Shown here one piece after another: positions 1-64,000 of a stretch of 64,000 nucleotides of DNA; the first letter of the stretch is position 1, and each line of letters opens with the position of its first letter. Origin of the DNA: a virus; the IMG/VR virus record IMGVR_UViG_3300033148_002122, positions 52,753 through 116,752 of that record; one strand, written 5' to 3'. A program made the position numbers and the translations under genes. The notes beneath the pieces are model-generated. The model had not been told where the DNA came from and did no database searches. It saw only the letters and a program-made list of their open reading frames with translations.

Positions 1-2
1 TT

Positions 3-3000
3 AAGGGTGTTCTAGGAACGGGGGTTGGTAGGCACAGTGTATCTAGGTATGATAAATTCTTGCCTAGTGATAGGAATTTTTTAGAAGAAGTTATTACTGA
101 AATTCGTAGGGAATTATCTACTCAAATTAGTGACACTACTTCTCTTCATCAACAAATAACCCAACAAGTATATGTTCCTAATACTAAGACATCTGCTGTT
201 AACGTTAACTACTTGCCTGTAGATTTTAGAGCAGCGGGTGAGTATAAACCTACTAATAGCCTTGATGGTCCTCTTGAGTTAAAATATGAAGGGTATATTA
301 ATAGAGTAATTGTACACCGTAATACACCTGGAATTGATGGCACAACAGCGATTAACGTTAAGATAGATGGAACAAGTATTTTGGATGGACTCATAACTAT
401 AGGATCTGATGAAACAGCAGCAACAGTAGTTACTGATTTTACATCAACATACTACGAAATTGATAGCAATCTAACGGTTGATATTATAGATGTTGAGGCA
501 AATGCATCCGACCTAATGGTTACTGTTGAGCTAGCTTTTCCATTCCAGTCTAATGTATTTCTAGCTAATTTTTCACTAACAGGCAGAGGAAGTATAACTG
601 AGAATCTAGATGGTTTCTTCATAGTACCATTCGAATCAGAGTGGAAATATTGGCAAGGAGTTACTGATTCTACTAGCTTAGGTCAGTACAGCATTACTGC
701 CCATAGACTGGATACAACTACTAGTGCCGGTCCAACAACTTTTCCTGCTCCTGGTGAAGCTAGTGCTAGTTTGAATGAAAACAGGATACAACCTGGGGAA
801 CTATTTAGTGTGTCTGTTAACGAGGTTCCTTCTTCCGGTGAAGATATGAGGGCAACACTTACGTTTAATAGAAGAATACCAGAGTACTATGCTATAATGG
901 ATTTTCAGGCGATGGGTAATTACTATGTAACAGAGAATGCTGATATAGCTCGATATATTCCAGAAAATATAACAATTAAGGATGTATACCTAACTAGATC
1001 AACCGGAGGAACAGATAATACATCTGTTTTCACACTTAATGATGATGGTGTTGAGATAGCTAGGGTATACATTGACAGCAGTACGGCTATTTATGATAGT
1101 ACAGGTTGTCATGTTTCACCAGAAGTTGAGGTGGCTGCTGGGTCTTACCTAACGCTTGATATTATTGGTGTTGAGGATGGGGTGCCATCAGACGCAAGAT
1201 GTATGGTTGTATATGATGTATCAATACCAACCACACCAATAGGTTTAGCCGATTCAACAGAAACGGCAGAACTTAGAAATAGCTTTATTTCACTGGACAG
1301 CAGTGTTGCAGACATATCGACTCATCTTGGTCTAGTTGATACTACAGCTTCAAACACACTGGCTAGTCTTAATAGTATTGATAGTACAGTAAGTGATATA
1401 CTTAGTAGACTAACTTTACTAGATACTACAGCGTCCCAACTAACTGATGAATACCTGGAGTTGGACGCTACTGTAGACTATATATTATATAATCAGTTGC
1501 TAAACAACAACTTATTGATTCAGTTTGGTAATGACCTAGATAGTTTTGATAGTACTTTGGCTGAGATGTCTGTAGGTCTTGGTATTTTTGATAGTACTAT
1601 ATCAGAGATGTCAGATAAAATTATTGAAATAGATAGTACAGCTTCTGAGATATCTTCTAGAATAAATATAATAGATAGTACTACTGCTGAAATGTCTATA
1701 AAACTTATAGCACTAGATAGCACTGTATCTGAGTTATCTGCTGTAGTTGGTGACACACCTGAATATGATTATGTTGACCTAGACACATCGTATGGAAAAC
1801 CTGTCCATCAACCTGGAAGGTTATTCTGGGATGACGATAATAAAACTGTTGCGATGTACACTGATAGTACTGAGGTTACACTACAGATAGGACAAGAGGA
1901 TTGGACTCGGGTTAAAAACGAAACAGGGAATACTATTGTTAATGGCAGGGCAGTAAATGTTGTTGGAGTAAATGGTAACGGCATACCTCTAGTTGATTTC
2001 GCACACGCAGGTGATAGTACATACAATCATTGTCATGGCCTAATGACTCACAATCTTGAAACTGGTAACATAGGTTATATGGTATCTCGCGGTATTATCC
2101 ATGATATTGATACTTCTTGGCTTTCTGCTGGTGATCCTCTTTATCTTTGTGATTCTACGGCTGGTCTGTACGGAACTACTATACCAACTGCTGCTGCGTC
2201 TGCTATACAGGAGATTGGTGTTGTTTTAGAATCAGGTGTTTCTGGATCTGCTCTAGTACATCCACACGCACCATCTAGAAATTCAGAACGAGCATTTGAA
2301 AGATCTTGGGCTATAACAAGTCTCAGTGGTGCGTCTGGAGACTACTACTTTGGTGGATTTTACAAACACGGTGGTACTCACGATGATTTTAGTGGAGTAG
2401 TTAACTTTGGAAGTGCTAACGTATCGTATGCTGCACATTTCTTTGTTGTTCTTGGTGCCTCTACTGTTGATGAGTTAACAATACATGTCACTGGAACATC
2501 TATAAACGACAACGGTGACAGAGCTACTAGTGACACTGAAGATATTGTAATTCCAACACTAACTTCTGTTAATGCATATTTCGAGACTAGTAAGAAGTGG
2601 TTAGGTCAAATTTCTGTAACTGTTACAGGTGGAACAGCGAAAGATTGTAATTATGGGTTCTCCAAATATTGGGATAACAATAATAACGCATTCCAACTAA
2701 TAGGTCTTGAAGTAACGGGGTTAGCTGGAGCGTCAGATACTGGTATAGAAATAAGATTGATTCATCACACTAGCTCTGGATGGACGTATAACGCAGGAAG
2801 TTCCGCTGTACCCGCAGTCTTGGCATCAATGTCTACTGACCACTCAACAGAGAGTAGGGTAGCTTCGGGTGAGGAATTTGCATGGAAACGTTCTAACTTA
2901 GATACGTCTGTAGCTGGTGGAGATTCTGAAGGAACAATCTTTTTTATTACTACCACGGTTAACGATGCCGTTGAAGTTGGAACAGCAATGATTAGAATTA

Positions 3001-3023
3001 TTACGGATATTACTAGCCAATAA
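3..3023 (+). CDS. Virion/tail-fibre-like protein, probably 5'-truncated by the window edge: three repeated beta domains, a 14-aa coiled-coil repeat and a C-terminal fibre-like domain
   Basis: The frame is open from position 3 (KGVLGTGVGRHSVSRYDKFLPSD...), so the TTG at 60 is probably not the true start. Internal repeats of 'LT(V/L)DII.VE...SD' type, heptad repeats, and 'VKNETGNTIVNGRAV', which is typical of fibre domains. Confidence 0.6.
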   Translation, partial: KGVLGTGVGRHSVSRYDKFLPSDRNFLEEVITEIRRELSTQISDTTSLHQQITQQVYVPNTKTSAVNVNYLPVDFRAAGEYKPTNSLDGPLELKYEGYINRVIVHRNTPGIDGTTAINVKIDGTSILDGLITIGSDETAATVVTDFTSTYYEIDSNLTVDIIDVEANASDLMVTVELAFPFQSNVFLANFSLTGRGSITENLDGFFIVPFESEWKYWQGVTDSTSLGQYSITAHRLDTTTSAGPTTFPAPGEASASLNENRIQPGELFSVSVNEVPSSGEDMRATLTFNRRIPEYYAIMDFQAMGNYYVTENADIARYIPENITIKDVYLTRSTGGTDNTSVFTLNDDGVEIARVYIDSSTAIYDSTGCHVSPEVEVAAGSYLTLDIIGVEDGVPSDARCMVVYDVSIPTTPIGLADSTETAELRNSFISLDSSVADISTHLGLVDTTASNTLASLNSIDSTVSDILSRLTLLDTTASQLTDEYLELDATVDYILYNQLLNNNLLIQFGNDLDSFDSTLAEMSVGLGIFDSTISEMSDKIIEIDSTASEISSRINIIDSTTAEMSIKLIALDSTVSELSAVVGDTPEYDYVDLDTSYGKPVHQPGRLFWDDDNKTVAMYTDSTEVTLQIGQEDWTRVKNETGNTIVNGRAVNVVGVNGNGIPLVDFAHAGDSTYNHCHGLMTHNLETGNIGYMVSRGIIHDIDTSWLSAGDPLYLCDSTAGLYGTTIPTAAASAIQEIGVVLESGVSGSALVHPHAPSRNSERAFERSWAITSLSGASGDYYFGGFYKHGGTHDDFSGVVNFGSANVSYAAHFFVVLGASTVDELTIHVTGTSINDNGDRATSDTEDIVIPTLTSVNAYFETSKKWLGQISVTVTGGTAKDCNYGFSKYWDNNNNAFQLIGLEVTGLAGASDTGIEIRLIHHTSSGWTYNAGSSAVPAVLASMSTDHSTESRVASGEEFAWKRSNLDTSVAGGDSEGTIFFITTTVNDAVEVGTAMIRIITDITSQ
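1293..1754 (+). repeat. Eleven in-register 14-aa (42-nt) degenerate repeats forming a predicted coiled coil
   Basis: LDSSVADISTHLGL/VDTTASNTLASLNS/IDSTVSDILSRLTL/LDTTASQLTDEYLE/LDATVDYILYNQLL/NNNLLIQFGNDLDS/FDSTLAEMSVGLGI/FDSTISEMSDKIIE/IDSTASEISSRINI/IDSTTAEMSIKLIA/LDSTVSELSAVVGD. Confidence 0.85.
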
Positions 3024-3032
3024 GGAGCTAAA

Positions 3033-3626
3033 ATGACAACTTTTTATACGCTCGATTCTAGAGCTAAAATAATTCAAGTGCAGGACAGCACAGGAGGAGA
3101 TCCTTGGGATTCGACTAGCTGGCCTGAAGAAGATTCTACCAGTACCCAAGAGTCAACTTTTACTATAGAGGGGCACAGGGATAACGTACCCTACGCTGCC
3201 GAACCGTTTGATTCTACGGCTGTTTGGGAGCAACTACCTTGTATCTTCCAGTGTCCATCAGGGCATGTTGCGTATATTACTTCAGCAACACTTCTCTATT
3301 GGGTAGCTGATGCCGATGGTCAAAATTATGGTTCTGGAGACAGTACTTTCGGGTGGAGGGGTTTTGCAAACTTTAGATTCTACACAACGGGTATGCCACT
3401 AGATACCACTTCATCAGTATGGGCACCAACAAACGTGTTCCTGCCTGTGGTATGCAGTCAGGACAATCCTTATGGAAGTAAAACATGGCATTTCACAGAT
3501 GCAGCCCAGCCATTAAATAGACCATTACGTGCAGGAGAGTCACTTGATTTGCGAGTTCGTCCACATGATGGTCCTATAAATCACTGTCAGGCAATTTTTA
3601 CTGGATATTTAGTAGCGGAAGCGTAA
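3033..3626 (+). CDS. Small DST-rich putative virion protein
   Basis: 197 aa with an AAGGAG RBS; five DST plus one DTT; lies within the structural operon. Confidence 0.6.
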   Translation: MTTFYTLDSRAKIIQVQDSTGGDPWDSTSWPEEDSTSTQESTFTIEGHRDNVPYAAEPFDSTAVWEQLPCIFQCPSGHVAYITSATLLYWVADADGQNYGSGDSTFGWRGFANFRFYTTGMPLDTTSSVWAPTNVFLPVVCSQDNPYGSKTWHFTDAAQPLNRPLRAGESLDLRVRPHDGPINHCQAIFTGYLVAEA

Positions 3627-3643
3627 TATAAGGGGAGACTAAA

Positions 3644-6544
3644 ATGTATAACAATTGGTATGGTGAGACTGATTCTACTGTTTTGCTAGGGAATATCAGA
3701 GATGAAAATCCAGCACTTGGTGTTTCAGGTACTGTAGCTAACACGGACTTCTTTGCTACCTATATTGGTCAGCCACTTATTGATTTGGCTACGGTATTAG
3801 GTCCATCACCCTCACACGCCGCAAGCAATATTTATCGTGCTGGTGGCCGTGGTGGATTTCCACTAATACAGATTCCTTCTACATCTCCAGAAATTACTAA
3901 TGATACTGATAACAGATACTGTCAGTACGAAGAGGATATTGAATCTCTATTTACTACGGCAGATATTGGTAACGGAGATCAAATACTTGGGTCGTTTGCA
4001 GTAAGGTTTGAGGGCGTAGATTTCTTTGCAGAATGGAGTAATCTTACAGCGTATGAAACTGACAATGGTAAGTACGCAGTACATGTTGATAGAGAAAATC
4101 CAAATAGATCTTTTGGAACTATACCAAACTTCAATCTTACAGGATCTGATTCATCTAATTTTGAAGTATACTTTGAAAGAGGAGCAAGTGGTGGTGGGTC
4201 AGGACTTGCTGGTAATACTATAGTATTTGGTCCTTCTGGATCAGGCGCAGATTATTCTGATTGGAATACCATGCTTGCTTCTATTGAAACAAGTCTTGAC
4301 TCTACTAATCAGTATACTGTGTATGTGATGCCAGGGTTTTATGAAGTTTCAGATGCTACATGGAGTATTTTTGACATTAATGAGTATGATGGGTCAACAT
4401 ATAAACGAATGTTCTTTAAGAATCGTGTACCATCGTATCTTCATGTTGTAGGATTAAATAAAGATAGTGTTATATTTAATCTATCAACTAATTATTTTAA
4501 TAATGCACATAAACATGGATCGCCAACTTTGGATTCAACTACAGGAGGAATTAATCCGTCTGTATTCTTTGCTTCTCAATTTAGTTCTGTATCAAATCTA
4601 ACAATTAAGGTTAACAACGAATACGTTGCTCCTCCACCAGATTTTTTACTTCCAGTTCCAATAGCTTTTTATCCTGATTCTTCTACTGCCTATGTTAGTT
4701 ATTTTGAGGATTTTTTAGATATAGATTATGATAATTATATAGGAGCAACAGAGAGAAGTCCAGCCAAACTATTAAACTTGTTCTTATTCAGAGGAGAGAA
4801 CATAAACTTTGTTGTTAGTGGCTGGGGGAATTCAAACTCATGTGTATTTGCTGGTCATCACCGTTCAGCAGGATTAGTATCATCACAGGAAGCAGATTAC
4901 CCAAAATCTATTTATGACATCTTTCTTCTAGAAGGTGTTGATGTTTGGAGTAACTCATTTTTCTATTTTAACAGATGTAGTGTTAAAGATTCTCAGCAAG
5001 GTAAAGTTGGATTTGGACTTAACTACCATGATACAAACGGAATTAGTTCTAATGGTGAGACATTTTCTGCAAGCTATTGTAATCTTATAGTTGATAGTCT
5101 GTACTACGAGTTTGATATGATATTACCGGAAACAGAACATGCTGATTCTACGCACGGATGGGTTGTACCAAGTGCAAAGAAATTTGTAGTCAAGGTTGGT
5201 AAAGGTAGTATACCCTACGTAAAGATATTTAATAATTCTGTATTTACAGCTCCTAATTGTTTTGTTCCTAGTTCTGATTCAACATATCATCTTGGAAACA
5301 AGTTTAGTTTTTCATATACGGCACATATCCTAGATGGTTGGGAAAGTAATGAAGAAGTTTACCAACAGTATAGTGATTTTCCGTGTTTAGTATACGTTTC
5401 TAGCAACAATCAAATTGATCTATACTCTAATGACTTTAACAGAAAGTCTATACATTTTAATAACTGTGAGTTCAGAGTTACAGGACTAAATCACCCACAG
5501 CTTGGTAATGATAACCTTATTGATGGTGGAATAGGGGATATCCCCTATGTTGATACAACCGACTATATTTCTGAATTTTGTGTTGGAGTTAGTAGTCTTG
5601 GAGATGTAGACCTTGTATTTAACGGATGTAGATTTGAAAATCATATTGATTCTCCTTATTCTGGTTTGTTTGTAATAGGGTCAGACGCGAAGGTTTCCAC
5701 TTCATTGGATTCACTACCTATGCTAAACGAAGTACACCTTAATAACTGTACTGGAGAATCTATTGGCTACGGATTATTTAGTGTTTGTACTGGAAAAATA
5801 GAATCTATTGAGAGCTTTTATTCTAGGATTAACATATCTGGTGGAAGTTATACCTCATATAAATCTCCTATTGTAAAAACTACACACAGAAATTGGGAGT
5901 ACAACAGTTATAGCCCTGTAGACTATACAGGATTAAGAGTATACTCAAATGGTACAATATTTAGATACGCACCAGGACCACTGATTACAGGAAGTCTACA
6001 CACTAACGCAAGAAACGCTGCACCACTATGGCTTGATACAACTACTGTGGGTGGTGTATTTGAGTTTGACACTACTACTGATATGGCTGTATTTGAGAAC
6101 TGTTCATTTGGAACACCAAGTCTTAAGAATTATGCTGATATTGGTTACTTTGCGGCTCCAGGCGTATGGCTTGGTCTTGATAAAGACTTGGTTTCCGTGG
6201 ATAAGAACTATCAATTCGGAAGCATATTTATGTTTTATCAGGATAGCACATCCTGGTCTGAGGAGAGATTCCAGTTTAGTAACTGTACTTTCTCTAGCGG
6301 TATAATACCTCCGTTCAGATTAAACACAATATACTCCAAAGGAGATTTTGCTCCAGCACTTGTATCTGGATGTAGATTTTTTACTGATTCAACTATGAGC
6401 GATCTAATGTCAGAGAATTTATTAAACATAGATTCTGGTATAATAGGTATAACGACATACGACACGACTGATTTGGAAGTTACTGTGGATTCTAACTCTT
6501 ATAACCCCTTGTATATAAGGCATTATCCACGAATCTGGAGATAG
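3644..6544 (+). CDS. Tailspike-like protein with a pectin-lyase/pectinesterase-like beta-helix
   Basis: 'GSGADYSDW...YTVYVMPGFYE...LHVVGLNKDSVIF' beta-helix entry motif; repeated 'F.NC.F' rungs (FNNCEF, FNGCRF, FENCSF, FSNCTF); GGGGAG RBS. Confidence 0.6.
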   Translation: MYNNWYGETDSTVLLGNIRDENPALGVSGTVANTDFFATYIGQPLIDLATVLGPSPSHAASNIYRAGGRGGFPLIQIPSTSPEITNDTDNRYCQYEEDIESLFTTADIGNGDQILGSFAVRFEGVDFFAEWSNLTAYETDNGKYAVHVDRENPNRSFGTIPNFNLTGSDSSNFEVYFERGASGGGSGLAGNTIVFGPSGSGADYSDWNTMLASIETSLDSTNQYTVYVMPGFYEVSDATWSIFDINEYDGSTYKRMFFKNRVPSYLHVVGLNKDSVIFNLSTNYFNNAHKHGSPTLDSTTGGINPSVFFASQFSSVSNLTIKVNNEYVAPPPDFLLPVPIAFYPDSSTAYVSYFEDFLDIDYDNYIGATERSPAKLLNLFLFRGENINFVVSGWGNSNSCVFAGHHRSAGLVSSQEADYPKSIYDIFLLEGVDVWSNSFFYFNRCSVKDSQQGKVGFGLNYHDTNGISSNGETFSASYCNLIVDSLYYEFDMILPETEHADSTHGWVVPSAKKFVVKVGKGSIPYVKIFNNSVFTAPNCFVPSSDSTYHLGNKFSFSYTAHILDGWESNEEVYQQYSDFPCLVYVSSNNQIDLYSNDFNRKSIHFNNCEFRVTGLNHPQLGNDNLIDGGIGDIPYVDTTDYISEFCVGVSSLGDVDLVFNGCRFENHIDSPYSGLFVIGSDAKVSTSLDSLPMLNEVHLNNCTGESIGYGLFSVCTGKIESIESFYSRINISGGSYTSYKSPIVKTTHRNWEYNSYSPVDYTGLRVYSNGTIFRYAPGPLITGSLHTNARNAAPLWLDTTTVGGVFEFDTTTDMAVFENCSFGTPSLKNYADIGYFAAPGVWLGLDKDLVSVDKNYQFGSIFMFYQDSTSWSEERFQFSNCTFSSGIIPPFRLNTIYSKGDFAPALVSGCRFFTDSTMSDLMSENLLNIDSGIIGITTYDTTDLEVTVDSNSYNPLYIRHYPRIWR

Positions 6545-6547
6545 TAT

Positions 6548-9500
6548 ATGAATAAACTTTCCTTTAAGTTATCTAGAAGAATAGACATTAATAGAGATTC
6601 ACAATTTATTAAGTGTGTTGAAACCCATAGTCTAGATAATACTATATATTATGAATTTTCTTACACTGAATCTAGTAGTGAGTATAGTTGGGCGTATAGA
6701 TACATAGAGGTAAAGGATAGTAACGTAGAAATTTCCATAAATAAATTACTTGAATTTAGTCTTATAGAGAGTGCTTCAATAGTAAATACTAATGACGAAA
6801 TGCTAGATATATCAGATAACGTTATAGCAGGGAGATGTCTCAGAACATGCTCTGGTCTTGCTGGTCAATACTGGGATGCCGCAGATATCTGGGGTGCTGG
6901 GTATGCCCAGGCTGTAACAGATTCGTCTGCTATGTTTTGTTTTAATCTAGTTGCAGGCTGCGCTGGTACTTCTTCTTCCAGTTACATAACAGGGTTAGTA
7001 GACTCAACCGTAACATTTATTGCTGGGTTTAGGGATCCGTTCTATACCCCTGAACAATTAACTGATTCAACCCATTATTTAGAACGTGCGGTATACTTCC
7101 CAACTAGATCTGTTGCACCAAATCATTCACTACAAAGGTATAAGGTTAGTGGAGTTGAATCGAGGGTTGAAGCCAATATACTATATATAGCTGCTGAACT
7201 TACGGAGGATGATGATACTGTGTTGTCTTCTACTGACGCACTATATAATCTTGGTATTAGATCAGGTATAGTATCAGATGGTATTCCAAATACAATATTT
7301 ATAGCCGGAATTTGTCATCATCTACACTGGTCAGCAAATAGTATTGATGGCTTGTGTATAGACGCTGATTACGAAAAGGGTGAGATGTTTATACCGGGAA
7401 CTTCTGTTAGGTCTAACTCTCTGGGGTGGAATATTGATGGTGTACAGGGTAAATCTGTAGGTATAGGTCAGAGTGATTCTACCGTAAATGTTGGTTTTGA
7501 GTTTGATGGTCTTACGTCTTATCCAGTTGAGCGATCAAGAATGGTGTTTGGGTCACAAGAAGGGAGTGGAATAGGTTTATTCCATCCAGATCTTGGTGGT
7601 GATGGTGATTCCACTCATGGTGTCTATCTGTATAACTTAGGATTAAATTCTGTTTTTGTTAATAATGCTAGAAAAATTCTTTACGGCGATGACTTACTAG
7701 GTTATACTGGACAGGGTTATAGCAGAGAACATGTGGAGGATTGGTCAATAGACGCAGGTAGTTCTTTTCATGTTATGAAAGTGTTTGGCATTGTTGGTGG
7801 AAGATGGAACGATAGCGGAACCCTTGGTGTAGCTCCTGGTTGTCATATGGACCCAGAATGTGTTAGAGGATATATCTTTGAATTAGTTGACTATGGCGTT
7901 GCTGACGTATATTCTTACTCACTAGAAAGTTCTTACCTATCAGACTACGGCACATTAACCTTTTATGATGTTGTTGGAGACACTGGTGCATACCCTATAG
8001 GGTCTGTAGCTAACTCCCTAACCGCTGGATACGCTGCTTCTAATGATGCTTGGTATCTTGTACCAGCATTTGGTAATGGTGGACACTACATTAATTTTGA
8101 TTCTGAAATAATAGGTATAAGTGCATTTTCTGTTTGGGACGGGACTAGTCCTGTGTATTCACACGGAGAGGCATTAACTTTTGTTTCTCCAGTACCTCAG
8201 TTAATTGCAGGTCCATACTATGATCCTAATGGTGCTACATTATTTGATAGTCATAGTTATGGTGAGTACGCAGGGCAGAGTTGTGCAACTCCTGCCGCTG
8301 CTGGTGGTATGTTATTATTAAAAGAGGCTAGACCAGAGCTATCTTATTTTGAGGCAAAGAATGTGCTTGCTAGTTCTTGTAGAAAGTTTCCAGACATGAC
8401 TGCCGAATCTGAGAATTGGCATCATCAGTTTGGTTATGGTAGACCGGATATGCTAGCAGCGTTTAATACAGATACAACAGAAACACCTTGTGCCCCACCA
8501 AGGGGGTTAATTGTTGATGGTGTTGGGAGAGATACACTGCTTTTTAGGTGGACAAACCCACACTACAAGCATTTTGAAAAAGTAAAGATATTAAGAAAAG
8601 ATGCTTTAGATCCAGGTACGTATGATACTTTTGCAAATTTACATAGTCTTTCTATCGAAGAACAGCCAGAAGGCATAGGCCAAGAAGAAAGTTTAGAATG
8701 GGTTGACACAATAACAACTTCCCCTCTTGGGTTGTCTGTTACCGATAGTACCTACTTTGGTAAAGTCCAACTGTATTTTGATTTTTGGGGCAGCAGCAGT
8801 TACATCAGTACGTTTAGTCACAATGGCATGGCCGAGTGGAATACCACGTACTATGATTTAATAAGCGCACCTGGAGATACTACGAGTAATGATTTCCCAA
8901 CGGGTATGCCAGAAGTTTATTTCAATTATGGTGGAACCGCACATGCTGCTATGTATGTTATTGATTCTACTGGTGACTGGTTTGGCTACTTCATAGACCA
9001 CATCCGCACAACCTGTGAGTACTTCTACGATCAAGGCAATCCCTTGTATGGTATTTTCCTTGATGATTTTGCTAATGTTATTAGTTGGTCCTACATTGTT
9101 GGTCCTGAGAAGACAAAAACATATGATCGTAATGGCGCACAAAATGATAGTTCTCATATATTCATAACTTGTCCCGAGTTATGGAGTTACTACATGGCTA
9201 GTGACTACTATCCGATATGGGGTGATGATAACTGGGAAGAAATGACCAAAACTGAACAGAAAGTTGTTACGATTCAGTGGTACTATGGTGTAATGAATGT
9301 CCAAATGGAGAGTCTAGAGCAGCAAGTGTGGGATATTATTAATAATTATTGTATACCTGACGGAAAGATGATTGTTAACGGTATTGGTAGAAGGCTCGAT
9401 GAGATAGGAGGGGGCCACCCCACGTATGGGAATTGGGTTCCAAGATACGGAACAACTAGGTTGTTCGAAGCCGCTGCCGAATTTGGTTATTCAAATCTTG

Positions 9501-11683
9501 AGGACATGGTTGGGGATGATGGTACAGGGAGTGATTACTACAAATCTAGATATTGCCACCCAGGTGATCAACTTCTTGTTTATTGCTTAGGCCCATCAAG
9601 AACATGGGGTGACTGGTCAGATGACTCGTTTGGTGAAGGTGAACGCAACTTACAACTTATTGCTGAGTTAGCAGAGAAAAGAAATGCATCGGTTGGTGTA
9701 GGGTATGCCGTAACCCCCTTTGATGGTGGAACAAGGCTTAGTGCTTTGTTTGATCCTAATGATGTAGATGACAGATGGCCTGGGTACATAAGTCCTAATA
9801 CTTATATGACTAACCACACAGACGGGGATATAGTTTATGAGGGAAATGCTAGTTTAGCTACTGATTCTCCAGACACTGGTGACTACAGATATTATATTTT
9901 TTCAAAAGATGTATGGGAAAACTGGAGTAGTAGTGGTATTGAGTTCGCATTTCCTTCAGCAAGAAAAGAAACAGAAGTAACATTCACTGTTTCTAGTTAT
10001 TCTTTTTACTATGGAAGCATTATTATATACGGGACGTTATCACCAGAAACGGACTTTGATATTGATCCTGCAAATGGTGAAACATTCTATAATGATTCAA
10101 CAGCAGTTCCACCACTTAGCCCCGGAGGTTTACCACATGGTTCTGGGTGGTATCTTGAAGGAAGTAGAGCCAGAGAAATATACCCAATACGCTATATAAA
10201 AATGTATGGCGAAGGCGACACAGATAGAGGCAAAGTAGAATACGTATCAATAACAGATAACTACATAGATAGCGATACTCTGTATGAAGGATTGGTTCTT
10301 AACTTTAAATATTTATCATTAAATGTTGGAAATACTAATGCGCTTGAACCTCATAAAGTAAGAACTATTGAGGATATTCCATATCCAAAACCAGATATTA
10401 ATGTTGGTAAAAATACGTGGCATACTACCTTTGATCCCTATGTAGATGCTACCGCTGTTTATGATAGCATAGAAAAATCAATTCAATTTTATATTGGGAA
10501 TATTAGAAACCCAATGGGTATCACAGATATTGAAATCTATAGGTATGACGGAGAGAATCCAACAGATTCAGACTGGCCTGAAAGAGCTACCTATACACTT
10601 GGCACTGATTCTACATCCATACACACATTCAAAGAAGTTTCGAACTACTTGCCTATAACTAGCTATAAAATTGTTCCTATTTCTGTCTATGGAGTTGAAT
10701 CGTCTGAGCCTTTTTATCTTCTTAACATTACAACTAATCCGATTAACCCACCAAGTGTAGAAAGTGGTGGTGTATTCGCAAATTTTGCGTCACTAATTAA
10801 TATGTCTCATGGATATGATAATGACATAATTTTTAACGTTAGAAAAAATGGTACTAACTATGCTACTGGAGTATTATCATCCAATAAGATAACTACGTTC
10901 TATGATATTTTTTGGCAAGAGGGTGATACATACGATATAAGAGCATACTACGATGGTTATTGGAGTGAGTACTCCGTAGTAATCGAACCTGTATGGGCAG
11001 GTATACAGACCGCTAATACTAACTTAGGTATTGAAGATGTGTATGATCATGTAACGCTTGGTAATAGTACGTGGGATAATTATTTTGATGTTAACTTTAA
11101 CCTACAGTTTACTGCCGCTACTAATAAGTTAGGAACATTTAAAATAGGCCAACCCGTGTGGTCTGGAACTGTTGGTGGATTCCAGTATAGAACAGTTGTT
11201 GTTCCTCTTTCCTACGGAGGTAAAACACAAGAATCTGCGTTAGCGGTTCCTCAGTTTGAGTTCTGGAATAGCCAAGCTGGCGGGGAGATGTTGTATAGGT
11301 TTGAGGTTAATCCTATAGAGTTTGAGTTTGAATTTGGTGTTCAGAGTAAGAGGATGTCAACACTAGATGGTCCAGATAAACTTCAGCTAAAATATCAGGA
11401 TCATGTACTCCGTAGTATGGTATGGAGAAACATACCACTTCAAAGATACGCCAAATTAGTGTCAATACTAAAAACATATATCAACGGTACTGTATGGCTC
11501 GATGCCAAGGACTTTACTATGCCAGTTAAAGGAGAATTTCCGTTTGTATACGCTGGCGGGTATAGATATCAGATACAAGTTGTTGACGTTATTATCAAGC
11601 CCATTGATGGCAAGGGAGTTCAAAGGGGAGACGTTGAATTGAAGTATAAGCTTATAACCTCTTCTGATTCTGGAGTTATATAA
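6548..11683 (+). CDS. Multidomain virion protein: S8 subtilase-like domain, FN3-like domain with an inserted TIM-barrel/glycoside-hydrolase-like domain, C-terminal tail domain
   Basis: S8-like motifs GKSVGIGQSD, FHVMKVFGIVGG...GVAPG, VPAFGNGG, GQSCATPAAAG...FGYGRPD; FN3-like 'LFRWTNP...VKILRK...DGDIVYEG...YRYYIFSKD'. Confidence 0.65.
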   Translation: MNKLSFKLSRRIDINRDSQFIKCVETHSLDNTIYYEFSYTESSSEYSWAYRYIEVKDSNVEISINKLLEFSLIESASIVNTNDEMLDISDNVIAGRCLRTCSGLAGQYWDAADIWGAGYAQAVTDSSAMFCFNLVAGCAGTSSSSYITGLVDSTVTFIAGFRDPFYTPEQLTDSTHYLERAVYFPTRSVAPNHSLQRYKVSGVESRVEANILYIAAELTEDDDTVLSSTDALYNLGIRSGIVSDGIPNTIFIAGICHHLHWSANSIDGLCIDADYEKGEMFIPGTSVRSNSLGWNIDGVQGKSVGIGQSDSTVNVGFEFDGLTSYPVERSRMVFGSQEGSGIGLFHPDLGGDGDSTHGVYLYNLGLNSVFVNNARKILYGDDLLGYTGQGYSREHVEDWSIDAGSSFHVMKVFGIVGGRWNDSGTLGVAPGCHMDPECVRGYIFELVDYGVADVYSYSLESSYLSDYGTLTFYDVVGDTGAYPIGSVANSLTAGYAASNDAWYLVPAFGNGGHYINFDSEIIGISAFSVWDGTSPVYSHGEALTFVSPVPQLIAGPYYDPNGATLFDSHSYGEYAGQSCATPAAAGGMLLLKEARPELSYFEAKNVLASSCRKFPDMTAESENWHHQFGYGRPDMLAAFNTDTTETPCAPPRGLIVDGVGRDTLLFRWTNPHYKHFEKVKILRKDALDPGTYDTFANLHSLSIEEQPEGIGQEESLEWVDTITTSPLGLSVTDSTYFGKVQLYFDFWGSSSYISTFSHNGMAEWNTTYYDLISAPGDTTSNDFPTGMPEVYFNYGGTAHAAMYVIDSTGDWFGYFIDHIRTTCEYFYDQGNPLYGIFLDDFANVISWSYIVGPEKTKTYDRNGAQNDSSHIFITCPELWSYYMASDYYPIWGDDNWEEMTKTEQKVVTIQWYYGVMNVQMESLEQQVWDIINNYCIPDGKMIVNGIGRRLDEIGGGHPTYGNWVPRYGTTRLFEAAAEFGYSNLEDMVGDDGTGSDYYKSRYCHPGDQLLVYCLGPSRTWGDWSDDSFGEGERNLQLIAELAEKRNASVGVGYAVTPFDGGTRLSALFDPNDVDDRWPGYISPNTYMTNHTDGDIVYEGNASLATDSPDTGDYRYYIFSKDVWENWSSSGIEFAFPSARKETEVTFTVSSYSFYYGSIIIYGTLSPETDFDIDPANGETFYNDSTAVPPLSPGGLPHGSGWYLEGSRAREIYPIRYIKMYGEGDTDRGKVEYVSITDNYIDSDTLYEGLVLNFKYLSLNVGNTNALEPHKVRTIEDIPYPKPDINVGKNTWHTTFDPYVDATAVYDSIEKSIQFYIGNIRNPMGITDIEIYRYDGENPTDSDWPERATYTLGTDSTSIHTFKEVSNYLPITSYKIVPISVYGVESSEPFYLLNITTNPINPPSVESGGVFANFASLINMSHGYDNDIIFNVRKNGTNYATGVLSSNKITTFYDIFWQEGDTYDIRAYYDGYWSEYSVVIEPVWAGIQTANTNLGIEDVYDHVTLGNSTWDNYFDVNFNLQFTAATNKLGTFKIGQPVWSGTVGGFQYRTVVVPLSYGGKTQESALAVPQFEFWNSQAGGEMLYRFEVNPIEFEFEFGVQSKRMSTLDGPDKLQLKYQDHVLRSMVWRNIPLQRYAKLVSILKTYINGTVWLDAKDFTMPVKGEFPFVYAGGYRYQIQVVDVIIKPIDGKGVQRGDVELKYKLITSSDSGVI

Positions 11684-12213
11684 TGTTTGTAAAGACTGTA
11701 GCACACAGATTCATACTATATGATAGCACTACTGATTTGCAGGGTAATGATGCTCCACAGTGGGATTCTTTTATAAGGCTTTCTATTAATCCGTATTCAT
11801 ACAATGGATATACAGAAAGAGATTTAAATCAAGTTGATTCACTATTTGAGCCGCACGGCACACTAGTTGAAGAATCATATTTCAACTACAATCCTATAAA
11901 GTTGGAGTGGCGAAATATAGCTAAGTTTAAGTACTTTGATAAAGAACATGGTGATGTTATAGAGGGTGGTACTTATCCACAGTTTTATGAGTTAGTGTCT
12001 ATGATATACACGAATAGTGAAAAATATTATTTTCTAGATGATAGAGGGTATACTACTAGTCCAGATTTTACAGATTTAAAACATCCAAAGCAAGTGTTTA
12101 TAAAGGTAAGAGTAGACACTGTTGATATTAAGGGGTTTGCAACTGTTCCAGCACCTTATTTTCATGCCGTAGAGGTTATTCTTACACCTCTAGCAATTTA
12201 TACGAAGAATTAG
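11683..12213 (+). CDS. Putative distal tail protein
   Basis: 176 aa, TAATG-coupled to the previous gene; 'INPYSY...IKLEWRNI' resembles the C-terminus of the previous gene (VNPIEF...SMVWRNI); lies before the hub-like gene. Confidence 0.4.
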   Translation: MFVKTVAHRFILYDSTTDLQGNDAPQWDSFIRLSINPYSYNGYTERDLNQVDSLFEPHGTLVEESYFNYNPIKLEWRNIAKFKYFDKEHGDVIEGGTYPQFYELVSMIYTNSEKYYFLDDRGYTTSPDFTDLKHPKQVFIKVRVDTVDIKGFATVPAPYFHAVEVILTPLAIYTKN

Positions 12214-12223
12214 GAGAAGGTAA

Positions 12224-15200
12224 ATGATTCCTGAAACAAATGAAACTAGACGGGACAAAGTATTTAGTCCTCATAGTATACCTATTGGTAGGGTAAAAAT
12301 ATACGACACTAAGTTTACTGTACCAAGTAATGGAATTGTTTATAGAATTTATGACCTAGGTTCTTCGCCTGGGTCAGATCCTACTTTGTACGATCCGTAC
12401 TATCCTGATAATAGTTATACCTTTATACCACTTTTAAATGCAAGTGTTGATACTGGTGGCAGGATTCATGTAATATTTGATGACTGGGAAACGGGTGTCG
12501 CACCAGCAGTATCAAGTGATTATTTTGCAACAGTTTACGAAGGTTACTTTTACGCCAGGGAAACTGGGACATACAATTTAAGGCTTGACTACCTTGGTGG
12601 AGTTGAGTTATACTTTGACACCGATACAGCACATGGTTTCAAATCAGAGGGATCAAGATCAGCGCATGACATAGAAACACTCACCCCACTTTATTCTGAT
12701 TGGAACAAAGAGTTAGAGACTTTTAATCCTATAGATCAGAGTCCACCACCTTATGAAGTTAGCCTAACTGCTGGTGAGTTCTATAAGTTTAGGCTTAAAT
12801 ACTGGAATAGAAGAAAGGAACTAAACGCTGTAGTACTTTCTTACTGTGACCCCAACGGGGACGGCACAACATACATACCATTCAGTGCAGGAAATTGTTC
12901 TGACTATCATTATAAAGCTACTGAGAATGAATACTTTTTAGAACCAACAACAGTGTTGTCAGTAATACAAATGAACGGCAATAGAACTGAAACAGATGCC
13001 GCTGCATACTCATTTACTGCCAGAGCTTCTGACACAGACTCACAGAATGCCTATAATGCTTCTCTAGATTCTTTTGGTAATATAAAGAAGGATATGCTAG
13101 TTAAGTTCCAGATAGGATACTCAACAAATAGTTACGGAGTAATAGCTTCTGAGGGTGATTTTATAACTAGATTTGTTGGTTTTGTGACTAGTGACATAAA
13201 CATTCACAGAGATAAGTATGGTGCTAACATTGTTTTTTCGTGTAATGACTTTAAGACAAGACTTATAACTTCACCTAATTTAAATTATCCAAATACTGCG
13301 TGTTATTTATACAATCAATTCTTTAACTTAGACAAGGACGGAGAACCAGACGGGTATACAAGGGTTAGGTTCTTTGACAGATGGCCTCTTGACAAGACAG
13401 TTAGAAGTTTATTAATACTTGGTGGTATTGACCCTGAATTAATATTTAAGAAGTATAGGTCTATCACAGTTGATAACACAGTTGAAGACACAATACTTAA
13501 TACCATTCATGTACAAGATATAGATCTTGATTCAAGAGATAGTTATGGTAGAATAGGTTATAATTTTTCTTGGCCGTTTGATTACGAGCCATTATGGTCG
13601 TTTAAGTTTGCTACAGATACAGTTAATGATATAATTAACGAGTTGTCAAAAAATTATGGGTTTAGGTTTACATTCTCAGTTGATGGCATACCAAACATTA
13701 CTTCTGTAGACTACTATAACTTTAATCCGTTACCTGAGTCTTATGTTGAAGAGAATTTTGTGTATAGTCAAGGTGCCTCTAACTTTCAATACTATGAGAT
13801 AGCTCCAGGCTCATCAGCAAGCTATCAGTTCTATGGTAAACGCGCAGACATAGTGTTTAAGAGGTCTTCAATTGCAGGTGGATTTAGAGTGTGGATTAGG
13901 AGTTATGTTAACAGCGTGTGGACTGGCTATACACTGGCTAAGACATTGTTTATTAACGGAGAGAAAACATATAGAGAAGACGGATTGTTTAATGCTGTAT
14001 TTCCTATAACATGGAACGTCAGGGACGGTGTTTATTCGTTATATGGTAGTAACCCCTGTGTTGCCAAGATATTACACGGATTAGACTACGGACTACATGA
14101 ATACAAGATTGAAGCAGTTGGTGAAGAATTCTATTTCGATGGAATAAGAAGTTATGTAATAGACAGCCACACACCTGTTAGGCAGTACTCTACAATAAAT
14201 CATATTCGTGATCTTAGTATTATTGATAATGTTAAGGATATGATAAATGAAGTGATTGTTGTTGGTGATAGATCTGGTCCAGACATAGGTGATTCTCAAG
14301 ATATCGCCAGTCACATACCTTCCAAGCATGTATTCTGGAGATCAATTGATATTCGTTCTCAGCTTGATCCGTCTTATAAATACTATCGTGGACGCAAGGT
14401 TCCAGTAATTATACATGAATCTAAGATAACTCAGAAGGACAGAGCCAGATGGTTAGCTGAGTACACTCTGGAAAGATACAGAACTGTTGCGTTGTTAGCC
14501 ACTTTTAGCGGTGCTGGCGATCCATATCTTGAAGTGTATGATCCTATTACGCTACAGGATATTAAGACTCAGTTTATTACACCAGATAAAACCTTGTGGG
14601 TAACGGGGTTTTCTGAAAGTTTGCGTAAGGGTGAGTACATAGTTAGTGATGTTCAAACTACTCCACGACCACCAATACCTAGTTTTATAAAGCAGGATAC
14701 GATATCTTCGATTATAGAAGATAATTATCCAGACAAGTTTATTGCTTTTGAAGAGATTGTATACACAGGTTCTTACAGTAGGTCTGGAACTACCACACTT
14801 GGTGAATACGGTGTGGATGAATATGGCGAGACATACTATGGAGGTAGAACACAAGAAACTTCTGGTATTGATTTTCAGAATAGAATACATTTTGATCCCT
14901 ATGCTGCTAGAGAAAATAGGGACAGTCTAACCTTTAAGTGGTCCCTCATGAAAAGGGGTTATCAATATCTAGAGGTATGGGATAGCAGAATATCAGATTC
15001 ATTCTCAGATCCATATGCTTCTTACGCTAGTGATGGAATAAATATTAATGCTGAAGCTGTTGATTTTCAGGACACAGAGCCTGGAAAACTTTTATCTGTA
15101 GTATACCTAAATAAAGAAGCTACTATGGATGAGCCAGGAGTGTACTCTGTTACCTGGGATACTATACATGAATCAACGGTTAAGAGTGATGCTAAGTGGG

Positions 15201-17320
15201 TTAAGCAAGGAAGATACAAACAGCCTTTAGACGAAGGTGAAACAGAAAATTCTGATACACACGGAACGGGTCCGTTGTTTGGTCCTAATGGTGGTAACTT
15301 CTTTAGTATGCCATCCCATGATGCTACAGGAGGAGAGACAGACGGTTATAACTGGCCTCACAGGTCTAGATCTTTACTATCATACTACCCGCTAAGAGTT
15401 AAGCACGTTTATATATCACCAGAAGGTGTTCTGAGTGAGTATTGGTGGGGTACACAGAGACTTAATCCAATGTATTCTGATTTTACTAATTCATTTCAGT
15501 ACTATATTCATACTCTACAAATTCCAAAAAGATTTAACATGAATTTTGATTTTGTTAGGATTAAGCAGGTAGATGATAGGTATGAGACACTACCTGACTT
15601 GTACGTTGATGGCTATTACAGTGAGGATCTAGTTAATGATAAAGATGATATAAATGATGCAGATGGTGCTTCATGTAATTCAAGTGATTTTCCAGGTGGA
15701 AGACAGCTGTATGTTACTGAACCAAACTACTACAAGAATTCAAAATTTGTAAATGTTACGTCTGATGAAGATCACAAGTTTGGTGTATACCTAACGTGCG
15801 AAAGACCTAATCAGCTAATAAATGTTACACACGCTTTCCTTGGGTATCTAAGTAAATTTATTGGAAGAATGCGTGTTACCAAGAGAGATATCGGTGGACT
15901 TGAAATTGGTGGGTTAGTCAGTAACATGACATTTAGTACAGGGTCTACCCCACATGAGGATTCTTGGATTGTGTCGGTAGAACACAGTGGATCCTTGTGG
16001 GATGCTGCAACCCTATTAGATGGTGAGGGTTCCGAAAATGAGTTTAACCTAAAAAGAATACATAATTTACAGGATCAGTACGGTCCTTTTAATGGTGACT
16101 ACGGTTGGAGAAGATTTGATTCTACAGTTAATCTTACTAGTTCCGTGAGTGACCTAGGTAACGTACTTGTACTTGATCTTGATTACGAGTCTAGTACCTA
16201 CAGCCCACTATTCAACGGGTTAAAGAGGTTCGGACATCACCCACTAGACAGTAGATATATGTTTCACCCAGCATGGATAGAAGGTAGATCCGAAACAGCT
16301 TGGATTGATAAACTAATGTTATCTCATCAAGCTAGCGGAATAGGTAGTGACTACGTAGCTTCTTTTTACAATGGGATGAAAACGTATACGGATGCAAAAC
16401 AAGACCATGGTAACTACGTAGTTCCTAAATCGTTGCATGAAATGTTTTATAACCTATGTACTAAGCCAAGAGAAGTTCTTAGTGGTAGTATAGCTAATGC
16501 TTCTACATACGGTGACGTAAATGCCTACGTAGACTTGTCTACTAAATTCCGTGATTATCTAGGGCAAGGAAATAATCCTGTTATTGAATACACAGGTAGT
16601 TTATACACTTGCTTTAGCGATCCAGATTATTGTAAAATGTATCAGGGTCTAAAACTTGTGCTATACATGCAGGTACTAGACGAAGGTGGTAGAGTCTATA
16701 GGGTTATTTCTGATGATGGGTTAGATCTAGATGATCCGTATCATCAGGCTACACTAGAGCATTCGTATACAGATGTTCTTGACCATATCCCTGATGAGTA
16801 TGGTCTGTTAGCCCTAAATCCAGACAGCCAGTATATTACTGATAACTTTTACGACAGATTTCCAACAGCTATTATAGGCAGAGCTAGTCTAAGTGGTCCG
16901 GGTGATGACACCTACTGTAAATTCTTTGACGATATTTCGTCTATTGATGAAGATAAAAGAGCTTTCTTTTGTTTCAGAGGAGACATAGAAAACTTTAATG
17001 TTGGGTGGCATTCTAACTACTTACATGCATTTAACAACGAGATAATTGATTTTAGTGTAGCTTTCAATATCTACTATAATTATATCCCAGGAGCAGAAGA
17101 GGCAGAAGCAGACGAATTTTGTGTGTCGAAGCAATTAAGTAGGTATAGGTATAACGTAATGACAAAGGAAGATCTTTATGACGAAAATCTTCATACTGGG
17201 TATTATAATACGATGCATAAAGGTTTTTGTTCAGATAGATTTTTTGCACTACATGACAGTGCAGTAGGTGTGGACGTAGCAGATTCTGGTGCTAACTTTA
17301 CAGCTTATAGGGGTAACTAA
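12224..17320 (+). CDS. Tail hub/baseplate-like protein with an N-terminal PA14 domain
   Basis: PA14-like 'SDYFATVYEGYFYARETGTYNLRLD..GGVELYFD...VSLTAGEFYKFRLKYWN'; hub-like 'INEVIVVG...GDPYLEVYDPITLQD'. Confidence 0.55.
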   Translation: MIPETNETRRDKVFSPHSIPIGRVKIYDTKFTVPSNGIVYRIYDLGSSPGSDPTLYDPYYPDNSYTFIPLLNASVDTGGRIHVIFDDWETGVAPAVSSDYFATVYEGYFYARETGTYNLRLDYLGGVELYFDTDTAHGFKSEGSRSAHDIETLTPLYSDWNKELETFNPIDQSPPPYEVSLTAGEFYKFRLKYWNRRKELNAVVLSYCDPNGDGTTYIPFSAGNCSDYHYKATENEYFLEPTTVLSVIQMNGNRTETDAAAYSFTARASDTDSQNAYNASLDSFGNIKKDMLVKFQIGYSTNSYGVIASEGDFITRFVGFVTSDINIHRDKYGANIVFSCNDFKTRLITSPNLNYPNTACYLYNQFFNLDKDGEPDGYTRVRFFDRWPLDKTVRSLLILGGIDPELIFKKYRSITVDNTVEDTILNTIHVQDIDLDSRDSYGRIGYNFSWPFDYEPLWSFKFATDTVNDIINELSKNYGFRFTFSVDGIPNITSVDYYNFNPLPESYVEENFVYSQGASNFQYYEIAPGSSASYQFYGKRADIVFKRSSIAGGFRVWIRSYVNSVWTGYTLAKTLFINGEKTYREDGLFNAVFPITWNVRDGVYSLYGSNPCVAKILHGLDYGLHEYKIEAVGEEFYFDGIRSYVIDSHTPVRQYSTINHIRDLSIIDNVKDMINEVIVVGDRSGPDIGDSQDIASHIPSKHVFWRSIDIRSQLDPSYKYYRGRKVPVIIHESKITQKDRARWLAEYTLERYRTVALLATFSGAGDPYLEVYDPITLQDIKTQFITPDKTLWVTGFSESLRKGEYIVSDVQTTPRPPIPSFIKQDTISSIIEDNYPDKFIAFEEIVYTGSYSRSGTTTLGEYGVDEYGETYYGGRTQETSGIDFQNRIHFDPYAARENRDSLTFKWSLMKRGYQYLEVWDSRISDSFSDPYASYASDGININAEAVDFQDTEPGKLLSVVYLNKEATMDEPGVYSVTWDTIHESTVKSDAKWVKQGRYKQPLDEGETENSDTHGTGPLFGPNGGNFFSMPSHDATGGETDGYNWPHRSRSLLSYYPLRVKHVYISPEGVLSEYWWGTQRLNPMYSDFTNSFQYYIHTLQIPKRFNMNFDFVRIKQVDDRYETLPDLYVDGYYSEDLVNDKDDINDADGASCNSSDFPGGRQLYVTEPNYYKNSKFVNVTSDEDHKFGVYLTCERPNQLINVTHAFLGYLSKFIGRMRVTKRDIGGLEIGGLVSNMTFSTGSTPHEDSWIVSVEHSGSLWDAATLLDGEGSENEFNLKRIHNLQDQYGPFNGDYGWRRFDSTVNLTSSVSDLGNVLVLDLDYESSTYSPLFNGLKRFGHHPLDSRYMFHPAWIEGRSETAWIDKLMLSHQASGIGSDYVASFYNGMKTYTDAKQDHGNYVVPKSLHEMFYNLCTKPREVLSGSIANASTYGDVNAYVDLSTKFRDYLGQGNNPVIEYTGSLYTCFSDPDYCKMYQGLKLVLYMQVLDEGGRVYRVISDDGLDLDDPYHQATLEHSYTDVLDHIPDEYGLLALNPDSQYITDNFYDRFPTAIIGRASLSGPGDDTYCKFFDDISSIDEDKRAFFCFRGDIENFNVGWHSNYLHAFNNEIIDFSVAFNIYYNYIPGAEEAEADEFCVSKQLSRYRYNVMTKEDLYDENLHTGYYNTMHKGFCSDRFFALHDSAVGVDVADSGANFTAYRGN

Positions 17321-20300
17321 TGGCTAAAGACGAAATTATTAGAAGTCAAAGAAAACAAGTTAACAAGCAAATAAAAGAACATCTAGGATCAGGCAATCTA
17401 GTTGACTTCTCTGACAGGAAAAATACTTCTGCAATAATTTATAGTGAAAATATACCTGATGTTCCAGTTCAGCATGTAGACAAGCTGTTATGGAGAGGGT
17501 ATTGGTTTATCTATGAGCAACCTGGAGTCTACGTACCAAGCCCAAGCAGCATAGAAACATACGTTGAAGTGTCAGTGAATGACCCTACTAACTCGCAGTC
17601 TAGTATGATTTCGCAAGAGCCAGATGGTGGTAAATTCTTCTATGAATTTATTTATTCTGGTAGCGATTACAATGAATACAGGTATGTTAACCTAGGTGTG
17701 TACACAACATTTATACCCGCTGTAACTGGTGCTATTCCAATTACTTTTGCTGCTTCTGTTGGAGACAGAGTTGCGTTATATCAAGATGGTATACTCCTAA
17801 CTAACGGCTACTCACAGAATGGTGGTCGTGTTACAGCTAGTATTAATTTAAGAAAAAATACAAGAACTACGCTGTCCCTACAGTTTTATTCACCAAGTTA
17901 TAAGGATGAGGACTCTCCTCTGTCTAGATTTGCTAGAATATATACTAATATTGCGAACTACGTACTAGCCTACGGTGATGCCAAACCTGATACGCCAACA
18001 AACTTGACTGCAATTGCTAGCGACGAGGGCAATAGAGTTACATGGAATATATCATCATCTACCGCACAGTATGTTGCAGGCACAGAGGTGTATCATCAAC
18101 GTGAGGATGACAACAGCTTTCATCTATCGGGGATAGTCGAAGGCTTAGAAACTGAGTTTATTCATAATAAGGATATATATGATCATTTTCCCAACGGAGA
18201 TCTTGAGTATTCACCAATCCAGATTCATATAGGTGGAGGAAGTTGGGAATACGAAAGTATATTTATTGAAGGATACGGAAACGTACACTCACTACATCTT
18301 TCTCACACTGATAATGGTTGGGAAAACTATGCCTACTCTGCTGACCAAAATGAATTCTTTAGGTGGAGATTTGGTTCTGATGATGATATTCCTCTTCAAG
18401 CCGACTGTGGTATTTATCTATATCACGTAGATAACAGAGGTGATAGCATAGGAGAGCTAAGAAGTCATGCATCTGACTATGCTCTTGAATTTCCTACCGA
18501 TACATTTTTAGACGATAGATCACTAGAGGGAATACTAGATGATGTACTAGATTGTCCAAATTCTAGTGGTTTTTGGTGTTTGGCCTTAAACCCAAATGAA
18601 GTTAGTGCCGGAAGTGAATCAGATAGACATTTTGCACTCGGTATTGATGACATAATTATAAATGGTAACTATGACTACAGACTTACTTTCCAGTCAAGAC
18701 TTGCCTTAACGGGTAAGTATGATCCTGTGAATGGTTTTGAAGATTATAGTGAGGATGATGCATACGCAGAAGCTAGCCCAACAGTCTATTATAAGGTTAA
18801 GGCAGTTGTTGATAACTCATATATAGTAGAGGACGATTCCTGGGTTGCTCTAGGAACTGTTTTACCATCACTTAACGGGTGGGGATTTAACTCTATGGTT
18901 GCAACGGCAGAGGACATGACTGCCGCTATTGTTGAGCTAATACCAGAGGGTAGTGTGTTTGTTGTTTCAGCCATACAGTTTAAGTTCTCGTTATTAGACG
19001 ATGAACTAGACTATGATTCTGTTAATGACAACATGTACTATAAGATGTGGCTACTCGGAGGTGTTGACTTATTCCCTGTTCAGGGAGCAACCCTTGAGTC
19101 AGGGGTGGAATATACTTACAAAGTTAGACACTTTACTAACGGCCATATACTAAGTGAATACTCAGACACTGTGTCTGTTGTTGCTGTTATGCCACAGGCA
19201 CCTACATCTGTTGACGTTAACATGATTGACGTAGAGGCAGATACTAAATGGAATAATATTACACCGCTTGAGGTTGTAGTTAGTTCCTTGTCTGAGTTAC
19301 AGACAATACCAAGACTTGAAATGAAGCATACTGGTTCTTCAAATATTTATGGAGCGTCCTATATTGAACCCGCTGGTCCTGATGGCTGGGTTTCTGTTCC
19401 TGTAGGTGCTATTACTGAGGGGATGTCAGATCCAGACCACCTACACACTAAGTGGACAATTCAGGCACAGCACATGAAGGACATGGGGTTCTGGGCAGAG
19501 TGGTTATACTATACCGGACTTGACTTTCCATCAGAAATTACAGACTATTATAGTCACCAGTTCACCCAGCACGATAGGTATGAGTTTAGAGTAGTTGCTT
19601 CCCCCGTTGGGGAAGAAGTAATAGACATAGAACATCTATTCTATGCTGTGTATGACACAGAACCACCTTCTTGCTATGTTGAGGTAACAGATCTGTATAG
19701 TAGACTGAGTAGTAGCATAGATGGCTATGTACTACACGGTGGTAAGTCTCTGTTAGAGAGTCCCAGTAGTAATAGTTCAGAGATTACAGTAAGATTTATG
19801 CTTAAAATTCCAGAAACAACCACTATAACTGGTCTGAGTGCTGAGTATGACTGGAGAGCAGATGGATCTAAATTTAGATACCTAATAGTTAAGAACATAG
19901 GAGTAGATTTACACAAACCTATTTCACTCCTTGAGTACGAGTGGGATCCACTTACTACGTATATTTACGGAGGTTTTGGATCTAGTACTGTGCAAGAATA
20001 CTATGAAGATAACTTTGTTGACTACTACGGTAATACGGTATCAAGCTATGATCATGATTATGTTTATGGTCTAAAACTTAATGAAGATTATGATGAGTGG
20101 CACGAATACAATCGTGACACTGTGCATGAGGTTTCATTTACTCTTGAAGCCGATGACGTACTAATAGGTGTTGATATCTATATTGAAGTTGAAAATTCAA
20201 TAGGAGAAAGATTCGAATATGGTTTATACGCTATTGATCTATCTAGTATTTATGAAAATTATTTGTACAAAACTACTTCATATATTTCGTCGCTAACTGG

Positions 20301-23300
20301 CTACAAGTTTATTGAAGATATTATTAAGCCTCATAATCCAATACAGTCTCCAGCTAGTGGTGGAGTTATTAACAAGTGGTCAACGTATGAAAAGGCTAGA
20401 ATTAGTTCAGTAAATCCTATAACACTTCCCGAAGAAACTGCATGGAATGGTGATACCATAGCCATAACGGGTACTGGACTTGACTATTATACTTACCCAT
20501 TCTCACCCATACTGTACCACACAGAAGGGGATTCTGCTTGGGATAATTATTCAGCACAAGCCTATAACCTATTTCCAAATCCTATACGTGCTATTACAGT
20601 AAACAAGGCAACAGAAACTATTTATTTTGGTGGTCCGATAAAACTAGATAATGAATATCCAGAAGAGTGGGCAATACTGGGTAGTAAGCAACCAGGAGTA
20701 GGAAATAGTGTTTCCTATTTTTCGCTATCTGGTTATGAGAGCGGAACGCTATACTCACTAGAGTATTACAACGACAACATACACATTTTTGGTGACATAG
20801 TAGCGTCTGGGTTTGGTGCCCTAGGAGATAATGTAGGGTGGAGACTTGATAACAACGGTTTTTTGTCTGGTGCGGCAGCCACTCCAACAGGTTGGGAACC
20901 AAAAGCTAGAGGATCTTTCGTACATAGTGATACTATTTATGTATGTGGTGGGGAAACTGAAGGGTGGGTTGGTACATTAATTCCCGATTACGTAACTGGC
21001 GGTGATTACATTAGTGTATTACACAGTCATGGCGAGATACCATATCCAGTAAATGACGTTATTACCGTGGGCAACATGATAATAATAGCTGTTGGTAACA
21101 CAGATGGAGGAAATACTTACGGAAATATAATGATAAGTATTGACGGAGGTTTTACCTTTGAGTATGTGTATTCAGGTAGTTTCAACGGATCGGTTCAAAA
21201 ACTACAAGAAGGTGGTGTTGGAGAGTATGTTTACATCGGTGGGTTATTCGACACACATACTATTCTAGGTTCTAACTATGGAGGAGCCGCAAGATTACAA
21301 GTAATTAACGAAGTACAATTATCCTCACCAGAAACAATGGGTACAGGCCCAGGGGCAACTCCAGAAGTATTTGGTTGTAAGTTACACACTAATGAGTACG
21401 ATAAATATATTTATTATTTTGGTAGAAGGATATTAAAAAGATGGAATGTACAGACAGAATTATGGGAGGACCACCCAGTTAGCGTAGCTGGTTTTAATGC
21501 GTTTTCTTATGTACATGATATGCATACGTATGACTACAACTTACAGGGTGCTTTGCTTCCACCAGATTTTAGAAGAGTTTATGAAGAACTAAACGGTTCA
21601 CCTCCAGATTGGCCTGCTTGCCAGGGTCCATTTTTATGTATGTTCATAGGTGAGTTACCTAGTTTGTATTCAGATCCTGTTGAGTATCCATTCTTAAACC
21701 AAGCATTTATATCTAGTAGAACTGCCAGTACTGCTGGTATTGTCGGGAATGCTATTGATGGATTTGTTTTTAGATTAGCAAATCCAGCCATAACAGATAG
21801 TTATCTAAGATACTTAGGAGACTCCCAGTACGGACCACCATATTCAGATCCTTCTGAATGGAGGTATATAGATAACGGGTATGAATATGCCAAGCGTGTT
21901 AGTACCTATGTAGTCAGGCATTTTAATCCGAGTAGCGTATTAACGTCTGTTGAATTTTTAGATGATTACGTAAGAGCAGCCGTATCACCAGTGTCACCTG
22001 ATAGTGATATATGGAATAACTGTAGAAGACCCGGATATGGTTCTGAGCTTCCGGCTACTACGCATGTGGCTACACCTGGAAGTAATTCAGTGTATGATAT
22101 CTTTAATGCTGCTGGAATATTAGTAACACCAAAGATTTCTCCAGTTAGTAATCTATTTGCGTTTATGCTAGACTGTCCCCCAGGAGTTGATGTTAATGAC
22201 TGGGAAGCCGAAGGTGGTAGTACAGTTACAATGCTGTGTTTCCCAATGAGTGACACAACTGGGGCACAGTATAATGATCCAGATGGCTTAATGTCACTTG
22301 GAGAACTAAACCCAGGTAGACTGGCTGTTATTGGTGGTATAGAATTACAAGAAACTATTACACCTACAACTGACTACCTGCATATATCATCCAGAAAAAA
22401 TACAAAAGTTAAAGAATTATCAGGATATCTTGGTTCACTAAATGATAGACAGGCTAGTGTGTATACACCTATTCCTGGGTTTATTCCGACCTACTCTCTA
22501 AAGCATATGACTAATCAAAGTTCTATACTTGAGAATGCTACTGTGGTATACTCATCGTTGTTTAACTCCGGTTTAATCGTGGACACAAACCTAGATAGTA
22601 CTAGCGGTTCTTATTCGTTTGGCCCAAGAGTTGCTACTGATGAAGAAAACCAAAGAATTGAAAATCATACACTCATAGTAACTGACCTGGGTGAGTCCTA
22701 TATTAAAAGCGAATTTGGTGCAAAGAGCTATGACTTTAATCCCTTTGATGACGTTGTTGATCCTGCTACTGGTGACGCAGCACACATTAACAGGTGGTGG
22801 GGAGGATCTCAGTATAACATGGCTTCTAATGAAGATATACTGGATTCAAGGATGACTATCATGCATGGTAGTCACCAGTTACACTTATTCTCTTGTATTA
22901 AACGGGATTCCGCTGGGTCTACCATCTCACTACAAGGGTATCGTGAGTTTGATTACATAAATAATCCAACAGGAAGGTTGACACCAAGTGGAAATGCTGT
23001 TATACTAGACCCACCTGGAACATTCCAGGCAGTGTACTACGATGTTCTCCCAAAAGTTTCTGGGGATGGTTTCTACCTAGTAACCTGTCGTGGTCCTAGT
23101 CCCTATGACTCTGTTTCTAATAGTAGTGGTGGTGTTGAAGAGGATAACTGGAGTTTCTATTTCCACGACTATAGTTTTAACACTGGTGGTGGGATAACAC
23201 ATCTGTCATCAACCAAGTTTAACTTTACCCTAGATGGTCAAACAGCTAGAGAGAGTTGGGGTGTGTATGGATTCAGAGAGCCATCTCTAGCCTGGGTTGG

Positions 23301-24042
23301 GTATGACTCTAACCATGTACCAATAATCGCAATGTCTTTTGTAATAGACTATGGGTATCACAGTGATACGTATGACGATTCGTTAGTATACGAGTCTAGA
23401 ATTTCGTTAACACTAGTAAAAGCAACAGATTGGACATTCAAGACAACAAGAGGATACAGTCCTTATACTGGGGTTCCTGTAGTTTATATAGTAAGGATAG
23501 TTTCACCATCATCATTTCCTCCTGAATGGGAAGAGACAGGATATGCAAGATTTGCTGGGTATGGCCGACACTATTCTCCACAGATATGGACAAACTGTAT
23601 TATTAAGAACGGTGATATAAGTGCTACTGCTACAACTATTCATGTTCCCTATATTATAAACAATATAGATCTAGATTCTGACTACGAGGGTCAGCAACAT
23701 AGGTGGAACTCAGGAAAGACTAGACAAATTGATGCCTTTGGTCATGTTCATTACTGTGTCCGTAAGTTTGACTCAGTTGGTGAAGAAGATGATTTTGAAA
23801 ACTTAGTTCCTTATGGTGAACAATTTAGGTCTATGGGTATTAACGGAGGCCAATTTGTGTGTGACCAGGATAACTGGGGTAATGTTGTAGTTGGATACAC
23901 TACAAAACCGGATGCTGACAAAATGAACGAATACAACTATGACAAGCTATATCCACAGTATAGAATACTAAAGATTGAGAGAGTAATTAATAATATGATA
24001 GACATAGATATGGCTATTCCTATTATCCCAGATAGAATGTAA
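17320..24042 (+). CDS. Very large tail/host-recognition protein with FN3-like and beta-propeller-like segments
   Basis: 2240 aa; 'PDTPTNLTA...NRVTWN...LESGVEYTYKVR...SEYSDTV' FN3 signature; 'IYFGG/IYVCGG/VYIGG' propeller-type repeats. Confidence 0.5.
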   Translation: MAKDEIIRSQRKQVNKQIKEHLGSGNLVDFSDRKNTSAIIYSENIPDVPVQHVDKLLWRGYWFIYEQPGVYVPSPSSIETYVEVSVNDPTNSQSSMISQEPDGGKFFYEFIYSGSDYNEYRYVNLGVYTTFIPAVTGAIPITFAASVGDRVALYQDGILLTNGYSQNGGRVTASINLRKNTRTTLSLQFYSPSYKDEDSPLSRFARIYTNIANYVLAYGDAKPDTPTNLTAIASDEGNRVTWNISSSTAQYVAGTEVYHQREDDNSFHLSGIVEGLETEFIHNKDIYDHFPNGDLEYSPIQIHIGGGSWEYESIFIEGYGNVHSLHLSHTDNGWENYAYSADQNEFFRWRFGSDDDIPLQADCGIYLYHVDNRGDSIGELRSHASDYALEFPTDTFLDDRSLEGILDDVLDCPNSSGFWCLALNPNEVSAGSESDRHFALGIDDIIINGNYDYRLTFQSRLALTGKYDPVNGFEDYSEDDAYAEASPTVYYKVKAVVDNSYIVEDDSWVALGTVLPSLNGWGFNSMVATAEDMTAAIVELIPEGSVFVVSAIQFKFSLLDDELDYDSVNDNMYYKMWLLGGVDLFPVQGATLESGVEYTYKVRHFTNGHILSEYSDTVSVVAVMPQAPTSVDVNMIDVEADTKWNNITPLEVVVSSLSELQTIPRLEMKHTGSSNIYGASYIEPAGPDGWVSVPVGAITEGMSDPDHLHTKWTIQAQHMKDMGFWAEWLYYTGLDFPSEITDYYSHQFTQHDRYEFRVVASPVGEEVIDIEHLFYAVYDTEPPSCYVEVTDLYSRLSSSIDGYVLHGGKSLLESPSSNSSEITVRFMLKIPETTTITGLSAEYDWRADGSKFRYLIVKNIGVDLHKPISLLEYEWDPLTTYIYGGFGSSTVQEYYEDNFVDYYGNTVSSYDHDYVYGLKLNEDYDEWHEYNRDTVHEVSFTLEADDVLIGVDIYIEVENSIGERFEYGLYAIDLSSIYENYLYKTTSYISSLTGYKFIEDIIKPHNPIQSPASGGVINKWSTYEKARISSVNPITLPEETAWNGDTIAITGTGLDYYTYPFSPILYHTEGDSAWDNYSAQAYNLFPNPIRAITVNKATETIYFGGPIKLDNEYPEEWAILGSKQPGVGNSVSYFSLSGYESGTLYSLEYYNDNIHIFGDIVASGFGALGDNVGWRLDNNGFLSGAAATPTGWEPKARGSFVHSDTIYVCGGETEGWVGTLIPDYVTGGDYISVLHSHGEIPYPVNDVITVGNMIIIAVGNTDGGNTYGNIMISIDGGFTFEYVYSGSFNGSVQKLQEGGVGEYVYIGGLFDTHTILGSNYGGAARLQVINEVQLSSPETMGTGPGATPEVFGCKLHTNEYDKYIYYFGRRILKRWNVQTELWEDHPVSVAGFNAFSYVHDMHTYDYNLQGALLPPDFRRVYEELNGSPPDWPACQGPFLCMFIGELPSLYSDPVEYPFLNQAFISSRTASTAGIVGNAIDGFVFRLANPAITDSYLRYLGDSQYGPPYSDPSEWRYIDNGYEYAKRVSTYVVRHFNPSSVLTSVEFLDDYVRAAVSPVSPDSDIWNNCRRPGYGSELPATTHVATPGSNSVYDIFNAAGILVTPKISPVSNLFAFMLDCPPGVDVNDWEAEGGSTVTMLCFPMSDTTGAQYNDPDGLMSLGELNPGRLAVIGGIELQETITPTTDYLHISSRKNTKVKELSGYLGSLNDRQASVYTPIPGFIPTYSLKHMTNQSSILENATVVYSSLFNSGLIVDTNLDSTSGSYSFGPRVATDEENQRIENHTLIVTDLGESYIKSEFGAKSYDFNPFDDVVDPATGDAAHINRWWGGSQYNMASNEDILDSRMTIMHGSHQLHLFSCIKRDSAGSTISLQGYREFDYINNPTGRLTPSGNAVILDPPGTFQAVYYDVLPKVSGDGFYLVTCRGPSPYDSVSNSSGGVEEDNWSFYFHDYSFNTGGGITHLSSTKFNFTLDGQTARESWGVYGFREPSLAWVGYDSNHVPIIAMSFVIDYGYHSDTYDDSLVYESRISLTLVKATDWTFKTTRGYSPYTGVPVVYIVRIVSPSSFPPEWEETGYARFAGYGRHYSPQIWTNCIIKNGDISATATTIHVPYIINNIDLDSDYEGQQHRWNSGKTRQIDAFGHVHYCVRKFDSVGEEDDFENLVPYGEQFRSMGINGGQFVCDQDNWGNVVVGYTTKPDADKMNEYNYDKLYPQYRILKIERVINNMIDIDMAIPIIPDRM

Positions 24043-24052
24043 AGGAAGTGGT

Positions 24053-24694
24053 ATGAAAATTTCTGTGTTACTGCCTATGCGTGATTCAGATAGTGATTCT
24101 GTGGATGGGCTAAGGACTTTGATAGAGAATAGAACAGGCGATAATGAACTTGAGATACTGTTTGGTGTAGATAGAGATGATGACTCATGGAAACAGGTTA
24201 CGGCTATGCTGGATGAGGAGTTTCCTGAAATTGAGTACGTTGTATGCGTTACCAAGCAATTTGGATACACTAGCCTGTATGAGTACATGAACCGATTGGC
24301 AGCGTTGTCAACAGGTGATTGGCTTATGATGTGGAATAATGATGTCTACATGATAGGAAAAACATGGGACTTAGGTATAAATAAAGACTTATTTAAGTTG
24401 TATTACCTACAGTCTGATAATCAGTGTGAATTTCCTGTGTTTCCGAGAAAATGGTTTGAACTTACAGGAAGAATCTCTTTGTCTAGGCATTGTGATTCGT
24501 GGATGTTATACATAGGAAGAGAAATTCTTACAAAGGAGGGTGCCGTGCTATCTGAGTTACCAAACTCTAGGGTTAATCACCTGAAAAAAGTAAAACAAGT
24601 GTATGATAATAAACATTTTAAGGACTTAGCCAGTGAGAGAAATATTGATAAGAACAGGATTGTGGACTACTTAAAAAGTGAGGGACTAATATGA
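24053..24694 (+). CDS. Glycosyltransferase family 2 (GT-A fold)
   Basis: 'KISVLLPMR...EILFGVDRDD...MNRLAALSTGDWLMMWNNDV'. Confidence 0.8.
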   Translation: MKISVLLPMRDSDSDSVDGLRTLIENRTGDNELEILFGVDRDDDSWKQVTAMLDEEFPEIEYVVCVTKQFGYTSLYEYMNRLAALSTGDWLMMWNNDVYMIGKTWDLGINKDLFKLYYLQSDNQCEFPVFPRKWFELTGRISLSRHCDSWMLYIGREILTKEGAVLSELPNSRVNHLKKVKQVYDNKHFKDLASERNIDKNRIVDYLKSEGLI

Positions 24695-25941
24695 ATATAG
24701 GTTTTGTAGGGCTTGGTAAACTAGGACTACCGTGTGCGCTAGCTATTGAGGGCAAGGGTCATACTATTTACGGTACTGATACTAACCAGGATGTCATTAA
24801 GAATATAGTATTTAAGCAAATTCCGTATAAAGAAGAGGGTGCCCAAAAAGCTTTGACTAATGCAGAACATCTTTATCTTTCTGAATTACCAGCTATTGTT
24901 GAGAAGTCAGATATAATTTTTGTTCCTATTCAGACTCCACATCAACCTGAGTACGAAGGTTGTGTTCGTATTCCAGATGACAGAATAGACTTCGACTATA
25001 CTTGGTTAAAGGCAGGCGTTAAAGAACTATCTGATGAGATAGGCAAGCAGGGTGTAGACAAGATTGTTGTAATTATTTCCACAGTACTTCCGGGTACTAT
25101 TGAGAGAGAGATTAAACCATTACTTTCTGATCATGTAAAGCTATGTTATAATCCATTCTTTATTGCAATGGGAACGTGTATGCAGGATTTTCTTCATCCT
25201 GAGTTCATACTTATGGGTGTAGACGATGAGTATGCTGCACAAAAAACAACTGAATTCTATGCCACGATTACTGATGCTCCTGTTCAGCAAATGAGTATTG
25301 CTAGTGCAGAGTTGGCGAAAGTTGCATACAATACATACATTGGTCAAAAGATTGTCTTTATTAATGCCATGATGGAAATATGTCACAAGACTGGTGCCAA
25401 TGTTGATGACATTACCAGGGCAATCAGATCGGCCAATAAGCGAATCATTAGCCCAGCATATCTAGAGGGTGGAATGGGGGACGGTGGCGGCTGTCACCCA
25501 AGAGACAATATTGCACTTTCTTGGCTGGCTCGTAAGCTCAATCTTAGCTATGATTTATTTGAGTCTGTTATGGAATGCCGTGAGAAACAGACAGAGTGGA
25601 TAGCTAGTATGGCCTTTGATGAGGCATCAGCTAGAGAATTACCGATAGTTATTCTTGGTAAATCGTTTAAGCCTGAAAGTAATATTGAGACAGGAAGTCC
25701 AGCACATCTTCTTCGCAATATAATTACTGAGATAGACCCAAACCAGCCTAAGATGTGGGATCCACATATTGATGGTCTTGAGTTATCAAGAGAAATAATG
25801 TTTACACCCGCAGTGTTCGTTATTGCCACGAAGCATAAATACTTTGGCAGCCTAGGCTTTCCTACAGGGTCTGTTGTCATTGATCCATGGCGTTACATAC
25901 AGGATCAGGATGGGGTAGATGTAATTAGATTAGGAGAATAG
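24691..25941 (+). CDS. ugd: UDP-glucose/GDP-mannose 6-dehydrogenase family protein
   Basis: GFVGLGKLG Rossmann motif, STVLPGT, AELAKVAYN, GGGCHPRD catalytic Cys, LGKSFKPES. Confidence 0.88.
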   Translation: MNIGFVGLGKLGLPCALAIEGKGHTIYGTDTNQDVIKNIVFKQIPYKEEGAQKALTNAEHLYLSELPAIVEKSDIIFVPIQTPHQPEYEGCVRIPDDRIDFDYTWLKAGVKELSDEIGKQGVDKIVVIISTVLPGTIEREIKPLLSDHVKLCYNPFFIAMGTCMQDFLHPEFILMGVDDEYAAQKTTEFYATITDAPVQQMSIASAELAKVAYNTYIGQKIVFINAMMEICHKTGANVDDITRAIRSANKRIISPAYLEGGMGDGGGCHPRDNIALSWLARKLNLSYDLFESVMECREKQTEWIASMAFDEASARELPIVILGKSFKPESNIETGSPAHLLRNIITEIDPNQPKMWDPHIDGLELSREIMFTPAVFVIATKHKYFGSLGFPTGSVVIDPWRYIQDQDGVDVIRLGE

Positions 25942-25942
25942 A

Positions 25943-27346
25943 ATGGGATTAAAGGAAAAGATGCTAGAGAGTAAGGTAGTTCTTATTTCTTTGCCAGTTC
26001 CTTTTGCGGATGAGCCAGCAATGAACCCACCACTTGGGCTTTGTTATATAATGAGCTATCTAAAGGAAAAAGGAATTAAAAATGTTGAAATAGTAGACTA
26101 TGCGTTATCAAATGACTATGATTTCTTTGACTCAAAAGAATACCTAAAACTTTTACCGTCAGATGCTGACTACTATGGTGTTTATTGTACTACCTCACAG
26201 TTTCACTGGCTTCATGAAGTAAGTGATTATCTTACAAAGAAAACACAAGGGGTTATAGTTGCTGGTGGTCCTCACCCAACTACTATGGCGCAGCAGACAA
26301 TGCTTGACACAGAAGTTACGTTTGTTGTAAAGGGTGATGGTGAGGAACCAATGTATAGGCTTATAAGAGGAGATGACTATGAGGATATTCCTGGTTTATG
26401 CTACTGGAGTTCCAGGGGTGTTACTGAGAATGCTCATAACGTTCATAGTAAATTAGATTCATTGCCTTTCCCAGAGAGATACAAACTAGAAGAGTATAAA
26501 CGTAGGATAGAGGGTGAAAAGGCAGCACACATTGTTACGCTTAGAGGGTGTCCGTATAACTGTGCTTTCTGCGATAGGCTTTCTGTTGGGCGAAAGATGA
26601 GATACAGAAGTATTGATAACGTACTTCAGGAAATGGATTATATTATAGATAACTACGGTATTAAAGCCTTTGTTATTTATGACGATATCTTTACTCTTAA
26701 GAAGGACAGAACACTTGAATTCTGCGAAGCGTTTAGGCAACGTGATATAAAATGGAGATGTTGGGCTAGGGCTGACCTAGTTGATCGTGACATACTTCAG
26801 TCAATGAAAGACTCAGGAATGGTAAGTATTACATTTGGTATAGAGTCTGGAGATGACCATGTACTTAAGAGTATGCGTAAGGGTACAACGGTAGAAAAAA
26901 ATAGGAATGCGTTACTCCTGTGCAAAGAGCTTGGCATTCCTGTTAGGTGTAGTCTTATGTATGGCAACCCTGGTGAATCCAGGGAATCAATCGAGAATAC
27001 TATTAAGATGATAGAAGAAACTCAGCCTGACGAATGGAACTTGGCTGTGCTACAGCCTATCCCTGGATCAGATATCTGGTATCATCCAGAACAGTTTGGT
27101 ATCAAGTTTGATAAGCAGAGAGTAATTGACCAGCAGTTTCAGATGACTAATCGTTTTGCAGATAGTGGGATTGGTGATATATGGATTGCACTAGAGGGAA
27201 CGTCTGACGAAGAGTTCTCATGCAATCTAAAGTATTTTGTTGAAGAGTTGGAAAGGGTGTGTCCAAGGACTAAGATTCAGGACACCATTCAAACAATAGA
27301 TGTTTGTAAGGTAAAGGAGAAAGATGAACACTCAATACAGGATTGA
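25943..27346 (+). CDS. Cobalamin-binding radical SAM protein (class B methyltransferase-like)
   Basis: PPLGLCYI, GGPHPT, GDGE B12-binding motifs; RGCPYNCAFC; GIESG. Confidence 0.9.
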   Translation: MGLKEKMLESKVVLISLPVPFADEPAMNPPLGLCYIMSYLKEKGIKNVEIVDYALSNDYDFFDSKEYLKLLPSDADYYGVYCTTSQFHWLHEVSDYLTKKTQGVIVAGGPHPTTMAQQTMLDTEVTFVVKGDGEEPMYRLIRGDDYEDIPGLCYWSSRGVTENAHNVHSKLDSLPFPERYKLEEYKRRIEGEKAAHIVTLRGCPYNCAFCDRLSVGRKMRYRSIDNVLQEMDYIIDNYGIKAFVIYDDIFTLKKDRTLEFCEAFRQRDIKWRCWARADLVDRDILQSMKDSGMVSITFGIESGDDHVLKSMRKGTTVEKNRNALLLCKELGIPVRCSLMYGNPGESRESIENTIKMIEETQPDEWNLAVLQPIPGSDIWYHPEQFGIKFDKQRVIDQQFQMTNRFADSGIGDIWIALEGTSDEEFSCNLKYFVEELERVCPRTKIQDTIQTIDVCKVKEKDEHSIQD

Positions 27347-28121
27347 CAAGATAACTGACTGGTTACTAGATTATTATCACCAGACAGGAAGAGACTTTGT
27401 GGTTGGTGTTTCTGGTGGTGTGGATTCTGCCGTTGTGAGTACACTGTGTGCAATGACTAGCGTAAGAACATGGGCAGTTAGTATGTCATTTAATGGAAGC
27501 ATACCAAAGCTGGCTGAAACACATATTACTAGTCTTCAGAAAGAATATGATAATGTTATTCCAGATTATATTTATTTAGACGATATATATAAAAAGTTCA
27601 ATGAGAAATTTGGATCCCTAAGTGGTATATCAGGAGTAAATTTAAAGTCAAGGTTAATGATGTGTGCTTTATATACATTATCGTCTGAGGTTGGTGGCTT
27701 AGTTGTTGGAACTGGTAACAAAGTTGAAGACCTAGGTATTGGTTTCTTTACCAAGTACGGTGATGGCGGTGTGGATCTGTCTCCTATTGGAGATTTAATG
27801 AAAAGCAGTGTGTACGATATGGCTGCATACCTAAATATTTCAGACAATATAATTAAAGCCCCCCCAACAGACGGACTATGGGGGGACAGCAGAACAGATG
27901 AGGATCAGATTGGCACTAGTTATTTCCAACTTGAGTGGGCAATGCGAGAACCAGTGTCTACCGAATCCAACGAACGTGGAGAACCCAGATATATTAGAAA
28001 CGGTGCTGACTGTACAGTTCACTATACTAATGAACAGAAAAAAGCCCTGCGTATTTACGCAGAGCTAAGACAAAAAAATATGCATAAGATGAGTAGTATT
28101 CCGGTATGTAAATTTACTTAA
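27324..28121 (+). CDS. nadE: NH3-dependent NAD+ synthetase
   Basis: GVSGGVDSAV, NLKSR, GTGNKVE..IGFFTKYGDG, PTDGLW...TDEDQIG. Confidence 0.9.
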   Translation: MNTQYRIDKITDWLLDYYHQTGRDFVVGVSGGVDSAVVSTLCAMTSVRTWAVSMSFNGSIPKLAETHITSLQKEYDNVIPDYIYLDDIYKKFNEKFGSLSGISGVNLKSRLMMCALYTLSSEVGGLVVGTGNKVEDLGIGFFTKYGDGGVDLSPIGDLMKSSVYDMAAYLNISDNIIKAPPTDGLWGDSRTDEDQIGTSYFQLEWAMREPVSTESNERGEPRYIRNGADCTVHYTNEQKKALRIYAELRQKNMHKMSSIPVCKFT

Positions 28122-29013
28122 GATATTCCCAAAATTCCTGAATTGAATCTTTATAATTGTCGGGGTTGCCTAGTTCGAAATCGAATGAGGCTGCTCCGAC
28201 ATTTTCATTTATAGCCAAGTTGCATCCACACAGAGCGGCTTCCATAACGATCCTACCCATTGGTTCAATCCAGTTTGGTAGGTGGACTAGGCACTTTGTG
28301 TTGTTGTAAATACCAGGAAGCTCACTGTAGTCCACACTCTCTTTCCACTTCATACCGTAGTCTTCAACACCAATATCCATAGGGTTTTTACCGATGAAAA
28401 GCACATTAGAAGGCTCTGCATTCACATCTTCTAGGAACTTCAGTGTGTTGAGTATACCCTTGGCAGGTAGCAGAGGAGCTACATACAGGTAGTCAATTTT
28501 TCTGTCAGCAAACTCTTTGTTATTAAACAACTTAGTGTTTATTGTAGGACGAATAACGTGTGATTTGTTTGCCATATCTACATAGGGTAGTAGTGAAAGC
28601 ACTGTCTTGGCATGGAGAGGAGACAGGAAGAACAGTCGTTCTGCCTTCTGATACAACTCCGCAGATTCTGGGTGACAGTGCTGTTCGCACTCGGCGTTAC
28701 ACGGCAGATAATCCTTTTTGCACACATCTACGTATGCGTTATCAAACTTGAAATACTTCTTATGCCTAAGCTTTTCACTCAGCCATTCCTTACTAAATCC
28801 TGGCTGTCCAGGTAAGTTAAAAACATCACAAAAAATATTAAAATCTGCATCATTATTATAATCGTATGTATTATCAGGTGTTATAATTTTAAGATTTTCC
28901 ACGGGTCCGAAGGGTCCGGTTCCCCACGTAAGAAGTTCTCTCATTATGGCCTCACCACCACCTGATGCAGTAGGTGAGTACGGGTCAATCCTAGCCAAGT
29001 AATTAATCTTCAT
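28114..29013 (-). CDS. Glycosyltransferase family 4 (GT-B)
   Basis: GGGE N-terminal loop; 'KGILN'; 'EPMGRIVMEAALCG' EX7E motif. Confidence 0.85.
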   Translation of the reverse strand: MKINYLARIDPYSPTASGGGEAIMRELLTWGTGPFGPVENLKIITPDNTYDYNNDADFNIFCDVFNLPGQPGFSKEWLSEKLRHKKYFKFDNAYVDVCKKDYLPCNAECEQHCHPESAELYQKAERLFFLSPLHAKTVLSLLPYVDMANKSHVIRPTINTKLFNNKEFADRKIDYLYVAPLLPAKGILNTLKFLEDVNAEPSNVLFIGKNPMDIGVEDYGMKWKESVDYSELPGIYNNTKCLVHLPNWIEPMGRIVMEAALCGCNLAINENVGAASFDFELGNPDNYKDSIQEFWEYLK

Positions 29014-29233
29014 TAGCTACAAGTCCTTTCTCATATCCTTCGTCATACCCTTCTGATTTTCCTTGTTCGAAACCTTCTCTGTATCCCTCATTTATTTGTT
29101 CTTTTAAACACTTTACACACATATCTACGTCCACAAAAAGATCTTTATCGTTATCGAGGCTTACTCTAAAATCCAGATCACTCATGCAGTCCGTGCATAA
29201 AACACTATATACTACTGGCATGTTATACCTCAC
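29003..29233 (-). CDS. Hypothetical protein (two CxxC motifs, GYxEG repeats)
   Basis: ORF coupled to its neighbours. Confidence 0.5.
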   Translation of the reverse strand: MRYNMPVVYSVLCTDCMSDLDFRVSLDNDKDLFVDVDMCVKCLKEQINEGYREGFEQGKSEGYDEGYEKGLVANED

Positions 29234-29450
29234 TCTCTAGCTTTTCATTAATTTCTAGTGCCTGTTGAATACCACAGTGTACCGCATCCTCTATAACTGA
29301 TTGTAATTCATAGTAGTATCCTGTATGTGGTAGGATGAATCCTGTTGTGTCATTCCAGTTATCAAAGATATTCAGTGCCCTACGTACTGCGTTATCAACT
29401 TTACCTTGTTTCATTCTATATTTTTCTTGAAGTAATTTGATGTTGTCCAA
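29223..29450 (-). CDS. Hypothetical protein
   Basis: 75-aa ORF with TTG start, in the operon orientation. Confidence 0.5.
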   Translation of the reverse strand: MDNIKLLQEKYRMKQGKVDNAVRRALNIFDNWNDTTGFILPHTGYYYELQSVIEDAVHCGIQQALEINEKLESEV

Positions 29451-29582
29451 CGTTAATCAATGACTCCAGAATTTCTGCAATAGATTTCCCAGAAATACTT
29501 ATGTTTGGAATATCTCTAGTCATTGTAACTGTTGTTCCCTGTGATATAATTTTTATTGATAATTGTGTATCCGCAGAAGACA

Positions 29583-30068
29583 TTATTCCTCCTCTATTGA
29601 AACCGTGGCATTACATTTGGTCTGGTGTACATAGTGCCTTACGCTCATGCCTTGGGCCTCAACCTTTGGCATTCTTCTCAGCAGGGATACCAATACTGAT
29701 ATTTCACCCTCAATTCTTCTGGAATCAAATGGTTTTGCCTCACGCACACACCTGACTCCACCTCTGGGACCAACCCTAATGATTCCCCAAAACTCTGGAA
29801 CCTCACTGTCCTTAAACGCAGACTCTGGACCAAAGTAATATCTATACATACCCATTCCAAGCCCAGGCCATTCTCTGAAAGGTTTTTTAGAATCTGATAG
29901 AAAGTCAGATCGGTTTGCCTTGCACTCAACTATAGCAGATATTCCCCACGGGGAGAACCCTATTGCGTCTGGTTGTTCAAACGCTGACGTAACAATCTCA
30001 GTCGCTACGACTGGGTATTTTTTCTTGAGGAATATCGCTGCCTTTTCTACTAGTTCATCGTGTGTCAT
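29583..30068 (-). CDS. PD-(D/E)XK nuclease-like protein (MmcB-like)
   Basis: 'EQPDAIGF...IVECKANRSDFLSDSKK...G.YRYY'. Confidence 0.7.
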   Translation of the reverse strand: MTHDELVEKAAIFLKKKYPVVATEIVTSAFEQPDAIGFSPWGISAIVECKANRSDFLSDSKKPFREWPGLGMGMYRYYFGPESAFKDSEVPEFWGIIRVGPRGGVRCVREAKPFDSRRIEGEISVLVSLLRRMPKVEAQGMSVRHYVHQTKCNATVSIEEE

Positions 30069-30895
30069 CAGAAAGTATCGTCATCATGGGTATCCTCTAG
30101 GGCATCCATCATTAACTGCTGGTCCTTAAGTGTATAGCACACCTTTTTAAGATCACAGTATCCACATTCCCAATTATCATAGGGAAGTACTGGAGGAAGC
30201 ATTTCTTTCCAGTCATCGTCTTCTGCCTCAAGAGCGGGTTTAACGGCTTTGATATATCTTTCAATTTCTTGTTCAACCTCTGCCATATCCATTAGCTTGG
30301 CCTTGCCAATCTTCCAGCCGTCCATACTCAGGTAGAATATCTTTATGTTCTGGATGTCAATAACAGTGTCTCCAACTTTCTTACCCTTGGTAAGCCAGCG
30401 ATAGATATTACCCTGAACCTTGTGCTTAATGTATGCGTACTGGAATGCCGGGAGCTTTCCAACAGACTTGTAGTCGTATAGTGTCTGAGTATTTAGGTCT
30501 ATGAAATCAAATCTTCCTGTAATTTTTACTCCAGCAAATTCTTTTTCAAATCTGATCTCAGCCGTTTCGTTCTTTGTGCTGTCTACATACTTCTCAAACA
30601 TATCGTGGAACATAGTTCCTCTAATGGCAGGAATGGTACTGATTGGGTCGGCTCCCCATTCATACTTTTGTTCAAGCACTGTTTTTCTAGGGCAACTACC
30701 AACCTTGGAGGCTGAGTATGGACTACGTTCTTTGCTATCCCGCCATGTCTGGTGGATTAATCTTATCAATGGTGCAGTAAGTTGACACGGATTTTCTCCA
30801 GTCTCTACGCACTCAAGACATTTCTCCATTGTCATAACCTCAAAAGAACCCTTTCCTCTAGGTCTGCTACTACAATGTATTTTAGTTACTGGCAT
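30068..30895 (-). CDS. Cas4-like PD-(D/E)XK exonuclease
   Basis: SASKVGSCPRK, GTMFH, GRFD...DYKS, QGNIY, C-terminal CGYCDLKKVC. Confidence 0.8.
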   Translation of the reverse strand: MPVTKIHCSSRPRGKGSFEVMTMEKCLECVETGENPCQLTAPLIRLIHQTWRDSKERSPYSASKVGSCPRKTVLEQKYEWGADPISTIPAIRGTMFHDMFEKYVDSTKNETAEIRFEKEFAGVKITGRFDFIDLNTQTLYDYKSVGKLPAFQYAYIKHKVQGNIYRWLTKGKKVGDTVIDIQNIKIFYLSMDGWKIGKAKLMDMAEVEQEIERYIKAVKPALEAEDDDWKEMLPPVLPYDNWECGYCDLKKVCYTLKDQQLMMDALEDTHDDDTF

Positions 30896-31523
30896 TATTC
30901 AACCTCATTATTTGATTAAGTCTTTCCATTATTTTTATTGTCATGAGTACATCAACGTCTGATGCGTGGGCACCCTCTTCCCAAACATCTAGGTGCATAG
31001 CCATAGTTTCTAGCTTAAAGTTTGGAGGCTCGGTTATAAAGCCAAGAACGTGCGCCCACTGAGCAAGCTGTAATACATCAAGGTAACGATAACTGAATCC
31101 GTGTGTCCAGCGTCCAACGTGTTTGTTTCTCTCAAACAAGAAGTGCAAGAATCTTTTGTCAAATACTACGTTGTAGCCACACAGAAGTCGGTAGCCGTCA
31201 CCAGTAGTGCTGCGTATCCAGTTAACTAAATTCTGTAGTGCTTGGTCCTCTGGTATACCCCGCCATGACTTATCTAGAGTGATACCTGTAATTTCTAATG
31301 CTTCTTTTTCAATCCTTGCCCACGGTTGCCTAGCTATTTTCGTTTCAAAGTTGTTGGGTTCAATCTCAAACGTATACGCAGGCTTGCCTCCATCCTCATT
31401 CTCAGATACACGTTTTCTGTTGACTACAGAGGCACTGATAGTTAGTATTTGATTCTTGGATGGACTTGTTTTTCCACTTGTTTCTACATCTAGGACAACC
31501 ATTGTGTTCCAGTTTTCAGCCAT
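30882..31523 (-). CDS. DEDDh 3'-5' exonuclease (DnaQ-like)
   Basis: LDVETSG, GYNVVFD, AHASDVDV. Confidence 0.88.
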   Translation of the reverse strand: MAENWNTMVVLDVETSGKTSPSKNQILTISASVVNRKRVSENEDGGKPAYTFEIEPNNFETKIARQPWARIEKEALEITGITLDKSWRGIPEDQALQNLVNWIRSTTGDGYRLLCGYNVVFDKRFLHFLFERNKHVGRWTHGFSYRYLDVLQLAQWAHVLGFITEPPNFKLETMAMHLDVWEEGAHASDVDVLMTIKIMERLNQIMRLNNASN

Positions 31524-31537
31524 TATATTAACCTCTT

Positions 31538-31765
31538 TTATTTTTTCTCAAACCATATATAGGGTAGGTAGTCCCTAAGTGTCTTGATTGTACTGGGCTT
31601 CAGCTTGGCCGCGATGAAGTGCATTTGCATTTCTCTAGCGTAGTGGGTATCATACGCAGCAAGCTCGGAGGCAAATCCAGTAAAGAAAGCAGCCTGTTCT
31701 TCGTCTGACAACACAGCAAGTTTGGCACCCAGAAGATCCCATTTAATGCTGATTACTTCCATCAC
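31538..31765 (-). CDS. Hypothetical protein
   Basis: Strong AGGAGG RBS upstream. Confidence 0.6.
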   Translation of the reverse strand: MMEVISIKWDLLGAKLAVLSDEEQAAFFTGFASELAAYDTHYAREMQMHFIAAKLKPSTIKTLRDYLPYIWFEKK

Positions 31766-31805
31766 TAACCTCCTATAGTATACACAATGATTGCGTCTAC
31801 AACCG

Positions 31806-31994
31806 TTATAGACTGATTCGTGTGTTCCAGGCTTTTGGATATTCTTTTCCAGATACCCCTGTTTTTTCTAGCCAAACAATAAGCCCTTGTGCTGGGCACT
31901 GACCGTCTCCGTATGGATGTTCCATAAAGTTGAACCCTAGAGATTTTTCAAGTTCTAACCCACAGAATGGACACGGCTTTAGCTTCTCGTTCAT
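31806..31994 (-). CDS. Lar/restriction-alleviation-like zinc-finger protein
   Basis: MNEKLKPCPFCG...AWNTR; the ATG overlaps the upstream TGA, so the start was moved from 32069. Confidence 0.6.
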   Translation of the reverse strand: MNEKLKPCPFCGLELEKSLGFNFMEHPYGDGQCPAQGLIVWLEKTGVSGKEYPKAWNTRISL

Positions 31995-32506
31995 GGGGCA
32001 TCCTTTAAAAAGGCACGGGTGCGGCAGTGCCAGCACACCCTCGACGGACAGTCGGCAGGGTCGGTACATTCGCAGTACTCATCAACGGCCTCCTCCTCCA
32101 ACAACTCCATCGCCCTGTCCAGCTTGGCGCTGAAGTAGCTGGCCTTCTCGCGGAGAGTTTCGGTGATGTTGTGCGTCTCGGACATAAGGCTGTCGTACCT
32201 GTTGTGCCAGAGGTGTGCCGTCTCTTGTGCGGTGTCCAGCTTGGACTGGAGGGTGATGATCTCTCGCCGGAGCGGCTTGGTTGCTTTTATTCGCTGTAGC
32301 CTCTCCACCTCTGCCTGGAGGGTGTCACGCTCCTTGGCATACTCATCGTTGTAGTCATCTATCATCCCGTAGAGGCTACCCACTTCAGCCTGGAGGGCTT
32401 CGAGCATGGCGGCGGCGGCGTAGCCGGAAGCAAAATGTCCCTTATCATCGGAAGTTCTGCATTTTGTCGCCATCTCCTGCACCTCATCAGGTGGGTAGTG
32501 CTTCAT
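31991..32506 (-). CDS. Coiled-coil modular protein, paralog of 33800..34252
   Basis: MKHYPPDEVQ...AAAMLEALQAEV...LREKASYFSAKLDRAME; GAGGAG RBS before this start. Confidence 0.6.
   Translation of the reverse strand: MKHYPPDEVQEMATKCRTSDDKGHFASGYAAAAMLEALQAEVGSLYGMIDDYNDEYAKERDTLQAEVERLQRIKATKPLRREIITLQSKLDTAQETAHLWHNRYDSLMSETHNITETLREKASYFSAKLDRAMELLEEEAVDEYCECTDPADCPSRVCWHCRTRAFLKDAP
32112..32156. repeat. 45-nt exact repeat; second copy at 33939..33983
   Basis: gccctgtccagcttggcgctgaagtagctggccttctcgcggaga occurs at both positions. Confidence 0.9.
32380..32416. repeat. 37-nt exact repeat; second copy at 34105..34141
   Basis: ccacttcagcctggagggcttcgagcatggcggcggc occurs at both positions. 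Confidence 0.9.
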
Positions 32507-32688
32507 GGCTTCTCCTCCTCTGCCCTGTCTTTTCTGGCAAGCATCCCGCGCACTCGCCGCCATGTTATTGTGAAGTGCCTACTATCTCCATGAGGACCGG
32601 CGTAGATTTCTATGCCTTTTGTGTCTTCGTAATACCAACAGTCATGGCATGGATCATATGGGCTCCGCTTCAGGTGCTTATTGCTCAT
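32503..32688 (-). CDS. Hypothetical protein
   Basis: GGAG RBS; coupled to the next gene. Confidence 0.45.
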   Translation of the reverse strand: MSNKHLKRSPYDPCHDCWYYEDTKGIEIYAGPHGDSRHFTITWRRVRGMLARKDRAEEEKP

Positions 32689-32716
32689 GCTCTCTCCGCT
32701 GGTAACTCATATCCCA

Positions 32717-33256
32717 TCACTTCTCCTCGGGGTTAGGGTGTAGGGTGGCACGGGCGTGAGCCTTGAGAGCAGGGATTCCTGTCGGCCTTCCGCACTTACA
32801 TCTGTTCGTATCCCCGCAAGCGCCAGCAATCCAGTCCAGTGCCTCCATGGCTCGGTCTAGCTTCCCGTCCGACTTGCCACGCCGAGCGCCCTCTGCCACA
32901 AGCTCCTTGGCCGCCATGTCACGCTCGGCCTTGGCGTCAGCTACAGAGTTGCGTTCTTCCTGCACCTCCATGGTCAAGTCGTTGCAGTTCTCCACCGCCT
33001 CTCTCGCTAGGGCAATGGCTTCGTGGATAGCAACGATGAGTTCGCGGTCTGGAGTCGTGGCGTCGATGTTGGGCTGGCCGTCCGCGTCATTCCCCGGCAT
33101 CAGCACATGCCGCCCCTGGCCCTGCTCACCCTTCGGGGCCAGCCTCCACCAGCTACAGCCATTTAGCCACTCCCACGGCCCCGGTGTCGCCGCATCTCTC
33201 AGTGCCTCCAGCTTCTCCAGGCGTTCGGTGAGGTTAGGCATCATCGGCCTCCTCAA
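32717..33256 (-). CDS. Ead/Ea22-like protein
   Basis: 'LEALRDAATPGPWEW' motif; shares KLDRAME with the neighbouring paralogs. The true start may be about 33244. Confidence 0.6.
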   Translation of the reverse strand: MRRPMMPNLTERLEKLEALRDAATPGPWEWLNGCSWWRLAPKGEQGQGRHVLMPGNDADGQPNIDATTPDRELIVAIHEAIALAREAVENCNDLTMEVQEERNSVADAKAERDMAAKELVAEGARRGKSDGKLDRAMEALDWIAGACGDTNRCKCGRPTGIPALKAHARATLHPNPEEK

Positions 33257-33401
33257 TTTCCCTGACCATCTGCGCCATGAGCTTTTTCTGCGCTAGCGTC
33301 AGTCGCTCGTAGAACCTGACGGCTCCCAAGGCTTGATAGGCGTACTCGGCATGGTAGAAGTACATGGCGGCGACTTCTACTTTGCTCGGGGCTTCACGCA
33401 T
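33234..33401 (-). CDS. Hypothetical protein (MREAPSKVEV...)
   Basis: GAGGAG RBS; shorter start within the listed 136-aa ORF. Confidence 0.45.
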   Translation of the reverse strand: MREAPSKVEVAAMYFYHAEYAYQALGAVRFYERLTLAQKKLMAQMVREIEEADDA

Positions 33402-33813
33402 CTCTCTCCTCCTCTGTGGGCTGGCAGGCAGGGCAGGGAACTTGTCTCTTGATATCTCCAAGGCGAGGCGGTTCGCCAGGTAAATGGATGACATGGTACT
33501 CGGGGACGACCTTGCTTCCCCCGCACTCGCTGCATGGCTGGCAGGCGGGGCAGGCAGCCATGAGCCCAGTGAATGGTTCGCGGTGCTGCTTAGCACCGTT
33601 GCACAGGCTACACGGCTCCCCGTCTTTGGTGTCGATCTTCTCAAGGATCGCTTGCTTGAGGTACACGCAAAGGTCCAAGGCTTCCTCGTAGGCGTCCTGA
33701 AGGGCGTCTCTGCCGTTGTGCGTGGTCAAGGGCTCCCCGTACTCGGTGGCACCTTTGGCAATACGAGCAGCGAGGTCAGCTTGCACTAACGGCAGCACTT
33801 CAATCCTTTCCAT
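33394..33813 (-). CDS. MazG-like/all-alpha NTP pyrophosphohydrolase-like domain plus CxxCxG zinc finger
   Basis: 'RIAKGATEYGEPL...DALQDAYEEALDLCVYL'; CSLCNG, CPAC, CSECGG. Confidence 0.5.
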   Translation of the reverse strand: MERIEVLPLVQADLAARIAKGATEYGEPLTTHNGRDALQDAYEEALDLCVYLKQAILEKIDTKDGEPCSLCNGAKQHREPFTGLMAACPACQPCSECGGSKVVPEYHVIHLPGEPPRLGDIKRQVPCPACQPTEEERDA

Positions 33814-34252
33814 TTCTACCCTCCTTGGCGTCAGGCGCTTCGCTGTCGAGGCGGGAGAGGGCAGCGTTCAGATTAAACCAGAACAAACTATTCCCTGGTG
33901 CTGAACTCAGCGTTATCGCCGCCTCCACCACCTCCATAGCCCTGTCCAGCTTGGCGCTGAAGTAGCTGGCCTTCTCGCGGAGAATCTGTTCCTGTTCGCA
34001 GTGTGTGGCGTTTTCTTCGCCCAGCTTGGCCTGGAGGGTGTCAGCATGGCGCGTGATGGCGTCGCATTCATCTCGGCGCTCCCTGAACTTCCCGCTCAGC
34101 CTCTCCACTTCAGCCTGGAGGGCTTCGAGCATGGCGGCGGCAGCGACCAGTCCCTCGCAAGTAGCCTCGTCGAACATGGGCTGTAATTCTATCGCCAGTG
34201 CGCGGAGTGCCCTTGTGGTTACCTGCACCTCATCAGGCGGGTAGCTAGGCAT
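33800..34252 (-). CDS. Coiled-coil modular protein, paralog of 31991..32506
   Basis: MPSYPPDEVQ...AAAMLEALQAEVERL...LREKASYFSAKLDRAME. Confidence 0.6.
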   Translation of the reverse strand: MPSYPPDEVQVTTRALRALAIELQPMFDEATCEGLVAAAAMLEALQAEVERLSGKFRERRDECDAITRHADTLQAKLGEENATHCEQEQILREKASYFSAKLDRAMEVVEAAITLSSAPGNSLFWFNLNAALSRLDSEAPDAKEGRNGKD

Positions 34253-34719
34253 TATGCCTCTCCTTTTTTATTTGTTGGTTTAAACACTAGGGCTTCCCTG
34301 GCAATAACTGTTGCGGTTGAGACTGGGGATTTTCCTAGTCCAACAATAATTTCGTAGTGCTTAATGATGGCCTCCAGTGCTTCACGATAGTGCAGAGTCT
34401 CTATAGAAAAATCAATCTCACGCAGATTTGCTGCGTGTAGTAAACTCCGCAACTGACTAATTTCTTTCTGGTTCGCTTCTGCTACGTCTTTCCAGTACCA
34501 ATGTGTTAAACCCTTGCCACCAACGGCAAGTACACGCAGCTTTCTAACTTCTTTCGCAAGTACGTGCAGGGCATCTGCCATGCTGGAAGCATATTCATAT
34601 AAATTACTATGGCCTTTGCGTGAGGATTCGGCGTGATCTTGGGCACGACTTGCTACTGTAAGAGCTTCGTTCACTTCCATTGGTTGATTAGTCATCGGGA
34701 TCTTCTTTCTTTTTCCCAC
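34252..34719 (-). CDS. Hypothetical protein
   Basis: ORF in the operon orientation; the start may be the internal MTNQPM. Confidence 0.5.
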   Translation of the reverse strand: MGKRKKIPMTNQPMEVNEALTVASRAQDHAESSRKGHSNLYEYASSMADALHVLAKEVRKLRVLAVGGKGLTHWYWKDVAEANQKEISQLRSLLHAANLREIDFSIETLHYREALEAIIKHYEIIVGLGKSPVSTATVIAREALVFKPTNKKGEA

Positions 34720-34999
34720 GATTCATCTTGGTAGCGTTTTGTTTTCTTGCGTATAGTATACGCTGGGATTCATTTTTATTGGCTTTCCCACTGTCTGATC
34801 CAAGTCTAAAGGGATATAGTGTACACGTTTTTGACGGACAATCCTTAACGTCTTTGGTTGATCCACCCGCACATTCGAAACAGAATGCATGAATAGCAAG
34901 TTTACGTGTGTGACCACGGTTTTTGTACCACGTAAGTCTTCTCTCAAATTTTTCTAATTCTTCATCTGCTTTTTTATCTTTTCGTTTTTTAACAGGCAT
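34688..34999 (-). CDS. Basic Cys4 zinc-binding hypothetical phage protein
   Basis: 'AIHAFCFECAGG...VKDCPSKTCTLYPFRLG'. Confidence 0.6.
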   Translation of the reverse strand: MPVKKRKDKKADEELEKFERRLTWYKNRGHTRKLAIHAFCFECAGGSTKDVKDCPSKTCTLYPFRLGSDSGKANKNESQRILYARKQNATKMNRGKKKEDPDD

Positions 35000-35007
35000 A
35001 TTTCCCC

Positions 35008-35044
35008 TAAAAGCAACCGCCCCCCAGAGGGGGGACGGTCTTTT
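35008..35044 (-). terminator. Intrinsic terminator hairpin, possibly bidirectional
   Basis: C6/G6 stem flanked by accg/cggt, with T-runs on both strands, just after the stop of 35048..35410. Confidence 0.7.
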
Positions 35045-35047
35045 GGT

Positions 35048-35410
35048 TTACCAGCGAGGCCAGCGAACTCCGTTGTAGGCATGACTAACCTGAATAAAGT
35101 TACGCTTCTGTGGACGTTCCGTAACCTTAAATACTACCTCAGTACCACGCATTCCACTCATATTAGCAGCCACGTAGTTACTCTCACGAAGTCTACGTGC
35201 GGCTCGTTCATACGTTTTACCCAATCGGGTAATACCCTTCTTGTTCCAGTACTCTGCACACTTTGTGCGTACCTGACTGTTAGTGTATGACTTCTTATTA
35301 GTAGCTCTAAGCCACTCGTTAACAAGAGTCTCGCTGTTGGTTTTGTTTGTGAAAGTCTTTCGTCTAGCCATAGTTTCTCCTAATCCTAGTTTATAAACTG
35401 TAATCCCCAT
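35048..35410 (-). CDS. Basic hypothetical protein, possibly DNA-binding (likely start MARRKTF)
   Basis: AGGAG RBS before the internal ATG. Confidence 0.55.
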   Translation of the reverse strand: MGITVYKLGLGETMARRKTFTNKTNSETLVNEWLRATNKKSYTNSQVRTKCAEYWNKKGITRLGKTYERAARRLRESNYVAANMSGMRGTEVVFKVTERPQKRNFIQVSHAYNGVRWPRW

Positions 35411-35439
35411 CCTGTTATACCGGTGGCACTGGGGTGATG

Positions 35440-36051
35440 CTACCAGAATTCTCTACCGACTCCAATCGTATAGCCTCTGTGATCTGCTGCTAAGTATACC
35501 ATGTTCCTCCAGATATGTCCAGTAAAAACTGCACCGTAGTGGAAGTTTTCTTCATCCCATGTTCGTCCTAGGCCAATACCTAGCGAGAACCTAACGATCT
35601 TGGGGTCAGCAAATCTAAGTTCTCCACCAAAGACTTGGCTACAACGTACCTCAAGCGGCACGGGCTTCCAGCTAAAGTCAAAGTACTGGGGTCCAGTGTA
35701 GTACGCGAGATTCAACTCACCGTCTTCAAGTAGTGTATCAAGTCTTGCAACGTTTGTCAACAACAAAGTTTCAACCACAGTGTGTGTGAAGCTATCTACG
35801 TAGGTGTGTACAACACTCACGGTTTCAATCCTAGCTGGTAGCCATCTCTCTACAGTGTGTTCAACCTGAAGTGTATCGACTATAGTAACTACACTATCTG
35901 CATAGATATAAACTACCTCAAGTTCTTTACCCGACTCTATTCCAGACAGAAATGCCAAAGCTAGGCCAATCACAAAGAATATTGTCCATGCGCCTTTGGT
36001 TTTATTTAACTTATTTTGCAAGAAGTTCAGCATGGGCAAACCTTTCCTCAC
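35440..36051 (-). CDS. Membrane-anchored protein, possibly spanin-like
   Basis: N-terminal TM segment, V/T-rich periplasmic region, C-terminal beta-strands ending in an aromatic residue. Confidence 0.45.
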   Translation of the reverse strand: MRKGLPMLNFLQNKLNKTKGAWTIFFVIGLALAFLSGIESGKELEVVYIYADSVVTIVDTLQVEHTVERWLPARIETVSVVHTYVDSFTHTVVETLLLTNVARLDTLLEDGELNLAYYTGPQYFDFSWKPVPLEVRCSQVFGGELRFADPKIVRFSLGIGLGRTWDEENFHYGAVFTGHIWRNMVYLAADHRGYTIGVGREFW

Positions 36052-36304
36052 ATTTTATTATTCCGTAGGTTGAATACCTAGGAAATTCTTTAAATGGTTG
36101 TGACTCCCATACTTGGTTCATAGTACAAAATATACGCTTAAGGAATATTAGGGCATCTTCTACGCTATGAAATATATCTGTGTTGTACGTTCCGTTATTG
36201 CCTCTAAATTCAGCTACCCATTTATTATCTTTTTCATGTGGTTTTTCCCATATAATGTAGGTATCTCCATCAGGAAATACTTTTATCCATGCCCCAAGTT
36301 TCAC
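36011..36304 (-). CDS. Hypothetical protein
   Basis: Overlapping GTGA coupling with the upstream gene. Confidence 0.45.
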   Translation of the reverse strand: MKLGAWIKVFPDGDTYIIWEKPHEKDNKWVAEFRGNNGTYNTDIFHSVEDALIFLKRIFCTMNQVWESQPFKEFPRYSTYGIIKCEERFAHAELLAK

Positions 36305-37254
36305 AGCTTCTCCATTACTTCATCTAGTTCTACTGGATTAACTCCAAATTTAGTTACTGAGATCTCAGCTATTTTTTGTACAAGACCAAGTTTACTCTCT
36401 CTGTCTTCCTGTGGTTCATACGGAGTAAGTAACAGGGCAGCAGCGGCAGTCACTGTGTCACCAGCACCACACGCATCCTGTACGTGAACCTTATCGGCTG
36501 GTATGGTTGCTAGATAGTTGAAGTGCTTGTCAATATACCACATACCTTTATCACCTAGTGTAACAAGTGTATTACACGTAGCTTCTTTATACATCTGTAT
36601 GTATGCTTCCCACTCATAAGTATTAGGTGTGTACACTACTTCAAGATTGTCACTTCCTGCCTCTAGCCTATACCTCTGTTTTGAATCAATTATAAAAAAC
36701 ATCTTTTTTCTTGTGCTATGTTTTGATAGCAATCTATACAACGAGTTAATAAAATCTTGATTTGTCCCAGACTTACCATAGTCTGATAGGATTACCGAAT
36801 CTGGTCTATTCTGATCCAGGTAGTAGTCTATCTTATACATAATATTCATTACTTCAGCCTGAGTCATCTCGCCATACTTGTGTTCTTCATCTAGTCGGCA
36901 AACGTGGTGTCCGTTGCACACTATTCTTGTTTTTACTGGGGGTCTAACGTCATGCACATTTATAGCTACAAAAGGAAAATCAAATATAGACGTTGTATGC
37001 CCAGTCAACGAACACATGACAGGCTTACCACCAAGTGCATGGATTGTCTTTGCTACGTTGGTGGCACCGCCATCGGCTTCCCACTTTTTTATAGTACCTC
37101 CAATTACAGGCACTGGTGCCTCTGGGGATAACTTTGACTCCGTGCCTTCAATGTATTTGTCAATGATGTGATCACCAATTACAAGTATATTCTTATTACT
37201 TGAATCACTGAGATACTTACTGGTTTTCTCGTAGCCTTCCTTACTAAAACTCAA
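36301..37254 (-). CDS. rfaE: PfkB-family D-glycero-beta-D-manno-heptose-7-phosphate kinase (HldE/RfaE domain I)
   Basis: ILVIGDHIIDKY.EG...KLSPEAPVPV, GGATNVA, KTRI, LSDYGK, TPN..E, DACGAGDT. Confidence 0.85.
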   Translation of the reverse strand: MSFSKEGYEKTSKYLSDSSNKNILVIGDHIIDKYIEGTESKLSPEAPVPVIGGTIKKWEADGGATNVAKTIHALGGKPVMCSLTGHTTSIFDFPFVAINVHDVRPPVKTRIVCNGHHVCRLDEEHKYGEMTQAEVMNIMYKIDYYLDQNRPDSVILSDYGKSGTNQDFINSLYRLLSKHSTRKKMFFIIDSKQRYRLEAGSDNLEVVYTPNTYEWEAYIQMYKEATCNTLVTLGDKGMWYIDKHFNYLATIPADKVHVQDACGAGDTVTAAAALLLTPYEPQEDRESKLGLVQKIAEISVTKFGVNPVELDEVMEKL

Positions 37255-38527
37255 AATATTTCTCCCTCTCTCTGAATAGCTTATCCCTGTCCTGCCAAGT
37301 TTCTGTACCCCATTGTTCTTCTATTTTAGCTATTGAGTCCATAACTTCTTGCAATGAAATAGAATCCATCATTCTACAGACTTTTAATTCTGAATCACCA
37401 CAGTGTGACTGTGTTGGCAGAATATTGTTTGGTCCTGACTGAGTATGTTGTAGGCACCCATTAGGGAATGGCTCACACGTTCCTGGGTGTTCTAGCGTTA
37501 TGTTTCTGGGATAGTACTTGGTCCTAATCTTACCTGGGAATGGCCCATACAGACTAACACTAGGAGTGAAGGTAGCGGCTGCAACATGAACTATTGCTGA
37601 ATCAATTGTTACAACAAACTTTGCCTTAGCTACTAGAGCAGATGCGTACAAGAATCTCATCTGTTTCTGTCTAGCCTCTGACCACATTTCAGTCACAGAC
37701 CTAACTTTTGGGTGAACCTTACGTCCAACCTTGTCTTCAAAGTTGATAATCGCTGACTCAATCTCTGGGTGGTAGAATCCGTTGCCAAGGAATAACGTAT
37801 AGATGTCATACTTTTCTGAGATGGCATCAGCTAGCTCAATCATTCTAATGTAATCCCAATCCCTAACAATAGACGATGATTTAAATTGAATACAGGCGTA
37901 CTCCATAGGCTTTAAACCTATATTCATTCCTTTATTAACAACGTTTCTTGCTGTTTTAAAATATTCCATAGCCCCTGGATAATACGGAAGTCGTTCCAGT
38001 CCTACCAAGTCAATGCCTGCCAGTTGAGAAAATCTGTCAACAGCAGGAAGCTGATCTGGATCTGTATCGGCCTCAATTGTTCCCTCAAACTTAAGGTGAT
38101 AATCATGTGACATGATCGTATTCATACTAAGGGGTAAAACCATTGGGCTAGTTAGCCTACCAATATCTTCGTTGTCTTTCCATATGTCATGAAATCTTTC
38201 TGACGTAGCAACATTTATTGTAGCCTGTGGGTACTTCTGCTTAAGTTTATGTACTAGGCTACTAACAAATAGTAAGTCACCAAATCCACCAGTTCTCCAG
38301 ACTATTAGTTTCTTTCCATTTAAGTCCTCACCCTTGTAGGGCTTATAATAGTCATCAAATTTATCAAACCTTGTTATAGCAGCACGGTTAGAATCACTAA
38401 TCATTTTAGCCAAAGCGTCTGCGATTACATACGGGACACCCCGGCGCATACGGATTTCACCGTAGTGTGCGTCACGATTTAGCTCTAAAATTATCATTAA
38501 AAAACTCCTTAATCCGTTCCCAAACAC
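37244..38527 (-). CDS. Glycosyltransferase family 9 (heptosyltransferase-like)
   Basis: RTGGFGDLL, VTIDSAIVHVAAA...SLYGP, C-terminal Cys cluster. Confidence 0.82.
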   Translation of the reverse strand: MFGNGLRSFLMIILELNRDAHYGEIRMRRGVPYVIADALAKMISDSNRAAITRFDKFDDYYKPYKGEDLNGKKLIVWRTGGFGDLLFVSSLVHKLKQKYPQATINVATSERFHDIWKDNEDIGRLTSPMVLPLSMNTIMSHDYHLKFEGTIEADTDPDQLPAVDRFSQLAGIDLVGLERLPYYPGAMEYFKTARNVVNKGMNIGLKPMEYACIQFKSSSIVRDWDYIRMIELADAISEKYDIYTLFLGNGFYHPEIESAIINFEDKVGRKVHPKVRSVTEMWSEARQKQMRFLYASALVAKAKFVVTIDSAIVHVAAATFTPSVSLYGPFPGKIRTKYYPRNITLEHPGTCEPFPNGCLQHTQSGPNNILPTQSHCGDSELKVCRMMDSISLQEVMDSIAKIEEQWGTETWQDRDKLFREREKYFEF

Positions 38528-38614
38528 AATAACCTAGTGTTCCCATACCAGCTACAACACTAGCATCTGCACACAAGTCTGAATTTAAAATATAGTATAG
38601 TATGTCATGCATAT

Positions 38615-39118
38615 CTACTCCAGATGGTCTTTAAATATTATAGATACTTCTTTTTCTTGTACTCCGTGTATAAGCGCAGCCTGTCTGTCATTCATTCTCA
38701 AGTCGATATGAAGTTCTGCCGATCTACGCATAGATATTCCTGTGTCATCCGCTTCATACGGAGAGCCATCAATAATAACTATGGATCCATACGGTATTCT
38801 GTTAGGGTCTACCGCTACTCCAGGTAGTGTAGCATCCTTGCCCGTTGCTGTCAAGCCATCATCAAAGGGATAGCAGCTAATACTGTCAGGTGTGTACGCA
38901 GTGATCAGGGCGTTTACCTTGGCTACAGGGTTAATAATTAGGGTATCAATACCACACGCCTTTAGTGAATCAACAGCATTTTCTAACACATTTAATTCTG
39001 TTTCTATGTTATTAAACTGTGTTCTATATTTATTGTCTGTCATAGTTTTTCCCATACCAATTCCAGCCAAGAACCAAGCACACGAAATTAAAACAATTTT
39101 TGTCATAGACATTACCAC
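38615..39118 (-). CDS. 3D-domain (MltA-like) peptidoglycan hydrolase with an N-terminal membrane anchor
   Basis: ITAYTP...GLTATG...VAVDP..IPYGS...ADDTG...IDL. Confidence 0.85.
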   Translation of the reverse strand: MVMSMTKIVLISCAWFLAGIGMGKTMTDNKYRTQFNNIETELNVLENAVDSLKACGIDTLIINPVAKVNALITAYTPDSISCYPFDDGLTATGKDATLPGVAVDPNRIPYGSIVIIDGSPYEADDTGISMRRSAELHIDLRMNDRQAALIHGVQEKEVSIIFKDHLE

Positions 39119-47677: not shown

Positions 47678-48787
47678 TTACTCCTCTGGTATTCCTGTGC
47701 TTGTATTTACATTGACTGAAACGTAGTCTATTCCTTCATAGTGTAGATCCTTGGCACTAAACTCTCCTGGTACTAACTGGGATGCATACCTTGTGCCAAG
47801 TCCGTACTCATTCTGTGCAATATCCAAGAATGTGTTAAGCCATAGATAGTCACCTCTGTAGCTTCTCTCGTAGTTTATCACATCTGCTAGCACGTTGTCA
47901 AGAGAAAACGCATCACGCGAGAACATTAACGAACTCCATTCACCACCAGGAAACAAATCTTGGTACTGATAGGGTTCAAACTCATGGTATTCTTTAAGAT
48001 ATGTGTGCAACGCTGCCTCACAAATACATAGTTTTTCCCTGCTTTTAATTTCTGATAGGGATGAGAGATGAGCTATCTGTCTGTGCCTATCAATATGTAA
48101 GGACGAAGGAGTTTTAATTGTACCAAAGTGATTTTTCATAGCCCCTGTTATATAATCAGAGTGGCCTTTCATTAGATTTAGATTAATAAGATGATCAGCT
48201 TCCACTAAGTGTGTGGGTAGATACTGTATAGATCCGTTAGGAAATAAAATAGGCTGAGTATCCCAATGGGTTTCATTCTTGGTAATATATTCTACGCCAG
48301 GGTGTAGCAGTTCCCAAGGTGCTTGCCAAAAGCTTGCAATGTTTCTAACGGAGTCGTATACTTTAATGTTTTCTGGATCAACACCAAGGTCATTAATCAG
48401 TGATGATACAACAATGGAAGTCATTGTTACGGAAGTGTTTGGAAGGTGTTCTTCATAACAATTATGGTTAAGCTTTACCACAATCTTATCAAATGGTTGA
48501 TACCCAGTTAGTGCGTTCATCCATGCAGATCCTACATCAGTTTCTTCCGTTAGCTCCAGCATTCCACGATTAAAACTACGCAGCATTTGCCAATCATCAA
48601 TATAGTCTGACCACACACCTGTTGTGTAGTCCCAGGAATTCATTTCTGAATTGTATACTCTTACAACTCTGTTTGGGATTGGATTTGACACCACAAGGTT
48701 ATTCCTTGAGTCTTTACCTGCTGGGAATTTACACCCAACTAGTAAAGCAGCCAAACCAGTTATAAATTCTCTTCTTGTTGGTGTCAT
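47678..48787 (-). CDS. Tat-exported DUF362-like protein
   Basis: TRREF twin-arginine signal; IVVKLN, ADHLINLNLMKGH...TGAMKNHFG. Confidence 0.75.
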   Translation of the reverse strand: MTPTRREFITGLAALLVGCKFPAGKDSRNNLVVSNPIPNRVVRVYNSEMNSWDYTTGVWSDYIDDWQMLRSFNRGMLELTEETDVGSAWMNALTGYQPFDKIVVKLNHNCYEEHLPNTSVTMTSIVVSSLINDLGVDPENIKVYDSVRNIASFWQAPWELLHPGVEYITKNETHWDTQPILFPNGSIQYLPTHLVEADHLINLNLMKGHSDYITGAMKNHFGTIKTPSSLHIDRHRQIAHLSSLSEIKSREKLCICEAALHTYLKEYHEFEPYQYQDLFPGGEWSSLMFSRDAFSLDNVLADVINYERSYRGDYLWLNTFLDIAQNEYGLGTRYASQLVPGEFSAKDLHYEGIDYVSVNVNTSTGIPEE

Positions 48788-48793
48788 GTTTTC

Positions 48794-48937
48794 CTAGTCT
48801 TTAAATGGACTTTCTGTAGGTGAGTCATAGTAGTCTTGACAGTTATCAAGGTTTGTTAGGTAACAGCCTGCTATAATACCCATTAGTATTAATAGTGCTG
48901 TAGTTGTTAACGCCTGTCTTTCTTCTTTTTTATTCAT
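48794..48937 (-). CDS. Small lipoprotein (47 aa, not in the ORF track)
   Basis: MNKKEERQALTTTALLILMGIIAGC lipobox. Confidence 0.45.
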   Translation of the reverse strand: MNKKEERQALTTTALLILMGIIAGCYLTNLDNCQDYYDSPTESPFKD

Positions 48938-49131
48938 TAGTATTTTCTTTTAACTTTTCTCCACACCAACCACAGTAGTCTTGCCATTCTCCTAGGTAGG
49001 ATAGTCCATGAATGCAGGCTATATTAAATACGGCATTCATTTTAGGACTATTGTTCTTATACTTTTCACACGTACACACTCTTTCTGCGCGGTCTAGTCT
49101 TTTACTCACGCTATCCCCTTTACTCTGTAGG

Positions 49132-49212
49132 TACGCCGGAAGGGATTCGAACCCTTACACCCTAGGGCACGGGAACCTAAATCCCGCATGTCTACCGTTC
49201 CATCACCAGCGC
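49132..49212 (-). tRNA. tRNA-Leu(UAG)
   Basis: CGGGA-TTTAGGT-TCCCG anticodon arm; variable arm; GGTTCGAATCC. Confidence 0.9.
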
Positions 49213-49216
49213 ATAG

Positions 49217-49420
49217 TCATTCAGTATCAACTATCTGATTTGTATTACTGTCAAGATAGGCAAACACTTTTTGCCACCGTTTCCCACTCCACATCTTTTT
49301 CTGCTTATTACTCATTGGAGTAGGAATACCGTTCTCACAGTGTTCATCCTCTATATGATTGTGTACCCATTTCTTGGATTTTTTACTCCATGTTCTCCAC
49401 ACAGTAATAGGGTATTTCAT
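49217..49420 (-). CDS. Hypothetical protein
   Basis: GGAGGAG RBS. Confidence 0.5.
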   Translation of the reverse strand: MKYPITVWRTWSKKSKKWVHNHIEDEHCENGIPTPMSNKQKKMWSGKRWQKVFAYLDSNTNQIVDTE

Positions 49421-49562
49421 ACGGATCTCCTCCCCATAACGCCTTTGACTTTCCGGCCATTCTTACCAGCCTAATTCTAGGGCTAAGAAATAGCACAAAC
49501 CATCGGCACCAAATAACTTGTTTAGAAAAATACCAATTCAATTTAATTTCCTTGTTTAATTA

Positions 49563-49713
49563 ACCCTCTGACCGGATTCCCCACCCGGCTCCTTGGTTTC
49601 TGTTACTTACACCATTTTTCAAACGTTACGACAGTCCACGTTGTGTATTGTGGTTTTTTATAACAGCATACCCTTCGTCATACTCAACTCAGTGCTGCCA
49701 CACCGCAGAGGGC
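49563..49713 (-). ncRNA. Candidate tRNA-like ncRNA directly 3' of tRNA-Ala
   Basis: GCCCTCTG/CAGAGGGT terminal stem, D-arm-like and T-arm-like hairpins, long middle segment. Confidence 0.45.
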
Positions 49714-49717
49714 TAGG

Positions 49718-49788
49718 TGGAGTCTAGGGGAATCGAACCCCTATTCCTGGTTTGCAGGACCAGCGTTCTACCTTTGAATTAAGACCCC
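49718..49788 (-). tRNA. tRNA-Ala(UGC)
   Basis: G3:U70 in GGGGTCT/AGACTCC; CTGGT-CCTGCAA-ACCAG (unusual C33); GGTTCGATTCC. Confidence 0.82.
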
Positions 49789-50186
49789 TGCACACTCCTA
49801 ATATAAACATGTCCACCAACTGCTTCAATCAGTTTAGTAAATTCATCCACTGTAGTCCCTGCCTTTATTGCACTACTTGTGTCTAGCCACGAATGAGGCT
49901 TAAGCCAAGCCACGGCTCCTTTATTGATATCCTCAACAGAGTATACTGAGTTTCCACCAGTTGCCAGATCAGCAGGAGTATCAAACGGACCATCCCAGCC
50001 TATTTTTATGATCGTATCACTGGGTGGTCTATTATAGGGAGAACCTGCATTATGCTCATACGGTGCGTCATTCCAGTCATCACCCCACTGATCCTCAAGT
50101 TTTCCTGTTGTAAAGTATGCCCAGCAGCCTTCAACGTAGCACAGAATGTATTTTGGTAGTTTTTTTGGTATGTAACTTTGTCCCAT
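49779..50186 (-). CDS. Conserved phage protein (QWGDDWNDAPYEHNAG motif)
   Basis: Distinctive motif; GAGG RBS. Confidence 0.65.
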   Translation of the reverse strand: MGQSYIPKKLPKYILCYVEGCWAYFTTGKLEDQWGDDWNDAPYEHNAGSPYNRPPSDTIIKIGWDGPFDTPADLATGGNSVYSVEDINKGAVAWLKPHSWLDTSSAIKAGTTVDEFTKLIEAVGGHVYIRSVQGS

Positions 50187-50202
50187 ATCTTCCTCTCTTA
50201 TT

Positions 50203-50279
50203 TGGTACGCTTGAAGGGATTTGAACCCTTAGCCTACGGCTTAGAAGGCCGTTGCTCTATCCTGTTGAGCTACAAGCGC
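50203..50279 (-). tRNA. tRNA-Arg(UCU)
   Basis: ACGGC-CTTCTAA-GCCGT anticodon arm; encoded CCA. Confidence 0.92.
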
Positions 50280-50287
50280 ATACTAGG

Positions 50288-50370
50288 TAGGGCTGGAGGG
50301 ATTCGAACCCTCAATCCATTATGGCATTCGATCTTAAATCGAATGTGTATGCCAATTCCACCACAGCCCC
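50288..50370 (-). tRNA. tRNA-Leu(UAA)
   Basis: TTCGA-TTTAAGA-TCGAA anticodon arm; variable arm; GGTTCGAATCC. Confidence 0.9.
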
Positions 50371-50481
50371 TTAAATTAATAAAAATTCTTCGTATCCATT
50401 AGATAGTTAAATGCGTATATATAGAAAGGGCATACTCAATTGCCTAGTAGTAGTGTACACCCTTAAGTAAAGGATGTCAAG

Positions 50482-50955
50482 ATGATACTTAGGAAATATA
50501 CAGAAAACCAACTACGTCAGGCTTGTTCTGATGCTACATCTATTAGAAATGTTTTAATTATACTAAATGTAGCACCTTATGGTGGTAATTATAAGACGTT
50601 TAAAAAAGCTATTAAATATTTTAGTATTGATACCTCACACTTTACTGGCTTATCTAGTAATAGAGGAAGATCATTTGGACACAGGCGACCAGTTGAAGAT
50701 TATCTCAGTAATAAGGTTAGTATTAAATCTTTTAGTTTAAAGCGTAGATTAATACTCGAAAATATATTTGATGCTACCTGTTCCAACTGTAACAACTCGA
50801 CTTGGTTGAATAATCCAATCCCTTTAGAGCTAGACCATATAAATGGAAACAATTTAGATAACTCTTTAGAAAATATACGCTTGTTGTGTCCAAACTGTCA
50901 TGCATTAACACCAACTTACCGTGGTAAAAATCAAAAACGTTCTAAAAGAAGCTAA
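50482..50955 (+). CDS. Free-standing HNH endonuclease
   Basis: CSNC...LELDHINGNNLDNSLENIRLLCPNCH; the only credible + strand gene in this region; lies inside the tRNA cluster. Confidence 0.9.
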   Translation: MILRKYTENQLRQACSDATSIRNVLIILNVAPYGGNYKTFKKAIKYFSIDTSHFTGLSSNRGRSFGHRRPVEDYLSNKVSIKSFSLKRRLILENIFDATCSNCNNSTWLNNPIPLELDHINGNNLDNSLENIRLLCPNCHALTPTYRGKNQKRSKRS

Positions 50956-51027
50956 CGGGAGGAGGTGTATACCCTTCCACCACTCCCCCATATACTAGAT
51001 AGATAAGGTTATGATTTCGTCTTCTCC

Positions 51028-51246
51028 TTATGGCGCAATTCCTGTGTCCCACTCGTACATTTTATCCCCATTGTCATCAACAGGTTCTTCATAGAGTTCA
51101 ATGGTGTTGGCATACTCATCACCCATTAAAATCCTTAGAGTTTGATCAAGAACCCACTGTTTATGGTGTCCTCCGTCAGTTCCTCCATAGTTAAGAATAA
51201 TTTCTACTGCTTTTAGAATTCTATTTCCAGTATTCATACTCATCAA
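51028..51246 (-). CDS. Conserved phage protein
   Basis: 'YGGTDGGHHKQWVLDQ...WDTGIAP'. Confidence 0.65.
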   Translation of the reverse strand: MMSMNTGNRILKAVEIILNYGGTDGGHHKQWVLDQTLRILMGDEYANTIELYEEPVDDNGDKMYEWDTGIAP

Positions 51247-51257
51247 CCACCTGTCTT

Positions 51258-51536
51258 TTAATCTGCTGTAGAATCTTTAGTATTATATCCAAACCATTTT
51301 TTATACATACTAGTTAGTAATTCATGTCTCTTACACGATTCACTAAAAGAAAGTGGAATTACTGCGTCAACACCACACATAGGGCACAACGCTGTTGTCT
51401 CACGGTCTATCCACTCCTTGATTTTACTTTGGTCAAACGTATCGCAACAATGGTAACATCCACACACGCTTGCATGTTCTAGAAGCATACGATGTCCACT
51501 ACTGAGATCTGCCAATCCCAAGAACTCATGTCTCAT
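51258..51536 (-). CDS. Conserved Cys4 small protein
   Basis: CGCYHC...EWID..TALCPMCGVDAVI. Confidence 0.65.
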   Translation of the reverse strand: MRHEFLGLADLSSGHRMLLEHASVCGCYHCCDTFDQSKIKEWIDRETTALCPMCGVDAVIPLSFSESCKRHELLTSMYKKWFGYNTKDSTAD

Positions 51537-51561
51537 AAACCACCTGTCCTTTCATTCTAGG

Positions 51562-51632
51562 AGCTAACGAGAGGATTCGAACCTCCATCAAGCGGGTACA
51601 AACCACTTATTCTGCCGTTGAACTACGCCAGC
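51562..51632 (-). tRNA. tRNA-Thr(UGU)
   Basis: AGTGG-TTTGTAC-CCGCT anticodon arm; GGTTCGAATCC. Confidence 0.85.
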
Positions 51633-51735
51633 ACTGGGGAGTATAGGCCACTCCCCTTTGTTTGTCAACCCAAAATCCTGTTTTAATTTTTTTACAAAAC
51701 TTTAAGTCATTGAGGAGTTTCAGATCCGAAACTCC

Positions 51736-51802
51736 GTAGTAATTAGGCTAATTTCACTGTTTTTGTAGTAATTAGGCTAATTTCACTGTTTTTGTAGTAA
51801 TT
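51736..51802. repeat. 29-nt tandem duplication (about 2.3 copies)
   Basis: gtagtaattaggctaatttcactgttttt twice, then gtagtaatt. Confidence 0.9.
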
Positions 51803-52778
51803 TATAATAATTCGGCCAATTACGGGGGTCAGCCCATTTACTATTAATTGGGTATTGATATATACTTCCTCCCTGGTCGGGTGTAACTAGATACCCAAGA
51901 CTTACCCCTATTAAGCCATTACTCTGTGCGGCAATACGAGTTGCCTTCTTAAGATTTTCTAGTCCTTCTGGTGTTATGTTTCCTTGTGCATCTAGACCAA
52001 CAATACCAATAATATGCTGTTGTCCATCAAATAAATATCTGTCAGGATCTGTAATAAGGGTGTCACCATTTTCATTAACTACACCCACTAGACGATCCCA
52101 TGTATACCATTGATACCCAGCTTTTTCGTGGAATTTAACTGAACTAGGTAACACGGATCCAGTTCCATTAAACATAGCAATTCCATCTTTTCCTTTTTTC
52201 TTATAGACTTCGTAAACAACCTGTTCTTCTGCCTTCTTCATTTCCTTGGTCATCCACGCTATATTCGGATAGAAGGGCCAGCAAGTCTTAGCCACTACTA
52301 GTTCTTCCGGCGAATTTATCCAATGAGAACGATTAAAACTCCAGTCATCACAGAATGCTCCCAAAACTCCTAAATCCATGACGGTATAAATATAGGATCC
52401 AAATCTTTTATGCATTTCAGCATCCCAGGGATACAGGAAGAAAGATCTACCTGTAGTCCATTCAATTGGGTACTCAGGATACCCTAAGTCACCGGGACTG
52501 GGGTGCCAGTGTTCTGACCGTCCACTATACGCACTTGAGGCGTAGATGTCAAGGTACAGGATTGTTTTTTCATACAATTCTTCAGGAAGTTTAGCCCACC
52601 CAGAATGTCCAACCTCAATGATGTCGTATTGATTTAAGACTTCCATATCTAACTGATCGGTGTTGCTTTGATGCAACAAAATCATTGTTGTATACAACGC
52701 TGCGTCATGTTGAGGTATACAGTTCGATCCTAACACAAGGAGTGTCAGAAGAGCAAGTATACATGCAAATTTGTTCAT
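51783..52778 (-). CDS. Exported (possibly lipoprotein) TIM-barrel glycoside-hydrolase-like protein, paralogous to the internal domain of 6548..11683
   Basis: Signal peptide ending LGSNC; GAFCDD; shared motifs listed in findings. Confidence 0.55.
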   Translation of the reverse strand: MNKFACILALLTLLVLGSNCIPQHDAALYTTMILLHQSNTDQLDMEVLNQYDIIEVGHSGWAKLPEELYEKTILYLDIYASSAYSGRSEHWHPSPGDLGYPEYPIEWTTGRSFFLYPWDAEMHKRFGSYIYTVMDLGVLGAFCDDWSFNRSHWINSPEELVVAKTCWPFYPNIAWMTKEMKKAEEQVVYEVYKKKGKDGIAMFNGTGSVLPSSVKFHEKAGYQWYTWDRLVGVVNENGDTLITDPDRYLFDGQQHIIGIVGLDAQGNITPEGLENLKKATRIAAQSNGLIGVSLGYLVTPDQGGSIYQYPINSKWADPRNWPNYYKLLQKQ

Positions 52779-52796
52779 TTTATCCTCTTACTTTGG

Positions 52797-55145
52797 TTAT
52801 TTAAGGAAGTCTTCAAGATGATCAATCATACCCAGAAGAGTTGCGAGTGCAGGAGAATGACCCTCAATTTTACTTGTTTCCACAATCATCCAGTATCCAC
52901 TTAGGTCTGATGTGAGGGTATATAACCCGTTCTCTGTTGGGTGCCCTGACTCGATAAGTTTACCCTGATTGTATACTGAGTACTCTGTTGCAGGATTAAG
53001 GTTTGCGATAACGTGGTTCAAACTGCCTTCAACATCCTCCAGTTTGTACGAAGCACTTGCGGCAGACTCTCTATCCTTCAAGAATGAGAACACAGTGTTA
53101 TTCGCAAGCGTAACAACTCTAGTAGAGGTGCCTTTTATACTAACTACCTGAACTTTCTCGTCTCCTACATTTCCTGGCTGAAGTACTGTTGTAAAGAAGT
53201 TATCTGTCTGCTTGCCTTCTGTTCGGTATTCAAGTCTCCAGTTTCCACCCAGGTCGTTGTGGCTGTTAGGGTAGGGATCCCAGTTTACACCATTTACCCA
53301 GTACTCGTATCCAGGTCCACCTATCTTTTCTACACTAGTACCACTTGGAGACAGAACTGATATCCAGATCTGTCCGTTGTCTCCCTCAACTAGATAGCCC
53401 CCTTCTTGTGGGGTTGGCTCCCAGATCGAATGGTAGGTAATGTAGGTGTCGTAGTCCTCATTGGTAGTAACTACACGGTCAAATAGTACTATTAGACCGT
53501 CTGTGTGTGCTACTTCTCTCTCTACTACCTCCACCTTTGGTTGGTAGAACGCACCATATCCGTTTAGTTTGTTTTCAGGATAGGCGTCTTCCCACCCAAT
53601 GTTCATGTACGAATTCGTGTTGTTGGACAGGATATAGACTAAATCGTTTGTTTCTGATAGTTCTACAATATCTGCCGCATCGTGAAGATACTTTGGAAAT
53701 GTGTTTTCAATTTCGGTTGGAATCCAGCCATCAATTGGAGCATCTTCTAGAGTGTATTTGTAGCCCAGTCGTTGACCACCAGAGTTCTGGTACGTGGGAA
53801 CTGCCATATCCAACTGGTTCCATCCGTAGATTTCAAGCGTATCCTTCACCAGTGCTGTATTGTGGCCAATGGTTGCTTGATGGTAATTCAGAATATTGAT
53901 ACCGCCGCCACCATCGTATAGACCAGCATCTATAATAAGGCCATCACCATTCCAAGACACAAAAATGTTTCCATTATCATAGTGGTTTTGGTTGAACCAG
54001 ACTTGATTACCTGATCTAAACGTCCAGTAGAGTTCTGGTGGAGCCTGTGTATTATAGTCCGATCTATAAACGTATACCCCAGGCCATTCAGACAAGTATC
54101 CAAGAGGAAGATCAATATCCATTTCTTCTATCGAATAGTCTTTGAAGAGAAGTCCCCAATAAGAAAAATACCTGTCATCTCTGGCTGGATACCTATAGGC
54201 ACCAGGAGCTTCCGAAAACCATCGCTGGATCATCTTGGCTTCGTCTGAGTCTGGGAATCTTTCTTGAAGCATAAGACTTGTTAGAGCATCGTTATAGAAA
54301 TACCCGCCTCTTTTCTGTGCGTTGTGCCCGTGTTCTGTCCTATGGATATAGTCAGGATCATAGTACACTTGATGCAAGAACGCTTTCATCATGTTCTTTA
54401 CATAAGGAGCCTCATCAAATGTGTTTTTCCCGTATGCGTCTTCTGCTGCGATCATGTAGACTAAAGTGTTTTTCAGTGTACCAGAACCATAGTCGTTACC
54501 GCTTGGAAGGATTCCGTCTTTCCAAGTGGCTAGTGCGTCAGGTCCATAACCAAATAGAAATCTTGTTCTCTTCCAGCGTTCTTCTCCGCTTTCAATATAG
54601 ATATTAGCATCAGGGTTTTCTCCAGCAGTTGCCATACCCCAGAGAGGGGCACCCCAGATGGCCTTCTGATGACCGTTCATGTAAGGAACCGTCATGTAGT
54701 AATCCCAATCTTTCTGTTCAATCTCTGATGTCCAGGCAACTATGTCGGCCTTGATCAGATCGAATTCAGGGAAACCACTTAGCCAGTCATAGCATAAAGC
54801 CCATTTGTTGAAAAAAGGACCAGCGTTATTGAAGGTAACAGATACAGGACCAGAGCTAACATAGTCACTCAGGATGAGTACAGCCTCTAAGGCCGCATCT
54901 GTGTCATTGGTTAATCTGTACAGCATGGCCTTGGCAACAGCGCCGTCAATACTATTTCTGTCAGCACATCTCTGTACTTGTCTCCATTCGTAGGAATCCC
55001 CAGCAATGTGTTGTGTTTGAATCCTCTCGATTCTTTCCGGTGTAAGGAATAAACGAGGATGCGGGTTAAACGTTTGAGTTTGTGCTACGGAAGTAATTCC
55101 AATAAGGAATGCCGCCCCAACTATAAATAATTTTAAAAATTTCAT
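52797..55145 (-). CDS. Secreted heparinase II/III-like polysaccharide lyase
   Basis: Sec signal; HPRLFLT N-terminus; alpha-helical domain; 'HYDNGNIF...LIIDAGLY...TIGHNTALV'. Confidence 0.72.
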   Translation of the reverse strand: MKFLKLFIVGAAFLIGITSVAQTQTFNPHPRLFLTPERIERIQTQHIAGDSYEWRQVQRCADRNSIDGAVAKAMLYRLTNDTDAALEAVLILSDYVSSGPVSVTFNNAGPFFNKWALCYDWLSGFPEFDLIKADIVAWTSEIEQKDWDYYMTVPYMNGHQKAIWGAPLWGMATAGENPDANIYIESGEERWKRTRFLFGYGPDALATWKDGILPSGNDYGSGTLKNTLVYMIAAEDAYGKNTFDEAPYVKNMMKAFLHQVYYDPDYIHRTEHGHNAQKRGGYFYNDALTSLMLQERFPDSDEAKMIQRWFSEAPGAYRYPARDDRYFSYWGLLFKDYSIEEMDIDLPLGYLSEWPGVYVYRSDYNTQAPPELYWTFRSGNQVWFNQNHYDNGNIFVSWNGDGLIIDAGLYDGGGGINILNYHQATIGHNTALVKDTLEIYGWNQLDMAVPTYQNSGGQRLGYKYTLEDAPIDGWIPTEIENTFPKYLHDAADIVELSETNDLVYILSNNTNSYMNIGWEDAYPENKLNGYGAFYQPKVEVVEREVAHTDGLIVLFDRVVTTNEDYDTYITYHSIWEPTPQEGGYLVEGDNGQIWISVLSPSGTSVEKIGGPGYEYWVNGVNWDPYPNSHNDLGGNWRLEYRTEGKQTDNFFTTVLQPGNVGDEKVQVVSIKGTSTRVVTLANNTVFSFLKDRESAASASYKLEDVEGSLNHVIANLNPATEYSVYNQGKLIESGHPTENGLYTLTSDLSGYWMIVETSKIEGHSPALATLLGMIDHLEDFLK

Positions 55146-55153
55146 ATATTCTC

Positions 55154-55492
55154 CTAATCTATTTTAGCTAAAGTGTTTAAGAATTGTGGTTCACCCTCAA
55201 AGATTTCTACACACTCAACTATCATTGCCCAAACCACAAAGCCATAAGTAGGATGATTCACAATACATGAATCGTTATCATCAAACCACTCAGGTAGTTT
55301 TCGTATTGCTGATGTTAAATTTTCTGCCGTAACAAAGATGTTATACTCGTTGCTATAGAGATGACTAGCTGTTTCTTGTATATGCTCACTTAACCATTCT
55401 TCGGTTACGTTATTTTTTTCCAAATGTTTTAATTCTTTTAATTTGTTTTTTGATTTATCCCAATCGGGTACAAATGTTACCTTGAATAACAT
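55154..55492 (-). CDS. Hypothetical protein
   Basis: GGAGG RBS. Confidence 0.55.
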   Translation of the reverse strand: MLFKVTFVPDWDKSKNKLKELKHLEKNNVTEEWLSEHIQETASHLYSNEYNIFVTAENLTSAIRKLPEWFDDNDSCIVNHPTYGFVVWAMIVECVEIFEGEPQFLNTLAKID

Positions 55493-55493
55493 A

Positions 55494-58400
55494 CTAGCCT
55501 CCTATTGTACAGCTTTCACTGTCGCAGTATTCCTTTAATCCCTCATTATTTTCCTGTATAATTCCAGAGAAATCTAATTCACTAATTTTATTAGACATCT
55601 CTGTATATTCTTCTTGAGTTATGGCCTCATACGGGGCATCGGTGTACCCATGATCCCCTAAAGGCAAGAAACTCAATGACTTAACTCTGTCTTCATACAA
55701 CTCAAGTGCCCTACCTATGTCATCCCCTTCTTCTTTCTTAAACGTGGTTGTGTTACTCACAGCATTGTCTGCCCAGAATTCTTGCATTTTTGCTATATTT
55801 TCTAGCTGTTCCCACATCGTAACATCATACTTACTCTTGCTAAAATAAGGTTCTTTTACGGGAACGTCAATAACTACTGTGTTTTCGGGATCAGTGTAAT
55901 AGTCTCTAACTGTGTATCCTGCTTCAATAATGGAGGGCAGTAACACAGATTCCTTTGAAACAGTTATTCTCCTTATATAGTATTCAGATTCTGGATAGTG
56001 TATTCCAGGTGTAGCACCGGACAATAGACTAACAGTTCCACTTGGCTTAACTGTTGTAACCTTTAGACTTCTGGGGATACACAGCCAGTTAGAAAATTGT
56101 TTGTCAAGCTTTTTTATCCAGCCATAACCACGGTCACACCAATCTAGTGTTTCACGTATTCCATGTCTATTGAATGACTGAATTACACCACCTAGGCCCA
56201 AACCTATTCTTCTATTCTTAAGCATTCGGGCATTGGTTTCAGGCCAGTGAGTTTTTGTCAAGGTTACAGTTTTACAGTAGAGATAGGCTAGCTTAAGAGT
56301 TCTCTTAAACTCATCGTATGAATCGTGATTGGCTGGGAAGATTTCTGCTAAGTTGCACAATTCCGATGACTCAAGGAAAATCTCACCACATTGCAAGTTG
56401 TTTAGATACAACCACTTACGTTTTCCGTTAACTTTTGTACTAGCAAATCCACCGACAAAGAAGTTATGAAATTCGTCTACTGTTCCGTTATAGACTGTAT
56501 CCTTTCTCACAAGCTCCACAGACACAACGCGATGATTGAATGTCTCCGCTGCCGAAACTAGTCCCTTCCAAGAAGTGAATGGACTTCCTTTCCTAGCATT
56601 TTCTGGAGTTACACCTACATCTTTACAAGCTTTCCTCCACTCAGACTTTAGGGGCTGTCTTCCTAATTCAAACTTAACCTTTGTGAAAACAGATAGCTGA
56701 TCTTTCCGAAGAGTCTCTTTCCTATTTTTAAAAGCTTTATGTTGTCCCTTTCTCCTGTTGGCAATATGGCGGTCATTTGAGTTAGAACTAAGTACACCAC
56801 ATTTGACACACAAAGATTGTTCTCTTCTGCTGTAAGTAAGAATGAGTTTTTTCTCACACTTCTCGCATGTTTTTATGATTTTGACATTATTTCCAACAAA
56901 CTCACAATTGTACCCTTCACTTGTCCATTGCATATACTTTCTTACAGACCTTGGGTCTTTGTCACTAAATGTTTTAAATCCACAAACTGCCGCAGCGTAC
57001 TTCCCTAATCCTAGAATTCCACCTAGATGCTTTTCCCTCCATCCTGAAAAGTATTGAGGTAGACTATTCTGTTTAGCGTACTCCGTCCACTCTACCCGTG
57101 AAAATCTTCTACCTAGATCATGAGTTAAAATAATCGCGTGTTCTTTTAGCTCATCGTTAGTTACTCCTGAATATCTACCATTTAACTCCCCTGAGACTGA
57201 CTCAGACATGTTGTCATGGTACTGCTTCCACTTTTCATCAGACCACTCATGGCGTGCCCTTCGCATGGGGTTGTTATCGCCTCGTATCAACTCACCGTGT
57301 AGCTTATCATGATCTTGCTTTGTCATGATTTCTAGATTATCAGGAAAGTTGTTTTGAGCGTTTCGATCCTTATGGTGAACCACAGAACCTCTTGCTATGG
57401 AAATATTCTTATGAAATTCAATAATAGGTCGATGCTCTGTTCTGTTTCTCTCTGTAACACCGTTGTTTAGCCATAGATAATTCTGACTATTAGAGTTAGA
57501 CTTAGGGAAGATGTCTTTAATTGAAGCTTCAAACTTAGTTAGAATACGGAGGCTCTCTCCAGACTCCAATTCACTAGCTTTGACATAACCTCTATCATTA
57601 GTAAGAAATTTATGATCTTTGGTTACATCAAGGAAGTTGCCATCGTCTAGTGTAACCCTATAGATATCTTGATCATAGCCTGTAATCCTAGGATTCCTCA
57701 TGTATCGAACTTCTAGCTTTTCATTATCCCTATAACAGAATACAGGAACATCTATACCTTCTTCAGCAAGTACTTTGATGGGAACATTGCCTCTGCCGTC
57801 TGCGACATACACTAGTGTATCGCCCGACACACAAGGATTTGTTCCCTTAATCTCAGAATCTTCACAAACTTCACCCATTCGCCCATATCTTTTAGCATTC
57901 TCAAGCCATTGGTATCCTGGTTCACCCTGTTTCTTAGTATTCTCTACAAGATGTGTATAATTCATACCAATACCACAGGCTACGCTGTTGTTACTGCCGT
58001 ATCTGTGGCTTTTTAGCTTATCTTGGTCATGCTTTAACGTAATGTATTCTTCATCATGTGGGCTTCCCAGAGCCAGGGCAGCAGATCTACGAACATTACC
58101 AGCCACAACACATTTTGATATATAGTTCTCAAGATCAACTATATCACCAGATGACAAGGTTTCACCAATTCTTTCTGATAGGTGCTTGTCTATATTTTTA
58201 TGCAATTCAATCAGTGGCTTGGATCCGCTAGATGTTCCACCAAATCCTTTTATTGGTAGTCCTTCTTTTCTAATCTCGCTGTAATCAAATACAGGAATTG
58301 ATGAGCCAACAAAGTATCCAGACAAAATTAATCCTAGGGATTCAACCCAGCCTTCTCTACTGTCTGGAATTATGAAAGTAAGTTCACCGTTTGATTCTTT

Positions 58401-58928
58401 TGGTTCTTTAACCTTTAGCTTATCTGCTCCAAGAGTATCAAACCCAACACCAACACCAAGCATAAGGGCATCCATGATAAACTCATAGATATCCCGTCCT
58501 TTTAAAACTATATCCTCAGTACTAATCATCGCGCAGTTAAATAACCCAGCAGCAGTTCTATTACTTACGTAGTCAGAACCCATCATCCACAAGCCCCTGC
58601 CTGGGGGCAAGAACTTAAACTTCCACATAGCCTCAAACATAGCTTTTGCCGTGCGTTGTGCCCGTGAGTCATCCCAGGTTAATCCATTTTCTATAACATG
58701 ATCTTTTTGTAGTTGAAAAACTCCTTCTACGACTCTGCGTAGTGTTTCCCAATACTCTTCTGTTTCTCCATTTTCTTTTCTTCTTGAGTACCTAGTTTTA
58801 TAAGTGAGGTATCCAACCGGACCCCACTTAGGCTGTTTACCATCATATTGATTAACCCACGTATCTGATAGGTAAAATCTTCTATATACCTGTTGAACCA
58901 AATCCACCACTTCCTCTCGCAGTATCAT
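55494..58928 (-). CDS. nrdJ: Class II (adenosylcobalamin-dependent) ribonucleotide reductase with an intein
   Basis: PPGRGLW, FNCA, GVGVGFD, VVAGNVRRSA, GTNP|CGE, TTVKPSGT. The start may be the GTG at about 58907-58910 after GAGG. Confidence 0.9.
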   Translation of the reverse strand: MILREEVVDLVQQVYRRFYLSDTWVNQYDGKQPKWGPVGYLTYKTRYSRRKENGETEEYWETLRRVVEGVFQLQKDHVIENGLTWDDSRAQRTAKAMFEAMWKFKFLPPGRGLWMMGSDYVSNRTAAGLFNCAMISTEDIVLKGRDIYEFIMDALMLGVGVGFDTLGADKLKVKEPKESNGELTFIIPDSREGWVESLGLILSGYFVGSSIPVFDYSEIRKEGLPIKGFGGTSSGSKPLIELHKNIDKHLSERIGETLSSGDIVDLENYISKCVVAGNVRRSAALALGSPHDEEYITLKHDQDKLKSHRYGSNNSVACGIGMNYTHLVENTKKQGEPGYQWLENAKRYGRMGEVCEDSEIKGTNPCVSGDTLVYVADGRGNVPIKVLAEEGIDVPVFCYRDNEKLEVRYMRNPRITGYDQDIYRVTLDDGNFLDVTKDHKFLTNDRGYVKASELESGESLRILTKFEASIKDIFPKSNSNSQNYLWLNNGVTERNRTEHRPIIEFHKNISIARGSVVHHKDRNAQNNFPDNLEIMTKQDHDKLHGELIRGDNNPMRRARHEWSDEKWKQYHDNMSESVSGELNGRYSGVTNDELKEHAIILTHDLGRRFSRVEWTEYAKQNSLPQYFSGWREKHLGGILGLGKYAAAVCGFKTFSDKDPRSVRKYMQWTSEGYNCEFVGNNVKIIKTCEKCEKKLILTYSRREQSLCVKCGVLSSNSNDRHIANRRKGQHKAFKNRKETLRKDQLSVFTKVKFELGRQPLKSEWRKACKDVGVTPENARKGSPFTSWKGLVSAAETFNHRVVSVELVRKDTVYNGTVDEFHNFFVGGFASTKVNGKRKWLYLNNLQCGEIFLESSELCNLAEIFPANHDSYDEFKRTLKLAYLYCKTVTLTKTHWPETNARMLKNRRIGLGLGGVIQSFNRHGIRETLDWCDRGYGWIKKLDKQFSNWLCIPRSLKVTTVKPSGTVSLLSGATPGIHYPESEYYIRRITVSKESVLLPSIIEAGYTVRDYYTDPENTVVIDVPVKEPYFSKSKYDVTMWEQLENIAKMQEFWADNAVSNTTTFKKEEGDDIGRALELYEDRVKSLSFLPLGDHGYTDAPYEAITQEEYTEMSNKISELDFSGIIQENNEGLKEYCDSESCTIGG
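56391..57833 (-). mobile_element. Intein (481 aa) with an HNH-like endonuclease region, in nrdJ
   Basis: Begins CVSGDT; block B 'VTKDHKF'; 'VVHHKDRNAQNNFPDNL'; block F 'VYNGTVDEFHNFF'; ends NNLQ before extein Cys. Confidence 0.9.
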
Positions 58929-59325
58929 CTAGCTCATCGCTAGGCTCAATTATTATTAGTGGAACGGGAACAACTAGCATCTGAGCTATTTTGTCGCCTT
59001 TCTTAAATGTTACAGGCTTGTCAATGTTGTTGTTTTCAAACGCTACCTTGATTTCTCCACGGTATTGTGAATCAATTACTCCAGCAACAACTTCACATCT
59101 TGCGTTTGTTGACACACCACTTCGATCCCATATAATACCACACCATCCATTGGGTATTGCCAGGGATAACCCTGTACATACCTTACAGCTTCCGTTAGGA
59201 TCTATAATAGCGTCTTCATCAGCAAACAAGTCCAATCCAGCGTCAGTTACATACGCTTTTTCAGGTAGTTTTGCCGTATCAGTAAGTAATTTACACCTGA
59301 TAGTAACAGATTGTATATCAGACAT
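58882..59325 (-). CDS. dut: Trimeric dUTPase
   Basis: AGLDL, RSG, GVIDSQYRGE, IAQ, RGSGGFGSTG. Confidence 0.95.
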   Translation of the reverse strand: MSDIQSVTIRCKLLTDTAKLPEKAYVTDAGLDLFADEDAIIDPNGSCKVCTGLSLAIPNGWCGIIWDRSGVSTNARCEVVAGVIDSQYRGEIKVAFENNNIDKPVTFKKGDKIAQMLVVPVPLIIIEPSDELDDTARGSGGFGSTGI

Positions 59326-59342
59326 ATCAACCCCTTTTCTTC

Positions 59343-59972
59343 TTAACTGTTTTTTTTCTTTTTCTTTGATGTCTTTTTTCGTCTAGACTTTAGGTTTATG
59401 CTATTATCTAGCAGTACCTTTTCGATGTCAACAGACTCAAAGATAGTTCCATTATATTTTTCACAGAAATAAATTACCATACCAATTGTGTCAAGCACAT
59501 GTGGATTTACCACTTCTTCCTTACGGGTTATATTTGTATTAACCAGTTTTTTTATGAGTAGTTCTTTCTGTGCATCATTTATTTTAGTTTTATTTGCTTT
59601 GGCTTTCTTATAGTGATCCCTAAGTATGTAGTACTGCCAACTTCTTGGTGCAATAGTTAGGTATCCCCTGCATCCAGAGTTTACTATGGCTCCCATGAGT
59701 GCGCCAAATATCTTAGCCAATGCGTGGCTTGTACTGGCGTTGACTCTTACTATAGGTGGATCCTCAATAAGAACTATGTAATTACCTTGTATTAACCCCA
59801 GTATAAACTTTGCATTAATTTCCAGGTCATAGTCGTGTTTTAACACACCGTGGTCAACTACTCTTATTTTTTTATTAGGTGTTATTGTACACACAGCCCA
59901 TCCAGTATTCCTGCACCCAGGATCAATAGATAAGATTGTTATCCCTTGTTTATTATTCGTAGAAATCGTCAT
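59343..59972 (-). CDS. ruvC: RuvC-like Holliday junction resolvase
   Basis: ILSIDPGCRNTGWAV, VLIE, PRSWQ, HVLDTIG. Confidence 0.75.
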   Translation of the reverse strand: MTISTNNKQGITILSIDPGCRNTGWAVCTITPNKKIRVVDHGVLKHDYDLEINAKFILGLIQGNYIVLIEDPPIVRVNASTSHALAKIFGALMGAIVNSGCRGYLTIAPRSWQYYILRDHYKKAKANKTKINDAQKELLIKKLVNTNITRKEEVVNPHVLDTIGMVIYFCEKYNGTIFESVDIEKVLLDNSINLKSRRKKTSKKKKKNS

Positions 59973-60129
59973 CTAACTCCTTATCGTCAATGTCTTCATA
60001 GTCTTCCCAATCGTCTTGGTTAGATCTAACGTAAGGTTGCTTAGGCTTGTTGCTTTTCTTCTTTTTCCTATGAGAACGATCATCTTCAGGACGAAACTTT
60101 GGTAGTTTATCCTTGCTCACATCTACCTC

Positions 60130-61098
60130 CTACTTGAGCCAAAAATCAAAATCAGTAAGTTTTTCATCTTCAAAAATTACATACGGTCTTTCGTTCTTTA
60201 TCATTATGAAACCAGGAACCCACATTGGATGCGTTGACATCTGGTAGGCAAGGTATTCTTGTTTATTAGGATCTGCTAGACAACCACTTTCGGCAACAAA
60301 ATACTTACCCGATATATGAGTAGTTACTAGTGCGTGATGTGAGTGGGCGCTTATTACGTTCATCATGTACTTAGTACACAGATCTCTAGGAATATTACCA
60401 CGAATTCTGGAATAGTTTTCAGGGTGACAGATTAGTGTGTCCTCATACTCATCTCCTCTAACAAACATCATTGGATAATTTGATATATTTATGTTAATTC
60501 CTTCGTCTGCAACCTGTTGAAGTACCATTCTAAACATGGTTTTAAATGGAAGCTTCTTTTCTAGCTTTGTCTCTGAACGAATATCGTGATTACCACTGAT
60601 GATATCAATGGTAGTAAATTGTTCTCCGCATTTATTTAAAAATGCTGCACCAATATCTAGCTCATACTCTGTGTCATAGGCAGATATATTGTTAAGACTC
60701 TTGAATCTAGATAATCCTTTGAAGTCAAATAAATCTCCAGCAATTCTAAGTCTTTGTATACCATGTCTTTTAGCCAAGGCCAGCATTTTATTAGCCAACT
60801 CATGGTTATAGAATGGAAGGTGTACATCAGATATAACAATTGAGTCTTCGTATTCAAAGTCCATTATATCCGTATACTCCTCAACAAACGGAATGGGAAA
60901 ACCCTCATACTCTGGATCTAGCGAAAACTGTCCGTGTTTTGCAGCAAATCTGCTTGCGGCTTTCCTCAAAGCGTTTGGCGTTGCCATAATTTTATACTTA
61001 TTAAACACAAAATCAGATACAGTTGCCCATGTCATTTCTGGGCTATGTTCTTTTAGACTTACTATTTCAGCTAATAGTATATCACTATAGTTATTCAA
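60130..61098 (-). CDS. Calcineurin-like metallophosphoesterase with an N-terminal HTH-like extension
   Basis: SDVH, GDLFD, GNHD, H, AHSH. Confidence 0.85.
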   Translation of the reverse strand: MNNYSDILLAEIVSLKEHSPEMTWATVSDFVFNKYKIMATPNALRKAASRFAAKHGQFSLDPEYEGFPIPFVEEYTDIMDFEYEDSIVISDVHLPFYNHELANKMLALAKRHGIQRLRIAGDLFDFKGLSRFKSLNNISAYDTEYELDIGAAFLNKCGEQFTTIDIISGNHDIRSETKLEKKLPFKTMFRMVLQQVADEGININISNYPMMFVRGDEYEDTLICHPENYSRIRGNIPRDLCTKYMMNVISAHSHHALVTTHISGKYFVAESGCLADPNKQEYLAYQMSTHPMWVPGFIMIKNERPYVIFEDEKLTDFDFWLK

Positions 61099-61107
61099 GT
61101 TATCTCC

Positions 61108-62418
61108 TTACTCTAATGATGCCGATCTTATTTCTCTAAAGGTCTGTACGTTTTTTATGTTCCTGGTAGTTATTTCTCCTATTGGTCCGTTTCTATACTT
61201 TGCCAGTGTAACCGTAGTCTCTGGCTCTGCATTTCTACGCTCCTCTCTAGGGGCAAACAGGAACATAACTTGATCAGCGTTAGACTCCAGTTCACCGCTG
61301 TCTCTCAAGTCACTAAGTCTAGGCTGTGACTCGTCTTCACGATCATCAATACCACGCTTAATCTGAGACAATAACATAACTGGAGTATGAATTTGCCCAG
61401 CCAGAATCTTTAGCATCCTTGCTACTCCACCAACTTTTTCATTACGGTTTCCAGTAACTAAATCATTGTTAACTAACTGGGCGTAGTCAACAATAATTAA
61501 ACCAAGTTTCTTTTCCAAGAACTTTAGTTTCTTTGCCTTGGCTAGAATGTCACTAAGGTTTACTGTCTGGGAATCATCAATAAATAACTTCCACTTAGAC
61601 ATTCTTTCAATCGTTGTCTTAATGTGTGTCCAATCATTAGCATCAAGTCCTTCACCAGTTTTTAAGTTTACGCTGTTGATTTGAGTAAGATGTGACAGAA
61701 TTCTATTAAACATCTGTTGTTTACTCATTTCTAACGAAAATATAACAACTGGCATCCCCATTTCTAGGTTGACAACTGCTGTCTGGAGTGCCCATTGTGT
61801 CTTACCCATAGATGTGGCTGCCGCTACAATACACAAATCATTATACTCTAGTCCACCCACTATAAAGTCATCAATTGAAGTATTTGTTATAGGACCATGA
61901 TTCACAACTGGTTTTCCATGAGAAGCATTTTCTCTAACATCGTCTAGAAACTTACTATACTCAGCCAAGTCAGCAACTAGGTTTGGCATGGCATCAGTGT
62001 CAGAAGTTAGCTGGATATCACTCAGCTTGCTTCCGTACTGTTCAACAAGTGCTTGTCCTGATGTCTTACCCTCTTCAACTTCGTATACAATGTTGTTACC
62101 AACATCTTTTAATTCTCTCAAAAACTTAACGTCATTCAACGACTTAACAAGAGATAGATACGATTCTCCAGGTGTACCACGGTTTATAATACTCTGGAGT
62201 GTACCCTGCTTATCTATTTCAGAAGAAAATATGGAAGGCACAATTATAGTTGTGCCCTCCTTATATTGACTGAGTATAAATCTAAAGATTTCCCTATGTA
62301 CCGGATCGCTAAAAGAGTTTTCTCGCAAGGCTATATCGTGACGAAACATTGTTTCTGGATTTCTAGACAGAATAGACAGTACATCAGACTCTGCCTCTAC
62401 GTTGTATAGATTTCTCAT
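61108..62418 (-). CDS. dnaB: Replicative helicase
   Basis: AAATSMGKT, FSLEM, IIVDYAQL, LSQ, SDLRDSGELESNAD, KYRNGPIG. Confidence 0.95.
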   Translation of the reverse strand: MRNLYNVEAESDVLSILSRNPETMFRHDIALRENSFSDPVHREIFRFILSQYKEGTTIIVPSIFSSEIDKQGTLQSIINRGTPGESYLSLVKSLNDVKFLRELKDVGNNIVYEVEEGKTSGQALVEQYGSKLSDIQLTSDTDAMPNLVADLAEYSKFLDDVRENASHGKPVVNHGPITNTSIDDFIVGGLEYNDLCIVAAATSMGKTQWALQTAVVNLEMGMPVVIFSLEMSKQQMFNRILSHLTQINSVNLKTGEGLDANDWTHIKTTIERMSKWKLFIDDSQTVNLSDILAKAKKLKFLEKKLGLIIVDYAQLVNNDLVTGNRNEKVGGVARMLKILAGQIHTPVMLLSQIKRGIDDREDESQPRLSDLRDSGELESNADQVMFLFAPREERRNAEPETTVTLAKYRNGPIGEITTRNIKNVQTFREIRSASLE

Positions 62419-62729
62419 ATGTTCTTAAAAATATCTCCTACGTTAATCTTGTCTGGAATGTCAACGCTATTAAGTAACTCTTTCTTGGCAATGCCCTGAA
62501 AATAGTTAAGAATTTCACGCATATTTCTAAGTTCAGGTTTCTTGCTCCAGGTTAGCACAGCTAGTGAAAACTGTTCAACTGCTCTCTTCATAATATCCAC
62601 GCCATAAATTTTACACATCTTTCTCACTCTGTTATAGTGTGAGGGTGTAAACTCAGTAAAACCAAGTTCTGGTATTACTTTCTCAAACAAATCTGCTAGT
62701 ATTTCATTATACTGATCCCTCAGATTCAT
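62415..62729 (-). CDS. Hypothetical protein coupled to dnaB
   Basis: ATGA overlap with dnaB. Confidence 0.55.
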   Translation of the reverse strand: MNLRDQYNEILADLFEKVIPELGFTEFTPSHYNRVRKMCKIYGVDIMKRAVEQFSLAVLTWSKKPELRNMREILNYFQGIAKKELLNSVDIPDKINVGDIFKNI

Positions 62730-63555
62730 TATCAGTCTCCTTTAATTTTTCTGTAAGTGCCATAACCTCTCCTGTACCTAGTTCTTTCATCTTTGATACA
62801 GGTCTGCCCAACACTTCTGGACAGATAACATATAAGTCAGGTGCCTTCATCTTATGCTTTTTCATCACTACCTTTAGAGCTATTAAGGCATTTGTGTGCG
62901 TAACTAGGTCATCTTCTTTCAAGATAACTGGTGTTTCCTCTGGCTTTTTGGCCTCTGGTTCCGACTTACTATTTTTAATTACCTTCTTTATTTTCTTGCC
63001 TGACTTTTCGTTAGCAAGAGGATCAGAAATAAACTGACTACCTATTCCTATGTCAATTCCACATCTCTTTTTGGCATCAGCTTCCGCATTCTTCCACAGG
63101 GAAAGCACACCCTCTGCTGATAGGTCATACATTTCTTCACTAGGAATCTCTGAAATAGGTAAGCCCCTAAAGCCTTCCTTAAATCCTTTATTAGATAGGG
63201 ATTCAACGCCTTCTCTGATTATGTTAAACCCACACATTGGAATAACAAGCATTTCTCTAACTATAAAATGGTAGTCAATACCATCAAGTACCTTGTCAAC
63301 TCTGCGGGACAATTCAATAAAGTTGAATTCCGTGTGTCCAAAATATAGGTTAAGCAGGTTAATAACCTGTGTGATAGACACGTATTTATAGGACTCGTCT
63401 GGTGAATCCTGCGGAATAATTTCATTAATAGCGGCCTCAAATCCATCCATTGCCCCAGTTTCTAGCGTCTTATAATATAGGCTACTGGCTATTTCATTCG
63501 CTTCATAATCAGTATACTGAAGCCTCTCCCATACTGTTTCATACATTTTCTGCAT
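62707..63555 (-). CDS. Rad52/Sak-like single-strand annealing protein
   Basis: 'YKYVSITQVINLLNLYFG...REG...WKNAEADAKKRCGIDIGIG'. Confidence 0.65.
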   Translation of the reverse strand: MQKMYETVWERLQYTDYEANEIASSLYYKTLETGAMDGFEAAINEIIPQDSPDESYKYVSITQVINLLNLYFGHTEFNFIELSRRVDKVLDGIDYHFIVREMLVIPMCGFNIIREGVESLSNKGFKEGFRGLPISEIPSEEMYDLSAEGVLSLWKNAEADAKKRCGIDIGIGSQFISDPLANEKSGKKIKKVIKNSKSEPEAKKPEETPVILKEDDLVTHTNALIALKVVMKKHKMKAPDLYVICPEVLGRPVSKMKELGTGEVMALTEKLKETDNESEGSV

Positions 63556-63913
63556 CTCCTCTTCTTAATACAAAAGATTGTAGCCCGTATTTCCTGGCTA
63601 GTTCAATCATCATCTTAGTTCCTCTGCTATTATTGTATGACAGGGCAACCAAGACATCTCCGTACTCAGCCATCTGTATATTCCTGAGATATCCTGCTTT
63701 TTTCCCGTGGGTATCCCAATCGGCTGGGAATTTCCTTACCGGGATTCCGTACTGGGCTGCAAACTGTTCGCCCATACGGTCCACGCCATAGGCACACCCA
63801 GATACTACCTCTGTAATTCTGGATATACCCAGGTTACTAAATGCTTTTTCAACAGCGTATTTAACATCTTCGTAGGTAAATCCCTTGCGACTACCTGCAA
63901 TAATTACCTTCAT
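63539..63913 (-). CDS. SLOG/YspA-like (DUF2493) protein
   Basis: IIAGSR, VVSGCAYGVD, ADWDTHGKKAGYLRN.QM, SRGTKMMI. Confidence 0.85.
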   Translation of the reverse strand: MKVIIAGSRKGFTYEDVKYAVEKAFSNLGISRITEVVSGCAYGVDRMGEQFAAQYGIPVRKFPADWDTHGKKAGYLRNIQMAEYGDVLVALSYNNSRGTKMMIELARKYGLQSFVLRRGDAENV

Positions 63914-64000
63914 AGAAAGTCACAGGTTTTAATCTTGGCAATAATTCTTCTACCCGCTCTGCTAAACATTTCAATTTCTGGACGGATAACTAAGCCTTCA

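What the first reader, a model, noticed from the sequence alone, without database searches (positions are those of the whole stretch)
3..11683. D-S-T tripeptide strongly over-represented in four non-homologous proteins and selected at protein level
Hand counts of DST (+DTT): ORF 60..3023, 12 (+4); 3033..3626, 5 (+1) in only 197 aa; 3644..6544, 7 (+4); 6548..11683, 8 (+2). That is about 32 DST in about 3860 aa. The similarly D/S/T-rich genes 12224..24042 (about 3940 aa) have only about 2 DST and 1 DTT. The Ser is encoded by both TCN and AGY codons (gattctact, gatagtaca, gacagcaca, gattcgact), and the flanking sequence and folds differ, so this is not a DNA repeat. It behaves like an independently evolved recognition tag.
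Basis: seen in the sequence. Interest (0 to 1): 0.85.

Follow-up and report, generated by a model that had tools for sequence, protein, structure and literature searches.

The report
Asp-Ser-Thr tag on phage tail proteins
An uncultured 117-kb tailed phage and its relatives carry the tripeptide Asp-Ser/Thr-Thr about ten times too often in unrelated tail, fibre and decoration-like proteins, which looks like a mark read by a phage enzyme (possibly a sugar transferase), though no modification has been shown.

Summary
ORFs A-D hold 32 DST against 2.3 expected (z 19; 0 of 5000 shuffles). DST is the top tripeptide of 8000, and it stays enriched with tandem repeats removed (23 vs 2.0). The motif is strict: D-[S>T]-T. 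Single-substitution neighbours (NST, EST, DSS, DSD, DAT and others) sit near background.

The excess extends over the late gene block of the whole 116.7-kb phage genome (136 D[ST]T vs 18.4). It includes a 1426-aa fibre-like protein with 66 DST. It replicates in a syntenic relative at about 43% identity, where DST is again the top tripeptide, and in six further homologues.

Sites are partly conserved, with S/T swaps, and partly gained and lost. An exported paralogue of one domain has none.

The phage encodes at least five glycosyltransferase-family proteins and about nine sugar-pathway enzymes. One GT1 lies inside the structural module and is conserved in the relative.

Best reading (0.4): an acceptor sequon for phage-directed O-glycosylation. 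A lineage-specific structural turn or cap motif (0.3) is not excluded. The host, the enzyme and the modification are all unshown.

The scan has noted similar but weaker Asp-small-Ser/Thr excesses on other phage DNA, and two follow-ups there judged them structural.

The parts
3..3023 (+). ORF A, first gene after the tape measure. The true start is 48 nt upstream of the window (1023 aa). It has 12 DST and 5 DTT.
   Evidence: Homologue P0002 (44% identity) keeps D[ST]T at 12 of the 14 aligned sites, 4 of them with an S/T swap. No Pfam or PHROG family.
1296..1757 (+). 14-residue periodic array inside A (residues 449-602). Units begin with D-[STA]-[TS], and hydrophobic residues fall at unit positions 4, 7, 11 and 14.
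   Evidence: hydrophobic fractions are 0.83, 0.83, 0.83 and 0.75 at positions 4, 7, 11 and 14. That is a heptad a/d pattern and would put D-S-T at e-f-g. The coiled coil is inferred from sequence only.
3033..3626 (+). ORF B, 197 aa, the densest carrier: 5 DST and 1 DTT. Three of the DST lie 8 residues apart in a low-complexity N-terminal stretch.
   Evidence: 5 vs 0.15, 0 of 5000. In the G001 orthologue 4 of the 6 sites are D[ST]T.
3644..6544 (+). ORF C, 966 aa, with repeated FNNCxF motifs typical of a beta-helix. It has 7 DST and 4 DTT.
   Evidence: four homologues at 38-57% identity are all 7- to 16-fold enriched and keep most sites. The AF2 model has mean pLDDT 53, and 10 of 11 sites lie in coil.
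6548..11683 (+). ORF D, 1711 aa, with 8 DST and 2 DTT. It contains a domain (about residues 692-1080) shared with late protein g19730 and with an exported paralogue.
   Evidence: Weak Peptidase_S8 hit below the cut-off.
11683..12213 (+). ORF E, 176 aa, 1 DST.
12224..17320 (+). ORF F, 1698 aa, with a PA14/GLEYA lectin-like domain. It serves as an internal control with no excess (1 DST vs 0.84 expected). Its orthologue in G001 has 7 DST.
17320..24042 (+). ORF G, 2240 aa. Control with no excess (1 DST, 1 DTT).
24053..28121 (+). Four co-oriented genes that follow the tail genes directly: a weak GT2/HpnI-like protein (24053..24694), UDP-glucose 6-dehydrogenase (24691..25941), a B12-binding radical SAM enzyme closest to HpnJ (25943..27346), and NAD synthetase (27324..28121).
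28114..29013 (-). GT1-family glycosyltransferase, 299 aa.
   Evidence: PF00534, 28.0 bits against a cut-off of 26.4.
36301..38527 (-). Heptose-7-phosphate-kinase-like PfkB protein (36301..37254) next to a GT9 heptosyltransferase-family protein (37244..38527) that has a conserved Cys/His cluster.
   Evidence: rfaE domain I, E 9e-40.
43484..45473 (-). RmlD/heptose-epimerase-like reductase (43484..44212) and a DegT/PseC-type sugar aminotransferase (44361..45473).
51783..52778 (-). Exported paralogue of the D/g19730 domain, with a signal-peptide-like N-terminus. It has 0 D[ST]T.

Best explanation
D-[S>T]-T is a three-residue linear motif kept by selection on a subset of late, mostly distal-tail, fibre and decoration-like proteins of this siphovirus-like phage clade. 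The most likely reading is an acceptor sequon. During late infection, in the cytoplasm, a phage-encoded glycosyltransferase would attach sugar to the Ser/Thr hydroxyl of exposed D-S/T-T sites, using sugar nucleotides made by the phage's own pathway genes. The best-placed candidate is the GT1-family enzyme inside the structural module; the two GT2s and the GT9 are alternatives. The result would be glycan-coated fibres and baseplate.

Shown: the enrichment, its strict specificity, its replication in relatives, site turnover, and the presence of the enzymes.

Inferred: that an enzyme reads the motif, that the modification is a glycan, and which enzyme does it.
For: (1) Effect size and specificity. 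DST is the top tripeptide in the late blocks of two phages at about 43% identity (51 vs 7.4, z 16; 43 vs 7.3, z 13). All tested one-substitution neighbours lie within about 0.4- to 1.5-fold of expectation; the exception is DGT in the relative, at 15 vs 6.3. Typical type-I turn triplets reach at most about 2.7-fold (DPN 7 vs 2.6).

(2) The motif occurs in different structural contexts: a heptad-patterned array in A, an alternating S-Y-S beta-type repeat in the 1426-aa protein, predicted coil between beta-helix rungs in C, and a low-complexity N-terminus in B.

(3) The middle residue swaps S/T at 7 of 30 shared sites and at 4 of 12 in A vs P0002, as an acceptor position would. S is preferred over T, as in the Bacteroidota sequon (PMC12871550 passages).

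(4) Sites turn over while enrichment is maintained: 30 shared, 29 in this phage only, 21 in the relative only. F' has 7 where F has 1, and the decoration-like protein has 3 vs 0.

(5) Natural experiment: the exported paralogue of the D/g19730 domain has none of the 5 sites. One loop is DST in D and in the G001 orthologue of g19730, but PTE or PEE in the other two paralogues.

(6) There is no excess outside the late block: 3 vs 7.3 without the 135-aa ORF. The tape measure, portal, protease and capsid protein have 0 vs 1.9.

(7) Enzymes are present. GT1 g33460-34521 (E 9e-17) lies between the repeat-fibre genes and the portal and is conserved at that place in G001. GT2 g11447-12289 (E 1e-19) lies directly after a 135-aa ORF with 4 DST. 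There are also a marginal GT2, a second GT1 and a GT9, plus a Gmd-family dehydratase, an epimerase, DegT, Ugd, a heptose kinase, a methyltransferase and a B12 radical SAM enzyme. No enzyme checked carries the motif.
Against: No modification has been observed, and no enzyme is linked to the motif. The co-occurrence test failed for lack of relatives.

In the 1426-aa array S5 and S7 are as invariant as D-S-T (57 of 57 units), and G4, Y6 and L10 are nearly so, which is what a structural repeat looks like.

At the 50 aligned non-shared sites, decay keeps D-x-T 14 times, D-[ST]-x 6 times and x-[ST]-T 2 times. D and T therefore seem more constrained than the supposed acceptor.

D-S-T-G fits a type-I turn (recalled turn statistics).

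F has a lectin-like domain and is presumably exterior, yet it lacks the motif in this phage.

Avoidance of the motif in other proteins is not significant (P 0.07 and 0.15).

The sugar genes could instead serve host-surface or DNA modification.

The only structural model of a carrier has low confidence (pLDDT 53).

Follow-ups elsewhere in this scan judged weaker DST/DGST excesses in other phages to be hairpin turns (AI notes, not checked here).
Confidence: 0.4

Rival explanations
1. A lineage-specific structural motif. D-S/T-T would form an Asx/ST turn, a helix N-cap or a small metal-binding turn that this clade's fibre and baseplate folds reuse. It would have spread by repeat amplification and convergent selection for the same local geometry, and nothing would read it in trans.
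For: The repeat unit DSTGSYSxxL has seven near-invariant positions, not only DST. 44 of 57 units have G after DST, which fits a tight turn. Hydrophobic residues are enriched at -1 and -2 (0.53-0.60 vs 0.40-0.41), and Pro is depleted nearby. Decayed sites mostly keep D-x-T (14 of 50). About half of this phage's aligned sites are retained at 43% identity (30 of 59). P0003, a distant signal-peptide protein, has a stalk of 13/16-residue units that each begin with D-T-x. Other follow-ups in this scan reached this verdict for weaker motifs (unchecked notes).
Against: A generic turn or cap should tolerate N at position 1 and S, D, N or G at position 3. Here NST is 2 vs 5.4, DSS 9 vs 9.7, DSD 8 vs 8.3 and DSN 8 vs 5.9, while DST is 51 vs 7.4. 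The same tripeptide appears in heptad-patterned, beta-repeat and loop contexts. Paralogues of one fold do without it or gain it at different positions. Orthologues differ 7 to 1 and 3 to 0. The excess is confined to a subset of late proteins.
Confidence: 0.3
2. A tag read by something other than a glycosyltransferase. This could be another modification of Ser/Thr or Asp (phosphorylation, a phosphopantetheine-like transfer at D-S-x, or radical-SAM or methyl chemistry), or a docking motif for an assembly chaperone or decoration protein.
For: The same statistics as for the sequon reading. The phage encodes a B12 radical SAM enzyme in the late operon and a methyltransferase. D-S-x is the phosphopantetheine attachment motif of carrier proteins; a preprint uses the term 'DST motif' (search listing only), and the rest is recalled.
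Against: No protein kinase or phosphopantetheinyl transferase was found among the roughly 75 ORFs scanned. The sugar toolkit is by far the largest functional group of accessory genes. Carrier-protein recognition needs a helical-bundle fold, not a bare tripeptide (recalled).
Confidence: 0.15
3. Host glycosylation. The motif would be the host's Bacteroidota-type periplasmic O-glycosylation sequon D-(S/T)-(A/I/L/V/M/T), of which D-[ST]-T is a subset.
For: D-[ST]-T is a strict subset of that sequon, with the same S-over-T preference (PMC12871550 passages; PMC8550257 abstract in the listing).
Against: The other sequon members are not enriched: D[ST][AILVM] is 8 vs 14.3 in A-D. That system acts on non-cytoplasmic proteins, and A-D have no signal-peptide-like N-termini (judged by eye). 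The phage's two signal-peptide proteins show no sequon excess (1 vs 0.7 and 1 vs 2.2). The host is unknown: the nearest Ugd relatives are MAGs of several phyla, best 62% to a Gammaproteobacteria MAG. A heptose branch hints at a heptose-using host (inference).
Confidence: 0.03
4. An artefact of amino-acid composition or of DNA repeats.
For: The proteins are rich in D, S and T, and part of A's count lies in one periodic array.
Against: 0 of 5000 composition-matched shuffles reach the count, with or without repeats. The equally D/S/T-rich F and G show none. Both Ser codon families are used, and 54 units are encoded by 51 distinct 21-mers.
Confidence: 0.01

Closest known systems
General protein O-glycosylation of Bacteroidota, sequon D-(S/T)-(A/I/L/V/M/T)
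   Same: A three-residue motif starting with Asp, with Ser preferred over Thr as the middle residue, and Thr allowed at position 3. The review calls it the only known bacterial O-glycosylation with a sequence motif (PMC12871550 passages).
   Different: Here only Thr at position 3 is enriched. The carriers lack signal peptides and are virion proteins assembled in the cytoplasm, whereas the Bacteroidota system is periplasmic, en bloc, from a lipid carrier. The host is unknown. The review's supplementary figures on third-position preference could not be seen.
Virion glycosylation of mycobacteriophages by phage-encoded glycosyltransferases (Freeman et al. 2023)
   Same: Phage-encoded transferases would decorate structural proteins made in the cytoplasm.
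   Different: There the glycans are reported on the C-termini of the capsid and tail-tube subunits (passage in PMC12619734; the original paper is not held). Here there would be a strict internal tripeptide on tail-tip, fibre and decoration-like proteins. The putative capsid protein has none. Nothing is shown experimentally here.
TibC/Aah autotransporter heptosyltransferases (BAHT), cytoplasmic O-heptosylation of Ser in beta-helical repeat adhesins
   Same: The phage has a GT9-fold enzyme (Z 22.0 to TibC, 288 residues aligned, rmsd 3.4), a heptose kinase next to it, a conserved Cys/His cluster inserted in the C-lobe, and repeat-rich Ser-bearing fibre proteins as possible substrates.
   Different: LPS heptosyltransferases match equally well or better (3TOV and WaaF Z 25, WaaC Z 21.5). 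A sequence profile hits WaaF (5e-22) but not TibC. The Cys spacing differs from TibC's CxxC...C...C. The N-terminal domain is about 60 aa, not a 97-residue barrel.
Asx/ST turns and helix capping boxes
   Same: D at i and S/T at i+1 and i+2, often followed by G or A, after hydrophobic residues. In A the unit reads D-S-T-x-x-E, with T-x-x-E like a capping box.
   Different: These motifs are degenerate, but the excess here is confined to D-[ST]-T and to a subset of proteins.

Membership tests
Bacteroidota O-glycosylation substrates | Excess of the whole sequon D-(S/T)-(A/I/L/V/M/T) | tested here: not met
   In A-D, D[ST][AILVM] is 8 vs 14.3 expected; only D[ST]T is enriched.
Bacteroidota O-glycosylation substrates | Substrates are non-cytoplasmic (signal peptide or membrane proteins) | tested here: not met
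   The N-termini of A-D show no signal-peptide-like hydrophobic stretch (judged by eye, no predictor run). The two phage proteins with such N-termini have no sequon excess.
Bacteroidota O-glycosylation substrates | Host belongs to Bacteroidota | tested here: inconclusive
   No close cultured-phage relative. Ugd relatives are scattered over MAGs of several phyla, and none of those genomes holds the phage TerL.
Phage virion glycosylation (mycobacteriophage type) | Phage-encoded glycosyltransferases | tested here: met
   Pfam hits above cut-off: GT1 61.6 bits and 28.0 bits, GT2 71.3 bits and 23.5 bits, GT9 38.4 bits.
Phage virion glycosylation (mycobacteriophage type) | Glycan detected on virion proteins | not testable with these tools
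   Needs mass spectrometry or glycan staining of virions.
GT9 (ADP-heptose-dependent glycosyltransferases) | Family profile match and GT-B fold like WaaC/WaaF | tested here: met
   PF01075 38.4 bits against a cut-off of 22. AF2 model pLDDT 88.8. 3TOV Z 25.1 (294 aligned, rmsd 3.1) and WaaF Z 25.0.
BAHT (TibC/Aah protein heptosyltransferases) | Closer to TibC than to LPS heptosyltransferases | tested here: inconclusive
   TibC Z 22.0 against WaaF 25.0 and WaaC 21.5. Foldseek rank 11, E 6.6e-8. Profile search: TibC not matched at E<=1.
BAHT (TibC/Aah protein heptosyltransferases) | Four-Cys iron finger inserted in the C-lobe, plus an N-terminal beta-barrel of about 97 residues | tested here: inconclusive
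   C341, C348, H351 and C366 are invariant in 31 homologues, but the spacing differs from C339/342/358/370. The region has pLDDT below 50. The N-terminal domain is about 60 residues of mixed alpha/beta.
Generic Asx / type-I beta-turn motif | Degenerate residue preferences (D/N/S/T at i; D/N/S/T/G at i+2) | tested here: not met
   NST 2 vs 5.4, DSS 9 vs 9.7, DSD 8 vs 8.3, DSN 8 vs 5.9, DSG 6 vs 8.0, against DST 51 vs 7.4. The same holds in G001.
Coiled-coil stalk (A residues 449-602) | Heptad a/d hydrophobic periodicity | tested here: met
   Hydrophobic fractions of 0.75-0.83 at unit positions 4, 7, 11 and 14, and no more than 0.5 elsewhere. This is sequence pattern only.

The most novel reading that the evidence does not exclude
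This phage clade runs its own cytoplasmic, sequon-directed protein O-glycosylation system. A phage transferase would recognise the bare tripeptide D-S/T-T on folded or folding virion proteins and seed a complex glycan built from phage-made heptose, uronic-acid and amino-deoxy sugars. Fibres, baseplate and a 64-rung repeat whisker would then carry a programmable glycan coat whose site map evolves by gain and loss of a three-residue tag. That would be the first strict O-glycosylation sequon outside Bacteroidota and the first sequon known for any phage.
Probability: 0.3. Interest if true: 0.85.

Novelty: new variant of a known kind. Interest (0 to 1): 0.65.

Why it matters
Bacterial O-glycosylation is said to lack sequence motifs, with one exception: the Bacteroidota system (PMC12871550). 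Phage virion glycosylation is known from very few cases. If D-S/T-T is a phage-read sequon, it would be a minimal, portable tag for site-specific glycosylation in the cytoplasm, useful for glycoengineering. It would also show that phages tune the surface chemistry of their fibres by evolving a site map, which bears on host range, stickiness, and resistance to proteases or immune recognition. If the motif is structural instead, it is an unusually strict, clade-wide three-residue building rule spanning helical and beta contexts, which is also worth a structure. Either way the claim can be tested with one small protein (B, 197 aa, 6 sites) and a handful of enzymes.

Tried and rejected
Relatives:
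- Megablast of window 1-12300 against cultured phages found nothing.
- TerL by tblastn found only about 24% identity to Bacillus and Microcystis phages.
- The search for related loci found nothing with B, the A alignment or the GT9 in viral contigs.
- TerL in viral contigs gave only G001 and two short distant contigs, which I did not analyse.
- Both metagenome scans found nothing.
- The planned test, co-occurrence of the enrichment with a given transferase across genomes, could therefore not be run.

Host:
- The Ugd scan of genome contigs gave MAGs of five different lineages, none holding the phage TerL.
- The host is left open.

Structure:
- The AF2 model of C from 5 sequences has mean pLDDT 53, and only one site lies in a block above 70. 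I use it only as a weak hint that sites lie in loops.
- Complex prediction on three copies of A residues 440-620 gave 'no answer' (score 0.35, mark 0.42). It counts neither way.

GT9 as a TibC-like protein heptosyltransferase:
- I considered this because of the Cys cluster and the adjacent heptose kinase.
- Sequence and fold do not separate it from LPS enzymes, so it is kept only as a candidate.

PDB sequence searches:
- The weak GT2-like protein H found nothing, and the window GT1 found no glycosyltransferase.
- The structural-module GT1 is nearest to BshA/MshA-type GT4 enzymes.
- The robust GT2 is nearest to entry 5HEA 'GalT1'. Its role in glycosylating a serine-rich adhesin is my recollection, not a result here.

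DNA glycosylation as the use of the sugar genes:
- It is not excluded.
- Among the ORFs scanned I saw ThyX but no ThyA-like hydroxymethylase.

Literature searches turned up no paper describing a D-S-T motif on phage virion proteins. I saw listings and abstracts only, except for the passages named in the report.

The GC-rich island at 31.9-34.3 kb has no Rfam or Pfam match.
Full report
WHAT THE WINDOW IS

The window is bases 52753-116752 of a single 116,752-bp virus record with 39% GC. The genome is siphovirus-like. It holds:
- a family-A DNA polymerase;
- a large terminase;
- a portal;
- a protease;
- a 2089-aa tape measure that ends just before the window.

The finding's ORFs A-D are the first four genes after the tape measure, which is where distal-tail, baseplate and fibre proteins lie. 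No Pfam or PHROG family names them. C has FNNCxF repeats typical of beta-helices. F, downstream, carries a PA14/GLEYA lectin-like domain. The opposite strand of the window holds replication genes, eight tRNAs and many sugar-metabolism genes. No cultured phage is close, and the host is unknown.

THE OBSERVATION

- In A-D, DST occurs 32 times against 2.34 expected from within-protein shuffles (sd 1.5; maximum 9 in 5000 shuffles).
- It is the most over-represented of all tripeptides (z 19.3), and DTT follows at 12 vs 2.1.
- Each of A, B, C and D is significant alone.
- Removing A's periodic array and B's clustered trio leaves 23 vs 2.03 (0 of 5000).
- The Ser uses both codon families, and flanking DNA is unrelated.
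- A-D do not match each other by BLASTP, apart from one 44-residue local hit.
- F and G, of similar composition, have 2 DST vs 1.8 expected.

The motif is strict. Position 1 is D, position 2 is S (less often T), and position 3 is T. In A-D no other residue at any position is clearly enriched, and D[ST][AILVM] is 8 vs 14.3. Flanks show only weak preferences: hydrophobic residues at -1 and -2, small residues at +1, and Pro depleted.

IT IS A GENOME-WIDE AND CLADE-WIDE PROPERTY

The late gene block of the whole genome holds 136 D[ST]T vs 18.4 expected. All other ORFs hold 7 vs 7.6, and 4 of those 7 lie in one 135-aa ORF directly upstream of a GT2 gene.

The extreme case is a 1426-aa protein (genome 28304-32584) with 66 DST. 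Of the intervals between successive DST, 57 are exactly 14 residues, giving units that read DST-G/A-S-Y-S-x-x-L-x-x-x-x. 54 of the units are encoded by 51 different 21-mers.

Other carriers include:
- a beta-helix protein (4 DST);
- a decoration-like 188-aa protein between the protease and the putative capsid protein (3 DST);
- a tail-tube-like protein (2 DST and 2 DTT).

The tape measure, portal, protease and putative capsid protein have none (0 vs 1.9 expected; not significant on its own).

A degenerate DNA pattern for two repeat units found one related viral contig, G001: 59 kb, a fragment, syntenic, at 30-63% protein identity. There DST is again the top tripeptide of the late block (43 vs 7.3, z 13), and the same orthologues carry it.

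Six further homologues from protein databases are also enriched:
- P0002, of A: 15 D[ST]T vs 1.4.
- P0005-P0008, of C: 4-10 vs 0.3-1.2.
- The distant P0003: 7 vs 1.0.

CONSERVATION AND TURNOVER

- Against P0002 (45% identity over the aligned part), 12 of the 14 aligned sites in A are D[ST]T in both proteins, 4 of them with the middle S and T exchanged.
- In the C family most sites are kept, again with S/T swaps, and there are a few gains and losses.
- Between the two genomes, leaving out the repeat protein, 30 aligned sites are shared (7 with an S/T swap), 29 are in this phage only, 21 are in G001 only and 21 are unaligned, at 43% mean identity.
- F' has 7 DST where F has 1. The decoration-like protein has 3 vs 0.
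- So sites are kept far more than chance would allow, yet they are also made and lost while both genomes stay strongly enriched.

A natural experiment points the same way. One domain occurs in D, in the late protein g19730 (and its G001 orthologue), and in an early-strand paralogue with a signal-peptide-like N-terminus. The exported paralogue has none of the five D[ST]T sites. One loop is DST in D and in the G001 orthologue of g19730, but PTE or PEE in the other two. The fold does not need the motif.

STRUCTURAL CONTEXT

- In A's array, hydrophobic residues fall at unit positions 4, 7, 11 and 14. That is a heptad pattern and would place D-S-T at e-f-g, with Ser outermost.
- In the 1426-aa protein the unit alternates S-Y-S like a beta strand, and S5 and S7 are as invariant as DST.
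- In the low-confidence model of C, 10 of 11 sites lie in coil between rungs.
- In B three sites lie in a low-complexity stretch.
- The same tripeptide therefore appears in unlike contexts. I could not measure exposure with confidence.

CANDIDATE READERS

The phage encodes at least five glycosyltransferase-family proteins above the Pfam cut-offs:
- GT1 g33460-34521, which lies between the repeat-fibre genes and the portal and is conserved in that place in G001;
- GT2 g11447-12289;
- a marginal GT2 at g7398-8201;
- a second GT1 at window 28114..29013;
- a GT9 at window 37244..38527.

There is also a weak GT2/HpnI-like protein in the late operon.

Sugar-pathway genes include a GDP-mannose-4,6-dehydratase-family enzyme, an epimerase, a DegT aminotransferase, an RmlD-like reductase, UDP-glucose dehydrogenase, a heptose-7-phosphate-kinase-like protein, a methyltransferase and a B12 radical SAM enzyme.

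I tested whether the GT9 resembles TibC, the cytoplasmic protein O-heptosyltransferase. It has a conserved Cys/His cluster in the C-lobe and a confident GT-B model. But LPS heptosyltransferases match as well or better, by profile and by fold. The acceptor type cannot be told.

WEIGHING THE READINGS

Composition and DNA repeats are excluded.

The host Bacteroidota-type sequon is unlikely. The wider sequon is not enriched, the carriers have no signal peptides, and the phage's exported proteins show no excess.

Between a trans-read tag and a purely structural motif the evidence is mixed.

For a tag:
- the extreme specificity against near-equivalent turn formers;
- the unlike structural contexts;
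- the S/T interchange at the middle position;
- gains at non-homologous positions;
- absence from the exported paralogue;
- restriction to a subset of late proteins;
- a transferase inside the structural module.

For structure:
- the other invariant positions of the big repeat;
- the preference for G after DST there;
- D-x-T being the commonest decay product (14 of 50);
- F lacking the motif although probably exterior;
- the verdicts of two earlier follow-ups on weaker motifs in other phages (unchecked notes).

I put the glycosylation sequon at 0.4, a structural motif at 0.3, and another kind of reader at 0.15.

COMPARISON AND NOVELTY

The nearest known rule is the Bacteroidota sequon, described as the only motif-driven bacterial O-glycosylation (PMC12871550 passages). 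The nearest known phage biology is mycobacteriophage virion glycosylation, seen only as cited in PMC12619734. The case here differs from both: a strict internal tripeptide on cytoplasmically assembled tail and fibre proteins.

My searches found no description of such a motif on phage proteins. The scan itself has noted related but weaker Asp-small-Ser/Thr excesses in other phage lineages. As far as I can judge from those notes, this is the strictest and strongest case, and it is replicated in a second genome.

LIMITS

- The host is unknown.
- There is no confident structure of any carrier.
- No experimental data exist.
- Signal peptides were judged by eye.
- ORFs were called mechanically.

Noticed in passing
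window 31900-34300: A 2.4-kb island of 54-62% GC in a 39% GC phage, among minus-strand early genes. Its ORFs on both strands have no Pfam family, and there is no Rfam match. It may be a recent foreign insertion or an unusual gene set.
   Followed up: partly
window 55494-58928 (-): The ribonucleotide reductase large subunit (1144 aa) is interrupted by an HNH-endonuclease-like segment (about residues 483-589) between its N- and C-terminal RNR matches. This suggests an intein or an inserted homing endonuclease.
   Followed up: no
window 37244-38527 (-) and homologues P0011-P0048: A GT9 subfamily (about 377-446 aa, mostly from uncultured bacteria) has an invariant C-x6-C-x2-H...C cluster inserted in the C-lobe. 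LPS heptosyltransferase structures do not obviously share it. It could be a metal finger like TibC's but with different spacing.
   Followed up: partly
window 24053-28121 (+): An HpnI-like GT2, Ugd, an HpnJ-like B12 radical SAM enzyme and NadE lie head to tail right after the tail genes. The pairing of HpnI-like and HpnJ-like genes recalls hopanoid cyclitol-ether chemistry (sugar ring contraction), which is odd in a phage late operon.
   Followed up: partly
window 51783-55145 (-): Two signal-peptide-bearing proteins sit side by side: a paralogue of a virion-protein domain (331 aa) and a heparinase II/III-like protein (782 aa). The phage may export glycan-acting enzymes during infection.
   Followed up: partly
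G001 (L008) 26916-28337 (-): The orthologue of the 464-aa tail-tube-like protein is split into two ORFs (242 and 201 aa) in the relative. This could be a frameshift, programmed or an assembly error.
   Followed up: no
protein P0003 (distant hit to A's stalk): A signal-peptide protein from another organism has a 42-residue super-repeat (16+13+13) whose units each begin with D-T-x. It has 18 Bacteroidota-type sequons vs 4.0 expected, so it may be a host-glycosylated fibre-like protein.
   Followed up: partly
window 46190-46267 (-): A tRNA-Ile with anticodon TAT lies among eight phage tRNAs, all of which read A- or U-ending codons.
   Followed up: no
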